Both the position numbers and the translations under genes were made by a program. 64,000 nt of DNA, taken from Candidatus Marinacidobacterales bacterium. Its GTDB lineage: Bacteria > Acidobacteriota > Vicinamibacteria > Marinacidobacterales > DATDRI01. This document shows positions 1-64,000 of this stretch, in pieces; within the stretch, counting starts at the first letter, position 1, and each line of letters begins with the position of its first letter. The notes below the pieces were generated by a model that saw only the letters and a list, made by a program, of their open reading frames with translations, had not been told where the DNA came from and did not search any database. The stretch covers positions 128,001 through 192,000 of the forward strand of contig CBDCNP010000002.1 in the NCBI GenBank assembly GCA_965219415.1, written 5' to 3'.

Positions 1-718
1 GTAGGCGAACGAGCGAATAGCGCACTCGTAACGTGACCGCGTCACCGCTCGCCGCGGTGGATCGAACGAGCTCCCCGGGACGGGTACTAGTAAAGGTCAG
101 GAGAGTCTCGATCTCGGTGTTCAGTGGGAACGCCTTGGTTCGAGGTAAGTGAATGACGCTGCGACTGCGATCGAGCTGGAAGCTCCCCTGCCCGGCATCC
201 TCCAATGTTTTGGCGATACCGTGCGCATCACGCAGAAAGAAATCCGTCCCGTCGACCAAGACGCGAGTTCCCGATTCCGCCACTACCTCGAAACCCCAAT
301 GAGTCGACGGGGCGAACGCATCCTGTACCGCCCTCACCTCGTCCGGATTATTGCTCCGCGCTCGGTAGCGGTAGTTGGGCTCGACCAGTAGGACCGTCGG
401 GCCGACCCGCCGTGGCTCGAGGACGTGAGTGCGGCCAAGCTGCCCACGATCCAAGCCGACCGGATTGCTACCCAACCCGCTAGCCAACGACACCTGGTAG
501 AGAAACTGGTCGTTGTCCCATTGATCCAGCTCCCAGAAGAGCTTTCCGGTGGAATCGTCCCAGTAGAGATCGAAGAACCCCTCCAGGTGAATCATGTCAC
601 GCGTCTTGTCTTCAATGGACGGGATGGACGGGGACCGACTCTCTTCCGAGCTTGCCTGTCCGAATGCTCCTCCCGCGCCCCCGGCAAGGAGCAAGCCAAG
701 CATCACCACATGCTTCAT
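1..718 (-). CDS. Secreted zinc-dependent metalloprotease-like protein (DUF5117/DUF5118, EcxA-like), N-terminal part; runs off the window edge
   Basis: Not in the ORF track because it is open at the edge. Manual translation from ATG 718: MKHVVMLGLLLAGGAGGAFGQ (signal peptide)...LEGFFDLYWDDSTGKLFWEL...YQVSLASGLGSNPVGLDRGQLG...VLLVEPNYRYRA...TKAFPLNTEIE, typical of this family's N-terminus. Confidence 0.75.
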   Translation of the reverse strand, partial: MKHVVMLGLLLAGGAGGAFGQASSEESRSPSIPSIEDKTRDMIHLEGFFDLYWDDSTGKLFWELDQWDNDQFLYQVSLASGLGSNPVGLDRGQLGRTHVLEPRRVGPTVLLVEPNYRYRARSNNPDEVRAVQDAFAPSTHWGFEVVAESGTRVLVDGTDFFLRDAHGIAKTLEDAGQGSFQLDRSRSVIHLPRTKAFPLNTEIETLLTFTSTRPGELVRSTAASGDAVTLRVRYSLVRL

Positions 719-774
719 CCCGCACTTCACCCATCCGTTCCGCATTCTCCGACCTCCGCTCTTCTTAGTCCTAG

Positions 775-1710
775 CTATCGACTCTGCTTCAGGAACTTCA
801 AGAACTCCGCATCGCTCGTCAAGATAAGGGTTACGTCCTCACCGAAGCTGCTTCGGTAGGTTTCCAGTGTCTTCAAAAATTGGTAGAAGTCTGGATCCTT
901 GCTATACGCACGAGCGTAGATACTCGTGGCCTCGGCATCCGCCACACCCCGAATCTCCTCGGCTTGCTTGAAGGCCCCGGATTCGATCTCTTTGAGCTCT
1001 TTTTCCTTCTGCCCGCGTATCTCCGCCGAGCGGCCCTGGCCTTCCGAGCGGCTGCGCTCCGCGATCCTCTGGCGCTCGGTGATCATTCGCTCGTAGACTT
1101 TCGCGCGCACTTCGTCGACGTAGTTGATGTGTTTGATCTTCACATCTACCAGCTCGATGCCATAGTCTGGCGTCACGACTGAAGCCTTCTCCAAGATTCT
1201 GGCCGCGATCGCTTCCCGGCCGGTGGCGATTTCCGCGGCCTGCTGTTGGGCAGCAAACGCCTGAAGCTCCTCCGTAACCTCGAACTCCCGGTTCTTCGAG
1301 CGTACGACCTCGATGAGATCGAAGGCCGCCACCGCGTTTCGGGTCTCACCATCGATAATGTCGTCGAGACGACTCTGTGCGCCCCGTTCGTCACGGACGG
1401 ATTCGAAGAACTCCAAAGGATCTTGGATCCGCCAACGAGCGTAGGTATCCACCCAGATGAACTTCTTGTCCCTGGTGGTAATCTGGTTGGCATCGCCGTC
1501 CCACGCCAGCCAGCGTTTGTCGAAACGGTGGACGTCCCATGCAAATGGAATCTTCAACTTGAGGCCGGGGGTGGTGACGGCATCGCCGATGGGTCTTCCG
1601 AACTGCGTAACGATGACCTGCTCCGTTTCGTCCACCGTATAGAAACTGGCGGGCAGCAGGATGAGGAGCACCGCTCCAATAACAAGGAGAACTATCAGAT
1701 TCCGGTTCAT
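775..1710 (-). CDS. hflC: FtsH protease modulator HflC (SPFH/Band 7)
   Basis: N-terminal TM, SPFH domain, VYERMITERQRIAE...RSEG, AYSKDPDFYQFLKTLETY; overlaps the hflK stop codon. Confidence 0.93.
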   Translation of the reverse strand: MNRNLIVLLVIGAVLLILLPASFYTVDETEQVIVTQFGRPIGDAVTTPGLKLKIPFAWDVHRFDKRWLAWDGDANQITTRDKKFIWVDTYARWRIQDPLEFFESVRDERGAQSRLDDIIDGETRNAVAAFDLIEVVRSKNREFEVTEELQAFAAQQQAAEIATGREAIAARILEKASVVTPDYGIELVDVKIKHINYVDEVRAKVYERMITERQRIAERSRSEGQGRSAEIRGQKEKELKEIESGAFKQAEEIRGVADAEATSIYARAYSKDPDFYQFLKTLETYRSSFGEDVTLILTSDAEFLKFLKQSR

Positions 1711-2723
1711 TTCTGCACCTCCTGAGTCAGATTCAGCAGGGGCAGCAGTCCCCTCTGTTTCTCATCGAGAATTACCTTTTTGCCCATGCGCGGCAGGATC
1801 TCGTTCAACGTCTCGAGATACATGCGGTTGCGGGTTACGCGAGGCGCCTTGCGATACTCCGCGTAGATCGCTTCGAATCGGGTCGCCTCTCCTTGGGACC
1901 GATTCACACGCTCCGCCGCGTATCCCTCGGACTCCTGGATCATTTGCTGGGCGACTCCCTTGGCCTTCGGAATCTCCTGGTTGTATTCCGCCCACGCGCG
2001 GTTGATGAGCTGCTCCTTCTCCTGAATGGCCTCGTTGACTTCGTTGAAGGATGGCTTGACCGGATCCGGAGGGTTCACATCCTGGAGCACCAGCTGCTCC
2101 ACGGAGAGGCCAATGCCGTACTGGTCGCAGAGATCCTGGAGTAGATCCTTGGCCTGGATAGCGATGCTTTCGCGGCCAATGGTCAGCACCTCGTCCACGC
2201 TGTGATCCCCGACCACCTGCCGCATCGCAGCTTCCGACATGTCTCGGAACGTTCCAGCGACGTCGCGGACGTTGAATAGAAACGCGCGCGAATCGTCGAT
2301 CTTGAATTGCACGATCCACTCCACCACCGCGACGTTGAGGTCGCCGGTCAGCATGAGCGACTCCTGCAGGAGCTCGCCTCCGTCCCGATACTGCGATCGG
2401 ACGCCCGCTTGAACGGTCCGGAAGCCAAACTCCTGTTTCAGCTGGCGCTGTATCGGCACCTTGTCGAGCTTCTCGATGAACGGCCATTTGAGGTGCAGGC
2501 CGGGGTCAGTCGTTCGGGAATAGGCGCCGAAGCGCCGGATAACCCCTACTTCGTCGGGCTGGATCTGGTAGAAGCTTCCGAAGAATATGACTACGCCCAC
2601 CACCAGAAGCAAGATCAGTCGGATCGTCCCGGGCGGGATATTGGGCAGATTGAATTGCGGCATCTGCGGCACGCGCGGCGGATCGAAGTCGAACGGTCCG
2701 TTGCCGCCCCGTTTATCAGCCAT
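1707..2723 (-). CDS. hflK: FtsH protease modulator HflK
   Basis: MLTGDLNVAVVEWIVQFKI, LQDVNPPDPVKPSFNEVNEA, YRKAPRVTRNRMYLET; AGGAGG RBS upstream. Confidence 0.93.
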   Translation of the reverse strand: MADKRGGNGPFDFDPPRVPQMPQFNLPNIPPGTIRLILLLVVGVVIFFGSFYQIQPDEVGVIRRFGAYSRTTDPGLHLKWPFIEKLDKVPIQRQLKQEFGFRTVQAGVRSQYRDGGELLQESLMLTGDLNVAVVEWIVQFKIDDSRAFLFNVRDVAGTFRDMSEAAMRQVVGDHSVDEVLTIGRESIAIQAKDLLQDLCDQYGIGLSVEQLVLQDVNPPDPVKPSFNEVNEAIQEKEQLINRAWAEYNQEIPKAKGVAQQMIQESEGYAAERVNRSQGEATRFEAIYAEYRKAPRVTRNRMYLETLNEILPRMGKKVILDEKQRGLLPLLNLTQEVQK

Positions 2724-2863
2724 GTTGTCCTCCTCGCTTTCTTAGGGATGTAAAAGAGATTACTGGGTCGCACTGCCCGTGCACGATACCTTCGCGCCTA
2801 GCTGGGTTGCAAACCGCAGCTTTTTCCCTTGCGCTGGTTCGTCCCTTGTTGCAACATCTCTCC

Positions 2864-5716
2864 ATGGATTTGCCGACCCGTTTCGATTTCCGTGCCGTAG
2901 AGCCCCGTATCTACAAGCTTTGGCTGGACCGCAATTGTTTCGACAGCGCCTACGACCCGGACGGAAAGCCTCGCCACCAGACCGAAACGGACAAACCGAA
3001 GTTCGTCATTGTCATCCCACCGCCCAACGTGACCGGTCGGCTCCATATGGGGCATGCTCTCAACAACACCCTTCAAGACACCTTGATCCGCTACAAGCGC
3101 ATGGACGGCTTTGACACTCTATGGGTCCCCGGTACCGACCATGCCGGCATCTCCACCCAAACCGTGGTGCGCAAGCAGCTCGATGCGCAAGGAATCAATT
3201 ATCGTGAATTGGGTCGCGAGAAGTTCATCGAGAAGGTTTGGGAGTGGAAGGCAAAGTACGGAGACTTCATCATCGAGCAGCTCCAGAAGATGGGTTGCTC
3301 GTGCGACTGGAAGCGCACGCGCTTCACGATGGACGAGGGGCTTTCTCGAGCAGTCCGTGTAACTTTCAAGACCCTCTACGACCGCGGCCTCCTCTATCGG
3401 GGCAAGCGGATCGTCAACTGGTGCCCGGTGGACCAAACCGCGCTTTCGGACGACGAAGTGAATGTCTCCGACGAGGGAGAGCCCGGACACCTCTGGTACA
3501 TCCGATATCCACTGGTCGAGCCAACGGACGAACTGAGTCACCTGGTCGTTGCCACGACTCGCCCCGAAACGCTCTTCGGAGACGTTGCGGTCGCGGTTCA
3601 CCCGAAGGACGAGCGTTATAGGAAAGTCGTCGGCAAAGAGGTCCGCCTGCCTCTTCAAGGCCGGGTGATTCCCGTGATCGCCGACGAGTACGTCGACATG
3701 GAGTTCGGCACCGGGGCCCTCAAGATCACTCCGGCGCACGACGCCAACGACTTCGAAGTCGGGCCCAGGCATGGGCTCGAACCGATCAATGTCATGAACG
3801 AAGACGCAACGCTCAACGATGTCGTTCCGTCGGAGTTTCGGGGTATGGAACGCTTCAAGGCCCGGAAGAGGGCGGTGGCCGCCCTCGAAGAGCAAGAGCT
3901 CATCGAGAAGGTCGAGGATCGCTTGGTCCCTTTGGGCCGCGCCCAGCGCTCCGGCGCCCCCATCGAGTATCGGCTCTCGGATCAATGGTTCGTACGGATG
4001 AAACCTCTGGCTGAGAAGGCACTCGCTGCAAGCGGCTACGAGAAGAAAGGCGACGACTGGGTGAAGGTAGACCCCGGCGAGCTATCCTTCCACCCCGAGC
4101 GTTGGGAGAACGTGTACCTGCAGTGGCTCACCCGCATCCACGACTGGACCATCAGTCGACAGATCTGGTGGGGACACCGCATTCCCGCTTGGTACAACCG
4201 CAAGACCGGCGAGGTTCGCGTCGACGTCGAAACACCCCAAGAAGTCGCGCAGGCCCCCGCGGATTGGTATCAGGACCCTGACGTGCTCGATACCTGGTTC
4301 AGCTCCTGGCTGTGGCCCATGAGTACGCTGGGATGGCCCGAGGCGACCCCTGATTTCGCGCGGTACTTTCCCACTAGTGTTCTATCCACCGCCAAGGACA
4401 TCATCTTTTTCTGGGTGGCGCGCATGAACTTCGCTGGGCTCGAGCTTGCGGGAAGGCTCCCCTTTCGCCATGTGAACATCCACCCGACGGTCCTCGATGA
4501 CCAGGGGGCGGTGATGAGCAAGAGCAAGGGTAATGGGATCGATCCGCTCGCGGTGATCGAGGGAGCAACGTCAGAAGAGCTCAAGGCTCCCATCTTCGAG
4601 GCGCGCCCACCCAAGATGGAGAAGCTCGTGACGAGAGTCGAGAAGAACTTTCCCAAGGGTTTCGAAGGGATCGGCGCGGACGCCCTCCGTTATACATTTA
4701 TTTACTCCTGCTCGGACGGACAAGAAACTCGTCTTTCGCTAGAGAAGTTCAACGAGCAGGGACGCCGTTTCGTCACCAAGCTTTGGAACGCCAGCCGCTT
4801 CGTCCTCATGTCGCTCGACAACGTGCCGCCGGCGTCGGCAGGCGAGGCGCCTTCGGCCGTGTCGGACGACTGGATCTCTTCGCGTCTCGCGTCCACCGTG
4901 CGGGAGGTTCTCGCCGCCCTGGACGATTTCGAATTCGGCTCTCTTGGACAAGCCCTATATCGATTCGTCTGGAACGACTATTGCGACTGGTTCTTGGAAC
5001 TGTCCAAGGAGCGTCTTCAAGGAGAAGATCCCGCGGCGGCTCGACGAGCGGCCTCGGTATTGGGTTGTTCACTCGCCGATATCCTGAAACTCCTCCACCC
5101 GATTTGTCCGTTCATCACGGAGGAGCTCTGGTCGAAGCTACTGCCCGCGATGGGCGAAAAGGAATTGTGGCTGGGCGAACGACCCACTTCCGAGCTTCTC
5201 ATTCATGAGCCGTTTCCGAAGGGAGACGCTTCACCGGAAGCAGATCTGGAGGAACGCTTCGAAACCCTTCAGCGTCTCGTGACCCGTGTCCGAAACGTTC
5301 GGGCCAACGCGCGTCTGGGCGATAGCGTTCGCTTGGCGATCCAGGTGAAACCGCTTAGGGAGGACTTTCGACGCGTCGTCGAGGCCACTTCCGGGGCGGT
5401 GACGCGGCTCGCCAGCCTCGAATCGCTAGAGCTCGTTGAGGACAGGCCTCCTGGGGCGGTCACCAATGTGGATCCGGCATTCGAAATGTACGTCGACTTG
5501 GGAAAACACGTCGATGTAACGAAAGAGCTCGCGCGCATCGACAAGGAGATGGCTACCGTCCAGAAGAAACTCGAGCAGGTCTCGAGGAAGCTACAAAACT
5601 CCAAGTTCCTCGACGGAGCGCCTTCCAATGTCGTCGAGGGAGAGAAGACCAAAGCTCAGGAGCTGAAAGACATGTTGGTCAAGCTGGAGAAGCTCCGCGA
5701 CGAGTATGGGTCCTAA
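2864..5716 (+). CDS. valS: Valine--tRNA ligase
   Basis: PPPNVTGRLHMGHAL (HIGH motif), PGTDHAGI, ATTRPET, GTGALKITPAHD, DWTISRQIWWGH, VMSKSKGN, C-terminal coiled coil; ATG 2864 preferred over TTG 2807. Confidence 0.97.
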   Translation: MDLPTRFDFRAVEPRIYKLWLDRNCFDSAYDPDGKPRHQTETDKPKFVIVIPPPNVTGRLHMGHALNNTLQDTLIRYKRMDGFDTLWVPGTDHAGISTQTVVRKQLDAQGINYRELGREKFIEKVWEWKAKYGDFIIEQLQKMGCSCDWKRTRFTMDEGLSRAVRVTFKTLYDRGLLYRGKRIVNWCPVDQTALSDDEVNVSDEGEPGHLWYIRYPLVEPTDELSHLVVATTRPETLFGDVAVAVHPKDERYRKVVGKEVRLPLQGRVIPVIADEYVDMEFGTGALKITPAHDANDFEVGPRHGLEPINVMNEDATLNDVVPSEFRGMERFKARKRAVAALEEQELIEKVEDRLVPLGRAQRSGAPIEYRLSDQWFVRMKPLAEKALAASGYEKKGDDWVKVDPGELSFHPERWENVYLQWLTRIHDWTISRQIWWGHRIPAWYNRKTGEVRVDVETPQEVAQAPADWYQDPDVLDTWFSSWLWPMSTLGWPEATPDFARYFPTSVLSTAKDIIFFWVARMNFAGLELAGRLPFRHVNIHPTVLDDQGAVMSKSKGNGIDPLAVIEGATSEELKAPIFEARPPKMEKLVTRVEKNFPKGFEGIGADALRYTFIYSCSDGQETRLSLEKFNEQGRRFVTKLWNASRFVLMSLDNVPPASAGEAPSAVSDDWISSRLASTVREVLAALDDFEFGSLGQALYRFVWNDYCDWFLELSKERLQGEDPAAARRAASVLGCSLADILKLLHPICPFITEELWSKLLPAMGEKELWLGERPTSELLIHEPFPKGDASPEADLEERFETLQRLVTRVRNVRANARLGDSVRLAIQVKPLREDFRRVVEATSGAVTRLASLESLELVEDRPPGAVTNVDPAFEMYVDLGKHVDVTKELARIDKEMATVQKKLEQVSRKLQNSKFLDGAPSNVVEGEKTKAQELKDMLVKLEKLRDEYGS

Positions 5717-5719
5717 TAT

Positions 5720-8700
5720 CTAGGTGCGGGCCAGAGAGAGCGTCGCTTCCTGTCCTTCGATCTCGACCTCACGCTTATCCGCGTCCGGGAACGATGCGCC
5801 GTCGTTAACGAGCTCGACACAAAGGGTCTCTCCCATCAAATGCTCTCGGCGCTTTTCGATGATCTCGTTGAGACGGTCGGAACCTCGAATCGCCAGGCGG
5901 ATGCGCTGCGTGTACTCGAGCTCTAGCTCTTTGCGAAACGTTTGGATGCGGTTCAAGAGCTCGCGATAGATGCCCTCTTCGATCAACTCGGGCGTGAGCT
6001 CCGTGCTCAGTACGACGACCGACGTCTGATCCCCGGCCGCGGCATAACCTTCTCTAGCCTTGACCACGACCTCCACGTCTTCGAGCTCCAGGGACAGCGT
6101 GTCCCCCGCAACCTTTACATCGACGCTACCTTTGTCGAGAAGCGACTTGCGCAGTGCCGCGCCGTCGGCTTGGGCAAGCGCCTTCTTGAGAACCGGCATG
6201 TTCTTCCCGAGCTTCCGACCCAACCGTCGAAAGTTAGGCTTGATGCCGTAGCGAATGTGCTCCTCGGCACCGGGAACGAAGTCGATCTCCACGACGTTCA
6301 TCGCCGCGGCGATGAGCTCGCGATACTTCGCGATACGTTCTTCCACATCGGGATGGGAGAGAATGATTTCTGCGCGGGCTAGCGGCTGTCGCACCTTGAG
6401 CTTGTGGTTGGTGCGGACCCGAAGGCCGAGGGATACGATATCACGCACCGTCGCCATCTCTTCGCTCAAAGAGCGGTCGATCCGGCTCGTATCTGCCTCG
6501 GGGTAGTCCTCCATGTGGACGCTTTCTCGAACGGCCGCGCCCCCCGGCCGCTTGACCAAGTTTTGATACATCTCCTCGGTCATGAAGGGAACGAAGGGGG
6601 CCGCCAACCGCGTCACCGTTCCCAGGACCTCGTAGAGCGTCGCATAGGCATCAATCTTGTCGTCGTCCATTTCGGACCTCCAAAATCGTTGCCGACTCCG
6701 CCGAAGGTACCAGTTCGAGAGGCCATCGACAAAGTTGGAAAGCTCTTTCGCAGCTTCGTAGGCCCGGTAGTTATCCATACGATCGATCACTTCCTCGGTG
6801 AGGAGAGCCAACTCCGAGAGAATCCAGCGATCCAAAAGCGCCCGTTCTCCGATGGGACGCCCCTTCATCGTCAGCGGATCGAACTCGTCGGGGGCGGCGT
6901 AGATCGTGAAGAACGAATAAACGTTCCGGAGCTTCAGCGGGAGCTCCCTCTGGAGCGATCTCACATTGGTCAGCGAGTGCCGGGTGGGGTTCCACGGTGG
7001 ATTGGCGCCGAGAAAAAACCACCGGAACGCATCCGCGCCCGGTGCGGGCGTCTTGGTGTCCGCGAGTACGAGTCTCTCGTTCTCCGCAAGGCGCATCACC
7101 TCGGACGGCAGCACTTTGGCTCCCCGTTCAGTCGGCTTGACCCCTAGTGCAGCGCGATCGGTGCCGGACAACAGGACGAGTCTTCGCGGTAGTCGCTTCG
7201 CGGCGTCGATCAGAAACTCTCGCGCCTCGCCTTCTTTCCCGACCGGGTAGACCGTGATCGCCGCACCGGGAGAGAGATCCAAACCCTGCAGGTCTTCTCG
7301 CGCCACCAGGACCGTCCCCTCCTTCGGTTTGGCGTCGACTTGGTCCTCACCGAGAACCCCGAACTCCATCGCCACGCGATCCAGGATCACGTCCGGCGGG
7401 GTGTAGTTGCCCTTCGACTTGGACTCTTTCTTTCCGGTAGGGTCGGTCACGTGACCGAGCACGATGCAAGTCCGGTAAGGGTGCGGATAGGGCTCCGGCA
7501 CCAACTTCAGCCGCGACATCACTCCTTTGTCGAAGACCAACGTCGAAATCATCAAGAGCGAATAGAACCAACCGCGGGTCTGGTCGATCGCTTCGGTGAT
7601 GAAATCGGCCGGAAAGCTACGCTCGAATTCTTCCCTTCCCTGATGAGGGAATCCCCATTGCGCGAACGGCATGCTCCCGGAATCGAACCAGCCGTCGATG
7701 ACCTCCGGAACTCTGCGATAGACACCGTCCTCACCTGCCTCTGTCCAAGTAACGTGGTCGATCCACGGCTTGTGGACGATCAGATGCTCGGAAAGGGTGG
7801 GATCCTTCGCACGCGCCTTTTCGAAGGCCTCGAACGCCGAAGGGTTCTTCTCGAGTATTTCCGCAACCGACGATGGCGCCGCCATCTTTCCGGTTTGGTC
7901 GTTGATCCAGATATTGAGCGGTGTTCCCCAATAACGCTCCCTCGAAAGAGTCCAGTCGACATTGTTGGCCAAGAAATCCCCGAAGCGGCCTTCCTTGATG
8001 TGCTCGGGAAGCCATGCGACGGTGCGGTTGTTACGGATGGCATCGTCGATCCGCGCGGTGGTTCTAATGAACCAGGCCGGCCGGGCGTACTGGATGAGTG
8101 GATCCTCGTCGGCCCGCCAACAAAAAGGGTAGTCGTGACGGTAATTCTCACGATGAAGGAGAATGCCTCGCTCCTTCAAGAACCGAACGATCTCGGAATC
8201 CGCATCCTTGACCCACTTGCCTTCGAGGCTCGGGATCTCCTCGTTGAACGTCCCGTCGGGGCGGATGGCGCAAAGTAACGGCGCGGCATCCGGGTCCTTG
8301 TAGGTTGCGATAGTGGCGCAGTGAAGCTCATGGTCGACTTCACCAAAGGCTGGCGCCTCGTGCACTAGGCCGGTCCCTTGATCGAGCTCGACGAAGTCGG
8401 CCGCCAACACTTTCCAGAACATCGGCGCCGTCCCACCGTCTTTGAGCTCGATCTCTTTGTCGCCGTGATGACGGTAGTAGTCATCGAACGGGGGTCTGTA
8501 CCGCTGCCCAATGAGCTCGTTGCCCTTGAGCTCACGCTCCACCGGAAGCTCCCCACCAAACTTGCCCGCTACCGTCTCTCGCAACGCTGCGGCCACGACG
8601 AGCTTGCGATCGCCGTGTCGCACGACGACGTAGTCCACCTCCGGTTTCACGGCCGCGTACATGTTGGACGGGAGCGTCCAGGGTGTCGTGGTCCAAACGA

Positions 8701-9373
8701 GTAGAGACGTATCGGGCTCGTCGACTAACGGGAACGCCACGTAGACCGAAGGGTCGTCGACCGGCTTGTATCCCAACCCGACTTCGGCCGAGGAAAGTGC
8801 AGTGCCTCCCTGCGCCCACCACCAGACGACCTTGTGTCCTCGATAGAGCAGACCTTTCTTGAAGAGCTCCGAAAGCGCCCACCACACACTTTCGACATAC
8901 GTCCGCTGGTAGGTGACGTAGGCGTCGGGAAGATCGACCCAAAAGCCGATCCTCTCGGTCATCCTTTCCCAGTTTTGCGTGTAGCGGAACACCGACTCGA
9001 TGCAGCGAGAAATGAACGCTTCGACTCCGTACTTTTCGATGGCGGCCTTGCCGTGGATGCCGAGCTCTTTCTCTACTTCCACCTCGACCGGCAAGCCGTG
9101 GGTATCCCAACCCCCCTTCCGCGGCACCAAGAACCCCCGCATGGTGCGATAACGCAGAAAGACGTCCTTAGAAACCCGCGTCAACACGTGCCCGTTATGG
9201 GGCACGCCGTTTGCGGTAGGGGGTCCCTCGTAAAAGACAAAGGGTTTTGCGCCCCGGCGCAGCTTGAGACTCTTCTTGAAGATGTCGTTCTTGCGCCAGA
9301 ATTCCCCGATCTTTCCCTCGACTTCGGGGAAATTTACGATGGGATCGGCTTTTTCGAACTTCGGCTTCGACAT
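5720..9373 (-). CDS. ileS: Isoleucine--tRNA ligase (type 2-like) with a large insertion after the KMSKS-equivalent motif
   Basis: FYEGPPTANGVPHNGH, GWDTHGLPVE, WTTTPWTLPSN, DWTLSRERYWGTP, EAIDQTRGWFYSL, KESKS, SNWYLRRSR. Confidence 0.96.
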   Translation of the reverse strand: MSKPKFEKADPIVNFPEVEGKIGEFWRKNDIFKKSLKLRRGAKPFVFYEGPPTANGVPHNGHVLTRVSKDVFLRYRTMRGFLVPRKGGWDTHGLPVEVEVEKELGIHGKAAIEKYGVEAFISRCIESVFRYTQNWERMTERIGFWVDLPDAYVTYQRTYVESVWWALSELFKKGLLYRGHKVVWWWAQGGTALSSAEVGLGYKPVDDPSVYVAFPLVDEPDTSLLVWTTTPWTLPSNMYAAVKPEVDYVVVRHGDRKLVVAAALRETVAGKFGGELPVERELKGNELIGQRYRPPFDDYYRHHGDKEIELKDGGTAPMFWKVLAADFVELDQGTGLVHEAPAFGEVDHELHCATIATYKDPDAAPLLCAIRPDGTFNEEIPSLEGKWVKDADSEIVRFLKERGILLHRENYRHDYPFCWRADEDPLIQYARPAWFIRTTARIDDAIRNNRTVAWLPEHIKEGRFGDFLANNVDWTLSRERYWGTPLNIWINDQTGKMAAPSSVAEILEKNPSAFEAFEKARAKDPTLSEHLIVHKPWIDHVTWTEAGEDGVYRRVPEVIDGWFDSGSMPFAQWGFPHQGREEFERSFPADFITEAIDQTRGWFYSLLMISTLVFDKGVMSRLKLVPEPYPHPYRTCIVLGHVTDPTGKKESKSKGNYTPPDVILDRVAMEFGVLGEDQVDAKPKEGTVLVAREDLQGLDLSPGAAITVYPVGKEGEAREFLIDAAKRLPRRLVLLSGTDRAALGVKPTERGAKVLPSEVMRLAENERLVLADTKTPAPGADAFRWFFLGANPPWNPTRHSLTNVRSLQRELPLKLRNVYSFFTIYAAPDEFDPLTMKGRPIGERALLDRWILSELALLTEEVIDRMDNYRAYEAAKELSNFVDGLSNWYLRRSRQRFWRSEMDDDKIDAYATLYEVLGTVTRLAAPFVPFMTEEMYQNLVKRPGGAAVRESVHMEDYPEADTSRIDRSLSEEMATVRDIVSLGLRVRTNHKLKVRQPLARAEIILSHPDVEERIAKYRELIAAAMNVVEIDFVPGAEEHIRYGIKPNFRRLGRKLGKNMPVLKKALAQADGAALRKSLLDKGSVDVKVAGDTLSLELEDVEVVVKAREGYAAAGDQTSVVVLSTELTPELIEEGIYRELLNRIQTFRKELELEYTQRIRLAIRGSDRLNEIIEKRREHLMGETLCVELVNDGASFPDADKREVEIEGQEATLSLART

Positions 9374-9396
9374 GGCGTTCTAACGGATAAATGACC

Positions 9397-9759
9397 TCAA
9401 TAACTCATGGAGCGATCGTGCTCCGCTATCAAGTCGGCGTATCGCTTCGGATCCATCCAGCTCGCGTTACCACCTTCCAAGTCGTCCTCGGAGACCCCCC
9501 GGGCCCGGCCGCAGAGCCCTCAGACATAGACCGGAACCTTGTGGTCGACTGCGAACTGAAACAGCTCCTTCAGAGGCGGGAGCCCCACCGGAAGAATGCT
9601 CTGGCGGATTGGCTCCTTCATAAGGAGTGATCCATCGCCGACGAGGGCCACGCTAACGTCGTGCCCCCCTTCGACGGCGCCCTTGGCGAGCATGAACGCA
9701 AGCCCCGCTCGAGTAGGATCTTCCGCGCCATGTGTAGCGGTAATGAGAATCTTCGCCAT
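9397..9759 (-). CDS. DsrE/DsrF-like sulfurtransferase, probable selenoprotein (in-frame UGA at 9520-9522, UxxC motif)
   Basis: GGAGG RBS then ATG 9759; MAKILITATHGAEDPTRAGLAF...VPVYV-TGA-GLCGRARGVSEDDLEGGNASWMDPKRYADLIAEHDRSMSY-stop. Read-through gives 120 aa, with U at the conserved Cys of CxxC-x-x-RG. Confidence 0.82.
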
Positions 9760-9777
9760 GTTCAACCTCCCTTAAGG

Positions 9778-10987
9778 TCAATCATTATAGGGCACGCGTT
9801 CTCCCGAAGCCCGTAAATTACGAAAAGCCATGTAGAGCAATAGGTCATAACCTATCTTGATTCCGGCTCCGATGAAAAGAGGCGTGGAAAGAGAGCGACC
9901 CGCCATGAGTGCTCCCGCGATAACGGGAGACGCAGCCCAACCCAGGTTGCGCGTCAGATTGGTAACACCCGAGGCGAGTGTGCGAGCCTCCGGCTCGACG
10001 ATCGACACCACGTACGACTGGCGCGTCGGTACGTCCATCCGTGAGAGTCCTTCCCGCATCAGGAAGAGGGCCGCCGCGACCGTGAAGTTTGGGGCAAAGG
10101 GCACCATCATCAGAAGTAGGCTCGAGGGAATATGGGTGAAGACCATCGTGTTGACCAGACCAATTCGCACCGCAAGCCAAGCGGCGCCCAGATGCGAAGT
10201 CGCGTTGGCGATGCGCGCCAGAAAAAATAGAATCGCCAGCTCGCCCTCCTGAACCCCGAAACGCTGGAAAAACCAGTAGGAAAGCAAGAGTCGTCGTCAA
10301 AAAACCGCCTCCTACGCTATCCAAGGCGAAAAGGCCCGACAGGCGAAAGAGGACTCTCCGGGTTTTGGGAGAAACCGGCGGGCGCTCGGAAGCGCCAGGC
10401 ACTTCGATGCGCGATGAAAGGAGCGAACTGGAAATGATGCCGGTCCCGAAAAGGGCGGCGCAGGCACCGAGCGAGATCTGATAAGAAGACTCGACTGGAA
10501 CGCCGCCCATCGTCCGTAGCAAGTAGGGCAGCCCGGCCATGAGACTCCCGAGGGCGTGTCCCAAATCCTGAACTATGTTGTACCAGGCAAACGTCCGGGT
10601 GCGGTTCCCTTCGCCAACAATGGATGGCATCGCTGCCTGCTCCAAGACTAAGGCGGCTCCGCGGTCTCGCCCCATACCGTTGAACATCCCGAAGAAGGCC
10701 GCCAGGCTCATCCATGTCAAGTCCTTGGCAAAAATGGCCAGAAGGGCTCCCAAGGAGGAAAGGGTCGAAAAAAGGACGAGGCTGCGCCTTCGTCCCCAGG
10801 TATCGCCAACGCGAGCCGTCAGCGCGGTCCCCAACCCCATGCCGACGAATCCGACGGAGGAGAGCACGATTCCGATGCCAGCGGCGCTCACGCCCCGTAG
10901 AGGAAGGACGAGAGCGTGCAGGACGCTCAACATTCCCGTGCCGGCAGCACGGAAGAACGCCGAGGCCAGGATTAGGTCGCGGTCCAC
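9778..10987 (-). pseudogene. MFS transporter, one frameshift near 10290
   Basis: GDTWGRRRSL (MFS motif A), GRDRGA, LFALDSVGGGF, then continues in another frame: LSYWF...RIGLVNTMVFTHIPSS...MDVPTRQSYV. Confidence 0.8.
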
Positions 10988-11056
10988 ATAAAGACACGTC
11001 CTCGACGAGTAAAGTATGCGAACATCGAACTCGGTCCGGACGGTTCAGGGGAGAAT

Positions 11057-13055
11057 TTACCTCCCTTCCGCCCTGCTTCGGCTTGTCGCGGGTGGAGCGT
11101 CGAGCGCTGGGTTGCGATCGAAGAAATTATAAGGCCGCAGCGTCACCTGGTGCCATCCCAGGCTGTAGACCGGCCAGTCCTCGGCCGACGGGACATGGTG
11201 AAAGCCGAGCGTGTACCAAAGCACGATGTCTTGGTTCTCGACGTCCCGTCCATGAGCGGTCCAACGCGGGCAGACCTTGTCCTGCTTTGGATTGGTTCGG
11301 GTACTTGCCTGCGGCGAAGCGTTCCTCCGCATCATACGGTGTGACCCACAAGTGGTAGTTCGCGAAAAGAGCGCGGGCTAGCGGGGTACCGTTCTCCGAC
11401 ACCAGCGGCAGCGCATTTCCCGAGGACTCGATCGCATAGCTCACCGGATAGCCCACCCCGTTCCGCTGGTTCGCGTTCACTACGCGCCAAAGCGCCGGCC
11501 GTTCGTAGCTCAAGCGGTACTTTGCTTCCGAGTCCTTCTTGGAGGTCTTCGATCGAACCCGCCAAATGCCTCGGCGGGGACTCTTTTCGCCGAGTTGCTC
11601 GACCACAAGGGTGTCGCGGACGAAACTGTTCTCAGTTCCGTCCACGTCGAGATCGAGCCGGATCGAGAAGAAGTGATCATGATTGATGCCGACGCGGCCG
11701 GGCGCGATCAGAGGCCCCCATGCGGTGTCGTCCGCAGCGCTGGAGTCAGAGACGTTCATCGCCGCCACGCCTTTGATCGAGTCGACTCCGCTAGCGCCTC
11801 CGCGGAAAGTGAGGTTGCCCTTCTGATCGAAAAGCCAATCGAACACGTAGTCGTAGTTGCCGACCGTTGCGATGTAGCGAACCACGAGCCCCAGAGCGGG
11901 ACGGCTCTCCGCCTTTGCCGTCACGAAGTCCGTGTGACGCCACAGTGGATCGCCGGTCGGCCGCTCGAAAATACAAATCCGGTTCTCGAGAGTATCGGCG
12001 CCTCCCGCAGCATTCGCCATCACCGGGGAGAGAAGAGTGGCGCTCTCTGGGCAGTCGGATCCAGGCAAGAGCCTTGTTCCCATCGTGCCGAGACCGTACT
12101 CCCCCTCGTCCATGTAGTTCCGGTAGTACCATCCTATCGTTGGATCCTGATAGGGCACGAAGATCTCTGCCAGCGTGCCCTGGTAGAGCACGGAGCGACG
12201 GTCTCCGTCGTCGTTCCAAGACACGAGGGAGAGCACAATACCCATCCGTAGATCCCAACGAATGTGAAACGACCAGTTTTGCCATTCCACCGTCGAGCCA
12301 TTCGACGGTGAAGTTGCTACCCTGTGGTGCCGAGAAATACATAGGCTTAACTTCGCGCATGTTTCCGATGGAGTCTGGATCGAGGCCGGGTCTTCCCGGA
12401 GGTATCGGCACCACACCGGTGTCGGTTACCTCGATGACTTCTTTCGTATCGAGGTCGACGGTGGCGAAAAGGCCTTCGATGGGCGTGCTCGCATCCGTTG
12501 TCAGCCCTCCCGTATCGAAACAGTCGACCTTGACAATTCGCTCTGGTTTGCTCAGCCTCGCGCCCGAAGTTTCCAACCGTTCGAGGGAAACAGCAAAGCT
12601 GCTCGAAGTCGGCAATGCCGCGCTTCCGAAGACCCTCCTGCATACGGGAGTCTCCGAGTGCCGCTTCGATACCCGCAATAAGATCCGGCAACACGAGAAT
12701 GGGGACTGCGCCAGGAAACCTCACGAAAAGACGCCACTTCGCGACGGCCTAGATCCACCACAGCCTCGTAGGTCTTTGAACCTTTCCGAAGAACCACGTT
12801 CGCCGCCCGCGGAATAGGCATCCCCTTCCGCCAAGCAAGCACCGTTTCCTTCCGCGGTTCACGTAGGGTGATCGAACTAAAAAGCGTTGCCTTGTCCGCA
12901 TGGCCTGCGCCCCGTAGTAACGCCACCGCGGCGACGATCTCGGAGGCGTCGAGCGCATCCATTGGGTGTGGGGCAGATGCTCCGGCGGTGTGAGTCGCGA
13001 ATAGACACGAGATCACCGTAGTAAAGAGAAACGCCCACGGCAGTGGTCTCTGCAT
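11057..13055 (-). pseudogene. tynA: Copper-containing amine oxidase (TynA-like), about three frameshifts (~12715, ~12300, ~11270)
   Basis: Signal peptide + HPMDAL N-domain; TVGNYDY (TPQ consensus NYD/E); NHDHFF and LGFHHVP copper ligands; LRPYNFFDRNPALD C-terminus, spread over four ORFs. Confidence 0.85.
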
Positions 13056-13277
13056 TTCAAACCTCCGTTTCGGGAAAAATGGCGACGCCTAGTTGAACAC
13101 GGATCCGCGGTTCGGGCAACGAAGCTATCAGGTTTTGGCTCGCCTTGGTCGTCCATGTGATAACATTCCCGCTCAGTGTCGAAAACGGCGCGGCGGGCTG
13201 TTAAGATATTACTTTGAGGAGGCCGTATGATTTTTGTTGACCACACGGGAACGCGAGCCCAGAGCAAAAGCTAGCTG

Positions 13278-14327
13278 ATGTCGGGGACTGCATTGCTCCA
13301 AGAGGCCCAAGCGTCAACCGAAGGTAAGGAGGGGACCGTCGGCGACGCGTTTCGGGAGCTCCGAAACGATCTACGCCAACGCAAGTGTTTCGAGCGCACG
13401 CCTGCCGTGTACTTTGTCCTGACGGTCCTGTCGGTCGTCACCTTTGTCGCCGCGTATTTCTTGTCACTTGCGTCGACCAGTCTCGTCACACTGATCGCCT
13501 CCGTCGCGCTGGCCAGCGTGTGCGGCGTCCAGCTGGCGTATATCGCTCATGACGCCGGCCATGGCCATATCTCCCGACACGGCTTCGTCAATAAACTCGT
13601 GGGGCACCTTGCTCTCACGATTACATCCGGTTACGCATTCTCCAGCTGGACTCGCTCTCATGACCAGCATCACAGACGCCCGAACGTCGTGGCCCTCGAT
13701 CCCGATGTCGACACCAAGTGGGTGGTCCTCCATGACTGGGCTCGCCCGAGGACGCGGTTGCAGAAACTGACGACGCGCCTGCAACATTGGATACTCGTTC
13801 CTTACTACACGGTGCATCTGTTCGAGCTCCGGCTCCGCGGGTTGAAGGACGTTCTGGCATTGCGGCTTCGTGCGGACGCGCTGGGACTGGCACTGCACGT
13901 CGTTGGATTTTTTGTTTTGCCTGCACTCGCGTTTCCTCTGCATAGAGTTCTGGGCTGCTACGTCGCCCTATCGGCTGGTAGCGGACTCTACTACGGTCTC
14001 ATTTTCGCCGTGAACCACATCGGAGCGACGTACCTCCGAACGCACGAGGAAGTTGACTTCGTACGGCTGCAGGTGCTGAGCAGTCGTAACATTCTGACGG
14101 GTCGATTTGGCGACTTCGCGATGGGCGGCCTCAATTGGCAAATCGAGCACCATTTGTTGCCCCGCCTTCCACGCTTTCGGTTACGTCGCGCCAGCGAGTC
14201 GATACGGGAATTCTGCGCCCGCCAATCGCTGCACTACGAGGCGGTCCGCTTCTCCAAGGGGCTGGTCGCGGTGTTTCGGCATCTCCAGAAACTCTCGAGC
14301 GGCGGGGAACTCGCAGACGACACGTAG
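13278..14327 (+). CDS. Membrane fatty-acid (acyl-CoA) desaturase
   Basis: Three His boxes: HDAGH, HDQHH, QIEHH; transmembrane segments. Confidence 0.9.
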   Translation: MSGTALLQEAQASTEGKEGTVGDAFRELRNDLRQRKCFERTPAVYFVLTVLSVVTFVAAYFLSLASTSLVTLIASVALASVCGVQLAYIAHDAGHGHISRHGFVNKLVGHLALTITSGYAFSSWTRSHDQHHRRPNVVALDPDVDTKWVVLHDWARPRTRLQKLTTRLQHWILVPYYTVHLFELRLRGLKDVLALRLRADALGLALHVVGFFVLPALAFPLHRVLGCYVALSAGSGLYYGLIFAVNHIGATYLRTHEEVDFVRLQVLSSRNILTGRFGDFAMGGLNWQIEHHLLPRLPRFRLRRASESIREFCARQSLHYEAVRFSKGLVAVFRHLQKLSSGGELADDT

Positions 14328-14365
14328 GCTCGGCCGCACGACCTGAAAAGTCAACGAATAGACCA

Positions 14366-14410
14366 GGATTATGCACTTGACACAAATAAACCATGTCAAG
14401 TGCATAATCC
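14366..14410. repeat. Perfect 17-bp inverted repeat with 11-nt spacer
   Basis: GGATTATGCACTTGACA-caaataaacca-TGTCAAGTGCATAATCC. Confidence 0.9.
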
Positions 14411-14635
14411 CGAATATAACAACCCACTTTGTTTGGCCTTGAGACGACTTAGAATCGGGAGGAACGTGCTTCGATGAAGTTTTTGTCTCGAAGCTTCTGG
14501 GCGTTGACTAGAGCGTCAACGTCAGTTCGAGAGATGGCACTGCGAAAGCATCAGAGAAGCTAGCAAAACTTGTTGTGGGATCTTGTCAAGAGAAAATCCG
14601 ACTTTTTTTCTTGGAGGGACATTGGGGGACATCGT

Positions 14636-14692
14636 TCAGTTGGTGGGAACGAGCCGGTTCAGCTCTTCGAACCAGTTGAGGACGATGTTCAG
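14636..14692 (-). pseudogene. Orphan 3' tip of a Ser/Thr kinase-TolB/PD40 protein gene
   Basis: Reverse strand reads LNIVLNWFEELNRLVPTN-stop, the characteristic C-terminus of acidobacterial kinase/PD40 proteins; the tRNA lies directly upstream instead of a gene body. Confidence 0.6.
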
Positions 14693-14720
14693 TCGCGCCG
14701 GGCGTACCGCGTTAAAGGGT

Positions 14721-14796
14721 TGGCGTCCCCAGGGGGAGTCGAACCCCCGTTTTCGCCGTGAAAGGGCGACGTCCTGGGCCACTAGACGATGGGGAC
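14721..14796 (-). tRNA. tRNA-Glu(TTC)
   Basis: GTCCCCATCGTCTAGTGGCCCAGGACG-TCGCC-CTTTCAC-GGCGA-AAACGGGGGTTCGACTCCCCCTGGGGACGCCA; cloverleaf with encoded CCA. Confidence 0.97.
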
Positions 14797-14810
14797 TAAA
14801 AGGGGCCAAA

Positions 14811-14886
14811 TGGTGAGCCGTGCCGGGCTCGAACCGGCGACCCTCTGCTTAAAAGGCAGACGCTCTGCCAACTGAGCTAACGGCCC
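14811..14886 (-). tRNA. tRNA-Lys(TTT)
   Basis: GGGCCGTTAGCTCAGTTGGCAGAGCG-TCTGC-CTTTTAA-GCAGA-GGGTCGCCGGTTCGAGCCCGGCACGGCTCACCA. Confidence 0.97.
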
Positions 14887-14891
14887 GGGTC

Positions 14892-14920
14892 ATTCTAGGC
14901 CGTCTGCGGGAGCCGGTCAA
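14892..14920 (-). promoter_or_regulatory. Sigma70-type promoter of the tRNA pair
   Basis: TTGACC-17 nt-TAGAAT, 5 nt upstream of tRNA-Lys. Confidence 0.75.
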
Positions 14921-14943
14921 TATTTTGAGCGTTTTGAAGTGCT

Positions 14944-16287
14944 TCAGGCAGCGCCGTCAGGGACCGGATGGCCGGCTCCGAACCATCCCTCGACGAGCGG
15001 TTTTCCGTTTTCCATGTGCAAAATGGTCGCGTTACGGTCCGGTCCGGTCGAGATCGCACCGATAGGGACTCTGCTCAGCTCCTCGAGGCTGTCGAGGTAC
15101 CGACGGGCGTTGGCTGGAAGGTCTCGGAGCCTCGTAACACCCGCGGTGGGTTCCGACCATCCCGGCATGGTCCGGTATTCGGGCTCACACTCCTCGAGCA
15201 TCGAAAGCTCGCCCGGGAACTCCTCGACCGGCTCACCGCGGTAGCGATATCGGGTACAGATCTTTATCTCCTCGAGTCCGTCCAGAACATCGAGCTTCGT
15301 GATCGCCAGAGCATCGAGGCCGTTCACGCGGTTCGCATATCGCACCACCACGCTGTCGAACCAACCGCAGCGGCGCGGCCTTCCGGTCGAGGCACCAAAC
15401 TCTTCGCCCTTCTCCCTAATGTCCTCTCCGAGCTGACCCAACATCTCGGTGGGCAACGGTCCCGCGCCGACGCGAGTGATGTAGGCCTTGGTGATACCCA
15501 GAACGTGATCAATAGCCGTCGGACCGATACCACTCCCCGTACAAGCGCCGCCCGCCGTCGCATTCGAAGAAGTCACGAAGGGATAGGTCCCGTGATCGAT
15601 ATCGAGCAAAGTCGCCTGCGCCCCTTCGAACATAACCGACTGTCCTTCTTGAACGGCTCGGTGGATCAGGCGAGAGGTGTCGGTTACATGCGGGAGCGCC
15701 GTTTCTGCAAAACGTGTCAACGTCGGGAGAATCGATTCCGCGTCCAGATCCGGCTCGTCACCTTGTGCGGCGATCCAAGCGTTGTTCTCCTTGATTAGAT
15801 GTTCCAGCTTTTCGCGGAACGCCTCCGGGTGTCTCAGATCGCCAACTCGCAGTCCGCGCCGCGCGACCTTGTCTTCATACGCGGGTCCGATGCCCCGACA
15901 AGTCGTACCGATACGTTTGTCACCGAGCTTCTTCTCAGACACCGCTTCCAATCTGCGGTGATAGGGCAAGATCAGATGGGCCCGATCGGAAACAAAGAGA
16001 TTGTCGCCGACCTCGACGCCCAGCTCCCGAAGCGTCTTCACCTCTTCCAAAAAGGCTTCGGGGTCGACGACGCAGCCGTTTCCAATCACACACTTCACAC
16101 CCGGGTGCAGGACACCGGAAGGCAGCAGGTGCAAGATGAACTGCGTCTTGCCGACGACCACCGTATGGCCGGCGTTATGCCCTCCCCCGAAGCGGACCAC
16201 CATCTCGACCCGCTCGGAAAGAAGATCGACGTATTTTCCCTTGCCTTCGTCACCCCACTGGGTCCCGACGACGACGATATTCGGCAT
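14944..16287 (-). CDS. purA: Adenylosuccinate synthetase
   Basis: GTQWGDEGKGK, GGHNAGHT, IGTTCRGIGPAYEDK, EFGASTGRPRRCGWFD, TKLDVL. Confidence 0.98.
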   Translation of the reverse strand: MPNIVVVGTQWGDEGKGKYVDLLSERVEMVVRFGGGHNAGHTVVVGKTQFILHLLPSGVLHPGVKCVIGNGCVVDPEAFLEEVKTLRELGVEVGDNLFVSDRAHLILPYHRRLEAVSEKKLGDKRIGTTCRGIGPAYEDKVARRGLRVGDLRHPEAFREKLEHLIKENNAWIAAQGDEPDLDAESILPTLTRFAETALPHVTDTSRLIHRAVQEGQSVMFEGAQATLLDIDHGTYPFVTSSNATAGGACTGSGIGPTAIDHVLGITKAYITRVGAGPLPTEMLGQLGEDIREKGEEFGASTGRPRRCGWFDSVVVRYANRVNGLDALAITKLDVLDGLEEIKICTRYRYRGEPVEEFPGELSMLEECEPEYRTMPGWSEPTAGVTRLRDLPANARRYLDSLEELSRVPIGAISTGPDRNATILHMENGKPLVEGWFGAGHPVPDGAA

Positions 16288-16326
16288 CTACGCGTTACCT
16301 TTATTTAGGAACCACAGCCACCAAGT

Positions 16327-17778
16327 CTAGCAAAAACCCATTTCCTTCTCGACTTCCTCCGATACCTCGTTGACCACCTCCCATAGACGCTCGACGTGCT
16401 CCTTCTTCGTGCGGAGATGAGTGATGCAAACTCGAAGCGAGAAGGAGCCTCCTAAACGGCAGTGTGACATCGCAAGCCCGTCTCGAGCGTTGACTCGCGC
16501 CATGATCTCCTCGTTCAATTCATCCAGGGCAGCCCCGGTCGCGGAACGCGCGGGCACTCGTCGAAAACAGACGACGCTGGTCATGACCGGAGCAAGAAGC
16601 TCGTAGCGCGGAGCGGACTCCACCCAGGTCGCAAGCTCCTTCGCCAACTGGAGATGTTCTTCGATCCGTTCTTGGATCGCATGGAGGCCGTAGAACTTGA
16701 GGGTCATCCATATTCTGAGCGCCCGCATGCGACGGGTCAGCTCGATCGTATGTTCCATTGGATTCGGCAACGCTCCCCGGCTCTCTGCCTCCGAAACTTT
16801 CAGGTACTCGGGCACGAGGGTGAAGAACTGTCTCATATGATCCCCGTCCCGAACCAAGAGGCAGCTGGTATCGATCGGCACGAAGAGCCACTTGTGAGGA
16901 TCGAGGGAGAGCGAATCGGCTCGCCCAAGACCTCTCCGCATCCAGGCTCCGGAGGGGGCAATGGCGGAAAGCGCGCCGTAGGCACCGTCCACGTGAAGCC
17001 AAACGCCTTCCTCTTCACATAGATCGGCGATCGTTTCCAAAGGATCGACCGCTCCACTACCAATCGTCCCCGCGTTAGCGATCACCGCCGCCGGTTCCCG
17101 CCCCTCCTCTCGATCCCAGGCGACGGCATCGGCCAACGCTTCGGGCTTCAAACGAAACTCGTCATCGGTCTTGATGGTATGGATGGCTTCTTTACCCAGA
17201 CCCAGGAAGCGAAGGGCACGATGGACGGAGCTGTGGACTTCGGGAGAAGCGTAGAAAACAACGTCTTTCTTCACTCCGGCTCGTTCTCGAGCCAACGCGA
17301 GAGCCATCAAGTTCGCTACCGAGCCACCACTTGTTAGAACGCCCTCCCCCACCGCTGGGTAACCAATCATCTCCTTGATCCAGTTGACGACTTGCCGCTC
17401 AACTGCGGCCCCCGAGGCCGCGGCGCGCCAAAGACTCACGTTTTGATTCAGCGTCGATGTAAGGGCATCGGCCATGATCCCCACGATGGTCGAGGAGTTG
17501 GGCACATAGGCGAAGTTCCCAGGATGCTGGAGGTGGGTGCCCAAGCCGACGACCTTGTCACGAAAACTCCCGAAGACATCCTCCGGAGACTCCCCCACGT
17601 CGGGAACCGGCTCTTCGAACGCGCGGGCGACCTCAGACGGAGACTCTGGTTGAAAAATCGGGACATCGGGCGGGCTCTCCAGGTAGTCCACGATCCAATC
17701 GACCGCCTCGTGCGCGAACGCTCTCAGGGTCTCCGAGTCGAGCTCCGGGCGAGAGGGAAACTCACTGTCCCTAGCCAT
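16327..17778 (-). CDS. Group II PLP-dependent decarboxylase (aromatic L-amino-acid/glutamate decarboxylase family)
   Basis: SGGSVAN, WLHVDGAYG, DSLSLDPHKWLF (PLP lysine); AGGAG RBS before ATG 17778. Confidence 0.88.
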   Translation of the reverse strand: MARDSEFPSRPELDSETLRAFAHEAVDWIVDYLESPPDVPIFQPESPSEVARAFEEPVPDVGESPEDVFGSFRDKVVGLGTHLQHPGNFAYVPNSSTIVGIMADALTSTLNQNVSLWRAAASGAAVERQVVNWIKEMIGYPAVGEGVLTSGGSVANLMALALARERAGVKKDVVFYASPEVHSSVHRALRFLGLGKEAIHTIKTDDEFRLKPEALADAVAWDREEGREPAAVIANAGTIGSGAVDPLETIADLCEEEGVWLHVDGAYGALSAIAPSGAWMRRGLGRADSLSLDPHKWLFVPIDTSCLLVRDGDHMRQFFTLVPEYLKVSEAESRGALPNPMEHTIELTRRMRALRIWMTLKFYGLHAIQERIEEHLQLAKELATWVESAPRYELLAPVMTSVVCFRRVPARSATGAALDELNEEIMARVNARDGLAMSHCRLGGSFSLRVCITHLRTKKEHVERLWEVVNEVSEEVEKEMGFC

Positions 17779-17893
17779 TCGTTTCACTCCTGTCGTACTA
17801 TGCGGGCCATGCGAGAAACCCCCCGGGTGGAAGCTTACTCTGGAACGGCCCGAAAGCGGTAGCTCTCGTGGAACTTATTGGAATCTAGTTATC

Positions 17894-19009
17894 TTGGAAA
17901 CATACATACCACGCCCCGAGATCGAGACCAGGCTCCTCGCCAACGTCGAATCCGGCAATAAGGCCACCATGCTCCTCGGTCCTCGAGGCTCCGGCAAGAC
18001 GACATTGCTCAGGCGCGTACGCTCGCTCATCGGCAACTCCCGCCCAACCGCCCTGATTCAGATCGAGCCCATCGCGGCATCTCCGGAGATACTCTGCGAG
18101 CGATTTCTCCACGTCGCAGGGGAAACACTTTCTGCCGGTTCCTCCCGGTCAGGCCGGTCCCGGCCTTTCCAACGGCTGGTCTCGTCGTTATCGAAGGCCA
18201 AGCCGGGGGCTGTCCTGTTACTGGACGACATCACCGAGCTCCGAACCCTTTCTTACTTCCCGGGAGTGGAGAACCCATTGGAGAGCGTTCTCGAGGCGCT
18301 GAGCAAGAAACACTCACCAGACTGCGTGGTGACGAGCCGGTTCCCGGCGTGGGTCGCTTCTTCGTTCGAGGACCTCTCCAACCCAGCGCGTGCACACTTC
18401 GATGTCGTGGACATTCCCCCATTGAGAACAGACCAGCTAGGCACCTATGCAGTCAATGGCGGCGAAGGGCTCGTGGCTGCAACGAGAGGATTGCCGGTCC
18501 ATATCACCCCACTCATCGCACGACTGGAAGACGGAGACGACCTCCCGACCGCCCTCGCCGCTGAAATGACAGACCGCGGCCAACTGGAGGCCGAGTGCCG
18601 TGCCACGTTGGGACAACTCTTGCATCGGGCCCGCGGCTATGGGGCCTGCAAGGCGGTGCTGCACGTGTTGGCGGAGGAGGAAGGGCTTCGGCTGACCGAC
18701 ATCGCAAGACGGCTCGATCGCACTCCAGGCTCGGCACGAGACTATCTTCGTTGGCTCGAGGAAGTCGACTTGATCACGGTTCGCGACAAACGGTTTTTCT
18801 TCGTCGACCCGGTCCTGCGTTTGTGGCTACGCCTCTATGGGCAAGGCGAGTTTCCCTCGCATGATATTATTGAAGCCGAGGTCGAACGACACCTGGGCAA
18901 GAAGCTTCCTGTTGTGCCTCCCCGCGAGACGGTCCCCACCACCCCTCACGAACAGCACGAACCTCCGCCCCCTATCCGTCCGGAGGAAGATCTCATCGAG
19001 ATCGATTGA
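17894..19009 (+). CDS. P-loop ATPase (archaeal-ATPase/AAA-like) with C-terminal winged helix
   Basis: Walker A GPRGSGKT, Walker B LLLDD, HTH LRLTDIARRLDRTPGSARDYLRWL...FFFVDPVLRLW. Confidence 0.75.
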   Translation: METYIPRPEIETRLLANVESGNKATMLLGPRGSGKTTLLRRVRSLIGNSRPTALIQIEPIAASPEILCERFLHVAGETLSAGSSRSGRSRPFQRLVSSLSKAKPGAVLLLDDITELRTLSYFPGVENPLESVLEALSKKHSPDCVVTSRFPAWVASSFEDLSNPARAHFDVVDIPPLRTDQLGTYAVNGGEGLVAATRGLPVHITPLIARLEDGDDLPTALAAEMTDRGQLEAECRATLGQLLHRARGYGACKAVLHVLAEEEGLRLTDIARRLDRTPGSARDYLRWLEEVDLITVRDKRFFFVDPVLRLWLRLYGQGEFPSHDIIEAEVERHLGKKLPVVPPRETVPTTPHEQHEPPPPIRPEEDLIEID

Positions 19010-19011
19010 AG

Positions 19012-22000
19012 ATGAAACTCGAATCCGGTACCCGCTTCGGGGACTATGAAGTGATCTCGCCGATCGGCACCGGCGACATGGGCGAGGTCTATCGAGCTAA
19101 GGATCTCAAATTGGGTCGCGACGTCGCGGTCAAAGTACTGCGGCAGGAGTTCTCTTCAGATCGCGAGCGTTTGTCTCGCTTCGAACGGGAAGCGCGTTCG
19201 GCGTCGGCTCTCAACCATCCCAATATCATCACCATCTACGCCATCGGCGAGTGGGAATCCATTCCTTATATGGTCATGGAGTTCTTGGATGGCAAGACTT
19301 TGGGGGAACTGCTCTCGTCCGGCCCGCTGCCCACCCGACAGATGCTGCGCATTGCGCAACAGGTCGCCGATGGTCTCGCCAAGGCGCACGAGGCAGGAAT
19401 CGTTCACCGGGATCTGAAGCCTGAGAATCTCATGATCACCAGTGATGGATTCTTGAAGATCCTGGACTTCGGCCTCGCCAAACTGGTCCCCTCTTCCGCG
19501 GATCATTCCGAAAAGCCCCCTTGGACGGTCACGGCACTGCATCCGGTGTCATCCTCGGCACCGTCGGACACATGTCCCCCGAGCAGGCAAGCGGGCGCAC
19601 CGTGGATTTTCGATGCGATCAGTTTTCGTTTGGCGCCATCCTTTACGAGATGGCGACCGGAGCCAAGACCCTTTCTCCGGCCATCACCCATACAAACGCT
19701 CTCCGCCATCATCGAGAAGGATCCCGAACCGATCGCCGGTCTGAACCCCGGTCTGCCCGGCGACTTCGTGGCGATCGTCGAACGTCTTCTCTCCAAGGAC
19801 CCGGCGAAACGCTTCGACTCCACTCGGACCCTGGCAGCCTATCTGCAGCGGCTTCCCATCGACGACTTCGATTCCCCTCGCGCACAACGGCCTTCTCGAA
19901 AAACACAAGATTGCTCCCAATGCGGCGAAGAAAATCCGACCGATGACAGCTTCTGCGGTCGTTGCGGCTCACCGCTGGCCGAGAAGTGTCCTGGCTGTGG
20001 AACGCTGATCGAGGGCGACAAAAGCTTCTGTGGACATTGTGGCTATCGCCTCGCCCCCTCGTCACCGGCTCATCCACCTGCGACGCGGCCCGAATCTGCG
20101 CCCAAACTTCCCTCTGGTCCTTTGATTGACGGTGAGAGGAGGCAGGTCACGATCTTGTTCTCCAACCTAAGCGGCTATACCGCGATGGTCGAACGCCTCG
20201 ATCCGGAAGAGGTCGCACGTGCGATGGCTCGCATCAGGGAAACGGCAGAGCAAGTCGTTGAAGAATACGAGGGCGTGGTGAACCAGGTGGTTCGCGATGA
20301 GATCACCGCACTCTTCGGCATCCCGATAACGCATGAAGACGACTTCGTGCGCGCCGCCCGTGCTGCCCTCGAGCTCCATCGGTGCGTACGCGAGCTTGGC
20401 GGTGAACTGGAAGGGGTGATTGGACATCGGCTGCGGATGCATAGTGGCATCAACACCGGCCGCGTCCTCGCGCAACAGCTCGACTCCAAAGACGAGAAGT
20501 ACCGAATCGCCGGGGGTGCCGTCCAAGTGGCTGCGCGGCTCGTCGCGGAAGCGGAGGCGGACGAGATTCTGGTGAGCCCCGAGACACGCCGCCTCATCGC
20601 TCCATTCTTCGAAACCGAAGCAAGCCAGGAGCTCAGGATCAAGGGGAAAGACGCTCCGATCACACCCCATCGCGTGCTCCGGGAGTCTGGCTTTCCAGAG
20701 CAGGCTCGAGGCGGCCGAGAAATGGGGCCTTACCAAATACACCGCCCGGGAGACGGAGCTAGGCACCTTGGCTGAACGGCTTGAAAAAATTCTCGAAGGC
20801 GAAGGCCAATTCGTAACCGTGCTGGGTGAAGCCGGGGTCGGCAAGAGTCGGCTTCTCTATGAGTTTCGACGCAGCATGAAGGGCAAACCCGTCCGCGTCC
20901 TCCTGGGACGATGCCAATCATATGGGACCAGTGTGCCCTACCTACCGTTCATCGACGCCCTAAGGCTCGCACTCCATGTTACGGAGCAGGAGTCCCCCAC
21001 CCAGCTTTTGCACAATGCGATCTCGAATATCCGGGCCATTGATCCGCGTTTGGAGAGTTACATTCCGCTATACCTTCACCTGCTGTCGATCCAGAGCGAC
21101 GAGCACCCAATTCTGGATCATTTGCAAGGTGCCGAGCTCCGGCTAGCCTTCCTGGAAGCCCTCTCTGCCTTCTTCACGTTTAGCGCGGAGCGAGAGGCTC
21201 TGGCTATTTTTATGGAGGATTGGCAGTGGGCTGATGAGGCCTCCCAAGAAGCGCTCGGGCACCTGCTGGGAATGGGTGTCGGCCTATCCCCTCCTCCTGG
21301 TCGCCACCTACCGTTCGGATGCCTCGTTCGACTGGGGACACCTCGCTCATCACACGCAGCTTCATTTGCAACCACTGGAGACGGCGTCCGCGTCCAGCGT
21401 CGTCAAGTCGCTCCTCGGTGCCGACGACCTGCCGGCTGGATTGGAGGAGCTGATCCACGAACGAACGGCCGGCAATCCTTTCTTCATCGAGGAGATTTGC
21501 CATACGTTGCTCGAGGACGGGACGGTGCGGTTGGTCGAGGGTCGTGCGGTTATGGAGCGAGACGTCGACAACCTCGATCTCCCCGATACCGTCCAAGTGG
21601 TCATTCGCACCCGCTTGGATCGGCTCGATGGCGAAACGCAAGAAGCTCTTCGGAACGCATCGGTCATCGGTCGGGAGTTCAACCGTCGCATTCTAGAGCG
21701 CACACTCCCGGACCAAGGCAGGGTCTCGAAATCCCTCGAAGCCCTCAAGACGTTGGGCCTCATTCGCCAGATCCGTGTCCTGCCCGAGGCCACATACGAA
21801 TTCCATAATTCGTTGACCCAGGAGGTCGCCTACGAAAGCCTTCTGCTTCACCAAAGAAAGGCACTCCACCAAGCGGTGGGAGAGGCCCTAGAGGAGCTTT
21901 TCCCGGACCGCCCGGAGGAACAGGCGGACCGGCTCGCCTACCATTCAGCCGGGCCGAGAACTGGGAAAAGGCGGTGCACTACGGTCGGCTGTCCGCGGAC

Positions 22001-22650
22001 AGATCCACCAAGCTGAGCCAGTTCGCGGAAGCGCTCCGTGCTCTGGAAGACACCGTGAATTGGCTGCGGAAGTTTTCTGAGGGAGGTGAGCGGCTCTCCA
22101 CGTTGATCGACTTGACGCTCCAAAAGGAACGCGTGTGCGAGACCCTCGGAGCACGGGAGCAACAACAATCGATCATCGACGAGCTTCTCTCGCTCCTCGA
22201 GTCCGCGGGAGACAAACAACGGCTTGCCGACGTGTTGGTTCGGCAAGGAGAGCTGCGCGCGCGGTTGGGACGTTCCCAGGAGGCCGAGCAGTCCTTGGAG
22301 AGCTCTTTGACGATCGCGAAAGAGCTCTCCGATCCTCTCCGAGAGCGGAATGCCTTGCAGGCCATGGGCTTCTTGCACTGGTCGCGAGGAAACTACGACC
22401 AAGCCATCTCTCACAACAATGCGGTCCTCGAGATCGATCGCAAGCGATCCGACACCGAAAAGATCGCCCTCGACTTGACGAACCTGGGCGCGGTGCTCAG
22501 GAGTTCGGGCGACCATGAACGATCCATTTCTTATCTAGAAGAGGCCATCCAGATTTATGAGGCGGTGGATAATCCGGTCAGAAAGGCATACGCCCTAGCG
22601 ATCCTCGCCCAGACACATCGTGACCGGAGAGACAATGACACCGCCCTCGT
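19012..22650 (+). pseudogene. Ser/Thr kinase - double zinc ribbon - class III cyclase-like - STAND/AAA ATPase - TPR fusion; ~5 frameshifts, 3' truncated
   Basis: [25 protein letters not shown]; CxxC pairs; ERRQVTILF; GEAGVGKS; EDWQWAD; TAGNPFFIEE; TPR repeats ending abruptly at RDNDTAL (~22648). Frame changes near 19520, 19665, 20690, 21275 and 21945. Confidence 0.8.
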
Positions 22651-23420
22651 CGTAAAAGTTGAACCCCGGCGTAGAAGCTCTTGTACTCAACACGTCCCAG
22701 AAACGACTGGAAATTCAAGGGCTCAAATCGGCCGCCGGGAGACGTATGACGTCGACGTGTTGATTTCGGATCTGGGAGAGGATTGGAGCTATCTGGTCTC
22801 CGGACGCGTTTTCGGAACCGATGGGTACGTTCAAGTCGCTGAGGAAAAGCGAGGTGCGGTGGACGAGCCGGCCGGCGTTGAGCTCCAGCGTGTCTGAGAC
22901 GGCTGGACGCGTCGAGAGTTGGATGGTTCCACCCAGGGCAGAGCTGCCGTAAAGCTGGCTCGTAAGCACCGCGTGATACTTCTACCCCTCCTAGGGAAAG
23001 CCGGGGAAGACGATTCCAATAAATCCAGTTCCCGAAGGGGTCATTGAGCGGAACCCCATCCCAGAGAACCAGACTGCGGCTCGCTCCGCTGGGACCGATG
23101 CCGCGCAGGGACACTCCTTGGGTCGTCGGGTGCGCCACCAGGCTGCTCGATCTTCGAAAGAGACTGAAGCCTGGAACCCGTCGCAGGTGGTCATCGAGGA
23201 CGAGCGTCGGAGATTCGAGGAGATCTTCGTGGGGAGAAGGCCGTCACCATCGCGATCGCATCGCCGAGCGGCTGTTCAGTTCTTGCCGCGGTGACTACGA
23301 CGACTTCGTGGTATCCCTCGACCTCCTGCTCTTTCTCATCTTCGGGAACCGCCTGCACCGATGACTGGGCTAGCGATAGAAGAAGCAAAAGCGAGAGTAG
23401 AGACAACGCCGACAGCCTAT
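22645..23420 (-). pseudogene. TonB-dependent receptor fragment (signal peptide, plug, start of barrel), frameshifted, with an internal inversion
   Basis: EVVVVTAARTEQ, LRRVPGFSLFRRSSS..AHPTTQGVSLRGIGPSGASRSLVLWDGVPLNDPFG, VEVSRG..SQLYGSSALGGTIQL. Confidence 0.8.
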
Positions 23421-23422
23421 CA

Positions 23423-24028
23423 CTAGGACGGATCGAACGATTGACCCCAATTCCCCGAGAACACAAACTCCGTAATGGGGCGCCTCTTTCTAGGGGCGCG
23501 ATCGCGTTCGGCCAATTTTTCGTCGCCGGCGTCGGGCTTGCCCCGGTATCCGATAGCGATTCCCGTCATGACCTGGAAGTCGGCGGGGATGTTGTAGAAC
23601 TCCATCGCGCGCTCCGGCAGTATCCCTACCATCTGATGCACATACAGACCTCGTTTGGTCGCCTCGAACAAGAGGGTTCCTGACGCAAGGCCGAGGTCGT
23701 GTTGCGCGGAACTGTTGGGTTTGCCGTTGCGATCGAACAAAAGACTCACCACCCCGAGGGCTAGGACCGGTGCGTGCTTGGCCCACGCCTGATTCCCCTC
23801 CACCAGACAGGAGAGCAGACGCGCGAACTGTTCGGCATGCTCTTGGGTGGCCACGATGTACCGCCAGGGTTGCTCGTTGTAAGACGAGGGAGCCCACCTC
23901 GCTGCTTCGAACAATGCCTTCAGATCGTGGGCTGCGACCGGGCGTGAGTCGAAAACATAGGGACTCCACCGCTCGGCAATCAGATCGTCAATAGGGTAAT
24001 CAGGTTGTGCGCGCTTGATTTCTGTCAC
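23423..24028 (-). CDS. Nitroreductase family protein
   Basis: IAERWSPYVF, EAARWAPSSYNEQPWRY, HDLG, GLYVHQMVG; GGAGG RBS before GTG. Confidence 0.92.
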   Translation of the reverse strand: MTEIKRAQPDYPIDDLIAERWSPYVFDSRPVAAHDLKALFEAARWAPSSYNEQPWRYIVATQEHAEQFARLLSCLVEGNQAWAKHAPVLALGVVSLLFDRNGKPNSSAQHDLGLASGTLLFEATKRGLYVHQMVGILPERAMEFYNIPADFQVMTGIAIGYRGKPDAGDEKLAERDRAPRKRRPITEFVFSGNWGQSFDPS

Positions 24029-25451
24029 AATGCCTCCATTTACTTGCTACGGAGTCGTGGAGAATCACCGTATTCGAGCCTTCTCGGGCCTCGGACTCAT
24101 GATCGGCCTTTTCGAACGGGTCGCGGCGCAGGTTGAAGAGTCGCGGTACGCGCAACACGGTGAACGGTCGCACCCACACCTCGAAACCGTGGGCCTCCTG
24201 GATGCTAAACATCACCTTCCAGTCGTTGTAACGAAACGCAGACAGCGAGCCGTCGTCGGTGAAGTAGAAGAACTCCTCTCGAGGTCCCTTGGACGCTTGT
24301 CCGGTCATGTACGGGAGGAAATTGTAGCCGTCCAGGTGAACCTTGAAGGTCTTGCCTCCGGTGGTATGCCCCTTGAGCAGCTTCTCTTTGATGTCCGCGT
24401 CCCCTGCAGCTGCCACGAGGGTCGGCAGCCAATCCATCATGGCGATGATCTCGTTCGAGACGGAGCCCGCCTTAATTTTCCCAGGCCAACGAACCATCAT
24501 CGGAACGCGAAAGCCACCCTCCCAGGTGGTGTTCTTCTCGCCGCGGAAAGGAATCATACCACCATCGGGCCAGCTCATGACCTCGGCGCCGTTGTCGGTG
24601 GCGTACATGACGATCGTGTTTTCGGTAATCCCCAGCTCGTCGAGCTTGTCGAGTAGCTGGCCCACGTGGCCGTCGTGCTCGACCATGCCGTCGGCATAGA
24701 TGCCCTGCCCTGTCACACCCTCGGATTCGGCCTTGAGGTGTGTCCAGATGTGCATGCGCGTCGAGTTGAACCAAAGAAAAAAGGGTTTGTCCTGCTGATG
24801 CGTCTGATCCATGAAACCGAGCGCCGCGGTCAGAAACTCCCCATCGACCGTTTCCATCCGTCTCTTGGTCAGCGGGCCGGTGTCTTCGATACGTCCGTCG
24901 GCATAGCTGTGGATCACGCCCCGTGGACCGTACTTCTTGTGGAACTCGGGGTCCTTGGGATAGTCGGGAAGCTCCGGCTCCTCTTCGGCGTTCAGGTGGT
25001 AGAGGTTGCCGAAGAACCTCGTCGAAGCCGTGGTTGGTCGGCAAGTGCTCGTCCAGATCTCCGAGGTGGTTCTTGCCGAATTGGCCGGTGGCGTACCCCA
25101 TCGGCTTCAGCATCTCGGCGATGGTGGGATCCTCCGCCCGCAAGCCGAGATCGGCTCCGGGAAGACCGACCTTCAGCAGCCCAGTGCGGAAACCGCTTTG
25201 ACCGGTGATGAACGTGGCCCGCCCGGCAGTACAGCTATTCTCGCCGTAGGCGTCGGTGAAAATCATCCCCTCGTCCGCGATGCGGTCGATATTGGGCGTC
25301 TTGTAGCCCATGACGCCCATGTTGTAGGCGCTGATGTTGTACTGGCCGATGTCATCGCCCCAGATAATCAGGATATTGGGCTTGTCCTGAGCCATTGCGG
25401 TGGCCGACGTGAGGGCCATGGGAAATACGAGCACCAGCAGCGCTATGCTTC
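24000..25451 (-). pseudogene. Arylsulfatase; 5' end interrupted by ISL3, frameshift ~25020, C-terminus apparently truncated after ~24095
   Basis: [25 protein letters not shown] (formylglycine motif), [35 protein letters not shown], after which family similarity is lost. Confidence 0.85.
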
Positions 25452-26706
25452 GGCTAATCAATATAGGGTTTACGCGGATTCGTGTGGGTAAGTTCTGACG
25501 GAAAAACAGTGTAACTCATTGTGTGGAAAAGGTATCGAGTACTTCATCAGGTGCTGAAAAGTGGTCCATTTTTAGGATAGGCTAACCGAGTGAAAAATTC
25601 CCAGTCGATCCGCTCGCTGTTTGCGCTGCCAGGTTTCGTGGTTGGTGCCGGATTGAAGGGTCTATTCGGTGACCGATACGCCCGCGTCATCCAGCTCAAG
25701 AGGCGAAAAAAACAGCTGTGTGCTCTTACTGTGGGCAACGGTGCCGGGGGCGCTATGACAAGCAAGTGTGCCGGGTCCGCGACCTGTCGTTGGCAGGCTG
25801 GCGGATCTATCTGGAATACGAGCGTTGGCGCGTCAACTGTTCTGGGTGCGGCGGTGTGCATGTAGAACACCTAGACTGGCTGGCGAACAACTCGCGCTAC
25901 ACCCAGCGTTTTGCGACGCATGTGGGCAAGCTGTGCCGGGATATGCCGAACAAGGCGGTGGCCGAGATGGAACGTCTGCACCACGGTACGGTGAAGGCTC
26001 TGGATACACGCTCTACATGCAAGAGCAGGTCGACCGGGCGGGGCTACCGGCGCCTCGGGCCATCGGTGTCGATGAGATCTCCATCCGCAAGGGACATAAC
26101 TATCGCGTCATTGTCAGCGACCTGGAGCGGGCGCGTCCCATCTGGGTGGGCGGTGAGGGTCGCAAAGAAACCGACATCGATTTGTTCTTCAAGGCGCTGG
26201 GCGGAAAGAAAAGCGCCCGTATCAAGCTGGCCGCCATGGATATGTGGAAGCCCTTCCGGAACTCGGTGATTCACAACGCGCCTAATGCGCGGATCATCTT
26301 CGACAAGTTTCATATCATGCGTCATCTGTCAAAGGCCCTCGATGAGGTCCGGCGCGGTGAGTACAAACGCCTCAGCGGCAAGGACCGGTCGTACATCAAG
26401 GGGCAGCGTTACACTTTGCTTTCCCGGCGGGAGAACCTGAGCCTAGACGGTCGCCGCGCACTCAAAAAGTTGCTCCAGGCCAACCGGCGCCTGAACACCG
26501 CCTATATTTTGAAGGAGGCCTTCGGGCAACTCTGGGATTACCGCACCGAACGCGGCGCTCGCGCCTTTTTCACTCGTTGGAAAGACAGCCTCAAATGGCA
26601 ACGCCTGCATCCGTACCAGAAGTTCGCCGGTATGATTGAGTCCCATTGGGATGGTATCGCCTCCTACTGTCATCCGGAGAACAAAGTCAGTCTCGGCCTA
26701 GTTGAA
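25452..26706 (+). mobile_element. ISL3-family insertion sequence, 3' truncated
   Basis: Left end starts GGCTAATC; transposase has a zinc finger (CSYCG...RVRDL...CSGCG), IGVDE, MDMW, FDKFH; stops after KVSLGLVE, lacking the usual GLNNKI tail. Confidence 0.85.
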
Positions 26707-26733
26707 CGAGTTTTTTCAAACAGGGGATCGTAG
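25590..26733 (+). pseudogene. ISL3 transposase (A7 -1 slip site at 25706-25712; extra 2-nt shift ~26005; truncated)
   Basis: Three overlapping ORFs (25590, 25718, 25768) join into one DDE_Tnp_ISL3-like protein. Confidence 0.8.
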
Positions 26734-26854
26734 CCAGGTTCGTGGCCTCCCACAACCCGTAAAAATACGGGTTTCGGGGCGAGAAAATTCCCGACATCCC
26801 TAGTATGGCCGCCTCCAATTGCGCTATAACGGCGTTACCGGAGGTAGCAAAATC

Positions 26855-27484
26855 ATGTCGAAGCCCGTAATCGAAGCCACCCCCAACGGACCCTATGTCG
26901 TGAGCAATCCTCCTACCGTCAAGAACTCGAAAGGCGAGGAGATCTCGACCAAGCCGACTACAGCGTTTTGCCGCTGTGGGCGTTCGGAAAACAAGCCCTT
27001 TTGTGATGGCACCCACGCCAAAGTCGGCTTCGACGCCTCCAGGCAAACCGACGGCTCGGCGGACAAGCAAGACCACTACCAAGGCAGTGCCGTCACCATC
27101 AACGACAATAGGAGTGTCTGCGCTCACGCCGCGCGTTGTACCGCAGGATTGAAGACTGTCTTCAAGTACGGCGAAGAACCCTGGATCGATCCCAACGGTG
27201 CGGGCGCCGAAGAAATCAAGAAACAGGTCGAAAGCCGTCCCTCCGGCGCGCTGAGCTACACGATGGACGGCGCCGAGCATGACGATTTCGGAGGCGCGCC
27301 ATCCATCTATATCGCCCAAAACGGCCCTTATGCCGTCTCTGGAGGCGTGGAGCTAAAAGACTCGATGGGTGGCCAAACACCACAGTCGAGCGCGCACTAC
27401 ACGCTCTGTCGCTGTGGGGGGTCGAAGAACAAGCCGTTTTGTGACGGAACGCACTGGAAGGGATTCAAGGACGATAAGAACTAA
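26855..27484 (+). CDS. CDGSH iron-sulfur domain protein (two CDGSH domains flanking a divergent 4Fe-4S domain)
   Basis: FCRCGRSENKPFCDGTH and LCRCGGSKNKPFCDGTH; CAHAARC...RPSGAL; GGAGG RBS. Confidence 0.9.
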   Translation: MSKPVIEATPNGPYVVSNPPTVKNSKGEEISTKPTTAFCRCGRSENKPFCDGTHAKVGFDASRQTDGSADKQDHYQGSAVTINDNRSVCAHAARCTAGLKTVFKYGEEPWIDPNGAGAEEIKKQVESRPSGALSYTMDGAEHDDFGGAPSIYIAQNGPYAVSGGVELKDSMGGQTPQSSAHYTLCRCGGSKNKPFCDGTHWKGFKDDKN

Positions 27485-28600
27485 AGCAGCTCGACGCTGC
27501 GTGCGTAGAAACCTCGATCGAGCCGTCTCGTTCTGATCTCGGGGTCCTTCACGCGCAGCTCGATCCGATACCGACCGGGTGCTTGCGGCTTCCAGGTGTG
27601 GGACCAAAGCGTCCAGGTCCGGTTCTGCCGATGATCATAGGCGCCTACCGGAACGTACGGCGCGCCGAAAATACCGGACTTGAAGCGAATTTCCAACGCG
27701 TTGGTCGCTTCGTTTCCACCCCAGAGAATGCCGACGACCCGGTACTCGAGTCCGCCGTCGACTCGCCACTTCTCGACCCGAACCGGCAGGGCTGCTTGAT
27801 CCATCGCGGCCGGCTGAAAATCTCGCGCTAGCTCGGGCGTTCCATCTTGATGCGTACGGCTCGCGAACTCCTTCATCTGGCCGGTTGCCGGCTCCGACTC
27901 ATCCACCAATCGGATTTCGTCGACCCACTTGATGCAGGTACAACCGTACCAACCCGGCATGATGAGCCGCACCGGCTGACCATGGTGCTTGGGGAGAGGC
28001 GCGCCATTCATCCGAGTGGCCCAAAAGGCTCCCTGCGCTTCGAGCTCGGCGAACGTGAAGACCCAGCTGGCACCTTCTCGTGAGCCCCGATAGGGACTGG
28101 AATGACCATCGAATCCTGAGACCAAGACCCGCGTGGCCGCACCAGCGATTTCGAGACGCTCGAGTAGATTGGAGACACCGACTCCACTCCACTCCGCGGC
28201 ACTCATGAGGCTGAATTGGCGGTGCCTCCCGTTGCCAGAGCACTCGAGCAGATGCGCCCCCATCGGCTCTTCCTCGGCAAGAATGTCCTCGATCGAGACT
28301 CGGGCCGCTCGTTCCACCAAACCGCTCACCGCTATCTGCCATCGCGAGCTCTCGCGGAGCTGGTCTGGAAAAGCAGTACGAATGAAGAAGTTCTCATTCG
28401 AAGTGGTTAGGGTGTCTTCGGTCAGAGTGGAGAGGTCCAAGACCAATCGACCACCGAGGCCTGAGCCGTGAAGAGACCCCGGCGAGATCTCTCCTTCACC
28501 GACGAAGGGTACCGTCCCTAGGAGCCGTCCTCGAGCCAGGATCGGGGGAAAAGCTAGGAAGCTGGCCGCGGTCGACCTGAGACCTGCGGCGATGATGGCC
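27481..28600 (-). CDS. Molybdopterin-dependent oxidoreductase (sulfite oxidase family); start uncertain, N-terminus possibly damaged
   Basis: FFIRT, LLECSGN (Mo-binding Cys), MNGAPLPKHHGQPVRLIMPGWYGCTCIKW; the frame stays open upstream of 28446 without a clear start. Confidence 0.75.
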
Positions 28601-28621
28601 CACGCTTGGTGGCGAGCTGGG

Positions 28622-29140
28622 TCACTCGATACCGAGGGCTTCTCGAACGTGCGCTTCGAGTATCGGGGGAGTTCTTACCGGATGGAAACCCACATGGACA
28701 CTGTGGAAAGTGCCGTCGCGGTCGATGAGGAACGAGGTGGGCATGGAATACACTTGAAAGGCTTCGTCGACTTCGAACGTGCTCACCAGATTCGTGTAGC
28801 GGACTTTGTTCTCCCGCAAGAACTGTTTCACCTCGTCAAGCGGCGGCACGCGGTCATCAACGTGTAGTCCGACGACTGCGAATCCCTTTTTGCGGTACTT
28901 GGCTGCCAAGCCTTCGAGGAAGGGCAGCGACGACTTGCATGGTCCGCACCAAACGGCCCAGAAATCTAAGAGCACGACCGAGCCTTTGAAGTCTTTCAGG
29001 GATACTTTCTTGCCCTGAACGCTCTTCAACGTAAAGTCGGGCGCCGGTTGTCCGCGAAGGTCCTTCACCGAGTCGGCGGGACCTGAAACAAACAGCAGCG
29101 CCGCGGAAACGACCGCTATTGGCAGGGTGCGTCCAATCAA
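28622..29140 (-). CDS. TlpA/ResA-like thiol-disulfide oxidoreductase
   Basis: Signal/TM segment, APDFTL, LLDFWAVWCGPC, PTSFLIDRDG. Confidence 0.9.
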   Translation of the reverse strand: MIGRTLPIAVVSAALLFVSGPADSVKDLRGQPAPDFTLKSVQGKKVSLKDFKGSVVLLDFWAVWCGPCKSSLPFLEGLAAKYRKKGFAVVGLHVDDRVPPLDEVKQFLRENKVRYTNLVSTFEVDEAFQVYSMPTSFLIDRDGTFHSVHVGFHPVRTPPILEAHVREALGIE

Positions 29141-30153
29141 GTGGTAGCCTCGGATACCTTCGCCGACGCCTCGGGCGCACCAATAGACTCCTGCTCAGCG
29201 AGCCAGCGTTCAGAATCGATCGCAGCCATACACCCCGTACCGGCCGCCGTCACCGCCTGACGGTAGGTTGGGTCCATGGCGTCGCCACACGCGAAGACCC
29301 CCTCCAATGACGTGCGCGTCGTGCCCGACTGGACCTTGATGTAGCCGACGTCGTCGAGCTCCACGGCGCCACGCAGGAGTTCAGTGTTCGGCTTGTGACC
29401 GATGGCCACGAACAGCGCCCCAACCGTGAGCTCTGATTCTTCGTTGGTTTTGAGATTCTTGATGCGCAAGCCCGTGACTTCGTTTTCGCCCAAGACTTCG
29501 GTCACCGCGCTGTCCCAAAGAAATTCGATCTTCTCATTGTTCTTGGCGCGTTCTTGCATGATCTTCGACGCGCGAAGTTCGTCGCGGCGATGAATCACTG
29601 TCACCTTGCTGGCGTAGCGGGTAAGGAAAAGTGCTTCTTCCATTGCGGTGTCACCTCCGCCGACCACCGCCATCTCTTTGTTCCGATAGAGGGCGCCATC
29701 ACACGTGGCGCAAGCCGAGACGCCCCTATTCTGAAGGCGCTCTTCGGATTCGAGACCCAGCCACTTCGCCGTCGCCCCAGTGGCGATGATGAGCGCGTCA
29801 CAGGTGAACAGGCCTTCTCCGCTCTCTACACGAAAGGGCCGGCTCTCGACATCACACGATGTCGCGTCGGCGTACAAGACTTCGGTGCCGAAACGCTCGG
29901 CCTGCTTGCGAAAGAGATCCATCATGTCCGGACCGGTAACGCCGTCCGGAAAGCCTGGGTAATTTTCCACGTCGGTCGTCAACACGAGTTGGCCACCGGG
30001 AATGCCAATTTCTTTGTCCATCCCAGAACCGGCGAGCATGACCGGTTTGAGGTCGGCTCGCGACGCGTAGATCGCTGCGGTATAACCCCCCGGGCCACTG
30101 CCCACGATCAAGACACGCACGTGCCTCGCTTCTTTGGAACCCTGCTCACTCAT
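29137..30153 (-). CDS. trxB: Thioredoxin-disulfide reductase
   Basis: GSGPGGYTAAIY, VENYPGF, SACATCDG, GGGDTAMEEA, YRQAVTAAGTGC. Confidence 0.97.
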   Translation of the reverse strand: MSEQGSKEARHVRVLIVGSGPGGYTAAIYASRADLKPVMLAGSGMDKEIGIPGGQLVLTTDVENYPGFPDGVTGPDMMDLFRKQAERFGTEVLYADATSCDVESRPFRVESGEGLFTCDALIIATGATAKWLGLESEERLQNRGVSACATCDGALYRNKEMAVVGGGDTAMEEALFLTRYASKVTVIHRRDELRASKIMQERAKNNEKIEFLWDSAVTEVLGENEVTGLRIKNLKTNEESELTVGALFVAIGHKPNTELLRGAVELDDVGYIKVQSGTTRTSLEGVFACGDAMDPTYRQAVTAAGTGCMAAIDSERWLAEQESIGAPEASAKVSEATT

Positions 30154-30189
30154 GCTTTCCCTAATTTCTCCCGTACTGAGACGCAGCGT

Positions 30190-30519
30190 CTAGTTCAGAT
30201 GTTTGTCAATCAGCTTGGAGAGATTTTCCTTCGAGGTGACACCAACGACTTGCTCGGCGACTTCGCCGTTCTTGAAAATGAGCACGGTCGGGATGCCTCG
30301 AATCTGGTACTTGTCCGAGACCGAGTTGTTCTCGTCGACGTTCAACTTGCCGACCTTGGCCTTGCCTTCGTAATCGGCGGCCAAGGCATCGATGGTAGGA
30401 GCCATCATGCGGCATGGCGCGCACCATTCGGCCCAAAAATCCACCAACACTGGCTTGTCAGAGCCCAAAACCTCACTGTCCCATGTGCTGTCGGTAAAAG
30501 CGGCAACTTTGTCACTCAT
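30190..30519 (-). CDS. trxA: Thioredoxin
   Basis: VDFWAEWCAPCRM, IRGIPT, 109 aa. Confidence 0.96.
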   Translation of the reverse strand: MSDKVAAFTDSTWDSEVLGSDKPVLVDFWAEWCAPCRMMAPTIDALAADYEGKAKVGKLNVDENNSVSDKYQIRGIPTVLIFKNGEVAEQVVGVTSKENLSKLIDKHLN

Positions 30520-30714
30520 CTTCCATACATCCTCGTTCCAACTCGCCGGTTGTGATTAATACAGGATATCGCAAACGCACGATGCAAGTGTGTGAACTCA
30601 TTCACCGAGGTGGTCCTTCGACTCTAGTGCCTAGCCCGGTTCTTCTCAAGCTAACAAACAGCTCTTACGAAGTCAACTCGACGAGCACCGGGCGAAGAGT
30701 GCTATCCTCTTGAA

Positions 30715-31566
30715 ATGATGGGACCTAGCAGCCCGGCTCGTCACTTCCAAGCGAGCCGTTCCCGAGGGCAGAGCTTCCTTCGAGACAAAGGGGTCGTGGC
30801 GCGCATCGTCGAGGCGATCGACCCCCGACCAGACCAGACGTTCCTTGAGATCGGCGCGGGTGCCGGGGAGCTGACCATGCCTCTGGCATCCCGGGGCGCG
30901 GCTCGAGTGCTTGCTGTCGAGACCGACCGCATACTTTACGAGAAACTCGCCTCGACGCTACAAAAGGGTGAGACTTGGAAGGAAATCGAGCTCATCCACG
31001 CCGACTTTCTCAACCTTGATCTGCAGAAATTGTTGTCAGAGCGCGACATTGCGCGGGTGCGGGTGGTCGGAAACCTACCGTTTTCCGTCGCCTCTCCCAT
31101 ACTGCTCAAGCTCCTCGCCCACCGAGAAAAGCTCGTCGACCTCACGCTGATGTTTCAACTCGAGGTTGCACAACGTCTGACGGCGGTGCCGGCCACCAAG
31201 GCCTACGGCTTCCTGACGGTCGTGGCCCAGCAGGCTGCGAAGGCAGAGCTCTTGTTCTCGATCCCGCCCCAGGCCTTCAACCCGCGCCCGAAGGTTCACG
31301 CCGCCATGGTGAGTTTGGTCCCTCTCGGGAAGGATGAGCCACCGGTTGGCGACTACGACGTTTTTCGGGCCGTCGTTCGTGGCCTTTTAAGCCATCGCCG
31401 CAAGAATATCTCCAACAATATCAAATACTTAGGGTCTGGGCGCGTGAATGCGTCCGCGATACAAAGCGGACTCGTCAAGATGGGTATCGACCCCGGCCGC
31501 CGGGCCGAAACCCTTTCAGTAGAGGAATTTGCCACCCTTAGCCAGTTTTGCGCTTCTCCACCATAG
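30715..31566 (+). CDS. rsmA: 16S rRNA (adenine1518/1519-N6)-dimethyltransferase
   Basis: GQSFL, LEIGAGAGELT, VGNLPF, MFQLEVAQR, AFNPRPKV, RRAETLS. Confidence 0.93.
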   Translation: MMGPSSPARHFQASRSRGQSFLRDKGVVARIVEAIDPRPDQTFLEIGAGAGELTMPLASRGAARVLAVETDRILYEKLASTLQKGETWKEIELIHADFLNLDLQKLLSERDIARVRVVGNLPFSVASPILLKLLAHREKLVDLTLMFQLEVAQRLTAVPATKAYGFLTVVAQQAAKAELLFSIPPQAFNPRPKVHAAMVSLVPLGKDEPPVGDYDVFRAVVRGLLSHRRKNISNNIKYLGSGRVNASAIQSGLVKMGIDPGRRAETLSVEEFATLSQFCASPP

Positions 31567-31700
31567 GATGTTCTGCTAGTATTGAAGTGGTTTCTTAGCT
31601 CTAGGCGGCTAACCCCTTATCGCTAAATGGTGTGCTTGGGGGCGCCCCTGGTCGGCTTTAATGGCAATGCCCCATTTGGGCGCTGCTCAGGTGACGATCC

Positions 31701-33368
31701 GTGACTGAATCCGCGCGCCCCCCAGTCGAAATCATCCCCCTGGGCGGGCTAGGCGAGTTCGGCCTCAACATGATGGTCATCAGTATGGGGGACACGTGTT
31801 TCGTGGTGGATGTCGGTGTGATGTTTCCGGACAGCGAATTGCTGGGCGTGGACTTGGTCATTCCTGACATGTCGTACGTCTTCGAGAACCGGGAGCGAGT
31901 CAAGGGTATCTTCTTGACCCATGGGCATGAGGACCACATCGGCGCTCTCCCTTACCTACTGAGCGAGATGCAAGTGCCGGTCTACGGCACGCGGCTGACG
32001 CTCGGCATGTGTCAGAGCCGGCTCGAAGAGCACAAGCTGGCGGATCGGGTTGAGCTCGTAACCGTGGCGCCCGGGGAGAGCCAGACTATCGGACCGTTTC
32101 AGATCGATTTCATACGCGTCTCACACAGCTTGGCAGACAGTATGGCGCTCGCTATCGAGACTCCTTACGGCCGCGTCATCCACACTGGTGACTTCAAGTT
32201 CGATCAGTCTCCGGTCGTCGGTGAGCCTATCGACATGCACCGTTTGGCAGCCTATGGAGAAAAAGGGGTGATGGCGCTGCTCTCCGACTCGACCAACAGC
32301 GAAGTGTCCGGTCACACCGGCTCGGAGAAAGACGTCACCGATGCTTTCGAAGAAATTATCAGCCGAACGCCTTTCCGCGTCTTCGTCGCGTGTTTCACCT
32401 CGAGCACTCACCGGATCCAGCTAGCCATCGACCTGGCCGCGAAATACGGACGCAAGGTTGCGCTGCTCGGGCGGAGCATGTCACAGAACGTGAACACCGC
32501 GATGGATCTCGGCTACATGCGCGTACCGGGCGAACTTCTCATTCGCCCTGCCGACATCCCGAAGATCCCCCGGAACAAACTTCTCGTCCTTACCGCCGGC
32601 AGCCAGGGCGAGCCTTTTTCGGCGCTTTCCCAAATCGCCATCGATAACCACAAACACGCGGCCATCGAACCCGGAGATGCGGTGATCCTTTCGGCACGCG
32701 TCATTCCTGGAAACACCCGTGCGGTCTCTCGAGTTATCAATCACTTGTACCGTCGCGGAGCGGAAGTCATCCAACCCTCCTCGGCCCGTGTACACGTGTC
32801 TGGCCACGGAAGTGCCGAGGAGCTCAAGCTCATGTTGAACTTGGTGCGTCCACGCTACTTCATCCCGATTCACGGCGAGTTTCGGCAATTGGTTTCGCAC
32901 GCCCGCATCGCCGCAGGCCTAGGCCTTCCAAACGAGCGAATTCTCTTGGCCGAGGACGGTGACGTCATCGCCTTCGATGAGCAAGGGGGGCGCATTACTC
33001 GCAAGGAGGAAACGGGCAGGGTTTTCGTCGACGGAAGCGGGCTCGGCGATGTCGGCGATATCGTCCTCCGGGATCGGCAACATCTGTCTGAAGGAGGCAT
33101 CGTCATTCCCGTAGTTTCCATCAACAAACAAACCGGTCGGGTCGAGACCCCGCCGGAGATCATCACCCGCGGTTTTCTGGCGGGAGAAGATGACTCGCTC
33201 CTCGACGAGGTCAGGGATTTGGTTATCGCAACGGTAGAAGACTCCCCCCCCGAAGAGGTCGCGGACTGGGGCCTCATTAAGGACAAGATTCAAACCGCGC
33301 TCCGACGGTTCTTCCGGAAGCGCACGCAGCGTCGCCCGATGATCCTTCCGGTGGTGATGGAGGGTTAG
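31701..33368 (+). CDS. rnj: Ribonuclease J
   Basis: PLGGLGEFG, THGHEDHIG, HTGDFKFD, GSQGEP, HVSGH, IPIHGE. Confidence 0.97.
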   Translation: MTESARPPVEIIPLGGLGEFGLNMMVISMGDTCFVVDVGVMFPDSELLGVDLVIPDMSYVFENRERVKGIFLTHGHEDHIGALPYLLSEMQVPVYGTRLTLGMCQSRLEEHKLADRVELVTVAPGESQTIGPFQIDFIRVSHSLADSMALAIETPYGRVIHTGDFKFDQSPVVGEPIDMHRLAAYGEKGVMALLSDSTNSEVSGHTGSEKDVTDAFEEIISRTPFRVFVACFTSSTHRIQLAIDLAAKYGRKVALLGRSMSQNVNTAMDLGYMRVPGELLIRPADIPKIPRNKLLVLTAGSQGEPFSALSQIAIDNHKHAAIEPGDAVILSARVIPGNTRAVSRVINHLYRRGAEVIQPSSARVHVSGHGSAEELKLMLNLVRPRYFIPIHGEFRQLVSHARIAAGLGLPNERILLAEDGDVIAFDEQGGRITRKEETGRVFVDGSGLGDVGDIVLRDRQHLSEGGIVIPVVSINKQTGRVETPPEIITRGFLAGEDDSLLDEVRDLVIATVEDSPPEEVADWGLIKDKIQTALRRFFRKRTQRRPMILPVVMEG

Positions 33369-33369
33369 C

Positions 33370-34167
33370 TTGAGCCTCTACACCGCCATTTTGCTCGGGC
33401 TTATTCAGGGACTCACCGAGTTCCTCCCCATTTCCAGCTCAGGCCATCTTGCTGTTGCGCAGCACTTCGTACAGGGTTTCAGCCAGCCGGTGATTTTTGA
33501 TATCGTGTTGCATCTGGGAACACTACTCGCGGTACTGATTTACTTCCGGAGGGAGGTTGCTCTGCTCGTGCGGTCTCTCGCCCCGGGCGACAGCGGCACC
33601 GTGTGGCGCCGCCTGTGGATCATGCTGATAGTGGGGACGACACCCGCGGTCATGGTGGGCTTCCTACTGGGCGGCTTAGTGGAGCGAAGTTTCGAGCAAC
33701 TTTGGGTTGTGGGTCTCGGCCTCATCGTAACCGGAACGCTCCTGCTCAGCTCCCGGGCGCTTACGCGCGAGGGGCGGGACCTCGCCCAACTCGACGTCCG
33801 GGACGCGCTGACGGTCGGTTTGTTTCAAGGCGCTGCGTTGTTGCCGGGAATCTCTCGCTCCGGTTCGACGATCGTTGGAGGGTTGATGCGGGGCCTCTCC
33901 CATGACGCGGCGGCACGGTTTTCCTTTCTTCTTTCCATACCCGCGATACTCGGGGCGGCGGTCTTGAAACTTCCCGGAGCGCGCCTGGCCGAGGCGGGAG
34001 CGGTGGCCGGTTATGTCGCCGGTTTTGCCACTGCCTTCGTGGTCGGCTACATTTGCATCGGCGTCGTCTTGCGGCTTTTAGCAGTCAAGCGTTTCCATCT
34101 CTTGGGCTACTACTGCTTGACGGCAGGAGGGGCGATTCTTGTCTACGTCGCGTTCACTCTATCGTAA
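33370..34167 (+). CDS. uppP: Undecaprenyl-diphosphatase
   Basis: QGLTEFLPISSSGH, PGISRSGSTI, AARFSFLLSIP. Confidence 0.96.
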   Translation: MSLYTAILLGLIQGLTEFLPISSSGHLAVAQHFVQGFSQPVIFDIVLHLGTLLAVLIYFRREVALLVRSLAPGDSGTVWRRLWIMLIVGTTPAVMVGFLLGGLVERSFEQLWVVGLGLIVTGTLLLSSRALTREGRDLAQLDVRDALTVGLFQGAALLPGISRSGSTIVGGLMRGLSHDAAARFSFLLSIPAILGAAVLKLPGARLAEAGAVAGYVAGFATAFVVGYICIGVVLRLLAVKRFHLLGYYCLTAGGAILVYVAFTLS

Positions 34168-36394
34168 AGCAGCCGAAATAGAGCGTTCGGCACACCGCGA
34201 ACGTCTTTCGGAAGTCGTTGGGGTTGGCCTGCTCGCCCTTTCATTGATGGTGATGGTCAGCCTCATGTCGTACTCCCCGGGAGATCCCGCGTGGTACTTC
34301 AAGGAGACTTCCCGGCTTGCGACCGAGAACTTGATCGGACCGGCCGGAGCGTTCTTATCGGAAGCGCTCTTTCAACTGCTGGGTCTTGCCGCCTATAGTG
34401 TGGTGGTACTCTTGGCCGTGACGGGGTGGAACAGGTTCTGGTGCCACAAGACCGACGCGGGCTGGTCGAAGAACGTCGGACTGGTGAGCACGGTGCTGAG
34501 CCTCGCGGGTCTTCTCGCCCTCTCGCTCCAGGAGGTGCCTCTCAAAGGCGTCCTTATGCCAGCCGGGGGTGCGATCGGACATCTCCTGGCGGCCTACCTC
34601 TCGTATGGGCTCGGTGAAGCCGGTGCGTTCATTCTTCTCGTCACGACACTCTTCGCCGCGATCATGGTGGCCACTCGTTGGTCGCTCAGTCAGGGTGTGA
34701 AGCGTTTATCCACATGGCAGCACGCCAAAGCGGCGGACTTGATCACCGCGTTCGCCCATTTTCGTGAGCGCCGACGCAAGGAGAAACTTCGCGATCGGGT
34801 CGTCAAAAAACATGCTCGGCGCGTTGTCGATACCGCGAAGAGCAAAGCCAAGCTCAAAGACGATGCGGTCGCTCGCGTCGAACAAACCAAGGCCAAGCCG
34901 AACAAACAAGAGATGCTGCCCTTCACGCCCAAGAAGGGTCGTTGGAGCATGCCTCCGTTTACGATCCTCGAGGCGCGTCCAGAAGAAGAAAAGCTGGATG
35001 ACAAGGAGCTCATGGAGCGGGCGAAACTACTCCAAGAGCGTTGTCGCGAGTTCTCCGTCGACGGACAAGTCCTTCAGATACATCCCGGCCCGGTCGTCAC
35101 GACGTTCGAGTTCAAACCGGACGCCGGGATCAAGTACAACAAGATCACCGCCCTCGCCGATGACCTCTGCCTCGCGCTGCAAGCCGAGTCGGTCCGCATC
35201 GATCGCATCTCTGGAAAATCTACGGTCGGAATCGAGATCCCCAACCCCAATCGGGAGGTCATCGGTCTGCGAGAACTTCTGGAGTCCGAGGTCTTTCAGT
35301 CGAGCGCTTCACGCCTCACGGTTGCGCTGGGCAAGGGAATCGACGGAGCCTCCAACGTCACTGATCTCACTCGCATGCCACATCTTCTCATCGCCGGGGC
35401 AACCGGCAGTGGCAAGTCGATCCTGCTGAACGCCTTGATCTGCTCGGTCCTCTACAAATCGACGCCGGACGAGGTGAAGTTGATCTTGATCGATCCTAAA
35501 CGGCTCGAGCTGGGGTCGTACCAGGATATCCCCCATTTGCTGACTCCCGTGGTGACCGATCCCAAGCAAGCCAGTGAGGTCCTCAAGTGGGCCGTCTTCG
35601 AAATGGAAAATCGGATCAAGATGCTCGCCTCGGAAGGCGTGCGAAACATCGACCAATACAACAATATCCTGAAGGGAGCCATCGAGGCCGGCGAGATCAA
35701 GGAAGACCAGGACGGTGACCCGCTTCGCCCACTGCCCTACATAATGCTGATCATCGATGAGCTGGCCGACCTCATGATGGTCTCGTCTTCGGACGTGGAA
35801 GACTCCATCACCCGTCTCGCTCAGATGGCGCGGGCGGTTGGGATCCACCTGGTATTGGCCACGCAGCGTCCTTCGGTGGACGTGATTACCGGAATCATTA
35901 AAGCCAACTTCCCGTCTCGGATCGCCTTCCGGATGCCTTCACGAGTCGACTCACGGACGATTCTCGATGCCAATGGCGCCGAGCAGCTTCTCGGAAAGGG
36001 CGACTTGCTCTTCTTGCCCCCCGGCTCGGCCCGCCTGAGTCGTCTGCACGGCGCGTACGTATCGGAGGCCGAGGTCGGTCGACTCGTCTCCTTCTGGAGA
36101 AAAGCAGGCAAGCCCGAGTACAATCTCACCATATTGCAGGAACAGGAAAGGGCCGCGCTGGGCGACAGCCAGAGAGACGAGCTCTTCGATCAGGCGGCTA
36201 GGCTGGTCGTAGACTCCGGCGTCGCCTCGGTATCCCACCTGCAACGTAGGCTTCGGCTGGGCTACAGCCGGGCAGCTCGAATCGTCGATATGCTCGAAGC
36301 GGACGGGATCGTGGGCCCGCCCGAAGGGTCGAAAGCACGGGAGATCTTGGTTCCCAAGGATTACTTCGATGAGGTGGATCGACAACTCCGCTAG
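34139..36394 (+). CDS. ftsK: DNA translocase FtsK/SpoIIIE
   Basis: 4TM N-domain, GPVVT, MPHLLIAGATGSGKS, IIDELADLM, ATQRPSVDV, gamma domain LQRRLRLGYSRAAR. Confidence 0.97.
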   Translation: MSTSRSLYRKAAEIERSAHRERLSEVVGVGLLALSLMVMVSLMSYSPGDPAWYFKETSRLATENLIGPAGAFLSEALFQLLGLAAYSVVVLLAVTGWNRFWCHKTDAGWSKNVGLVSTVLSLAGLLALSLQEVPLKGVLMPAGGAIGHLLAAYLSYGLGEAGAFILLVTTLFAAIMVATRWSLSQGVKRLSTWQHAKAADLITAFAHFRERRRKEKLRDRVVKKHARRVVDTAKSKAKLKDDAVARVEQTKAKPNKQEMLPFTPKKGRWSMPPFTILEARPEEEKLDDKELMERAKLLQERCREFSVDGQVLQIHPGPVVTTFEFKPDAGIKYNKITALADDLCLALQAESVRIDRISGKSTVGIEIPNPNREVIGLRELLESEVFQSSASRLTVALGKGIDGASNVTDLTRMPHLLIAGATGSGKSILLNALICSVLYKSTPDEVKLILIDPKRLELGSYQDIPHLLTPVVTDPKQASEVLKWAVFEMENRIKMLASEGVRNIDQYNNILKGAIEAGEIKEDQDGDPLRPLPYIMLIIDELADLMMVSSSDVEDSITRLAQMARAVGIHLVLATQRPSVDVITGIIKANFPSRIAFRMPSRVDSRTILDANGAEQLLGKGDLLFLPPGSARLSRLHGAYVSEAEVGRLVSFWRKAGKPEYNLTILQEQERAALGDSQRDELFDQAARLVVDSGVASVSHLQRRLRLGYSRAARIVDMLEADGIVGPPEGSKAREILVPKDYFDEVDRQLR

Positions 36395-38216
36395 ACACAC
36401 CCTGATCATCGCCGTCGTTCTCCTGATCGTAGTGTCTGTTGTTGGCGCCTTACCGGCAACGGCCACCGCCGAGAAGTCCGCCGGCAGCCTCTACGACGAA
36501 GCTGTCGCCGCAGAAAAGAAGCTCGCCTCTTCCAAGAGCCTGCAAGGGCAAAAAGATGTCTGGCTCAGGGTCGCGCGACGGTACCACCAAGTAGTACTGA
36601 CCCACCCACGCAGCGGCTATTGTGACGATGCGCTCTACCGCGAGGGCGAGCTCTATCGAAAAGCTGGCAGCCGTTTTCGAGATCGAGATGCTACGCGCCG
36701 GGCCTTGGATGCCTACCTTCTTTTGGTAGACGGCTACCCCAAGAGCAAATGGTGCCCCGCGGCGCGACTGGCGCGCGCCGACATCTATCTCAATCAGCTC
36801 TCGAACGAGAAGGCGGCCCGCAAAGAGATTGGGGAGGTTCTCGATGAGTGGCCGAAGAGCAACGAGGCCGCGGAAGCCAGGCGCATCTTGGCCAAGCTCG
36901 ACAAGAAAAATGCGCCTCCCACCAAACGTGCGTCCGGCTCGGGCCGCGTCGAAGTTCGGAACATCCGGCAATGGTCGGGAAAGGAATATACCCGGATCGT
37001 CATCGACACTTCCGACGAAGTGAAGTTCAAGCGCGCGCGTCTGACTAATCCCGACCGAATCTACTTCGACCTCTTGAATACTCGCCTATCCGAGAGCCTC
37101 GCTTCCGAGACGTTTCCAGTGGGAGACGGTTTCCTTCAACGGATTCGTGTCGGACAGAACAAGCCAGACGTGGTTCGCGTGGTCTTGGACTTCGAAAGCA
37201 TCAGCCGCTACAACGCCTTCTCGCTTCCGGACCCCCATCGTCTGGTGGTCGATATCTTGGGGATGAAGCCCGAGAGGCCTGCGAAAGCCGCGCCCACTCC
37301 GACCGTGGCCTCCAAACCACCAGCGCCGTCCCCGACTTCGACCGGCCGCGAGACTGCCGAGGCTAGCGATACTTCCAAGGAGTCGATAGCCGTCGCCGCC
37401 GACGCGACGCCGCCCGAAACCACCACTCTACCGTTACCGCCGCAGCCAACCTCCGAGGGTCGCTTTCCCCTATCGAGGCAATTGGGACTCGAGGCGCGGA
37501 GGGTGATCATCGATCCGGGTCACGGCGGGCGCGACCCGGGCGCGATGAAAAACGGCTTGCGCGAAAAAGAGCTCGTATTAGACATCTCCCGCCGAGTCGC
37601 TAAGTTCTTGGAAGCGGACGGGAGCTACGAAGTGATCTTGACGCGCAACACCGACGTCTTCGTTCCCCTCGAGGAGCGTACGGCGATCGCCAACTCCCGC
37701 GGGGCTGACCTCTTCATCTCCATACACGCGAACTCCAGCCGGAACCGCCGGGCTCGAGGCCTAGAAACCTACTATCTCAACCTCGCGACTTCCCCCGAGG
37801 CCGAAGAAACTGCGGCGCGCGAGAACGCCATCAGCACCCGACGGATGACGGAGCTCCAAGAGCTCTTGAGTCGGATCATGAACAACAGCAAGATCGCGGA
37901 GTCGAGGGAGTTCGCCCACTACGTTCAGGATTCAATGGTGGACAACGTGGTGAAGAACGGAAAACAGCGAACGCGCGACTTGGGGGTCAAGACCGCGCCG
38001 TTTTACGTCTTGCTCGGCGCCAACATGCCTAGCGTGCTGGTAGAGGTATCCTTCGTCTCCAACCCGGATGACGCGAAGCTGCTGTCATCGGGTGACTTTC
38101 GACACCAGATCGCGGAGTCGATCGTAAAGGGAATCCGCGGCTATACGACGTCGCTGAAGGGGGTAGCTCACGTTTCAGCGACCCCACCCACCGAAAGTTT
38201 CGCCCAACCCCGCTAG
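36369..38216 (+). CDS. N-acetylmuramoyl-L-alanine amidase (TPR + AMIN + Amidase_3)
   Basis: Signal peptide, TPR region, AMIN (YTRIVID, PDRIYFD, VRVVLD), IIDPGHGGRDPG, ISIHANS, LVEVSF. Confidence 0.93.
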   Translation: MRWIDNSARHTLIIAVVLLIVVSVVGALPATATAEKSAGSLYDEAVAAEKKLASSKSLQGQKDVWLRVARRYHQVVLTHPRSGYCDDALYREGELYRKAGSRFRDRDATRRALDAYLLLVDGYPKSKWCPAARLARADIYLNQLSNEKAARKEIGEVLDEWPKSNEAAEARRILAKLDKKNAPPTKRASGSGRVEVRNIRQWSGKEYTRIVIDTSDEVKFKRARLTNPDRIYFDLLNTRLSESLASETFPVGDGFLQRIRVGQNKPDVVRVVLDFESISRYNAFSLPDPHRLVVDILGMKPERPAKAAPTPTVASKPPAPSPTSTGRETAEASDTSKESIAVAADATPPETTTLPLPPQPTSEGRFPLSRQLGLEARRVIIDPGHGGRDPGAMKNGLREKELVLDISRRVAKFLEADGSYEVILTRNTDVFVPLEERTAIANSRGADLFISIHANSSRNRRARGLETYYLNLATSPEAEETAARENAISTRRMTELQELLSRIMNNSKIAESREFAHYVQDSMVDNVVKNGKQRTRDLGVKTAPFYVLLGANMPSVLVEVSFVSNPDDAKLLSSGDFRHQIAESIVKGIRGYTTSLKGVAHVSATPPTESFAQPR

Positions 38217-38219
38217 CAA

Positions 38220-38465
38220 TCAAGCCATCAACTTGAGAGCGATGTACGGCACGAGATTGAGTACGAGGATTGCGATTTTGTATTGCCCTAGATACTGAAA
38301 ATATGCGCGTGACATATCTTCGTCGCTTAACTCGAACATTTTCCCATGAATTTTTGACATTCCACCGCGCACGAAGGCTAGCATCATCGTTGCAACGAGC
38401 AGCATTCCGAAGTTGATGGCAGTGCACCATCCCAAAAATGCGGTGAGTGTTTCCAAAAAGTTCAT
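38220..38465 (-). CDS. Small membrane protein (DUF6868-like)
   Basis: MNFLETLTAFLGWCTAINFGMLL...HGKMF...YLGQYKIAILVLNLVPYIAL. Confidence 0.7.
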   Translation of the reverse strand: MNFLETLTAFLGWCTAINFGMLLVATMMLAFVRGGMSKIHGKMFELSDEDMSRAYFQYLGQYKIAILVLNLVPYIALKLMA

Positions 38466-38593
38466 TCTAGATTTCCTCCGTCCGCAATGTACCACCAAAA
38501 CCGCGCCGAAATCTCGTCCGGACGAGCAAGGCCGCCGGCTGAGGCCGGCCCTATCAGGCGAGAAACTACCTGAGCTTGATAAAAGGGTTGTCG

Positions 38594-38754
38594 GTGAAGG
38601 CCCCGGCAGCTAAACCCCGTAGCACCACTGGTGCACTAATGCCCCAGGACGAGCTTGGGTCCGATCCGGCTCCCTATCATTGGCGAGGCTTTGAACGGAA
38701 GCACTCCCCAGGGTCAGAATCCTAACAATCGCCATCTCGGGCCGGAGCCTTCAC
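38594..38754 (+). ncRNA. Putative IS110 bridge RNA
   Basis: Closed by a 14-bp stem (GTGAAGGCCCCGGC / GCCGGAGCCTTCAC). Contains CCCTATCA (= left target flank), GGGTCAG (= element right end) and TCGCC (complement of the core/left-end junction). Confidence 0.7.
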
Positions 38755-38780
38755 TCACAAAAATACATGTGAGGTCAGTG

Positions 38781-40181
38781 ATGCACAAGCGCATGAAAAA
38801 GAGTGGTAGGAAGTCGAAGAATCTGTCGCCGCAATCGCTGCCGGTGACAAGGTCGAAGGTAGCAGGCATCGATATTGGCAGTCGTGAGCATTGGGTATGT
38901 GGGCCGGCCTTGTCGGACGGTAAAGTGAACGTGCGGGTGTTTTCCCCAACGACACCGTCTTTGAATCAAATGGGGGATTGGCTCATCGAGCAAGGAGTCG
39001 AATCGGTTGCGATGGAAAGCACTTACGTCTATTGGATTCCGATTTATGAGTTGCTTGAATCGCGGGGTCTTGAAGTGGTGCTGGTAAATGCTCGACAGTT
39101 AAAAAACGTCCCCGGGCGTAAAACCGATATGCATGACTGTCAGTGGCTGCAGCTGTTACACAGCTGTGGTCTGTTGCGAGGCTCGTTTCGTCCTGGTGAG
39201 TCGATCTGCCGCCTACGCTCGCTTCACCGACAGCGTTGCAGCCTCATCGAGCAGTGTAGTCGAGCTATTCAATGGATACAGAAATCTCTGGACCAAATGA
39301 ACGTTCAGGTCCATCGTGCAGTGACCGACATCACCGGCGTCACAGGCATGCTCATCGTGCGCGCCATCGTTGATGGTGAGCGTGACCCGTCAAAGCTGGC
39401 TGCATTTCGTGACCAACGCTGCAAGAAGAGCGAAGAGGAGATCGCCGAGCATCTTACCGGCACTTGGCGTGACGAGCATCTTTTCAACCTCGCATCGGCT
39501 CTGCGTCTCTACGATGCGCTACAAGCCGAAGTCGAACTGTTCGACCAGCGTATCCTTGAAGTGCTCATCGAAGTGCTCATCGAACTCCAGCCGCCACAAC
39601 GCAGACACCACAACGTGCCAGCTCATCCAAATCCGCAAAAACGATACGACATGCAGCATCGGGGCGAGAGCGAACTGCGCAACGAGCTGTGGCGTTTTGC
39701 TGGATGCGACCTCACCAGGATCGACGGAATCAGTCCAACCACCGCCGCCATTGTCCTCACCGAGATCGGATTCGACCTCTCTGATTTCCCCTTCGAAAAA
39801 TTCTTCGTCTCATGGCTACATCTCGCCCCACGTCGCCCTATCTCCGGCGGTAAACAACTCTCCAAACGCCGCAACGGCGCCGGCTCCAATCGCATCGCCG
39901 GTGCCTTACGTATGGCCGCTGTATCTCTCTCCCGCTCCAAGACCGCCCTAGGCGCTTACTATCGCCGCACTGCTCGCCGTAAAGATGGCAAAACCGCCGT
40001 CTTTGCTACAGCACGCAAGCTCGCCCAGCTCGTCTTCCGCATGCTCAAATATGGCCACGATTACATCGATATCGGCGAACGCGCCTTCGAAGACCGTTTT
40101 CGCCAAAACCACATCAACGGTTTACAAAAGGCAGCCGAAGCTCTCGGATACACCCTCACTCCCCAGGCTTCCGGAGGGTAG
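38781..40181 (+). CDS. IS110 recombinase/transposase, apparently intact
   Basis: DEDD RuvC-like motifs GIDIG, MESTYVYW, KTDMHDC; Tnp20 domain with ISGGK serine; ATARKLA; GAGG RBS before ATG 38781. Confidence 0.93.
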   Translation: MHKRMKKSGRKSKNLSPQSLPVTRSKVAGIDIGSREHWVCGPALSDGKVNVRVFSPTTPSLNQMGDWLIEQGVESVAMESTYVYWIPIYELLESRGLEVVLVNARQLKNVPGRKTDMHDCQWLQLLHSCGLLRGSFRPGESICRLRSLHRQRCSLIEQCSRAIQWIQKSLDQMNVQVHRAVTDITGVTGMLIVRAIVDGERDPSKLAAFRDQRCKKSEEEIAEHLTGTWRDEHLFNLASALRLYDALQAEVELFDQRILEVLIEVLIELQPPQRRHHNVPAHPNPQKRYDMQHRGESELRNELWRFAGCDLTRIDGISPTTAAIVLTEIGFDLSDFPFEKFFVSWLHLAPRRPISGGKQLSKRRNGAGSNRIAGALRMAAVSLSRSKTALGAYYRRTARRKDGKTAVFATARKLAQLVFRMLKYGHDYIDIGERAFEDRFRQNHINGLQKAAEALGYTLTPQASGG

Positions 40182-40237
40182 TTTCGGGTCAGGTTTTTTC
40201 CTGGGAGTTCGCGGTTGGGGGCCCGCGCGCACTAAGT

Positions 40238-40266
40238 TTGACCCGCTGACAAGACGGCGTTAGCAT
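40238..40266 (+). promoter_or_regulatory. Sigma70-type promoter, probably giving a leaderless transcript
   Basis: TTGACC-17 nt-TAGCAT, with ATG at 40274, 7 nt downstream. Confidence 0.5.
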
Positions 40267-40273
40267 GAATGTG

Positions 40274-40567
40274 ATGACCTCCTACCTGTTCAATCTCACC
40301 GTATGGCTTCAACAGAAACAAGGCGGCGTCACGTTCATCGACCTGAAGGACCCGAACCCAGACCCGAATTTGGCCTGGGTCATACTGACCACTTTTGTCG
40401 CGATCGGCGTGGCGCTTGCCGTGGCGATCGGAGTCGGTGCAGGATTCGGCCTCCTGCGCATCTGGGTCCGCAAGCGATTTCCCAACAATCGGCTGAACGG
40501 CACCGCGGCCGAGCCGATAACATTTCTCCACCTCGGTCAGGAAGAGCCGGAAGACGACGGTTCATAG
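40274..40567 (+). CDS. Small single-pass membrane protein of unknown function
   Basis: Hydrophobic segment LAWVILTTFVAIGVALAVAIGVGAGFGLL followed by a basic RIWVRKRFP patch. Confidence 0.6.
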   Translation: MTSYLFNLTVWLQQKQGGVTFIDLKDPNPDPNLAWVILTTFVAIGVALAVAIGVGAGFGLLRIWVRKRFPNNRLNGTAAEPITFLHLGQEEPEDDGS

Positions 40568-40589
40568 AGGATCGAAGCCAATCATTCTC

Positions 40590-40622
40590 CGTCACCCAGG
40601 CCCTCTCCCATAGGGAGAGGGA
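40590..40622. repeat. REP-like palindrome / possible bidirectional terminator between convergent genes
   Basis: TCACCCAGG-CCCTCTCCC-ATA-GGGAGAGGG. Confidence 0.6.
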
Positions 40623-40646
40623 TTACAGTATGGAAGCCAACTTCTT

Positions 40647-41246
40647 TTAGGCTTGCGAGATGAAGACGCGGGCGCGGAGGTCGCGAAGCCCAGGGCCAAG
40701 GGAAGTGCTCAACGTGGCTCCGTGCTCCACCCCGGCCGGAATTGAAAAGCCGACTCGACGGTAGCGCTTTACTTCACCCGTTCCATCGCAGTCCCAGCAC
40801 CAAACCATGAAGCCCTGGCCGGTCCCCTCGCAGGCGTCGCAATCCTCCCCAACCCGGACTTCGAAGCTGAGCGTCCCTCCCTGCCGCGCCTCCTCCGGAG
40901 AGAGCACGATCTCCGCGACAGAATCGGTGGCGCGGCTCCGGCGTCCCCATCGCGGGCGCTTCGGTGTCGAAAGAGGCTCTAACCAGAGCTCGGTCACCGA
41001 ACCCGCCTCTCCACCGTAGGCGACCGGGATTTCAACCCCGAAGGTGAGATCGTAGGCCCGCTTTTTGTGGGGACTGGCCAAAATCTCGTAGGCTTCTTGG
41101 ATGTCGCGAAACCGCTCGACGTCGGCAGTACCCTCGACGTCGGGATGGAACTGTCGAGCCAGACCGCGGTAGGCGCTCTTGATGTCCTCTAGAGAGGCCG
41201 CGGCGGTCACGCCCAGAATGACGTAGTAGTTCTTGGGTGTGCTCAT
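40647..41246 (-). CDS. J-domain protein with partial DnaJ zinc finger
   Basis: NYYVILGV...IKSAYRGLARQFHPD; two CxxCxGxG repeats (CDACEGTG, CWDCDGTG). Confidence 0.85.
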   Translation of the reverse strand: MSTPKNYYVILGVTAAASLEDIKSAYRGLARQFHPDVEGTADVERFRDIQEAYEILASPHKKRAYDLTFGVEIPVAYGGEAGSVTELWLEPLSTPKRPRWGRRSRATDSVAEIVLSPEEARQGGTLSFEVRVGEDCDACEGTGQGFMVWCWDCDGTGEVKRYRRVGFSIPAGVEHGATLSTSLGPGLRDLRARVFISQA

Positions 41247-43375
41247 CCAGACCCTACGCCGGCTCGAACGAGATGGTATCCCGCCACTTTGTTCCGGCCG
41301 GTTTCCTTGGCGAAATATAGAGCTCGGTCGGCGTTCTCGACCAGACTCTCTGCCGTCTCGGCATCGTCGGGCAGGAGCGCCCAGCCGACGCTCGCGGTGA
41401 CGCGATGCGAACCGCCCCCGGGATGAATCCGCGCCGAACCGATCGCTTTCCAGATGCGTTGAGCGAACTCCTGCGCACCGTCGTAGGTGGCGTGGGAGAG
41501 CAACACCACGAACTCCTCACCACCATAGCGTGCTAAGACGTCCCCCTTGCGTAAGGTCCCCTGAAGGACGTCGGCAATTTTTTTCAGCACCGCGTCACCC
41601 AAGGCATGCCCATATGTGTCGTTCAAGTCCTTGAAGTGGTCGATGTCCAAGAGCATCAATGCGATGCTGCTGGCGCCGCGGTCCGCACGCGACATCTCCC
41701 GCTCCAGAGCCTGCTGGAAGTAACGGCGATTGAAGAGACCGGTCAAGGCATCGGTGGCCGCCATTTGCTCCACTCGTCCGTAAACGCGCGCATTCTCTAG
41801 CGCAATCGCAGCCTGGTTGCAGAGAACGCGCACCAACCTCACTTCGTTCGAGGAAAACGGCCTTCGTTTGCGAGTGAGCAAGAGGGCACCGGAAACGCGA
41901 TTCTTGGCTAGAAGCGGCATGCCCAGGAAACCCGCTCCTAAATGGATGCCCTCGCCGGGGTATAAGACCGGCATCCCGGTGCGAAGCTGAAAGCGTATCG
42001 TCTGCGGCTCTTCCTGAGCTCTCAGGATCCAACCCGCCCAGGTGCGTGCACTCAAAGGAAACTGCGACCCTCGAACCTTTTGAGGATAGCCCTCCGCGAC
42101 CGGCACCGAGAAGGCATCTTCTCCCTCTTCGCACAGGCAGATCGCACAGGTCTCGAACTCGGTCACCTCGCCGCAGAAGCTCACGATCTCTTCGAGGGTT
42201 TGCTCTACCCGAAGTCCTTGCGCCAGCGACGCGCTCGCCTGGTAGAGCCGACGTAATTCGTTCGAGAGGATATCGAGCTCGGACAGGTGCCGGGTCGACG
42301 ACAGCCATTGGCGCATTTGTTCCGCAAACTCTCGGGCGAGCTGCTGGCGTCCTTCGTCGAAATGACCGGGCTCGTCGTGATCCATGACGAGGATCCATTG
42401 CGGTCCGTCGTGATCGCGAAAGGGAACGGCGATCAAAGAGTGAAGTTGTGGTTGCGCGGCGGGTCCGGATTTGTGGAAGTACCAAGGAAGAGAAGGTAGC
42501 GGCCGTCTCTTCTCCGTCATCGAAAGCACTCGCTCTTCACGGAGAACATCGCTCAGGAGACCTCCCACGAGAGAAACGCGTTGACCGGTCTTCTCCGCGG
42601 CCGGCCCCGATGCCAATCGAACAATGAACCCCGTCGTGCCGGGATCGGCTCGCAAGAGAAACGCACTGTACGACTCGGTCGTTTTCCGGACCAGTTCCAA
42701 GAGCGCACCCAATCGGCTATCGAGGGCCCGCACGTACTCCACCCGCCCGAGTCGTTTGCCCAGCTCCGAAAGAGGCGAGGTGGTCTCCACTTCCTCGTCC
42801 CGATCATCTCCCTCGTCTCGCTCGAGCTCTTGAAGTCCTTGATTGAGCCGCATGAGCTCTTCTTCTACTCGCCGTGACTTTCGTCGTTTGGTCCACTCTA
42901 GAAAACCAATCCCGGCCGCAGCGACAAAGGCCAAGCCGAGCAGACGAATCAAATCCAGGAGCCCGGCAGCGGGATGGACCGCCCAGTTCGAGATCTCCAA
43001 CAAGAAGACAACCCCGACCAGGGCGGCGACGGAGCGCGGCGAATAGGCAACCGCGGTGAAGCCCGCCAAAATGAGGTAGAGCGCCTGCCACGGTGAGTGG
43101 AGGCCGCCGGTGAGCTGAACCACGAAGTTCACGGCGATGGCCAAGACCGCCAAGAGCACGAACTCGTTCCATGCGCCGGTGCGTTTGGACGCGAAGCGAA
43201 GCGATGTAACCGCGAGACCGGTGAGGAGGAACACTAGGAACAAGGCGCGCCACAGTCCGCCACCGCTCCGGGGGTCGAGTAGTGTCCAAGATAGAGTCTG
43301 ATCCGAGAACAGACCGGCCGCCCCCAAAGCGAGGAGCGCCACCAGCATCGCTACGGTCAGTGTCGCTCGACGCAC
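41243..43375 (-). CDS. Membrane diguanylate cyclase (TM - GAF - GAF - GGDEF)
   Basis: TDALTGLFNRR, LDIDHFKDLNDTYGH, RKGD I-site, ARYGGEEF. Confidence 0.93.
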   Translation of the reverse strand: MRRATLTVAMLVALLALGAAGLFSDQTLSWTLLDPRSGGGLWRALFLVFLLTGLAVTSLRFASKRTGAWNEFVLLAVLAIAVNFVVQLTGGLHSPWQALYLILAGFTAVAYSPRSVAALVGVVFLLEISNWAVHPAAGLLDLIRLLGLAFVAAAGIGFLEWTKRRKSRRVEEELMRLNQGLQELERDEGDDRDEEVETTSPLSELGKRLGRVEYVRALDSRLGALLELVRKTTESYSAFLLRADPGTTGFIVRLASGPAAEKTGQRVSLVGGLLSDVLREERVLSMTEKRRPLPSLPWYFHKSGPAAQPQLHSLIAVPFRDHDGPQWILVMDHDEPGHFDEGRQQLAREFAEQMRQWLSSTRHLSELDILSNELRRLYQASASLAQGLRVEQTLEEIVSFCGEVTEFETCAICLCEEGEDAFSVPVAEGYPQKVRGSQFPLSARTWAGWILRAQEEPQTIRFQLRTGMPVLYPGEGIHLGAGFLGMPLLAKNRVSGALLLTRKRRPFSSNEVRLVRVLCNQAAIALENARVYGRVEQMAATDALTGLFNRRYFQQALEREMSRADRGASSIALMLLDIDHFKDLNDTYGHALGDAVLKKIADVLQGTLRKGDVLARYGGEEFVVLLSHATYDGAQEFAQRIWKAIGSARIHPGGGSHRVTASVGWALLPDDAETAESLVENADRALYFAKETGRNKVAGYHLVRAGVGSG

Positions 43376-43381
43376 GATCGC

Positions 43382-44200
43382 TCAGGACCTCCGCTCTCTA
43401 TCTGACGACGGCGCGGACACGGCATCTAAACAAAAGGATAGCGAGCTCGCCAAAGAGCGCGCGAGTCGATTGACGAGCGGTAGAGTGTCGAACGCCATCG
43501 CTCGTTCCACCTCCTCGCGAACTACCTCCGCATCATCCAACCGCAGAAAAAACGGGGGATAGCGATCCGCGAATGCGAAGAAACTCAAGAGAAGGTGTCC
43601 GGTTCGGAAGTTACCATGCTCAAACGGCGAGATTTCCAACAACCGCGCGAATGCGAGGGCCGCCCTTTCGGGAGAATGCATGCCTCGCCCGCTGTCGACG
43701 CTGAGCCAGTCGCAAAGATTCCCGATTTTGTCTGAAATGAGATCCGGGCGCGAAGGTGGAGAACCGGCGAACTGCGCCGGAGCCGGCTCCGTGCGATAGT
43801 CTCCGTTGGAGTCAGGGGTGGAGAGGCGATGGACCTCGCGGAGGAGACTCTCGGTCAGCTCAGGGGTCGACTCGGCCCTCTCCCGAATGGCGCCGAGCGC
43901 CCGGAGCTGCCCCCGAATGAGGTCGGCGCTGTCGCTCCGTCCCGGGTCCCCTTCGGTGCCCCCGGCCTGCACGTCCGCGATCGCTTGTCTCGCCACGGGT
44001 GCCCCGGTCAAACGAAGGGTCTCGAAAACACACTCTCCAAGCAGCTTTTCGAGGCTATCCGCAAATTTCTCTGGCCGCTCGGCGGCTCGGCGCAGCAGCG
44101 TGTCTCTTTGACGTCCCAAGGCAAGGCCGTGAGTATCGCTCCGATCGGGGTACAGCGGTAGGTTCTGCATGACGCCGCGGGTCCGCTCCAATTCAGTCAC
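43382..44200 (-). CDS. Fic/Doc-like protein with degenerate active-site motif
   Basis: LREVHRL...GDYR, ERAALAFARLLEISPFEHGNFRTGHLL (canonical HPFxDGNGRxxR). Confidence 0.75.
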   Translation of the reverse strand: MTELERTRGVMQNLPLYPDRSDTHGLALGRQRDTLLRRAAERPEKFADSLEKLLGECVFETLRLTGAPVARQAIADVQAGGTEGDPGRSDSADLIRGQLRALGAIRERAESTPELTESLLREVHRLSTPDSNGDYRTEPAPAQFAGSPPSRPDLISDKIGNLCDWLSVDSGRGMHSPERAALAFARLLEISPFEHGNFRTGHLLLSFFAFADRYPPFFLRLDDAEVVREEVERAMAFDTLPLVNRLARSLASSLSFCLDAVSAPSSDRERRS

Positions 44201-44448
44201 CGATACCGATTGCTTTGTCCGTGATTGTACCTCACAGTTGGCGCGGAAACCACACGGAGCAGGCGAGATAGGGGGATATTCGAGACGAGAGCCCGCCCGA
44301 GGCCGCGTCTTGCGACGGGATGAGGAAGGGATTGCGGAGTAGCCTGGCTTGGGTATTTAGCCAGTTAGTACATCTCTCGGTTAGGGCGACGAGCTCTCAT
44401 CCCGAATGAATCCTACGCCACGAACGATATCGAATTCTGTAAGGTGGC

Positions 44449-44770
44449 TCACGGAGCGACCGGAAACACGAGCAGCAGGTCTTCGAAGTGTTCGATCACG
44501 TGCAGGCGCTCGTCTTCCGCAACCTCTTCGTGCTCTAGCTAGCGTGTCACGCAACGACCTCGCAAAACATTGTGAGCCGTACCCGTAGAGCGGAACGTTC
44601 TTCCTCTCTACCGCGGTCAGGTGCTGCCGCGCCGGTTTCTTGCCGACCCCTCGCGCTTCGACGAGCTCCAGGAAGCGATCCGTCGCCTTTTCGTAGAAAA
44701 TGTTGTTCTCCCAAAGGGTGTCGTCGGTATCGATAATGAGCGTTTCGTCTTTGGCGGGCTTCAATTCCAA
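44449..44770 (-). pseudogene. HAD-family hydrolase with an internal deletion
   Basis: N-terminal IIDTDDTLWENN...YGYGSQCF joined at CTAGCTAG (44535-44542) to an out-of-frame C-terminal EHEEVAEDERLHVIEHFEDLLLVF; the middle HAD motifs are absent. Confidence 0.7.
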
Positions 44771-44791
44771 TGTCTTTCCTCAGTAGTCTTG

Positions 44792-45646
44792 TCAGTGTTC
44801 CGGCTGGCCACCGTCGGATGGTTTTGCAGCCGCGTCGATCGCATTACGAGCCGCCTCGAAATGGCTTCCCATCTTGGCATGGGCTAGATCGGCGCGCGCT
44901 TCTTTGAGACGGCGCTCCATCTCGACCACGGCTTCCATCAACATGTCGGCGTTGCTCGAGAAGATGTCGTCCCAGATAGCGGCGGAGCTCCCCGCGAGGC
45001 GAGACAAGCTACGAAAGACGGGTCCACCGAGCTCGGTGCCTCGCTCGACCGACGCTGCCTGCTCGCACAGGACGAGAGCGAGGATCTGCGGTAACTGACT
45101 GACCACCGCGACCGCCCGATCATGTGTAGCGGCATCCACCGTAATCGGTTCGCCTCCCACCGCTCGAACGATCTCGCGGAGATCGGAGAGGCCTGATGAT
45201 TCATTGGACATCCTTGGGACGAGCGCCCAGGCCGCGCCTCGAAACAAATCGGGCTCGGCCGCCTGCAGTCCGGAGGTCGCCTTCCCCGCCATCGGGTGGC
45301 CTCCGACGAAGTTGACTTCGTCCGCGAGCGTTTCCGCGGCCGCCATGACGTTTCTCTTGGTGCTCCCCAAATCCGTCACCAAGGAGCCAGGTCGAAATGT
45401 CGACGCGAGCTCACCTATTTGTTCGACGATCGTCGCAACCTGGGCTCCCAAGACGACGACGTCGGCATCTCGAACCGCCCTTTCCGCGTCCACCTCCGTC
45501 TCGTCGACGAGCGAACGCCTACGAGCCTCTTCCAGGACGTCGGGTGCATCATTACCCACCAAGACCCAGTCCGGCCGAGCACGCTTCAACGCCATGGCCA
45601 GGGAGCCACCCATGAGCCCGAGTCCAACAAAGGCGACGCGCTTCAT
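44792..45646 (-). CDS. tyrA: Prephenate/arogenate dehydrogenase
   Basis: GLGLMGGSLA, TDLGSTK, GGHPMAG, HDRAVAVVSQLP, WDDIF. Confidence 0.92.
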   Translation of the reverse strand: MKRVAFVGLGLMGGSLAMALKRARPDWVLVGNDAPDVLEEARRRSLVDETEVDAERAVRDADVVVLGAQVATIVEQIGELASTFRPGSLVTDLGSTKRNVMAAAETLADEVNFVGGHPMAGKATSGLQAAEPDLFRGAAWALVPRMSNESSGLSDLREIVRAVGGEPITVDAATHDRAVAVVSQLPQILALVLCEQAASVERGTELGGPVFRSLSRLAGSSAAIWDDIFSSNADMLMEAVVEMERRLKEARADLAHAKMGSHFEAARNAIDAAAKPSDGGQPEH

Positions 45647-45653
45647 CGATCCA

Positions 45654-46712
45654 TCATTCGGCGGGTCGACGCTCGCTCGAATGCTCCACCGGTGACGTCA
45701 CGGAACGTCCAATAGCGGTGGCGATGATGCGTATCTCTTCCATGAGCCCTTGGAATTGCTCGGGGTACAGAGATTGCGCGCCATCCGAGAGGGCCTGGTC
45801 CGGATGATTGTGGACTTCAATGAGTAGCCCGTCGGCACCGGCGGCCACCGCGGCGCGCGCCATCGGCACCACCTTTTCCCTTCGGCCGGTGCCGTGGCTC
45901 GGATCGACGATGATCGGCAAGTGCGAAAGTTTCTCGATGATAGGGATGGCAGATAGATCGAGTGTATTCCGGGTGTATCTTTCGAAGGTGCGAATACCTC
46001 GCTCGCAGAGGATCACCTGATGGTTGCCTCCAACCATCACATACTCTGCAGAGAGAAGCCATTCTTCGATGGTCGCGGAGAGGCCACGCTTGAGCAATAC
46101 CGGTTTGTCCACTTTCCCCAGTTCCTTGAGCATGATGAAGTTTTGCATGTTGCGGGCGCCCACCTGAAGAATGTCAACGTATTGGGCGACCAACGGGATG
46201 TGCGTCGTATCCATGACCTCGGAGATCATGAGCATCCCGTTCTCGTCCGCCGCCTCACGTAGGTACTTCAAGCCCTCTTCCCCCAGGCCCTGAAAACTAT
46301 AAGGCGACGTCCGCGGCTTGAAGGCTCCCCCCCGGAGGAAGGTCGCTCCCATTTCCCGCACGCTCGCCGCGATCTCCCTGATTTGATCGCGACTCTCGAC
46401 CGAGCACGGGCCGGCCATGGCCACGACCTCCTCCCCGCCGATGGTCACGTCCCCGATGCGCACGATGGTGTCTTCGCGTTTGAAGGTGCGCCCGGCGAGC
46501 TTGTAGGGCTCGCTGATCCGCACCACCTCCCGCACTCCCACTAGCACCTCGAGGTCGCGGGGGTCCGCCGCGGTTTTCGGAATACCGACAGCCCCTAGAA
46601 CCGTGCGCGTCTCACCGGTCGAACGATGGATGTCATAGCCCCATTCGGTCAGACGCTCGATGACGTTTTGGATGTCTTTCTCTTTAGCGCTGTGCTCCAT
46701 TATGATGACCAT
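45654..46712 (-). CDS. aroF: DAHP synthase (type I-beta, N-terminal ferredoxin-like/ACT domain)
   Basis: AGPCSVES, RGGAFKPRTSPYSFQGLG, QVGARNMQN, CERGIRTFE, DPSHGTG. Confidence 0.96.
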   Translation of the reverse strand: MVIIMEHSAKEKDIQNVIERLTEWGYDIHRSTGETRTVLGAVGIPKTAADPRDLEVLVGVREVVRISEPYKLAGRTFKREDTIVRIGDVTIGGEEVVAMAGPCSVESRDQIREIAASVREMGATFLRGGAFKPRTSPYSFQGLGEEGLKYLREAADENGMLMISEVMDTTHIPLVAQYVDILQVGARNMQNFIMLKELGKVDKPVLLKRGLSATIEEWLLSAEYVMVGGNHQVILCERGIRTFERYTRNTLDLSAIPIIEKLSHLPIIVDPSHGTGRREKVVPMARAAVAAGADGLLIEVHNHPDQALSDGAQSLYPEQFQGLMEEIRIIATAIGRSVTSPVEHSSERRPAE

Positions 46713-46727
46713 GATCTTCCCTACCTC

Positions 46728-47102
46728 CTACTTCTTAACCTTCTTGCGGCTGGGCCTTTTCTTTTTTCGTGCGCGGGTAGGCCTCTTCGTTGGTTTACTT
46801 CCCTCCGGCCTGGGACCCGCACTGCAAACAACTCGCTCCGTGCTCCGCGACTCGTCGATGATCCGCTCGAATAGACGGCGAACCGACTCTTCGTTCAAGG
46901 GCCCATCGTTCGCACTCGTGACTCGCTTGAGGATCTGAACCTCGCGACTCGGCACGTAAATCTCCATATCGTGGGCTCGCTTGATCCAACCGATCTCGAT
47001 CGAGCAGTTCGCCCGCTCGTTCAACAGAACCAGCAGCCGGTCGTCTAGCGCATCGATCCGTTGGCGCCAACTGCCGACCGCAGCCTTGACTTTGCTTCCC
47101 AT
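46728..47102 (-). CDS. Chorismate mutase (AroQ/CM_2) with a basic C-terminal tail
   Basis: WRQRIDALDDRLLVLLNERA...IYVPSRE...GPLNEESVRRLFERIIDESR. Confidence 0.9.
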   Translation of the reverse strand: MGSKVKAAVGSWRQRIDALDDRLLVLLNERANCSIEIGWIKRAHDMEIYVPSREVQILKRVTSANDGPLNEESVRRLFERIIDESRSTERVVCSAGPRPEGSKPTKRPTRARKKKRPSRKKVKK

Positions 47103-47104
47103 CT

Positions 47105-47743
47105 TCAACGCCTTCGCCGCTTCAGCTCTTGCCCCACAGCTGCCGGGGACACCCCGGCTTGCTCCCACAGCACCAGAAGGTGATAAAGAAGATCTGCCGA
47201 CTCTCGGCATAGCTCATCAGGGTCGTTGTTCTTTCCGGCGATGATCACTTCGGCCGCTTCTTCGCCGACCTTCTTCGCAATGCGGTCCACTCCCCCCTCG
47301 AAGAGGCGGGTGGTATAGGAGCCCTCGGGGCGCTTTTTCCGTCGGTCGCGAATCAGCGCCGCCAGCTCGCCTATCGTCTCCGAGAAAACCGTCTCACCCG
47401 GATTCTCAGAGTCGGACACCAATGGAGTGAAGAAGCAGCTGGTCTCCCCGGTGTGGCACGCCGGGCCCTCGAGCTGGACGCGCACCAGCAAAGAGTCCTG
47501 ATCACAATCGGCTATCACTTCGATCACCTTCATCACGTGACCCGACGTCGCTCCTTTTCGCCACAGCTCGTTACGACTTCGTGACCAAAAGTGCACCGCA
47601 CCGGTCTCGAGGGTCTCGTCGAGGCTTTCTTGGTTCATGCAAGCCACCATCAACACGCGGCCACTAGTAGCGTTTTGAACCACGGCGGGTATGAGCCCCT
47701 TGTCATCGAACTTAAGGCTTTCGACCTTGGTCTTTTTCGACAT
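47105..47743 (-). CDS. hisIE: Bifunctional phosphoribosyl-AMP cyclohydrolase / phosphoribosyl-ATP pyrophosphatase
   Basis: WSRSRNELWRKGATSG, DCDQD, CHTGETSCF, KKVGEEAAE, ADLLYHLLV. Confidence 0.96.
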   Translation of the reverse strand: MSKKTKVESLKFDDKGLIPAVVQNATSGRVLMVACMNQESLDETLETGAVHFWSRSRNELWRKGATSGHVMKVIEVIADCDQDSLLVRVQLEGPACHTGETSCFFTPLVSDSENPGETVFSETIGELAALIRDRRKKRPEGSYTTRLFEGGVDRIAKKVGEEAAEVIIAGKNNDPDELCRESADLLYHLLVLWEQAGVSPAAVGQELKRRRR

Positions 47744-47750
47744 GAGTTGC

Positions 47751-48533
47751 TCAGTTTCTCGCGGATCGGGACGATCTGGTTAGGCGGACCGGAACCCCGC
47801 GCTCGGCCAAGAAATGTTTTGCCTCGCGAACGCGATAGGTCCCGAAATGAAAAACGGAAGCGGCGAGGACAGCGCTCGCCTTGCCTTCGGTCAGTGCTTC
47901 TTCCAGGTGTTCGAGCCTCCCGCAGCCCCCGGATGCGATGACCGGAATGGAGACCTCTTCAGCGATCGCGCGCGTGAGTGGTATGTCGTAGCCCTCCTCC
48001 GTGCCGTCACGATCCATGCTGGTCAGGAGAATCTCACCCGCCCCCAATTCCTCCGCCCGTTTCGCCCAGGCCACCGCATCGATCCCGGTAGCGGTGCGGC
48101 CTCCGTTGACGAACACTTCGAACCCACCGTTTCCGCGTTTTGCGTCGATGGCAAGCACCATGCACTGTTTCCCGAACCTCTGAGCGCCTTCATTGAGTAG
48201 CTCGGGCTCTTTCACCGCCGCGGTATTGATGGCGACCTTATCCGCTCCTGCTTCTAGAATGGATTTCATGTCATCCACTGTTCGAATGCCGCCCCCCACG
48301 GTAAAGGGGATGGTCAACGTGTCTGCCATCCGCTCCACCATGCGACGCTTTGTGGCCCGCTGCTCGTGGGAGGCGGTGATATCCAAGAAGACGAGCTCGT
48401 CGGCCTCTTCTTCGTCGTAACGCGACCCCGCCTCTACCGGATCACCAGCATCCACGATATCAACAAAACGTACGCCCTTGACCACGCGTCCCTGGTCGAC
48501 GTCCAAGCAAGGGATGATCCGCTTTGCCAGCAT
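47751..48533 (-). CDS. hisF: Imidazole glycerol phosphate synthase cyclase subunit
   Basis: [39 protein letters not shown]; start at ATG 48533. Confidence 0.97.
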
Positions 48534-48534
48534 G

Positions 48535-49266
48535 TCAACCCGAAACCGTTCCCGCTTCGATGGCGGCGGCCAATGTGAAGACTTTGTCGTAGAGCGCACG
48601 GCCGACGATGACCGCTTCCACCCCGTCTTCCCCTGCCGGCTGAAGACGACGGAGATCTTCCAGCGAGCCGATCCCACCCGAAGCGATGACCCGCGCCCCG
48701 GTTTCCTTCGCGAAGCGTTTGACCCCGTCCACGTTGGGTCCAGTGAGAACGCCGTCTCGCGAGATGTCGGTATAGATGAACCGGCTGGCGCCTCTATCCA
48801 CCCATTGCTTGCCGAGCTCGAGGGGTCCGAGCGCCGAGTCCTCTTCCCAACCGCGAATGGATACTTTGCCTTTCCGCACGTCGACCCCGATAGCGACCGC
48901 CTCCGGAGCAATCGCCAACGCCTGTTGCACGACCGACGGGGTTTCCACGGCCGCGGTGCCGAACACCGCCCGAGCTGCCCCCACCTGCATCAGCCATTCG
49001 AAGTCTGCGATGTCCCGAATCCCGCCTCCGACCTGAACCGAGGCTTGGACCGCGCTGAGTATTTCTTGAATGGCGGAGCGATTCCCCCGCTGGCGCTCGA
49101 AGGCGGCATCGAGATCAACGATGTGGAGCATCTCCGCTCCTTGCGCCTGCCAATCCCGAGCAACTTCCGCGGGATCGTCACCGTACACGGTTTCCGTTCC
49201 GCGCTCTCCGCGCACCAGACGCACACATCGTCCCCCTTCGATGTCGATCGCCGGGATGATGGTCAT
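48535..49266 (-). CDS. hisA: ProFAR isomerase
   Basis: [42 protein letters not shown]. Confidence 0.96.
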
Positions 49267-49278
49267 TGTGTCACCGCG

Positions 49279-49887
49279 TCAGGCCCGCCAGTAGTTCGTC
49301 AGGACTTTGAGGCCAAGCTGCTGACTCTTCTCCGGATGAAACTGGATCCCTGCCACGCGATCTTTGCTGGCTACCGAACAAAACGACACATCGTAATCCG
49401 TCTCGGCCTTGACCGCGTCGTCCCCGTCCGGATCGACGTAGTACGAATGCAGAAAATAGAAATAGTCGCCAGTCTCGACCCCTTCGAGAAGCCGGGCCGT
49501 TCCGTGGAGCTCGAGTTGGTTCCACCCAATATGGGGGACGGGGCGTTCGGTTGAGAAACGACGGACCTGCCCTGGAAGCAAACCGAGCCCCGAGACACCG
49601 GGGGCTTCCTCGCTGGCATCGAAGAGCATCTGGAACCCGACACAGATGCCGAGCAGTGAAGCGCCCTCCTCGATAGCCTCCCTCAACGGAGCCTCAAGGT
49701 CGCGGTCTCGAAGATTTCGCATTGCCGCTCCGAAATGTCCTACACCTGGCAGGACTAGTTGCTTCGCACGACGGATTTCCTCGCATTCTGCCGAAAGCTT
49801 GCTCGGCGCCCCGATGCGCTCGAAGGCACGCGCGACGCTCCCCAGGTTCCCGACGCCGTAATCGACGACGATCAGATTCTCCGGCAT
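49279..49887 (-). CDS. hisH: Imidazole glycerol phosphate synthase glutaminase subunit
   Basis: DYGVGNLGSV, LPGVG, GICVGFQ, PHIGWN, QFHPEKS. Confidence 0.97.
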   Translation of the reverse strand: MPENLIVVDYGVGNLGSVARAFERIGAPSKLSAECEEIRRAKQLVLPGVGHFGAAMRNLRDRDLEAPLREAIEEGASLLGICVGFQMLFDASEEAPGVSGLGLLPGQVRRFSTERPVPHIGWNQLELHGTARLLEGVETGDYFYFLHSYYVDPDGDDAVKAETDYDVSFCSVASKDRVAGIQFHPEKSQQLGLKVLTNYWRA

Positions 49888-49890
49888 GGG

Positions 49891-50481
49891 CTAGTCCTTG
49901 AGTGTCCCTTTGGTCGAAGGGACTTCGGAACCACCAGTTCGGCGGACCGCTTCGCGAAGTGACCGTGCGAAACCCTTGAAGACGGTTTCGATGATGTGGT
50001 GGTTGTTGCCCCCGTGAAGCGATTCCACGTGGAGCGTCAATCGAGCGCGGTCGGAGAGAGCGCGAAAGAAGTCCTCGAAGAGCTCGGTTGGAAAGTCTCC
50101 TACCCGATCGGAGGTGAAGCGAACTCTCCAGCTCAGGTAGGGACGGCCCGAAAGGTCGACCACGACTCGAGCCAACGCCTCGTCGAGGGGAACGAAAGCG
50201 ATTCCGAAACGGTTGACCCCCGACTTGTCTCCCAGGGCTTCCTCCAAACAATCACCAAAGACCAGCCCGATGTCTTCCACCGTATGGTGGAAGTCCACGT
50301 GCAGATCGCCCTTCGCCTTGACCGAGAGATCGAGATTTCCGTGGTGGGCTAGCAGCTCCAACATGTGATCGAGAAAACCGATTCCGGTGGACACATCGGC
50401 CTTGCCGCTACCGTCCACGGTCAGCTGAACTTCGACCTCGGTCTCTTTGGTCGAGCGTTTCTTCTGCGCGATTCTATTCAT
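49891..50481 (-). CDS. hisB: Imidazoleglycerol-phosphate dehydratase (monofunctional)
   Basis: GIGFLDHML, DFHHTVED, NNHHIIE, PSTKG; no N-terminal phosphatase domain. Confidence 0.97.
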   Translation of the reverse strand: MNRIAQKKRSTKETEVEVQLTVDGSGKADVSTGIGFLDHMLELLAHHGNLDLSVKAKGDLHVDFHHTVEDIGLVFGDCLEEALGDKSGVNRFGIAFVPLDEALARVVVDLSGRPYLSWRVRFTSDRVGDFPTELFEDFFRALSDRARLTLHVESLHGGNNHHIIETVFKGFARSLREAVRRTGGSEVPSTKGTLKD

Positions 50482-51578
50482 TGAAGCTCCTCCACCGTCT
50501 CGCGAAGAGCACCTAGGAACTTGACGTTCTCATCGGGCCGGCCCACCGTCACCCTCAGGGCCCGGCTCAATCTGGGGTTCGAGCTCAAGTTACGAACCAA
50601 GACGCCTCGGGCGAGCAAACCGTCGAACACTTGCGTTGCCCCGGCGCTGCATTCGAATAGGATGAAGTTGGCCGCCGACGGATAGGGGTGAATGCCGTCC
50701 AAGTCGCGCAGCTTCCGATACAGCGCATCCCTTTCCTCCACGATCACGTTGGCTTGTTTCCGAATGAGCTCGTAATGATCACAGACCGCGAGCCCGACGG
50801 CGCGCGAAAAACCGTTCAGCGCGTACGGCAGTTGTGCTTTCTCTACCTCTTCCGCGAGCGCAGGCGCCGCGAGCAGGTAGCCAATCCGGAGGTCGGCGAG
50901 TCCCACGGCCTTCGAAAAAGTGCGCGACAAAGCCATGTGCGGATACCGGGGGAGGAGCTCCCTCGCAACCGAACCGCCGAACTCGAAATAGGCCTCGTCT
51001 ACCACCAAGAGACCTGGGCATTCCTTCGCGATTCGTTCGATTTCTGCCGCACTGAGCGTCGAGCCAGTGGGATTGTTGGGAGAGCACAAGAATACTAGCG
51101 CAGGTTGGTTCTCCTTTATCGCCCGGACGAAAGCATCGACGTCGTAGCGGTAATCCGGCCTCATTGGGACTTCCACCCTGTCCGCGCCCAGCATGCGGCT
51201 GACGTAGCCGTACAAGACGAAGGACGGAGTCGGGTAGACGACGCTTCGGCCCCGCTCGAGCGTCGAGAGGGCCAGCATATGGAGCAGCTCGTTCGAGCCG
51301 TTCCCCACCAAGACACCCTCGGCGGGCCAGTCATTGAGACTACCCAAGGCGCTCTTGAGCTCAGCCGCTTGTACGGGTGGGTATCGGTTCAGGGCAAGCT
51401 CGGACAGCGCGTCTCGAATGGCTCGTCCGAGGGCCTCGGGCGGATCATAGCTGCTCTCGTTTTGGTCGAGCTTGACCGATGCCGCGTGTGGCTCGAGTCG
51501 GTAGGCTCGGATCGAGCGAACCTCGGGTCGCAAACGGCCGAGAAGAGGCTCCGCCAGATCTCTTTCGCGGCTTGTCAT
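50478..51578 (-). CDS. hisC: Histidinol-phosphate aminotransferase
   Basis: KLDQNE, GNGSNE, CSPNNPTG, VDEAYFEF, RTFSKA. Confidence 0.95.
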   Translation of the reverse strand: MTSRERDLAEPLLGRLRPEVRSIRAYRLEPHAASVKLDQNESSYDPPEALGRAIRDALSELALNRYPPVQAAELKSALGSLNDWPAEGVLVGNGSNELLHMLALSTLERGRSVVYPTPSFVLYGYVSRMLGADRVEVPMRPDYRYDVDAFVRAIKENQPALVFLCSPNNPTGSTLSAAEIERIAKECPGLLVVDEAYFEFGGSVARELLPRYPHMALSRTFSKAVGLADLRIGYLLAAPALAEEVEKAQLPYALNGFSRAVGLAVCDHYELIRKQANVIVEERDALYRKLRDLDGIHPYPSAANFILFECSAGATQVFDGLLARGVLVRNLSSNPRLSRALRVTVGRPDENVKFLGALRETVEELQ

Positions 51579-52867
51579 TCCGAGAACCTCGTTGCAATCG
51601 ATCGAGCGTGCGCCTCGAACCCCTCGGCGCGGGCGAAGGCTTCGATGTCGTTTCGGTCCCGTGACAATTTCTCGCGACTATAGCGAATGAGGCTCGATCG
51701 CTTGATGAAATCATAAACACCCAGCGGAGACGCGAATCGCGCCGTGCCTCCGGTCGGCAGAACATGGTTGGGACCCGCGTAGAAATCTCCGATCGGCACC
51801 GGGGAGCTCGCACCCATAAAGATCGCTCCTGCATTCCTAACGCGTTGCGCTAGTGCTTCGGCGCCGTCGGCCATGATCTCGAGATGCTCGGGAGCCAACT
51901 CGTCGACCAACGCCACTCCTTGATCCAGATCGCAGACCAAGATCGCGGCGCCGTGTTTCTCGAGTACGGTGCGGATCATGGGGGCGCGCGGGAGGCCTTC
52001 CATCTGTTTGAGTATCTCGACGGCGACGGCGTCGATGAGCTCACGGGATGTGCAGACCAGAATAGCTCGCTCGTCTCCCGAACCGTGCTCGGCCTGAGAC
52101 AGCAGGTCGGCCGCCACGTATGCTGGATCGGCCGCGCCGTCCGCAAGCACGACGATTTCGCTAGGGCCGGCGAGAGAATCGATTCCCACGACGCCGTAGA
52201 GGAGTTTTTTCGCGCTCGTGACGTAGGCATTGCCGGGCCCGACGATCTTATCGACGCGCGGGACCCTTGCCGTGCCGAAGGCCATGGCGGCGACCGCCTG
52301 TGCGCCACCGACGCGAAACACCTCGGTCAGCCCAAGATCTTCGATCGCCGCGGCAAGGGCAGGTGAACGCTCGATCGTGCCGGGGGGTGTGCAGACGACG
52401 ATTCGGCGCACACCAGCGATCTGCGCCGGTACCGTATTCATGATGAGAGTCGACGGGTAGACCGCCTCCCCTCCTGGCACATAGACACCGACCGTATCGA
52501 GGGCACAGATCTTTTGCCCCACCAGGCTGCCGTCTTCGAGCTCAATGCTCCAGCTGGCTTCCTTCTGCCGTTCGTGGAAGCGACGGACGTTGTCTGCGGC
52601 GTTCACCAGTACCGACCGAATTGCCTGGGTAGCATTGGCTGCTTCGGCTGCGATCTGCCGGGCATCCACGCGCAATTCGTTTGGTCCGAGGCGGACACCG
52701 TCTAGCCTCTCCGCGAGCTCGACCAACGCATCATCCCCTTCGAATCGTACGGAACGAATGATCTCTTCGACACGCGTCACAATCTCAGGAGGTGTCACGC
52801 CCGCACCGGAGAGGCCCTCTCCCCGTTCGGTGAGGAAATCGTCCGGATTTTCGAACACGCGAATCAT
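51575..52867 (-). CDS. hisD: Histidinol dehydrogenase
   Basis: GVYVPGG, GGAQAVAAMAFG, GPGNAYV, AGPSE, QAEH, APEHL, GPNHVLPT. Confidence 0.97.
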   Translation of the reverse strand: MIRVFENPDDFLTERGEGLSGAGVTPPEIVTRVEEIIRSVRFEGDDALVELAERLDGVRLGPNELRVDARQIAAEAANATQAIRSVLVNAADNVRRFHERQKEASWSIELEDGSLVGQKICALDTVGVYVPGGEAVYPSTLIMNTVPAQIAGVRRIVVCTPPGTIERSPALAAAIEDLGLTEVFRVGGAQAVAAMAFGTARVPRVDKIVGPGNAYVTSAKKLLYGVVGIDSLAGPSEIVVLADGAADPAYVAADLLSQAEHGSGDERAILVCTSRELIDAVAVEILKQMEGLPRAPMIRTVLEKHGAAILVCDLDQGVALVDELAPEHLEIMADGAEALAQRVRNAGAIFMGASSPVPIGDFYAGPNHVLPTGGTARFASPLGVYDFIKRSSLIRYSREKLSRDRNDIEAFARAEGFEAHARSIATRFSE

Positions 52868-53502
52868 TGCTCCACCTCGCGGGCCAAAGACGAAACGAAC
52901 TCACCCAAGACGCGCCCCTTGAGCCGAAAGCTGGCCCGGTTGATGATGAGCCTCGCCGTGCTCTCGAAGAGCACTTCATCGATTTCCAGCCCGTTGGCCG
53001 CCATGGTTTTACCGGTTTGCAGGAGGTCGACGATGCAATCCGCCAACCCCAGGACCGGGGCGAGCTCGACCGAGCCGGAAAGGAGAATGACTTCCACCGG
53101 AATTCCGTGACCGTGAAAGTAGCGAGACGCTACTTCGGGATACTTCGTCGCAACTCTCACCAATGGCAGATCCCGATAAGCCCCGGGTCGCTGATTCTGA
53201 TCACGAGCCACCACCATCTGACAGCGACCAATGCGTAAGTCGAGCGGCTGGTAGACGTCCGGGTTGATCTCGGAAAGAACATCGTTTCCGACGATGCCGG
53301 CATCGACGACGCCGTGCTCGACGTAAGTCGGCACGTCGCGATCCTTTACGAGCACCGACGACTGATCTCGCCTGTTCGAGACGTGCAACTTCCTGGCCTC
53401 GCGGACGTCGTTCGGAAGGGCGAAGCCCGAGCGCGTGAGAAGCGCCACCGTTTCGTCGAAGATCCTGCCGGTGGGAAGCGCCAGGCGTATGGCGGTCGTC
53501 AA
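52864..53502 (-). CDS. hisG: ATP phosphoribosyltransferase (short form)
   Basis: DVPTYVEHG, RVATKYP, GSVELAP, IVDLLQTGKT; 212 aa. Confidence 0.95.
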   Translation of the reverse strand: MTTAIRLALPTGRIFDETVALLTRSGFALPNDVREARKLHVSNRRDQSSVLVKDRDVPTYVEHGVVDAGIVGNDVLSEINPDVYQPLDLRIGRCQMVVARDQNQRPGAYRDLPLVRVATKYPEVASRYFHGHGIPVEVILLSGSVELAPVLGLADCIVDLLQTGKTMAANGLEIDEVLFESTARLIINRASFRLKGRVLGEFVSSLAREVEQ

Positions 53503-54584
53503 CCTAACCTCACCTTCTCGCCCTTTCGCCGGCGTTCCATGGCTTCCCCGAGAGCTCGCGCGGGTTCTTTCTCGAGGGTGATGGCTTTCGACGCTGGTTT
53601 GGGCGGGAGCTTTTTCTCGTCGACCTTGTGCGCCAAGCGATCGAGGGACAAGGAAAAACCAACCGCTGGATGCGGCATACCGAATTTCGTTAGGAGGGAG
53701 TCGTATCGACCTCCTCCACCAAGCTCCAGCCCAGTGCCCGGTGCGTGAAGCTCGAAGATCATTCCCGTGTAGTAATCAAAATCTCGAACCTCGCCGAGAT
53801 CAAATTGGATGCGGTCGCCGAAGCCGAGAGCATGAAGCTCTTTGGAAATGGCACCGAGCCGTTCCAACGCGGCTTGGCTCTCCGGCCGAGTGGCAACGGC
53901 CTGCGCTCGATCGAGGATCTCGAGGCCGCCGAACAAACGCATCGCTTCCAAGACCGCGGTCGGCACTACTCTTCCCAGAACGGCACCGGCGCGATCGGCA
54001 TTTCGAGCTCGCATCGCTTCTAGAAGTTCTGGCTGGACGCCCGGTGATACCTCCGAATCCTCGAGCACACCGACCAAGAAACCTGTATGCCCGAGCGTCA
54101 GGACCGCGTCGTTCACCCCCAGTCGCCCCAGTGCCTCGAAGGCCACGAGCAATACTTCCAAATCGGCGGCCAATCCGTTGCCGATGTGCTCTAGGCCGAT
54201 TTGAAAGAGCTCCTTTTGTTGTCCCGCCTGGGGCGGTTGGTACCTGAGCACTTCGCCGCTGTAGAAAAGTCGCAATGGCAGCGAGCGGTCTTGCATCCGG
54301 GAGGCAACGACTTTGGCCACCAGTGCGGTGAAGTCGGGCCGGAGCGCCAACAACTCCCCCGCCCGCCCGATGAAACGATAGATCTGCTCGGCGAAACTGG
54401 GCCCACCGGCACGCGCAAAGACCTCGTAGTAGTCGAAGAGAGGGACGATAATTTCTTCGTACGACCAGCCGGAAAAGACGTCACCGACCACCCGCTCCAC
54501 TTGCTTGCGGAGTCGCGCCTCGCGCCCGTAGAAGCATTGCACTCCTGAGGGTATCTGTAGGTTAGAGCGTTGATTCATAGCCAC
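53499..54584 (-). CDS. hisZ: ATP phosphoribosyltransferase regulatory subunit
   Basis: HisRS-like LALRPDFT, FQIGLE, DYYTG, GGGRYD, AVGFS; adjacent to the short hisG. Confidence 0.93.
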   Translation of the reverse strand: MAMNQRSNLQIPSGVQCFYGREARLRKQVERVVGDVFSGWSYEEIIVPLFDYYEVFARAGGPSFAEQIYRFIGRAGELLALRPDFTALVAKVVASRMQDRSLPLRLFYSGEVLRYQPPQAGQQKELFQIGLEHIGNGLAADLEVLLVAFEALGRLGVNDAVLTLGHTGFLVGVLEDSEVSPGVQPELLEAMRARNADRAGAVLGRVVPTAVLEAMRLFGGLEILDRAQAVATRPESQAALERLGAISKELHALGFGDRIQFDLGEVRDFDYYTGMIFELHAPGTGLELGGGGRYDSLLTKFGMPHPAVGFSLSLDRLAHKVDEKKLPPKPASKAITLEKEPARALGEAMERRRKGEKVRLG

Positions 54585-54663
54585 TGCCGCTTTCGGGCGT
54601 CAAAGAAGGGCGGGAGGCAAACTGCGACCTCGCCACACGCCAGATCAGACCCCTGTGACATTA

Positions 54664-56154
54664 TTAGCTCTGACCCCAGCGTCGGTGCATTTCGGCTCGG
54701 GCCGCGCTTTCCATGACCCCCGCGTCTCCCGTCCTTCCGGTCCACAACTTCGACTGCCGCACCGCCTGGGCCACAAGCATCTCGAGACCCGGCACCGCGA
54801 AAGCCTTTCTATCTCTGGCCAACTCGAGGATCTCCGTTTTCTCCAGGTCGTAAATCATATCCAGAACAAGAGCACCGGGCCGGAACGCCTCGATCTGCTC
54901 CGCGGAGTCAACGTCGATCAGTCCTTCATATAAAGGAGTGGCGTTGACCAAGATATCCCATCGATGAGCGGCAAACTCGCCTATTTCGCCCGCATCTCCC
55001 CCTACGAGGTCGGCGACGCTGCGTGCTTGCTCCAACCTGCGCGCGAGAACCACGACCTCGGCCCCCGCCTGTCCCAATCCAACTGCGGCGGCGCGGGCCG
55101 CCCCACCACCACCAAGAACTAACGCGCGTTTCCCTTCGATACGGAGACGACGGGACACCGGATCCACGACCCCTTCCACGTCGGTATTGAACCCGCACCA
55201 CCGTCCGCCTCGAGCGACAACCGTGTTGACCGCCCCCGGCTCCTCGGCCGACCGATCCACGTCGCCTAGGAAGGGCAGGATAGATTCCTTGAACGGCCGG
55301 GTTACGGAAAAGCCGGCGACACCGAGCTCCTTGGCGGCTGGAACGAAGAGAGCGAGACTCTCTTCTTCAAAGGGAACGTAGATCGCGTTCAATCCGGCAT
55401 GGGCGAATTGGGCGTTGTGCATCGCCGGCGAGAGGCTACCGAGCGCCGGCCGCCCGAGTATCCCGTAGATTTTTGTTGTCGCGTCTACCGTCCGGAAACG
55501 GTAAGTGCTCAGGAGCTCGTCGAGATCGAGCTGTCCTGGACCCGTCGCAGGTAATCCGCGCGCCGCGGCATAGGTGAGGTTGCCGCCTAGCCGATTGGCG
55601 ATCACCCGACCGGCGGTCCCGGCGGGGCCCATAGGGATCGGAGCGAATCCGACGCCACGGCTTCGAGCAAGTCGACCCGCCTCGCCGAGCCGAACCACAT
55701 CGGCAAGCGAGCCTGCCCGCGCCGCCACCTTGACGATATCGGCGCCCGCTACCGCGGCGCGCTCAACGATCTCCGACAAATCGTCCGGCATCCCATCGAA
55801 TTTGTGGTGAGACAGAATCAGCCGTGAAGAAGTTTCCATCGTACGAAGCTCGTCGGAGAAGGAGTCCAGTTCGATGTCAACGAAGTCGAAGCCCAACCCC
55901 ATAGCCCGTCGCAAAATCTCGAGGCGCTCGCGCTCCGAGCCCTGGAACACTCCTCCCTCTCGCCGAGTGCGGCAGGTAAGGATTAGAGGCCTGGTGCCCG
56001 CCCTCCGTAGGCCTTCTAAATCGAGGTCTTGGAGAGCGTCAACGCGAAGCTCCACGAGGTCTGCACCCTCGCAGGCGTCCTCAGCAGCCCGCCGCATTTC
56101 CTCGGCGGTAGACGCCATAACCGCCGCCACTACGCGAGTCGCAGCCCCCGCCAA
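54664..56154 (-). CDS. aroDE: Fused type I 3-dehydroquinate dehydratase / shikimate dehydrogenase; start uncertain (TTG 56154 or 56184)
   Basis: DHQase I: VELRVD, TCRTRREGG, ILSHH, DIVKVA, APG-like TGPGQ; SDH: SLSPAMHN, SVTRPFK, AVNT, NTDVEG, GGGGAARA, GLEMLVAQA. Confidence 0.9.
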   Translation of the reverse strand: MAGAATRVVAAVMASTAEEMRRAAEDACEGADLVELRVDALQDLDLEGLRRAGTRPLILTCRTRREGGVFQGSERERLEILRRAMGLGFDFVDIELDSFSDELRTMETSSRLILSHHKFDGMPDDLSEIVERAAVAGADIVKVAARAGSLADVVRLGEAGRLARSRGVGFAPIPMGPAGTAGRVIANRLGGNLTYAAARGLPATGPGQLDLDELLSTYRFRTVDATTKIYGILGRPALGSLSPAMHNAQFAHAGLNAIYVPFEEESLALFVPAAKELGVAGFSVTRPFKESILPFLGDVDRSAEEPGAVNTVVARGGRWCGFNTDVEGVVDPVSRRLRIEGKRALVLGGGGAARAAAVGLGQAGAEVVVLARRLEQARSVADLVGGDAGEIGEFAAHRWDILVNATPLYEGLIDVDSAEQIEAFRPGALVLDMIYDLEKTEILELARDRKAFAVPGLEMLVAQAVRQSKLWTGRTGDAGVMESAARAEMHRRWGQS

Positions 56155-56182
56155 GATGGGGTCGGTTCCCCTCTTTGTATCC

Positions 56183-56214
56183 AAAAAAAAACCTCTTCAG
56201 GCGACCTGAAGAGG
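56183..56214 (-). terminator. Intrinsic terminator (attenuator) in the operon leader
   Basis: CCTCTTCAGG-TCG-CCTGAAGAGG followed by T9, located between the promoter and the first structural gene. Confidence 0.9.
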
Positions 56215-56304
56215 AAAATACCGTCCGGCATCTTACATCCCCAGGCTCCCTATTGTGGCCGGCGTGTCAACGTGTCAGCGTGACACGCCGGGCTAGGCGC
56301 CCAG

Positions 56305-56424
56305 CTAGGCCCCGTAATGGTACCGATGGTACGTAAGATGCGCGAAACTACCGTCTGTACAAGCCCCGAGACACGGAAACGCCTTCAACGCCGTCATCGC
56401 TAGCACTGTCACTCGTGGGCTCAT
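56305..56424 (-). CDS. His/Tyr-rich attenuator leader peptide (39 aa; alternative start ATG 56397)
   Basis: MSPRVTVLAMTALKAFPCLGACTDGSFAHLTYHRYHYGA-stop; 3 His + 3 Tyr in 9 codons (56314-56340). Confidence 0.8.
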   Translation of the reverse strand: MSPRVTVLAMTALKAFPCLGACTDGSFAHLTYHRYHYGA

Positions 56425-56443
56425 TTTCGACCTTGCGCTTCAA

Positions 56444-56472
56444 ACGCTACACCCGCCACTTTTTCATGTCAA
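56444..56472 (-). promoter_or_regulatory. Sigma70-type promoter of the aro-his operon
   Basis: TTGACA-17 nt-TAGCGT, ~20 nt upstream of the leader ATG. Confidence 0.75.
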
Positions 56473-56614
56473 GTGACACTCCAGTTCCATGAGTCGCACC
56501 ACCCGCAATTTTCTGAGTTGGCGAGCACTCTTTTCTTGTAACGTCACCGCTCGGGTGCTATATAAAAAAGGTTCTCGATTTCATCGTGGACCCGAATCGA
56601 GGCGCGCCGTGAAT

Positions 56615-57136
56615 ATGAACCGGATCTTGAGATCCGTCGTTTTCTTTAAACACGTCAGCGACCGTCATGTCCATCAACTGGTGGACATGGCGCGACTGCA
56701 AACCGTAGAGAACGGAGAGGTCGTCTTCTCCGAAGGTGAGGCCGAGAACCACCTCTACCTGATCGAGAGCGGCCGTATTCAGATCTCTCGCGATGGGCCT
56801 CACTTTGGCCGCCAAACCTTCGCGCTCCTCGGCCCCGGAGATCACTTCGGCACCTTGTCGCTCTTCTACCCCGATCCCCACTTCGCGTCGGCCATCGCTG
56901 TCGAGTCGACGCGCCTTTGGATCATCCGCCACGACGACTTCCAGGCCTGCCTCCGGAAACAACCGAAGCTTGCCTTCGCAGTCCTCAAGGGAATGGTGCT
57001 CGGCATCCGAACCGCCAACGGCGAAATCCGACGGCTGACGACACTCTTCGATCAACGATCTCGCTCGGCAATCGAGCTGCCCACAAAAGGACGCTCGACT
57101 CACCCATCGGTCCCACTCCCACCCCCGACGAATTGA
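56615..57136 (+). CDS. Cyclic-nucleotide-binding domain protein (Crp/Fnr-like, no clear HTH)
   Basis: VFSEGEAENHLYLIESGRIQI...LLGPGDHFGTLSL...FASAIAVESTRLW. Confidence 0.8.
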   Translation: MNRILRSVVFFKHVSDRHVHQLVDMARLQTVENGEVVFSEGEAENHLYLIESGRIQISRDGPHFGRQTFALLGPGDHFGTLSLFYPDPHFASAIAVESTRLWIIRHDDFQACLRKQPKLAFAVLKGMVLGIRTANGEIRRLTTLFDQRSRSAIELPTKGRSTHPSVPLPPPTN

Positions 57137-57219
57137 CCCCGGCGGAACCTTCCGGAGTAACAGACCCCGGAAAACCTTGATTCGTCTCTGTTTAAGGGAA
57201 CACATCAGACGAGAGGGTT

Positions 57220-57248
57220 TTGACGGTGCCCTTCCTTTGAACTATCAT
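57220..57248 (+). promoter_or_regulatory. Sigma70-type promoter
   Basis: TTGACG-17 nt-TATCAT upstream of the S55 peptidase gene. Confidence 0.55.
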
Positions 57249-57319
57249 TAGGGTCGGTGAGTCATTCGCCCACAACTTCTTCCGTGTTGCCGACGCGGAT
57301 TCTCGAGGTTCACTTAGGA

Positions 57320-59218
57320 ATGCCCATATCCAGCAGTCGAAAGCTGAAGAGGCGTCTGCCGCTCGTCATTCTCTGGCTCTGGCTTTTCACCGTTTCCTTG
57401 CTTCCCACGCTCGGTGCGGCCTCCCAGGGTGTCGAGACCATTTCGATCGATGCGGTCGAGCCCGGCATGGTAGGTGAAGGTCGCACCGTCTTTTCCGCCG
57501 AGCAGATCGAGACGTTCAAGGTCACGATCATGGGTGTGCTGCGGAACTATGGCCCCAACCAAAACATGATTTTGGCCAAGCTCGAAGGCGGCCCCCTCGC
57601 CGAGACCGGGGTGATCGCCGGAATGAGCGGCAGCCCGGTCTACATTGACGGGAAACTGCTCGGAGCGGTGGCCTACTCCTTCCCGTTCTCCAAGGAACCT
57701 ATCACGGGAATCACCCCCATCTCAGAAATGATCGAAGCCACCGCGACGCCCATTTCACGACGCAAGGTGGCGAAGCTCGACTTTCCGCTCACACCGGAGC
57801 GACTGCGGACCGTCGCACCTCATCGGGTGCGGCCGGTCGCAATCCAGGGCGCGTCGCTCAGCGGAGTCGACCAACTCCGGCCGTATCTGGGGAAACTCCT
57901 TTCTCCTATTGCCACGCCCGCATCACTCAACGGCTTTCTCCCGGAGACCTACGACATTGCGGCCCCTTTGCTGCGGGCGCTCGGGATGGAACCCTTGCTC
58001 GGCGGCGCGATGGTGCCAGGGCTCCAGACCGGCAGCGAGATCGCGGAAATCACCACGCCCAACTCCGAGCTCACGCTGCAGCCGGGCGATGCCGTCGGAG
58101 TAGGACTCATCACGGGAGACATGGATATAAGCGCCACTGGCACCGTGACCCATGTCGACTCATTAACCGGAAGCGTTTACGCGTTCGGCCATCCTCTCTT
58201 CAACCTCGGCCCCATCGAATACCCGATGACCAGAGCCAAGGTGCACTTGGTCCTACCGAGCCTCTACAGCTCCTTCAAGCTGGCGAGCTCCGGCCCTACG
58301 GTGGGAACCTGGCTGCAGGATCGCCACACCGCCATCAAAGGAGCACTTGGTAGCCGGCCGAAGATGATTCCCCTGTCGGTCCGGGTAAAGACCAGTCGAG
58401 AACTAGAGAGATCCTATAACCTCAAGATCGTCAACGACGAGCTCTTCTCACCGGTGCTGGCCTACGTGTCGCTGATGTCCATTCTTCAGTCCACCGAAAG
58501 ACAATTCGGAACTGCAACGGTGAAGGTCTCGGCCTGGATTTCTCTGGTGGACGAGCGACGGGTGCACATCGAGGACATCTTCGCGGACCAGCAACCCGCG
58601 TTGTCTGCATCCGCCATGGCGGCAGCCCCCCTATCCTTCCTCATGACCAACGACTTCCAGAAAGTCGAAGTGGAATCAATGGAGGTCTCGATCGAGGCCA
58701 CCGAGAGCCCGCAAACCGCACGCTTGGTTCGCGCGTGGCTGGACACCGATCGCGTCGCCCCGGGCGGCACCATCTCGTTGAAGCTTTTGCTGCGCTCCTA
58801 TCGTGGTGAGGACGTACTGAAGACGGTCGACGTCGCCATTCCAACCAACGTCGGCGAAGGCAAGCTCAAGCTCCTGGTTGCCGATGCGACCACCATTTCA
58901 GCAATGGAACGTCGCGAGGCGCACAATCGCTTCGAGCCGCGCAATCTGGATCAGCTCATTCGCGCGCTCAACGCACTGCGAAAGAACAATCGCCTTTATG
59001 TGAAGTTGACCAGTCCCGATCGCGAAGGGGCCATCGTCGCGGGAGAGTACCTCTCCTCCCTGCCCCCGAGTGTAATGAACGTCTTGAAAGCAGACCGCTC
59101 GAGCGCGAGCTATATTCCTATCAACAGCTCGACCCTATGGGAGTACGAGCTGGTCACCGATTACAGCCTCAGCGGCGCGCGCGTTCTCGAGATCACGGTG
59201 GGCAACCTTCAAAACTAG
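57320..59218 (+). CDS. Secreted SpoIVB-like peptidase S55 domain protein
   Basis: Signal/TM segment; GVIAGMSGSPVYIDGKLLGAVAY (catalytic Ser motif), AFGHP. Confidence 0.85.
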   Translation: MPISSSRKLKRRLPLVILWLWLFTVSLLPTLGAASQGVETISIDAVEPGMVGEGRTVFSAEQIETFKVTIMGVLRNYGPNQNMILAKLEGGPLAETGVIAGMSGSPVYIDGKLLGAVAYSFPFSKEPITGITPISEMIEATATPISRRKVAKLDFPLTPERLRTVAPHRVRPVAIQGASLSGVDQLRPYLGKLLSPIATPASLNGFLPETYDIAAPLLRALGMEPLLGGAMVPGLQTGSEIAEITTPNSELTLQPGDAVGVGLITGDMDISATGTVTHVDSLTGSVYAFGHPLFNLGPIEYPMTRAKVHLVLPSLYSSFKLASSGPTVGTWLQDRHTAIKGALGSRPKMIPLSVRVKTSRELERSYNLKIVNDELFSPVLAYVSLMSILQSTERQFGTATVKVSAWISLVDERRVHIEDIFADQQPALSASAMAAAPLSFLMTNDFQKVEVESMEVSIEATESPQTARLVRAWLDTDRVAPGGTISLKLLLRSYRGEDVLKTVDVAIPTNVGEGKLKLLVADATTISAMERREAHNRFEPRNLDQLIRALNALRKNNRLYVKLTSPDREGAIVAGEYLSSLPPSVMNVLKADRSSASYIPINSSTLWEYELVTDYSLSGARVLEITVGNLQN

Positions 59219-59268
59219 TGTAGTCCCGAGCTCGCACTCGAACCCCTCAGTCGAAAGGATAGAGATAG

Positions 59269-61521
59269 ATGCACCCCCACCACCGCCCCCTAGTTGTTGC
59301 TTTCTTGTCGGTCTGCGCATTCGCGACTTGGGTAATGGCAGGTCTGCCGACCTTCTGGACGCTAGAAGGCCAACCGGAGTTCCTGACCGGAGAGGTGGAC
59401 GGACTGTCGATCGCCAGCGACGGCGTCATGAGCCTCGCCCCCGCGACCCAAAACCTCTACGAGTCGACCGACCCGTTCTTTTGGAGCTTAGTTTCCGATC
59501 GAGAGGGCAATCTTTACGCCGGAAGCGGCAACAACGGGAAGGTCTACAAGGTGGACCGGGAAGGAAAAGCCACTGTGCTCGTGGACACCAACGAGCTCGA
59601 AGTCCACGGCTTGGCTCTCGACCGTCAAGGGCAAGTGTACGTTGCCACCTCACCGCGCGGCCGCGTGTACAAGGTTAACCGGGACGGAGAGCAACAGGTC
59701 TTCTTCGATCCTGACGATCGCTACATTTGGGCGCTCGCTTTCGACCCTGTCGGGAATCTTCTGGTCGCTACCGGCGACAAAGGCAATCTCTACCGCGTCA
59801 GCCCCTCCGGTGACAGCGAGGTCTTGTTTGCCAGCCAGGAAACGCATCTCATCTGTTTGACCACCGATGCCGACGGAAATATATACGCGGGGAGCGATTC
59901 CAATGGTCTGGTCTTCAAGATCGACTCCCGCGATCGTGTCTCTGTTCTTTTCGATACTCCGTTCCGAGAAGTTCGTGCACTCGTCGTCGACACCGCGGGC
60001 AACGTCTTTGCCGCCACTATCAGCGACACCAAGGGACCGGTGACGCCGACCACCGCGTCGCCGCTCCCCGGAGCGCCCCCTGCCGCGACGCCCCCTCAAG
60101 CCGCACCGGCGGAGGGTGCAACCGAGTCGGTCACGGTTACGGTTTCCGCTTCCCCGATGCCCGCCATGACTTCGACAACCGGAGTCGCCGGATTGCAAGG
60201 AGCGGTTTATCGCATCGGCCCCGAGGGCTCCGCCGAGAGACTCTGGGGGTCCTCTGAAGACCTCCCGCTTTCGCTCAAACTCGAGCGAGACGACCGGGTC
60301 ATGGTCGGAACCGGAAAGAAAGGTCGTATTTTCCTAGTCCGGCAAGACAAGACTAGCTCTTTGCTCCTTCGTGCCGAAGCCGATCAGGTCACGTCCATTT
60401 ATTCCAGCGATGGGCGCAATGTCTTCTTCGCGACCTCGAACCCCGCGAAGATCTATCGATTCGGCACCCGTCGCCGTTCTGAAGGCGAGTACCGCTCGCC
60501 CATCAAGGACACCGCGACCGTTTCTTCGTGGGGAAGGGTCCAGTGGGAAGGCCGCTCGCCGACCGGCACCGGTCTGGGTGTTCAAACGAGAACAGGCAAC
60601 TCCTCGAAACCCGACAATACGTGGAGCGACTGGTCCGCGCCATACACCAACTCCGGTGGCGAGCAGATCACCAGCCCCAAGGGCCGCTTTCTCCAATGGC
60701 GAGCAATCATGAAGACCTCCGACAGTGGCGCAACACCGGAGCTGCTGAAGCTCACTACGGTATACCTGCAACAAAACTTGAGTCCCGAGGTAACGGACAT
60801 CACCCTCCATCCCCCAGGCCTAACGTTCCAGAAACCCCTGGTAACCACCGGCGACATCGAAATTCTGGGTCTCGACGCCCCGCCCGATGCTCCAGGAACG
60901 TCGGACTCGGGAACCGCGAGTACCAACCCGTTTGGCGCTTCTAACCTTCCTCTGACCGCATATAGTCGGAACTTTCACCGAAAGGGTTACCAGACCGTGG
61001 TCTGGACAGCCATCGATCCCAACAATGACACGTTGAGCTACTGCGTTTCATACCGTGCGGAAGGCGAGAGCTCGTGGAAGCCCCTTCGCAAGAACCTACA
61101 TGAAGCGGTGATCGCTTGGGATACCGTGGCCATGCCAGACGGACGATACATGCTTAAGATCGTCGCCAGCGACGCTCCCAGCAACCCCCAAGCCTCTTCT
61201 CTCGCTGGAGAACGAGAGAGCAAACCGTTCGACGTCGATAACACCCCCCCAAGCGTGTCGGATCTGGTGGTGGTGCCGGCCGACGGTGGACATCGCCTGA
61301 CCTTCGTGGCCCTCGACGGCTCCAGCGCGGTACGGAAAGTCGAGTATGCTGTCGACTCCGGCCGGTGGCAGATGATCTATCCCGTCGACGGGATCGCAGA
61401 CTCCCAACGGGAAGAGTTCGACGTTACCGTCACGGGTTATTCCTGGGGGATGCATACGCTCGTTCTCAAGGTGACCGATCTACTTGGGAATGTGGTAACG
61501 GCGCGAGCCGAGCTCCGCTAA
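59269..61521 (+). CDS. Secreted beta-propeller + fibronectin-III-like protein
   Basis: Signal peptide; repeated xDxxGNLYAG/VAT...GxVYKV blades; TRTGNSSKPDNTWSDWS; W.A.DPN.D.L.Y, PDGRY, VDNTPP. Confidence 0.75.
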   Translation: MHPHHRPLVVAFLSVCAFATWVMAGLPTFWTLEGQPEFLTGEVDGLSIASDGVMSLAPATQNLYESTDPFFWSLVSDREGNLYAGSGNNGKVYKVDREGKATVLVDTNELEVHGLALDRQGQVYVATSPRGRVYKVNRDGEQQVFFDPDDRYIWALAFDPVGNLLVATGDKGNLYRVSPSGDSEVLFASQETHLICLTTDADGNIYAGSDSNGLVFKIDSRDRVSVLFDTPFREVRALVVDTAGNVFAATISDTKGPVTPTTASPLPGAPPAATPPQAAPAEGATESVTVTVSASPMPAMTSTTGVAGLQGAVYRIGPEGSAERLWGSSEDLPLSLKLERDDRVMVGTGKKGRIFLVRQDKTSSLLLRAEADQVTSIYSSDGRNVFFATSNPAKIYRFGTRRRSEGEYRSPIKDTATVSSWGRVQWEGRSPTGTGLGVQTRTGNSSKPDNTWSDWSAPYTNSGGEQITSPKGRFLQWRAIMKTSDSGATPELLKLTTVYLQQNLSPEVTDITLHPPGLTFQKPLVTTGDIEILGLDAPPDAPGTSDSGTASTNPFGASNLPLTAYSRNFHRKGYQTVVWTAIDPNNDTLSYCVSYRAEGESSWKPLRKNLHEAVIAWDTVAMPDGRYMLKIVASDAPSNPQASSLAGERESKPFDVDNTPPSVSDLVVVPADGGHRLTFVALDGSSAVRKVEYAVDSGRWQMIYPVDGIADSQREEFDVTVTGYSWGMHTLVLKVTDLLGNVVTARAELR

Positions 61522-61532
61522 GAAGAGCTCTT

Positions 61533-62243
61533 TCAAATATTGCGTTTGGACCGTACTTCTTTGGTCGTAAAAAGATAAAGGAAGTGCACGGCGACTGCCT
61601 GGTCGCCCAAACGCGCCGGCTCGAAACCAGAGGCCCGGACTACCTCGAGCGTTCTCGCCAACATCTTCTCATCGCCACTGCGGTGGATCACTCGCAAATC
61701 ACGTACGTCTCCGTTCTGGTCGATCGACGCCAACGTGAGGAGAGTACCCTCCTTGCCCCGCTCCACTTCGGTGAACGGAAGCATATTCACCGAGCGATCA
61801 CGGAAGCGAGGAGTCGTCATCTGCGTGTGCAGGGTTCACCGCCGGTAGCGGACCGGGATCCCAGCGGGACATCAACGCGCTTTGCGCGGATCCCCTCGAT
61901 AAGTCGAGAAAAAGGACCAACGCCAACAGGCTTAACACGGCTCCCAAACTCACCGCGGGAAAGAGAACCGGTCGTCGCCGACAGCTCAAGAGCTCGTCGC
62001 GGAGGATAGGCACCATGCCCGCAGCTCTTCGTCGACCCTCTGGCGAATCACCTCGGCGAGAGAGGCAGGCGCATCGATGTGAGGAAAGTGTCGTACCGCA
62101 TTGGCGATGTTCGCCAAGCGTCCATACTCGTCTCGACATCGAGGGCATTCGCCCAAGTGCTGTTCGACGAGCTCGCTGGTGTCGGCGGAAACCTCACCGT
62201 CGTGATAGGCCGAAAGCGTTTTGCGATCTGGGGTGTGAAGCAT
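61533..62243 (-). pseudogene. Zinc-finger (ZAS) anti-sigma factor with TM and TonB-C-like domain; two frameshifts (~62015, ~61820)
   Basis: LSAYHDGE...HLGECPRC; TM VLFPAVSLGAVLSLLALVLFL; ASIDQNGDVRDLRV...FEPARLGDQAVAV. Confidence 0.75.
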
Positions 62244-62247
62244 TCGT

Positions 62248-62943
62248 CTACTCCCTCGAGAGCTCTCGAACCCCAGGGTCCAACCGCTCGCGCAAGGTTG
62301 CGCGAGCGCGCGCCAAACGAGACTTCACCGTCCCGATAGCCAGATTCAAGGTTCGGGAGATCTCTTCGTAAGAGAGCCCCTCTATTTCTTTCAATAGAGG
62401 TACCGTCCTTTGCTGGAACGGCAGGGTCGCAATGGCGTCCTGCAAAATCCTACCGAGCTCCTTCCGCTCGAGCGCGCGGTCCGGCAAGAGTGCGGCACTT
62501 ACTCCCACCGAGGTGCTCAATTCCATCGAGCCTTGCCGCTCGGCATCCTCTACCGTCACCGCGGTCATTTCACCTTCTCTACGGCGCCACCATCGCTGGC
62601 GGTTCTTGGCCCGGTTCAAGACGATCCGGTAAATCCACGTGCGGAGCGAGGCCTCGCGGCGGAATGTCCCCAACTTCTTCTAAACCTGAAGGAAGACCTC
62701 TTGGGACAGATCATGCGCTTCGTCGCGGCGGCCGAGCAGTCGCACGGACAAGTTGAACACCAAATCCTGGAACCGCTCCACGATTTGATCGAACGCCGTT
62801 TCGTCGCCCGACAAGAAGCGCTCAACGAGCGCGGTCTCGTCCAAGCTGAGACTAGCCGCTTCGCGCTCCGCCTTGAGCCCAAAGAGCTCTTCAACCCGAA
62901 CCGCGGAGGTGGGTTGAAGCACGGACGCTGGGTCGCTACTCAT
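62248..62943 (-). pseudogene. ECF sigma-70 factor interrupted by an in-frame TAG (62680-62682)
   Basis: GDETAFDQIV...EAHDLSQEVFLQV*KKLGTFRREASLRTWIYRI...EGLSYEEI...GTVKSRLARAR. Confidence 0.85.
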
Positions 62944-63156
62944 GCTTTCCCACGAACGGCGCATTGTCCCCCAACCCCTTTGGCCCATCGTAGCACAGGC
63001 TGTCACAGGCCGACCGATGGTGTGACAGCTGGACCATGGGCTCCATTTCTTTAGACACCGCAAGTCGTCCCCAGGTTCCCTTCTGCAATGACTTGGACAT
63101 TGACTCGATAGTCCCATTTTGCTAACCTGCTGTTGGCGAGGTACTTAGAGCACTCC

Positions 63157-64000
63157 ATGAGGAATTTGGTCTTACCCATCGTGGTCTTGACGGCCACAGT
63201 GGGCTTTTTCGTAGCCGCCTTCCAAGGCTTTTCCCGCGACTATCGGTATGTGCAGCTGGTGAAGCTCGGAGACCAGCTGATGGAGGAGAAGCTGCCGTAT
63301 CAGGCGTCGCGCACCTACGGCTCGGCCATCGGTCTCCGCCCCGACAAACCGCTTGCCTATGTGAAACGGGCGGAAGCGCTGCAGCAGCAGGGCAACTTGG
63401 CAACCGCGCTCGAGGATCTTTCCGAGGCCTCGACGCGAGGCGCCGACGCGATGACGGTCTCATTGCATCAAGCCGACATTTACTATGACCGGGGCAACTT
63501 CGACGAGGCGGTCACCTTCTATTCCGAGGTCCTAGCTCTCGATCCGAACTCTCCCTCTCTCTTGTACAAGCTCGGATTGTCGTGTTTCCGCGCGGGCCAG
63601 GAGGACACGGCCATCGACGTGCTGACCCGTGCGACAGAGGCACAGGACGAATTCGCCGAGGCGTACTACCTGCGGGCAAGCGTTTTTCACGCCGTCGGAC
63701 GCGATGCCGAGGCGGAGGCGGATCTCCTGAAGACGCTAACATTACGGCCCGAAGCTGGCGAGGCTCGCTTGGCGCTTGTCGAGCTTTACATGGATACCGG
63801 CAAGACGACCAGGGCACTCCGCGTGGCGCGGGAAGAGATCGACCGGCAGCCGCAGGCCCCCTCCTCTTACCTCCTGGTCGCAGAGATCCAACGACGGCGC
63901 GGTCACAACGATCAAGCCATCGAGGCCGTCGGGCTCGCCCTCGAACAGGATCCGAACCTCCCCGGTGCCTATTTGCGTCTAGGCCAGTTGTGGTTAGAGG
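63157..64000 (+). CDS. Membrane-anchored TPR-repeat protein; runs off the window end
   Basis: Manual translation: MRNLVLPIVVLTATVGFFVAAF...AYVKRAEALQQQGNLATALEDL...YYDRGNFDEAVTFYSEVLALDPN...; open to 64000. Confidence 0.85.
   Translation, partial: MRNLVLPIVVLTATVGFFVAAFQGFSRDYRYVQLVKLGDQLMEEKLPYQASRTYGSAIGLRPDKPLAYVKRAEALQQQGNLATALEDLSEASTRGADAMTVSLHQADIYYDRGNFDEAVTFYSEVLALDPNSPSLLYKLGLSCFRAGQEDTAIDVLTRATEAQDEFAEAYYLRASVFHAVGRDAEAEADLLKTLTLRPEAGEARLALVELYMDTGKTTRALRVAREEIDRQPQAPSSYLLVAEIQRRRGHNDQAIEAVGLALEQDPNLPGAYLRLGQLWLE

What the first reader, a model, noticed from the sequence alone, without database searches (positions are those of the whole stretch)
38549..40200. Intact IS110 with a readable bridge RNA: guide segments match its own target flank and donor junction
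Seen: TCAGG core at both ends. In the left non-coding end, CCCTATCA (38672-38679) equals the chromosomal flank plus core start (38549-38556). GGGTCAG (38711-38717) equals the element's right end (40186-40192). TCGCC (38729-38733) is complementary to GGCGA at the core/left-end junction. All sit within a domain closed by a 14-bp stem (38594-38607 / 38741-38754). The right-target guide is not clearly identifiable. DEDD and SG catalytic motifs are intact. Known: IS110 bridge RNAs have target- and donor-binding loops. Unusual: it combines IS1111-like subterminal inverted repeats (GAAACTACC/GGTAGTTTC) with an upstream non-coding region and a long (~466 aa) recombinase. Inference: a candidate new programmable recombinase.
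Basis: partly seen in the sequence, partly recalled or inferred. Interest (0 to 1): 0.75.

Follow-up and report, generated by a model that had tools for sequence, protein, structure and literature searches.

The report
IS110-type insertion sequence, three-guide bridge RNA
This is an intact, multi-copy IS110-family mobile element whose upstream structured RNA carries three short segments that track its insertion site and both of its ends, an arrangement that differs from the textbook bridge RNA of IS621.

Summary

**True ends.** Copy comparison in this genome and in five related multi-copy families puts the element at window 38527-40192 (1,666 bp). An AG dinucleotide sits at both junctions. The left "TCAGG core" and CCCTATCA at 38549-56 lie inside the element.

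**The RNA.** A ~165-nt RNA domain (38593-38755) is conserved in 33 distinct relatives, with 22 of 41 pairs showing compensatory changes.

**Three variable loop segments track DNA across families, all in the sense of the + strand:**
- g1 (38647-54) matches the left flank plus AG.
- g2 (38711-17) matches the right end plus AG.

**Not supported.**
- No guide for the right flank was found, and none complementary to the + strand.
- TCGCC (38729-33) lies in a nearly invariant stretch of the RNA and showed no cognate partner.

**Placement.** The ends resemble published ISPpu9: an AG crossover, a long left box with a palindrome, and a 16-bp right box. The loop side on which the guides sit is the IS1111 type.

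**Verdict.** A real bridge-RNA element and a new variant of a known kind. The role of g3 is inferred.

The parts
38513..38526 (+). Insertion site. A 14-bp perfect palindrome in the host DNA, whose last 9 nt (38518-26) are the conserved left flank ending in the AG crossover dinucleotide (38525-26).
   Evidence: Seven of 9 left flanks share CCGGACGAG or a one-base variant. The palindrome occurs at 6 loci in the genome. Three are occupied by the element, on either strand, and 3 are empty. A related genome has a similar palindrome at the empty site.
38527..40192 (+). The insertion sequence, 1,666 bp, counted with the right-hand AG (40191-92).
   Evidence: Five full and 6 partial copies in the genome. 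Relatives at 73-86% DNA identity match from about 38509-38518 to about 40192-40203. In five other multi-copy families the boundaries fall at the equivalent AG positions.
38527..38571 (+). Left terminal box. It holds an 8-nt leader, a 6-bp hairpin (38535-40 paired with 38543-48), the inner motif CCCTATCA (38549-56), a 6-nt spacer, and the left inverted repeat GAAACTACC (38563-71).
   Evidence: Alignment A2 of 27 families. Hairpin cells are 92.6% paired against at most 46% when slid, and 5 of 6 pairs show compensatory change. A miniature element in a related genome (L042) keeps only about 50 nt of the left end and about 15 nt of the right end.
38593..38755 (+). Bridge/seek RNA domain, a three-way junction. 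P1 is 38593-607 / 38741-55. P2 is 38614-17 / 38657-60, enclosing the first loop. P3 is 38661-65 / 38736-40, enclosing the second loop.
   Evidence: Alignment A1 of 33 distinct sequences and RNAalifold. 91.1% of cells are paired against at most 56% when slid. 22 of 41 pairs show compensatory change, against 13.2 +/- 1.6 in shuffles (0 of 500 reach it). G-U pairs fit the + strand. There is no Rfam match.
38647..38654 (+). g1, the target guide. It is identical to the left flank plus AG plus the first base of the element (38520-27), and lies on the 3' side of the first loop.
   Evidence: Longest exact match of 7 nt or more in 25 of 32 cognate pairs against 16 of 903 non-cognate pairs. The base after AG equals the element's first base in 23 of 27 loci, and the right flank's first base in 3 of 23.
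38672..38679 (+). g3, a third guide-like segment. It is identical to the inner left-end motif 38549-56, and lies on the 5' side of the second loop.
   Evidence: Match of 7 nt or more in 20 of 32 cognate pairs against 11 of 592 non-cognate pairs. In 25 loci the only partner is the left-end start in the + sense: 21 of 25 reach 6 nt or more.
38711..38717 (+). g2, the donor (right-end) guide. It is identical to 40186-92, and lies on the 3' side of the second loop.
   Evidence: A match of 7-8 nt directly after GTTT(C) in 28 of 33 loci. In 3 of the 5 misses the contig ends too early, and in the other 2 the search region was misplaced or did not reach the end. Match of 7 nt or more in 28 of 28 cognate pairs against 3 of 387 non-cognate pairs.
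38781..40181 (+). Recombinase gene, 466 aa, with the DEDD/RuvC-like domain at residues 28-173 and the Tnp domain at residues 311-395.
   Evidence: Pfam. IS621 transposase matches at E 8.6e-10 over the C-terminal domain only. The other copies encode 462 aa. The window copy has an in-frame 12-nt duplication that adds VLIE.
40177..40192 (+). Right terminal box, 16 nt. It holds the right inverted repeat GGTAGTTTC (40177-85), which contains the stop codon, then GGGTC and AG.
   Evidence: The right flanks of the copies are unrelated to one another beyond the first base or two.

Best explanation
An IS110-family insertion sequence occupies window 38527-40192. It moves by RNA-guided, conservative site-specific recombination at an AG dinucleotide.

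Its 254-nt left end encodes a ~165-nt structured RNA in the same direction as the 466-aa DEDD recombinase gene.

**Shown by comparison**
- The element's ends.
- The RNA fold.
- Three loop segments that change together with DNA sites across families.

**Inferred roles of the three segments**
[quoted passage not shown] Here that site is the 3' edge of a host palindrome.
[quoted passage not shown] It stands in for the right-donor guide and marks the element's left end in the circle and at excision.

**Other features**
- The right target flank is not read by the RNA.
- A conserved DNA hairpin lies between the crossover and the g3 site.
- The GAAAC/GTTTC subterminal repeats are constant across the clade, so they are probably read by the protein.
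For: **Copies and ends**
- Five full and 6 partial copies, 98-100% identical.
- All 5 full copies, and 1 partial copy that keeps the gene, have intact ORFs.
- Left flanks diverge at or just before ...GACGAG, and right flanks diverge after ...GGGTCAG.
- The same kind of boundary is seen in five other multi-copy families, and tandem copies there share a single AG.

**RNA**
- 33 distinct sequences, 91.1% of cells paired, 22 of 41 pairs with compensatory change, 0 of 500 shuffles as high.

**Guides**
- Cognate against non-cognate exact matches of 7 nt or more: g1 25/32 vs 16/903, g3 20/32 vs 11/592, g2 28/28 vs 3/387.
- In a 3-guide x 4-region x 2-strand matrix over 25 loci, only g1 with the left flank(+), g3 with the left-end start(+) and g2 with the right end(+) exceed background.

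**Hairpin**
- 92.6% paired, 5 of 6 pairs compensatory.

**Target**
- The 14-bp palindrome is at 6 loci, 3 of them occupied, in either orientation.

**Published parallels**
- ISPpu9 recombines at AG and has a 43-bp left box with a palindrome and a 16-bp right box (PMC12288879, passages).
- IS1111 seekRNAs place the bottom-strand match 3' of the top-strand match (PMC11187229, sections 9 and 12).
Against: - No circle junction, RNA ends or transposition were observed. The only expression hint is one 156-nt contig (38581-38736) in one metatranscriptome run, and DNA carry-over is not excluded.
- No base-exact empty site was found in relatives for the three copies tried. For the window copy the intergenic DNA has diverged. 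For the other two the matching right flanks lie far from the element.
- In some searches the junctions were located with g1 and g2 themselves, so for those two guides the independent support is the copy-defined boundaries of six families and the unanchored scans.
- g3 breaks the published rules. It pairs with the same strand as g2 and lies far from the crossover, and nothing shows that it touches DNA.
- The 7-nt g1 match occurs 2,439 times in the genome and the 9-nt flank 173 times. The guide alone therefore cannot explain site choice.
- Two copies in this genome and one in a relative begin at the hairpin loop (38540) with unrelated DNA upstream.
- No sigma-70 promoter consensus was found at 38400-38850.
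Confidence: 0.8

Rival explanations
1. The element runs from TCAGG (38554) to TCAGG (40193). CCCTATCA (38672-79) is the left-target guide, and the roughly 40 nt upstream of 38554 is a repeated chromosomal target.
For: - The inverted repeats sit almost symmetrically around TCAGG at both ends.
- One fragment in a related genome (L043) starts at TCAGG with unrelated DNA upstream.
- g3 does match 38549-56 in most families.
Against: - The supposed target never occurs without the element. In this genome 9 of 9 exact 14-mers abut it, and in five relatives 7 of 7 pattern hits are next to IS sequence.
- Within families identity drops sharply at the outer AG, not at the inner motif.
- g1 matches the outer junction.
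- Tandem copies join the right end directly to the hairpin region.
- The hairpin with its GCC-rich leader is conserved across phyla, with compensatory changes.
- By my reading of alignment A2, the inner motif is followed by AG in only a minority of the 27 families, so it lacks the shared core.
Confidence: 0.04
2. The ends and g1/g2 are as in the best explanation, but g3 is not a DNA guide. Its identity with the inner left-end motif would reflect something else: the RNA-protein complex binding near the RNA's own promoter to shut it off, a shared protein-binding sequence, or an alternative longer transcript in which the left-end hairpin and motif replace part of the RNA.
For: - g3 pairs with the same DNA strand as g2, about 23 nt from the crossover. 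That fits neither the IS621 nor the IS1111 rule (PMC11208160 passages; PMC11187229).
- In both the DNA and the RNA the motif follows the 3' arm of a stem and precedes a G-rich stretch.
- In ISPpu9, mutating the left-box palindrome did not stop circle formation (PMC12288879).
Against: - The letters of g3 and of the inner motif change together across families. That needs selection for identity, and base pairing to a common partner is the simplest source.
- Miniature elements keep the motif.
- With no right-target guide, three guides are exactly what is needed to define target, circle and both junctions.
Confidence: 0.3
3. The element is a decayed relic and the matches are leftovers without present function.
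For: There are six partial or rearranged copies. The window copy carries a 12-nt duplication and a 1-nt insertion relative to the others.
Against: - All 5 full copies have open 462/466-aa frames and are 98.8-100% identical.
- The RNA model finds 7 full-scoring copies in the genome.
- The duplication is in frame.
Confidence: 0.05

Closest known systems
IS621 and its bridge RNA (Durrant et al. 2024, PMC11208160; Hiraizumi et al. 2024)
   Same: - A DEDD + Tnp recombinase, though only the C-terminal domain matches (E 8.6e-10).
- The RNA is encoded upstream in a long left end.
- Two internal loops whose segments match the target and the element's ends.
- A shared core dinucleotide. AG here is CT on the other strand.
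   Different: [quoted passage not shown]
- Here only three covarying segments were found, and all pair with the bottom strand.
- The two that read the left halves sit on the 3' sides of their loops.
- There is no right-target guide.
- The third segment reads a site about 23 nt from the core, behind a DNA hairpin.
- The recombinase is 466 aa against 328, and the subterminal repeats are 5-9 bp against 2-3 bp.
ISPpu9 of Pseudomonas putida (Pares-Guillen et al. 2025, PMC12288879)
   Same: - Crossover at an AG present at both ends.
- A long left terminal box (43 bp) containing a short palindrome, and a 16-bp right box.
- Insertion beside palindromic host repeats.
- Miniature derivatives made of the two boxes.
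   Different: - In ISPpu9 a similar palindrome also lies in the right target flank. Here the right flanks share nothing beyond a base or two.
- ISPpu9 is described as lacking inverted repeats.
- Its guide segments are not mapped in the passages I read.
- Sequence relatedness to ISPpu9 was not tested, because no ISPpu9 sequence was at hand.
IS1111-family seekRNA elements such as ISEc11 (Siddiquee et al. 2024, PMC11187229)
   Same: - Subterminal inverted repeats with terminal extensions.
- The bottom-strand match lies 3' in the RNA loop.
- A few IS1111 members are reported to have an upstream non-coding region.
   Different: - IS1111 transposases are 330-350 aa and the RNA is normally downstream.
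- They have a top-strand match 5' of the bottom-strand match, and none is seen here.

Membership tests
IS110 family (sensu lato) | Recombinase with an N-terminal DEDD/RuvC-like domain and a C-terminal Tnp domain with an SG motif. | tested here: met
   PF01548 at E 2e-21 (residues 28-173) and PF02371 at E 1e-13 (residues 311-395). SG aligns to SG of IS621. The DEDD residues were not checked individually.
IS110 family (sensu lato) | Site-specific insertion without target duplication, with a shared core at both junctions. | tested here: met
   AG at both junctions here and in five other multi-copy families. Tandem copies share one AG. No base-exact empty site was recovered.
Bridge/seek RNA systems | A structured RNA in a non-coding end whose loop segments covary with the target and the element's ends. 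| tested here: met
Bridge/seek RNA systems | The RNA is made and binds the recombinase, and a circular intermediate forms. | not testable with these tools
   The only hint is a 156-nt contig over 38581-38736 in one metatranscriptome run, and DNA carry-over is not excluded.
IS621-type bridge RNA | [quoted passage not shown] | tested here: not met
   No segment is complementary to the + strand of any flank or end. The left-half guides lie on the 3' sides of the loops.
IS110 group (Durrant 2024) | A long left end holding the RNA, a short right end, and 2-3-bp subterminal repeats. | tested here: inconclusive
   The left end is 254 nt with the RNA and the right end is 11 nt after the stop codon, so both are met. 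The repeats are 9 bp here, and only the 5-bp GAAAC/GTTTC is common to the clade, so that feature is not met.
IS1111 group | Subterminal inverted repeats of 7-17 bp, RNA downstream of the gene, transposase of 330-350 aa. | tested here: not met
   The repeats are met (9 bp). The RNA is upstream and the protein is 466 aa. Placement on a transposase tree was not done.
ISPpu9-like elements | An AG crossover, a roughly 43-bp left box with a palindrome, and a 16-bp right box. | tested here: met
   compared with the description in PMC12288879. This is likeness of layout only. Homology was not tested.

The most novel reading that the evidence does not exclude
This clade uses a bridge RNA with a different logic from IS621. 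Three guides all pair with one DNA strand. The target is specified on one side only, by about 8-9 nt. The element's left end is recognised through a remote site brought into play by a conserved DNA hairpin next to the crossover. That would imply a different synaptic geometry: hairpin extrusion, or binding of the hairpin by the enlarged middle region of the 466-aa recombinase, or transfer of a single strand.
Probability: 0.4. Interest if true: 0.75.

Novelty: new variant of a known kind. Interest (0 to 1): 0.55.

Why it matters
Bridge recombinases are being developed as programmable genome-rearrangement tools on the IS621 plan of four guides.

A natural clade spread over many phyla seems to work with three same-strand guides, no right-target guide, and a hairpin-separated donor site. 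If so, that would widen the design rules. It also gives a concrete function to test for the left-box palindrome that the ISPpu9 study left unexplained.

For annotation, the case shows how a conserved internal motif plus a short direct repeat can be mistaken for the end of an IS110 element. Ends should be set by copy comparison.

Tried and rejected
- **Rfam.** No match at E up to 1 over 38000-40700.
- **Empty sites.** For three copies in same-genus genomes the flanks were found. For the window copy the intergenic DNA has diverged. For the other two the matching right flanks lie far from the element. No base-exact empty site resulted.
- **Free-standing target.** Searching for a free copy of the 14 nt before TCAGG found none.
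- **Fourth and fifth guides.** The other variable loop parts (alignment columns 69-80 and 191-204) show no cognate excess against flanks or ends on either strand.
- **Crossover at the inner motif.** Rejected, because by my reading of alignment A2 the motif is followed by AG in only a minority of the 27 families, and its last bases do not follow the right end.
- **Promoter and terminator consensus scan**, 38400-38850: nothing.
- **Hairpin energy against shuffles.** Not informative in this GC-rich stretch (mean z -0.4), so it was replaced by pair counts.
- **RNA model on the own genome.** It finds only copies of this element.
- **Sequencing runs.** All four runs laid were contigs, so no RNA ends, strand or level can be read. 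No right-end-to-left-end joint was listed.
- The count was redone from stored loci by reference.
- **Not done:** a transposase tree against named IS110 and IS1111 references, and a structure prediction.
Full report
**Observation.**
- The ORF 38781-40181 encodes 466 aa with Pfam DEDD_Tnp_IS110 (E 2e-21) and Transposase_20 (E 1e-13).
- The closest solved protein is the IS621 transposase. It matches only over the C-terminal domain (E 8.6e-10), where SG aligns to SG.
- Rfam holds nothing for the region.

**Copies and true ends in this genome.** The genome (3 contigs, 8.05 Mb) holds 5 full-length and 6 partial copies, 98-100% identical.
- The right flanks are unrelated to one another after ...GGGTCAG, apart from a G in 8 of 9.
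All 9 left ends share the 14 nt before TCAGG, and 7 of 9 share about 27 nt, back to ...GACGAG.
- That 14-mer never occurs away from the element: 9 of 9 exact hits abut it, and the two one-mismatch hits are unrelated.
- In five related genomes, 7 of 7 hits of a degenerate pattern lie beside IS-related sequence.

**True ends in relatives.**
- Relatives at 73-86% DNA identity match the window from about 38509-38518 to about 40192-40203.
- A protein-guided scan of one genome per species returned 73 loci at 41-93% amino-acid identity from many phyla, several of them multi-copy.
- In five such families the copies diverge on the left about 35-45 nt upstream of the equivalent of CCCTATCAGG, and on the right just after ...AG.
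- In one family, two loci are tandem copies in which the right end of one copy runs straight into the hairpin region of the next, with a single AG between them.

I therefore place the element at 38527-40192, with AG at 38525-26 and at 40191-92. One AG belongs to the target and one to the element.

**The RNA.** Upstream regions of 32 distinct relatives align with window 38590-38760 (alignment A1, 55% mean column identity). Long invariant blocks are interrupted by a few variable windows.
- RNAalifold gives a three-way junction.
- 22 of 41 pairs show changes on both sides, against 13.2 +/- 1.6 in shuffles. None of 500 shuffles reaches this.
- Frequent G-U pairs fit the + strand, for example 16 of 33 at columns 65/113.
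- A covariance model built from A1 finds, in this genome, only the copies of this element: 7 full scores and 3 partial.

**Guides.** Three variable windows sit in the two internal loops.
- g1 (38647-54) is on the 3' side of loop 1.
- g3 (38672-79) is on the 5' side of loop 2.
- g2 (38711-17) is on the 3' side of loop 2.

In the six families whose ends were set by copy comparison alone, g1 reads the left flank plus AG, and g2 reads the last 7-8 nt of the element, directly after GTTT(C).

Across all loci, the longest exact match in the 140 nt upstream of the RNA, or around the right end, reaches 7 nt or more as follows:

| Guide | Cognate pairs | Non-cognate pairs |
|---|---|---|
| g1 | 25 of 32 | 16 of 903 |
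| g3 | 20 of 32 | 11 of 592 |
| g2 | 28 of 28 | 3 of 387 |

For g2 the region was centred on the match. The unanchored scan gave 28 of 33, and in 3 of the 5 misses the contig ends too early.

A full matrix of three guides, four regions and both strands over 25 loci shows only three partners, all in the + sense:
- g1 with the left flank.
- g3 with the first 55 nt of the element.
- g2 with the right end.

In some searches the junctions were located with g1 and g2, so for those two guides these calls are not independent.

Further points on the guides:
- The other variable loop parts have no partner.
- The base after AG in g1 equals the first base of the element in 23 of 27 loci, where non-cognate pairs give 51%. 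The 4 exceptions are T in the RNA against C in the DNA, which still allows a U-G pair with the bottom strand. It equals the first base of the right flank in 3 of 23.
- TCGCC (38729-33) lies in a nearly invariant stretch, and that stretch of the loop has no cognate partner. I see no support for it as a guide.

**Left terminal box.** The box runs from the crossover to the left inverted repeat. In 27 families it has the same plan (alignment A2):
- a few variable bases;
- a GCC-rich leader;
- a hairpin;
- the g3-matching motif;
- about 5 nt of spacer;
- GAAAC.

The 6-bp stem is 92.6% paired, against at most 46% when slid, and 5 of 6 pairs show compensatory changes.

A miniature element in a related genome keeps only about 50 nt of the left end and about 15 nt of the right end (L042). 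Related miniature elements also lie in this genome.

**Target.** Three of the 9 left flanks carry the perfect 14-bp palindrome 38513-26, and one more carries a two-mismatch variant of it.
- The palindrome is at 6 loci in the genome. Three are occupied, in either orientation, and 3 are empty.
- A same-genus genome has a similar palindrome at the empty site of the window copy.
- The 9-nt flank occurs 173 times and the 7-nt g1 match 2,439 times. Something beyond g1 limits insertion, or insertion is rare.

**Comparison with published systems.**
[quoted passage not shown] The IS110 group has a long left end and 2-3-bp subterminal repeats. The IS1111 group has a long right end and 7-17-bp repeats (PMC11208160, passages and section 12).
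- *IS1111 seekRNAs.* The top-strand match lies 5' of the bottom-strand match, the reverse of IS110-type ISEc21. A few IS1111 members have an upstream non-coding region (PMC11187229, sections 6, 9, 12 and 13).
- *This element.* The bottom-strand guides for the left halves (g1, g2) lie on the 3' sides, which is the IS1111 order. The RNA is upstream and the protein is long, which are IS110-group traits. The repeats are 9 bp.
- *ISPpu9.* It recombines at an AG at both ends, has a 43-bp left box with a palindrome and a 16-bp right box, and has miniature derivatives. Mutating the palindrome did not stop circle formation, and the passages I read do not map guides (PMC12288879).
- *2026 preprint.* It clusters 32,190 bridge RNAs into 86 models and calls four guide regions using 25-nt donor windows (bioRxiv 10.64898/2026.10.21.760802, section 2.4 and methods passages). 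I saw no three-guide class described there, but its figures were not visible to me.

**Mechanism.**
- *Shown:* the ends, the fold, and three covarying identities.
- *Why three may be enough:* no right-target guide exists, so three guides suffice to define the target, the circle junction and both junctions of an integrated copy. The third, g3, would then mark the element's left end.
- *What does not fit:* g3 pairs with the same strand as g2 and lies about 23 nt from the crossover, beyond the hairpin. No published rule covers this.
- *Rivals for g3:* autoregulation near the RNA's promoter, a shared protein-binding sequence, or an alternative transcript.

**Expression.**
- In two metatranscriptome runs of one study, one 156-nt contig covers 38581-38736 at 100% identity, and one 155-nt contig covers 39953-40107.
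- These are contigs, and DNA carry-over is not excluded.
- DNA runs show that the window copy differs from the common form by one extra base at 38576 and by a 12-nt in-frame duplication at 39558.

**Verdict.** This is a genuine, probably active, IS110-family bridge-RNA element. The layout (three same-strand guides, a one-sided target, and a hairpin-separated left-end site) is a new variant of a known kind.

Noticed in passing
window 40589-40645: A stretch of about 55 nt downstream of the element recurs many times, at 82-90% identity, in several related genomes. It is unlinked to the IS and looks like a separate small repeat family.
   Followed up: no
G000 C3:617543 and C3:2136492 (left ends of two copies); L049: Two copies in this genome and one miniature element in a same-genus genome begin at the loop of the left-end hairpin (the equivalent of window 38540), with unrelated DNA upstream. 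In one of them the upstream DNA is an inverted piece of a related recombinase gene's 3' end. This is a recurrent break point at the hairpin.
   Followed up: partly
G000 C3:3985071 and C3:3985835 (minus strand); L042 in G003: Miniature elements of about 90-100 bp made of a related left box and right box. Their left flank fits the g1 of a sister family (seen in L021 and L059), not the g1 of the window's element.
   Followed up: partly
window 39558-39581: The window copy alone carries a 12-nt tandem duplication (four extra residues, VLIE) in the middle region of the recombinase, and one extra T at 38576. The other copies encode 462 aa.
   Followed up: yes
window 38513-38526 and G000 C1:1521414: The window's insertion site and a site on contig 1 are paralogous: the same palindrome followed by a similar T-rich stretch. 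The element sits on opposite sides of the palindrome, in opposite orientation, at the two sites.
   Followed up: partly
L060 and L119 (Marinacidobacterales MAG): Tandem copies of the related element. In that family the target guide and the right-end guide differ by one base, so the element's own right end is a target.
   Followed up: partly
L076-L081, L089, L090, L094: A related family sits inside short tandem repeats with a period of about 8 nt that contain its g1 match.
   Followed up: no
window 39004-39121: This part of the recombinase gene matches about six loci in a same-family genome (G003) at about 70% identity, which points to other IS110-family elements there.
   Followed up: no

Follow-up and report, generated by a model that had tools for sequence, protein, structure and literature searches.

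Upstream of aroDE in an acidobacterium of the Vicinamibacteria (called soil/marine) lies what we take, with a probability of about 0.6, to be a classical ribosome-mediated attenuator, in which three His codons, three Tyr codons and one upstream Phe codon would control an aroDE–his–CM–DAHPS–tyrA superoperon. This reading is supported as far as sequence comparison reaches, and the operon is most likely switched on when either His or Tyr runs short. The locus lies within the window, the whole 64,000-nucleotide stretch of DNA that was analysed. The putative attenuator precedes a 13-gene operon on the minus strand, identified by Pfam as aroDE, ten his genes, chorismate mutase (CM), DAHP synthase (DAHPS) and tyrA, with genes that overlap or lie <80 nt apart and an order common to genomes G001, G002, G003, G006 and G007. 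The initial annotation had proposed a joint His + Tyr operon whose end products match the control codons, and both points hold: Pfam places the his pathway together with Tyr and common aromatic genes, and the His pathway, CM, DAHPS and TyrA are all encoded downstream of the leader. The elements, in order of transcription, are as follows.

56467–56472, minus strand: −35 hexamer TTGACA, identical in 6/6 loci (the window's own and L002–L006)
56444–56449, minus strand: −10-like hexamer TAGCGT, with TG(T) before it, 17 nt past the −35 (read from the sequence)
56431–56434, minus strand: Shine–Dalgarno-like AAGG, 6 nt 5′ of the leader ATG (read from the sequence)
56305–56424, minus strand: leader ORF of 39 codons plus TAG (MSPRVTVLAMTALKAFPCLGACTDGSFAHLTYHRYHYGA), ATG start (ORF list)
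56314–56346, minus strand: control-codon block, with F27 at 56346–56344, H29 at 56340–56338, Y32 at 56331–56329, H33 at 56328–56326, Y35 at 56322–56320, H36 at 56319–56317 and Y37 at 56316–56314
56322–56341, minus strand: R1, predicted protector strand, overlapping codons 28–35 (duplex energy, free-RNA MFE)
56259–56291, minus strand: spacer hairpin, 11-bp arms 56291–56281 / 56269–56259 (folding)
56227–56246, minus strand: R2, predicted switch strand, partner of R1 or R3 (duplex energies, constrained folds)
56205–56222, minus strand: R3, predicted 3′ strand of the antiterminator, whose last 10 nt (56214–56205) are the terminator 5′ arm (duplex energy, constrained folds)
56183–56201, minus strand: terminator 3′ arm 56201–56192 and U9 tract 56191–56183 (terminator scan)
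54664–56154, minus strand: aroDE, the first structural gene, a fusion of type I dehydroquinase and shikimate dehydrogenase (Pfam)
44792–54584, minus strand: hisZ, hisG, hisD, hisC, hisB, hisH, hisA, hisF, hisIE, CM_2 (chorismate mutase), DAHP synthase (with a ferredoxin-like domain) and tyrA (prephenate dehydrogenase) (Pfam)

The promoter and leader ORF are present as the initial annotation had described them. The promoter, TTGACA-17-TAGCGT (56472–56467 / 56449–56444), is kept in relatives, with TGTAGCGT / TGTTAGCGT retained at the −10 region of L002–L006; a consensus scan missed it because TAGCGT agrees with TATAAT at 3/6 positions only. Purine-rich AGG(G/A) motifs, read by eye, stand at similar spacing in the leaders of relatives. 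The 39-codon ORF (56424–56305) ends F27-A-H29-L-T-Y32-H33-R-Y35-H36-Y37-G-A before the UAG at 56307–56305, three CAT His codons being interleaved with three TAC Tyr codons. Six His/Tyr residues thus fall within nine codons, for which the binomial probability of at least six is 1.9e-7 given a background of 1.8% His and 1.9% Tyr in the 3,623 codons of 12 operon genes. The longest-ORF start of aroDE, 56184, falls inside the terminator U tract; alignment of its N terminus with those of relatives suggests that the gene probably starts at the TTG at 56154. A divergent gene for a cNMP-binding regulator adjoins the locus and is kept in relatives.

The 11-bp hairpin at 56259–56291 and the 10-bp terminator with its U9 tract (56214–56183) were likewise found as described. 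The terminator (arms 56214–56205 / 56201–56192, loop of 3) contains 10 pairs, 6 of them G-C, has a predicted energy of −15.3 kcal/mol and is the top-ranked site of the terminator scan; its hairpin sequence occurs once in the 8.05-Mb genome. The spacer hairpin is possibly an RNA polymerase pause hairpin, and relatives have a hairpin of different sequence at the same position. The proposal of mutually exclusive protector, antiterminator and terminator helices stands in altered form. The segments named for it are complementary (56341–56331 / 56238–56228, 11 bp including one G-U; 56245–56238 / 56212–56205, 8 bp with two G-U), but its protector and antiterminator segments share one base only. The competing helices are longer (R1, 56341–56322; R2, 56246–56227; R3, 56222–56205) and their overlap is complete. 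The predicted antiterminator is an extended hairpin of ~17 bp rather than one of 8 bp.

Constrained folds of the window RNA model a clean switch. A folding energy of −107.4 kcal/mol is predicted for the 261-nt leader (z=−2.8; 1/200 shuffles equals that), with −21.5 kcal/mol for the R1:R2 duplex, against a mean of −10.3 (s.d. 2.7) for shuffled R1, and −20.1 kcal/mol for the R2:R3 hairpin. When the RNA is free, or carries a ribosome at the stop codon, 16–17 bp of R1:R2 and 0 of R2:R3 are predicted; placing the footprint on F27, H29, Y32, H33, Y35, H36 or Y37 removes R1:R2 entirely and yields 17 bp of R2:R3 in 7/7 cases. The full-length free RNA combines 16 bp of R1:R2 with the 10-bp terminator.

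These elements suggest the following mechanism. Transcription would begin near 56437, and a ribosome, presumably coupled to RNA polymerase, would translate the 39-codon leader. With His-tRNA and Tyr-tRNA charged, the ribosome would reach the UAG, R1 would emerge behind it and pair with R2 once R2 has been made, and R3 would be left free, so that the terminator (56214–56192 with U9) could form and the transcript end near 56185. Were either tRNA scarce, the ribosome would stall on a control codon and cover R1, the R2:R3 antiterminator would sequester the terminator 5′ arm, and RNA polymerase would read into the operon. Without translation, R1:R2 would form and transcription would terminate.

We compared the locus across a family-level set of 12 loci (7 genomes and 5 metagenome contigs). 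Every one of them has the leader ORF with its SD-like motif, the control codons, the terminator and the three mutually exclusive helices. Homologous leader ORFs of 38–52 codons, with variable N termini and conserved C termini, are found in 12/12, and the control-codon clusters upstream of these orthologous operons are conserved in 12/12, a check that the initial annotation had proposed. The family shares the peptide tail x-H-L-T-[YFLV]-H-R-[YH]-H-Y-(Y)-[WG]-A, and its leaders differ by synonymous changes (CTT>CTG, ACG>ACC, CGG>AGG, CAT>CAC, TAC>TAT, TAG>TAA). H29, H33, H36 and Y37 are retained in the 10 aligned sequences (genera g1, g2 and g5). H29 and H33 lie within R1, so pairing may account for part of their conservation. 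The CAUUAC encoding H36-Y37 is invariant in 10/10 and sits in a hairpin loop, so its conservation is not explained by pairing. Y37 is the single invariant Tyr codon across the family. The control region also holds the conserved Phe codon F27, and relatives add a Trp codon; 'His + aromatic' is therefore a truer label for the family than the original 'His/Tyr'.

The variability of the other Tyr codons bears on an alternative that we consider unlikely, namely that the attenuator in practice senses histidine only, its Tyr (and Phe) codons being structural, neutral or simply tolerated and giving rise to no response of physiological relevance. Two of the window's three Tyr positions change in other genera (Y32 to F, L or V; Y35 to H), and leaders without Tyr occur in some his-containing relatives of the class (..CWRPIHHHHA, ..VHHHRHHS). 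Moreover, in the excerpted text of PMC11802643 the Tyr codon of the Corynebacterium glutamicum AroR leader gives no Tyr response. Against a His-only sensor stand the invariance of Y37, which lies beyond the reach of a pairing explanation, and the modelled stall at each Tyr codon, which yields the antiterminator. What weighs further is how non-His codons are distributed among leaders across the class.

For this comparison, leaders were called by a terminator-anchored search at 70 Vicinamibacteria aroDE loci. Clusters of H/W/Y/F codons stand directly 5′ of a terminator in 65/70, against 1/118 with at least four such codons in the other frames used as background. A search requiring a start codon missed at least eight leaders visible by eye, and one without that requirement was noisy (antisense counts of at least five in 17/70). 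Leader codon content tracks operon gene content across the 65 loci. A leader and terminator accompany 21/23 his-containing operons, and lone aroDE genes have a leader in 0/3 cases. At least two His codons occur in 21/21 leaders of his-containing operons (median 3), where they are the most constant feature, as a His-only sensor would have it, but in 1/44 leaders of aroDE–trp–CM–DAHPS–tyrA operons; his-containing operons form one clade on the AroDE tree (2 state changes, 1 independent pair), so this contrast is essentially one evolutionary event and a statistical test is impossible. The same 44 leaders are rich in Trp, Tyr and Phe, with at least two Trp codons in 44/44 and at least one Tyr codon in 41/44, the latter again at odds with sensing of histidine alone; the Trp contrast and the Tyr contrast likewise represent one event each.

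Losses within the family point the same way. The window's genus, g1, has no matches to TrpA, TrpE-N or IGPS in 3/3 genomes and no Trp codon in its leaders, whereas G003, G005, G006 and G007 have trpA (4/4) and leaders with a Trp codon. That the Trp codon vanishes exactly where the trp genes do argues for function-related selection on non-His codons. The sole family member whose operon lacks CM–DAHPS–tyrA, G005, has a leader without Tyr (..IFWHHHHRG). In G005 and G003 the trp operon stands apart and is preceded by a Trp-rich leader (..NRYWWWYVS and ..NRWWWWFGS, respectively) and a terminator. A scan of the window's own genome for terminators with T7 or longer after H/W/Y/F-rich small ORFs gave seven candidates, of which only the window's leader is convincing; the scan is crude and blind to weaker terminators. 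A terminator pattern too strict to capture that of the window itself was found in 6/27 sampled genomes of the class and 2/274 outside it in the phylum. The two outside matches were rejected as unrelated hairpins without U tracts.

Taken together, the leader series suggests a broader reading, which we hold tentatively and at slightly less than even odds: a single ancestral Vicinamibacteria attenuator chassis (promoter, leader ORF and conserved terminator) whose sensor would have been re-programmed codon by codon. Trp/Tyr/Phe codons would have served aro–trp–tyr operons, His codons would have been added upon insertion of the ten his genes, the Trp codon dropped in the genus without tryptophan synthesis and Tyr dropped where tyrA left the operon; the window's element would be an OR-gate and DAHP-synthase paralogues would be split by leader. 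If so, starvation for His or Tyr, perhaps also Phe, would each open an operon spanning two unrelated pathways. E. coli has three feedback-specific DAHP-synthase isoenzymes, and the division of three paralogues among His/Tyr-, Phe- and Trp-codon leaders would mirror these at the level of attenuation. Across the class, the leader series shows regulatory codons changing in step with genes gained and lost, an apparent tryptophan auxotrophy among the cases, so that genomes directly record how an RNA sensor evolves. The element would also offer annotation pipelines a rule for finding such unannotated regulators and synthetic biology a natural multi-input attenuator.

The folding behaviour of the relatives is less uniform than that of the window's RNA. 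In 10/10 family sequences, the predicted energies are −19 to −29 kcal/mol for R1:R2, where shuffled sequences average about −10, −19 to −26 kcal/mol for the antiterminator R2:R3 and about −15 kcal/mol for the terminator. The MFE structure of the full-length free RNA is R1:R2 plus terminator in 7/10 and the antiterminator in 3/10 (L003, L005 and L043), and a ribosome placed on the stop codon leaves R1:R2 as the MFE in only 2/10. Given these mixed folds, the switch would have to rest on kinetics. R1:R2 was not recovered by RNAalifold from a MAFFT alignment, in which the R2 of genus g1 is shifted by one column; the program proposed instead another helix that pairs the post-stop segment with the 5′ part of R2. 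It found two-sided changes in 3/29 pairs, and a cross-genus R1/R2 duplex matrix preferred cognate pairs weakly; this weak covariation comes from only about 7 distinct sequences.

That relatives do not all fold as a thermodynamic switch, and that translation of the leader is inferred, would suit a terminator and helices that act without ribosome stalling, through an RNA-binding protein, a small RNA, a metabolite or Rho, or as a largely constitutive terminator. In that case the small ORF would have a different role, for example in translational coupling or reinitiation; the regulator gene kept beside the locus, and the non-regulatory roles proposed for leader genes in the excerpted text of PMC4833913, could be read in this light. 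We nevertheless regard such a mechanism as distinctly improbable. The codon clusters lie just 5′ of the terminator far above background and their composition follows the downstream genes, relatives keep the SD-like motifs and ATG starts, and in the model the footprint geometry fits, R1 being exposed only once the ribosome has reached the stop codon. Nor did Rfam scans return a riboswitch, T-box or protein-binding leader family: none of the matches at E≤10 in 55000–58000, His_leader (RF00514) included, overlapped 56183–56440, and 8 related loci gave 0 matches at E≤0.1. The initial annotation's reading would have yielded to a known riboswitch or T-box model, and the leader matches none. Three matches outside the leader fell below gathering thresholds and were treated as chance (wcaG-like, 56441–56533, E 1.5; fluoride-like, 56065–56131, E 0.035, 19.3 bits versus a gathering threshold of 34; naRNA4-like, E 6.3).

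Spurious ORFs are common in high-GC genomes (118 ORFs of at least 25 aa in 10 kb here), but a chance ORF beside an ordinary terminator of an upstream region, with no regulatory role, is highly improbable and already contradicted by conservation of the leader in 12/12 family and 65/70 class loci, which AroDE identities of 38 to 82% distinguish from assembly duplicates of one sequence, as well as by the codon-cluster probability and by the position of the terminator, on the operon strand and flanked by a promoter kept in relatives and the operon's first gene.

The ribosome-mediated attenuator thus preferred would be a clear and testable example of leader-peptide attenuation, a textbook mechanism, in the Acidobacteriota; to our knowledge, the documented cases come almost entirely from Proteobacteria, Actinobacteria and a few Firmicutes. 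Here a single leader combines codons for what two unrelated pathways produce, in keeping with an operon in which his and aromatic genes are fused. In the full-text literature searched, which takes in only a minority of subscription journals, neither a His+Tyr or His+aromatic leader nor a Vicinamibacteria attenuator was found described. Mixed codons as such have precedents in the enterobacterial thr (Thr+Ile) and ilvGMEDA / ilvBN (Ile, Leu, Val) leaders, where shortage of any of the amino acids relieves termination. Those leaders serve one connected pathway family, whereas His and Tyr/aromatics are products of separate pathways joined by operon fusion alone. The supraoperon of Bacillus subtilis, aroFBH-trpEDCFBA-hisC-tyrA-aroE, also unites aro, trp, tyrA and a his-pathway aminotransferase in one transcription unit. 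It contains only hisC, whereas the window has the his pathway entire, and its regulator is the TRAP protein rather than a leader peptide.

The hisL leader of E. coli/Salmonella has seven consecutive His codons, in place of which the window has three interleaved with Tyr. In both, a short leader ORF with His codons is accompanied by a chain of alternative hairpins, and an intrinsic terminator stands ahead of the first his-pathway gene. The window's operon also holds aroDE, chorismate mutase, DAHP synthase and tyrA, and belongs to another phylum, the Acidobacteriota. The stalling logic of hisL is set out in the excerpted text of PMC9413887. C. glutamicum AroR, upstream of aroF, is a leader peptide with aromatic codons (Phe-Tyr-Phe) that controls a DAHP-synthase operon through ribosome stalling (Neshat et al. 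2014, as summarised in PMC11802643). Going by its description in excerpts of PMC11802643, this actinobacterial leader has no His codons and precedes no his genes, and in experiments it responds to Phe, not Tyr. Mutation of candidate control codons in the Streptomyces coelicolor ilvB leader had no effect, according to the excerpted text of PMC1262725. Both precedents warn against reading sensing from codons alone.

Leaders of other Vicinamibacteria aroDE–trpEGDCFBA–CM–DAHPS–tyrA operons occupy the same position upstream of aroDE. Their terminator stem is related to the window's, and the stem pattern C[CT]TC[TC][TC]CAG matched in 42/70 class loci. These leaders carry two to four Trp codons plus Tyr and Phe and almost no His. 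They are also simpler, in that their last codons (E-E-A / G-E-A) form the antiterminator strand, whereas the window has a separate R2 behind the spacer hairpin. The ancestral form from which the window's element arose was probably a Trp/Tyr/Phe leader of this kind.

The comparative evidence supports the interpretation of the sequence upstream of aroDE as an attenuator, and the observation itself is confirmed. We put the probability that the element is a real leader-peptide attenuator at roughly 85%. The promoter, leader ORF, hairpin and terminator that the initial annotation had placed on the minus strand all lie at the coordinates it gave, and the complementary segments it proposed are correct. 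The parts of the leader and of its RNA switch are as follows.

56472–56467, minus strand: –35 element TTGACA, 17 nt before TAGCGT
56449–56444, minus strand: –10-like TAGCGT, part of a TG-n-TAGCGT motif
6 nt upstream of the leader ATG, minus strand: AAGG motif
56424–56305, minus strand: leader ORF of 39 codons with the tail F27-A-H29-L-T-Y32-H33-R-Y35-H36-Y37-G-A-stop
56341–56322, minus strand: R1, the protector strand, codons 28–35
56291–56259, minus strand: 11-bp hairpin
56246–56227, minus strand: R2, the switch strand, which pairs with R1 or R3
56222–56205, minus strand: R3, the antiterminator 3' strand, which pairs with R2
56214–56183, minus strand: terminator (10-bp stem, 3-nt loop, nine U)

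Thirteen closely packed genes follow on the same strand, as judged from Pfam matches and gene spacing. The first is aroDE (dehydroquinase–shikimate dehydrogenase fusion; 82% protein identity to a metagenome-assembled genome of Candidatus Marinacidobacterales, Acidobacteriota, Vicinamibacteria), which probably starts at TTG 56154 and not at the longest-ORF start within the U tract. After it come hisZ, hisG, hisD, hisC, hisB, hisH, hisA, hisF and hisIE, and the operon also encodes a CM_2 chorismate mutase, a DAHP synthase with a ferredoxin-like domain and prephenate dehydrogenase (tyrA). The joint His and Tyr operon is thus real, his genes and tyrA lying in one array that additionally holds aromatic genes of the common pathway.

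The leader features are beyond chance expectation. Among the 3,623 codons of 12 operon genes, 1.8% are His and 1.9% Tyr; against this background, six His/Tyr codons within nine would arise with P=1.9e-7. Folding of the 261-nt leader yields –107.4 kcal/mol (z=–2.8), a value equalled by 1/200 shuffles, and the 8.05-Mb genome has a single copy of the terminator hairpin. A consensus promoter scan did not pick up the window promoter; its –35 element and TG-n-TAGCGT motif are kept in relatives.

The mutually exclusive helices proposed initially are present and compete, although the segments named were too short and the actual helices are longer. R1:R2 has an energy of –21.5 kcal/mol (shuffled R1, mean –10.3, s.d. 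2.7), and R2:R3 forms an extended hairpin of ~17 bp at –20.1 kcal/mol in which the terminator 5' arm is buried; the terminator itself has –15.3 kcal/mol. For constrained folds of the window's own RNA, the sequence was cut at the terminator loop and a 28-nt footprint stood for the ribosome at different codons. With the RNA free or the ribosome at the stop codon, R1:R2 forms 16–17 bp and the antiterminator is absent. A footprint on F27, H29, Y32, H33, Y35, H36 or Y37 gives the 17-bp antiterminator without R1:R2 in 7/7 cases, and the full-length free RNA folds into R1:R2 plus terminator. The modelled geometry fits, in that R1 would be exposed only once the ribosome is at the stop codon.

Orthologous upstream regions keep the control-codon block throughout the family. 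AroDE matches came from seven genomes (the window's own, G001–G003 and G005–G007; none in G004, 73% complete), and five further metagenome contigs were found by the terminator pattern. All 12 loci have the promoter, an ATG ORF of 38–52 codons, the control block and the terminator. N-termini of the leader vary freely, and 11 of the 12 share the tail x-H-L-T-[Y/F/L/V]-H-R-[Y/H]-H-Y-(Y)-[W/G]-A, the exception being G005 (..I-F-W-H-H-H-H-R-G). Changes within the tail are synonymous at several positions (CTT/CTG, ACG/ACC, CGG/AGG, CAT/CAC, TAC/TAT, TAG/TAA), and TGG>TGA shortens the peptide in one contig. H36-Y37 (CAUUAC) is invariant in the aligned sequences. Because it lies in a small hairpin loop, pairing does not account for this constancy. 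Loci L006 and L035 derive from G007, a genome marked unpublished, on which the tail ..GHLTLHRHHYYWA and the gene order and trpA match of G007 rest.

By energy, all three helices are present in 10/10 aligned family sequences. The minimum-energy fold of the full-length free RNA is R1:R2 plus terminator in 7/10 relatives and the antiterminator in 3/10; once a ribosome occupies the stop codon, R1:R2 remains the minimum in just 2/10. The two states are nearly iso-energetic in these models, so kinetics would have to decide the switch, given that R2 emerges ahead of R3. Cross-genus R1×R2 energies favour cognate partners only weakly. RNAalifold, run on a MAFFT alignment, recovered the terminator and a helix of the post-stop segment with the 5' part of R2; it missed R1:R2 owing to a register shift in the alignment.

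Control codons match the products of the downstream operon well beyond the family. AroDE is present in 185/201 genomes of the class sample; 60 further 20-kb regions and 11 earlier ones, less one with too little upstream sequence, gave 70 loci, the window excluded. Operon genes were labelled by tblastn, with trp genes checked by Pfam; as leader we took the ORF whose end comes directly before the terminator closest to aroDE, and codons were counted in its best 12-residue window. Terminator and leader were found in 21 of 23 operons with his genes, in 44 of 44 with the order aroDE-trpEGDCFBA-CM-DAHPS-tyrA and no his genes, and in none of three lone aroDE loci. At least two His codons occur in 21/21 leaders of his operons (median 3) versus 1/44 of those without (median 0); at least two Trp codons occur in 6/21 and 44/44, respectively, and at least one Tyr in 41/44 leaders without his genes. 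Other reading frames reach at least four H/W/Y/F per eight residues in 1/118.

In the AroDE tree (FastTree), the operons with his genes group in a single clade (local support 100%), with a minimum of two state changes and one independent pair. The contrast thus goes back to a single evolutionary event, after which the state was long retained. That retention carries some weight: the His codons stay while the rest of the leader diverged completely (..RWRPVFHYWHP, ..VHHHRHHS, ..HLTYHRYHYGA).

Other leaders differ in architecture. The aro-trp-tyr leaders of other Vicinamibacteria (L039, L041, L050–L060, L076–L109) end in E-E-A, G-E-A or E-G-A (GAAGAGGC-like), and these last codons are complementary to the terminator 5' arm, which makes for a simple attenuator of two helices. 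Much of the class shares the sequence of the terminator stem (regex match in 42/70 loci). Family f2 (L009, L012, L013, L014, L015, L017, L018, L020, L021) has small ORFs with scattered His upstream of aroDE (..SSHVFGHGRHIVG, ..GPHHIVG, ..RAHHI, ..HPVHPVHPRG) behind a TTGACA promoter; no U-tract terminator is visible upstream of aroDE at these loci, whose leaders may represent a variant acting in translation or through Rho.

Leader codons also follow gene loss. TrpA, the anthranilate synthase N domain and IGPS had no match in the three genomes of the window's genus (G000, its own, 96% complete; G001, 94%, a single contig; G002, 91%), and tblastn with seven Trp proteins returned TrpF-like and GATase matches only. 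In this genus the leaders finish in ..H-Y-G-A and carry no Trp. Both trpA and a leader Trp codon are found in G003, G005, G006 and G007 (4/4). Three leaders have no Trp in the 12-residue window, two of them from the window's genus; in the third, L035, a Trp codon lies just beyond. These gene contents suggest tryptophan auxotrophy in the genus, sister genera keeping the genes. The G005 operon holds aroDE and his genes only, its DAHPS-tyrA pair being on another contig, and Tyr is missing from its leader, which has four His, one Phe and one Trp. Loss of trp genes and loss of tyrA from the operon are a single event each.

Further leaders accompany other aromatic genes. Separate trpEGDCFBA-DAHPS operons carry ..NRWWWWFGS (G003) and ..NRYWWWYVS (G005) with terminators, and in the window's own genome the second DAHP synthase is a 620-aa fusion protein with prephenate dehydratase and has the small ORF MMSNRHPFISRRFFSA upstream.

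L111 (G005) ~2049–2210 and L112 (G003, reverse complement) ~2085–2250: Trp-rich leaders MTGTCSVTFANRYWWWYVS and ..MTGSRSVTDSNRWWWWFGS, G+C hairpin, then U run
G000:C3 ~2192180–2192330, minus strand: small ORF MMSNRHPFISRRFFSA and promoter-like site
L049 ~330–390 and L048 ~320–375: relatives of the MMSNRHPFISRRFFSA locus
L110 (G005, reverse complement) ~10916–11150: 8-bp G+C hairpin and U5 right before the ribosome-binding site of DAHPS-tyrA

The MMSNRHPFISRRFFSA stop codon falls inside the loop of a 5-bp G+C hairpin, and a short U-rich stretch follows. G002 retains the ORF (MMSTYRQPFPSRFFSA) and G003 does so partly; for the Phe branch it is a candidate Phe leader. Together, the separate trp-operon leaders and the MMSNRHPFISRRFFSA ORF suggest that each DAHP-synthase paralogue may be paired with one terminal branch and a codon-matched leader. 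An ORF with W-T-Y-Y-S-Y ends in the loop of the L110 hairpin and may be a Tyr leader, though this is uncertain.

Around the operon, a cNMP-binding (Crp/Fnr-like) regulator gene lies upstream and divergent (56489–57136, plus strand; true start probably near 56605), and the intergenic region 56473–56600 holds a motif, TATATAGCACCCG...CAAGAAAAG, kept in family relatives. Gene and motif may add a second control, exerted by a protein, to the leader's promoter region. A gap of ~0.8–1 kb separates aroDE from hisZ in many relatives (L036 2125–2920; L033, L038, L062–L065, L069–L071, L075; L040 2178–3771) but not in the window; in the relative G060 it holds a 530-aa HisS/HisZ-like ORF with 25% identity to HisZ. 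A fluoride-riboswitch-like match within the 5' aroDE coding part (56065–56131, minus strand; 19.3 bits against a gathering threshold of 34, E=0.035) was taken as chance.

The leader falls outside every curated RNA family, Rfam giving no match at E≤10 over the window leader or at E≤0.1 in eight related loci. A 2010 survey stated that, at that time, Proteobacteria and Actinobacteria were the only groups with known leader peptides apart from a new Firmicutes case, and that predicted Acidobacteria attenuators almost all lacked an assigned function (PMC2965389). In full-text searches of the openly accessible literature we found no His+Tyr or His+aromatic leader and no attenuators described in Vicinamibacteria. 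The Corynebacterium glutamicum AroR leader (Phe-Tyr-Phe, before aroF) responds to Phe and not to Tyr (PMC11802643), so codon presence is no proof of sensing; the Streptomyces coelicolor ilvB case urges similar caution (PMC1262725). A response of the window leader to both His and Tyr/aromatic shortage is somewhat favoured. The element is of value for sensing across pathways, for its new phylum and for letting the co-evolution of sensor codons and operon content be read. The mechanism would be the one known classically from the trp, his, thr and ilv attenuators. With the AroR and ilvB cases above, its closest precedents are the multivalent thr and ilv leaders, which sense several amino acids, all of one pathway family, and the enterobacterial his leader, which senses His only, whereas the window leader mixes His and Tyr codons.
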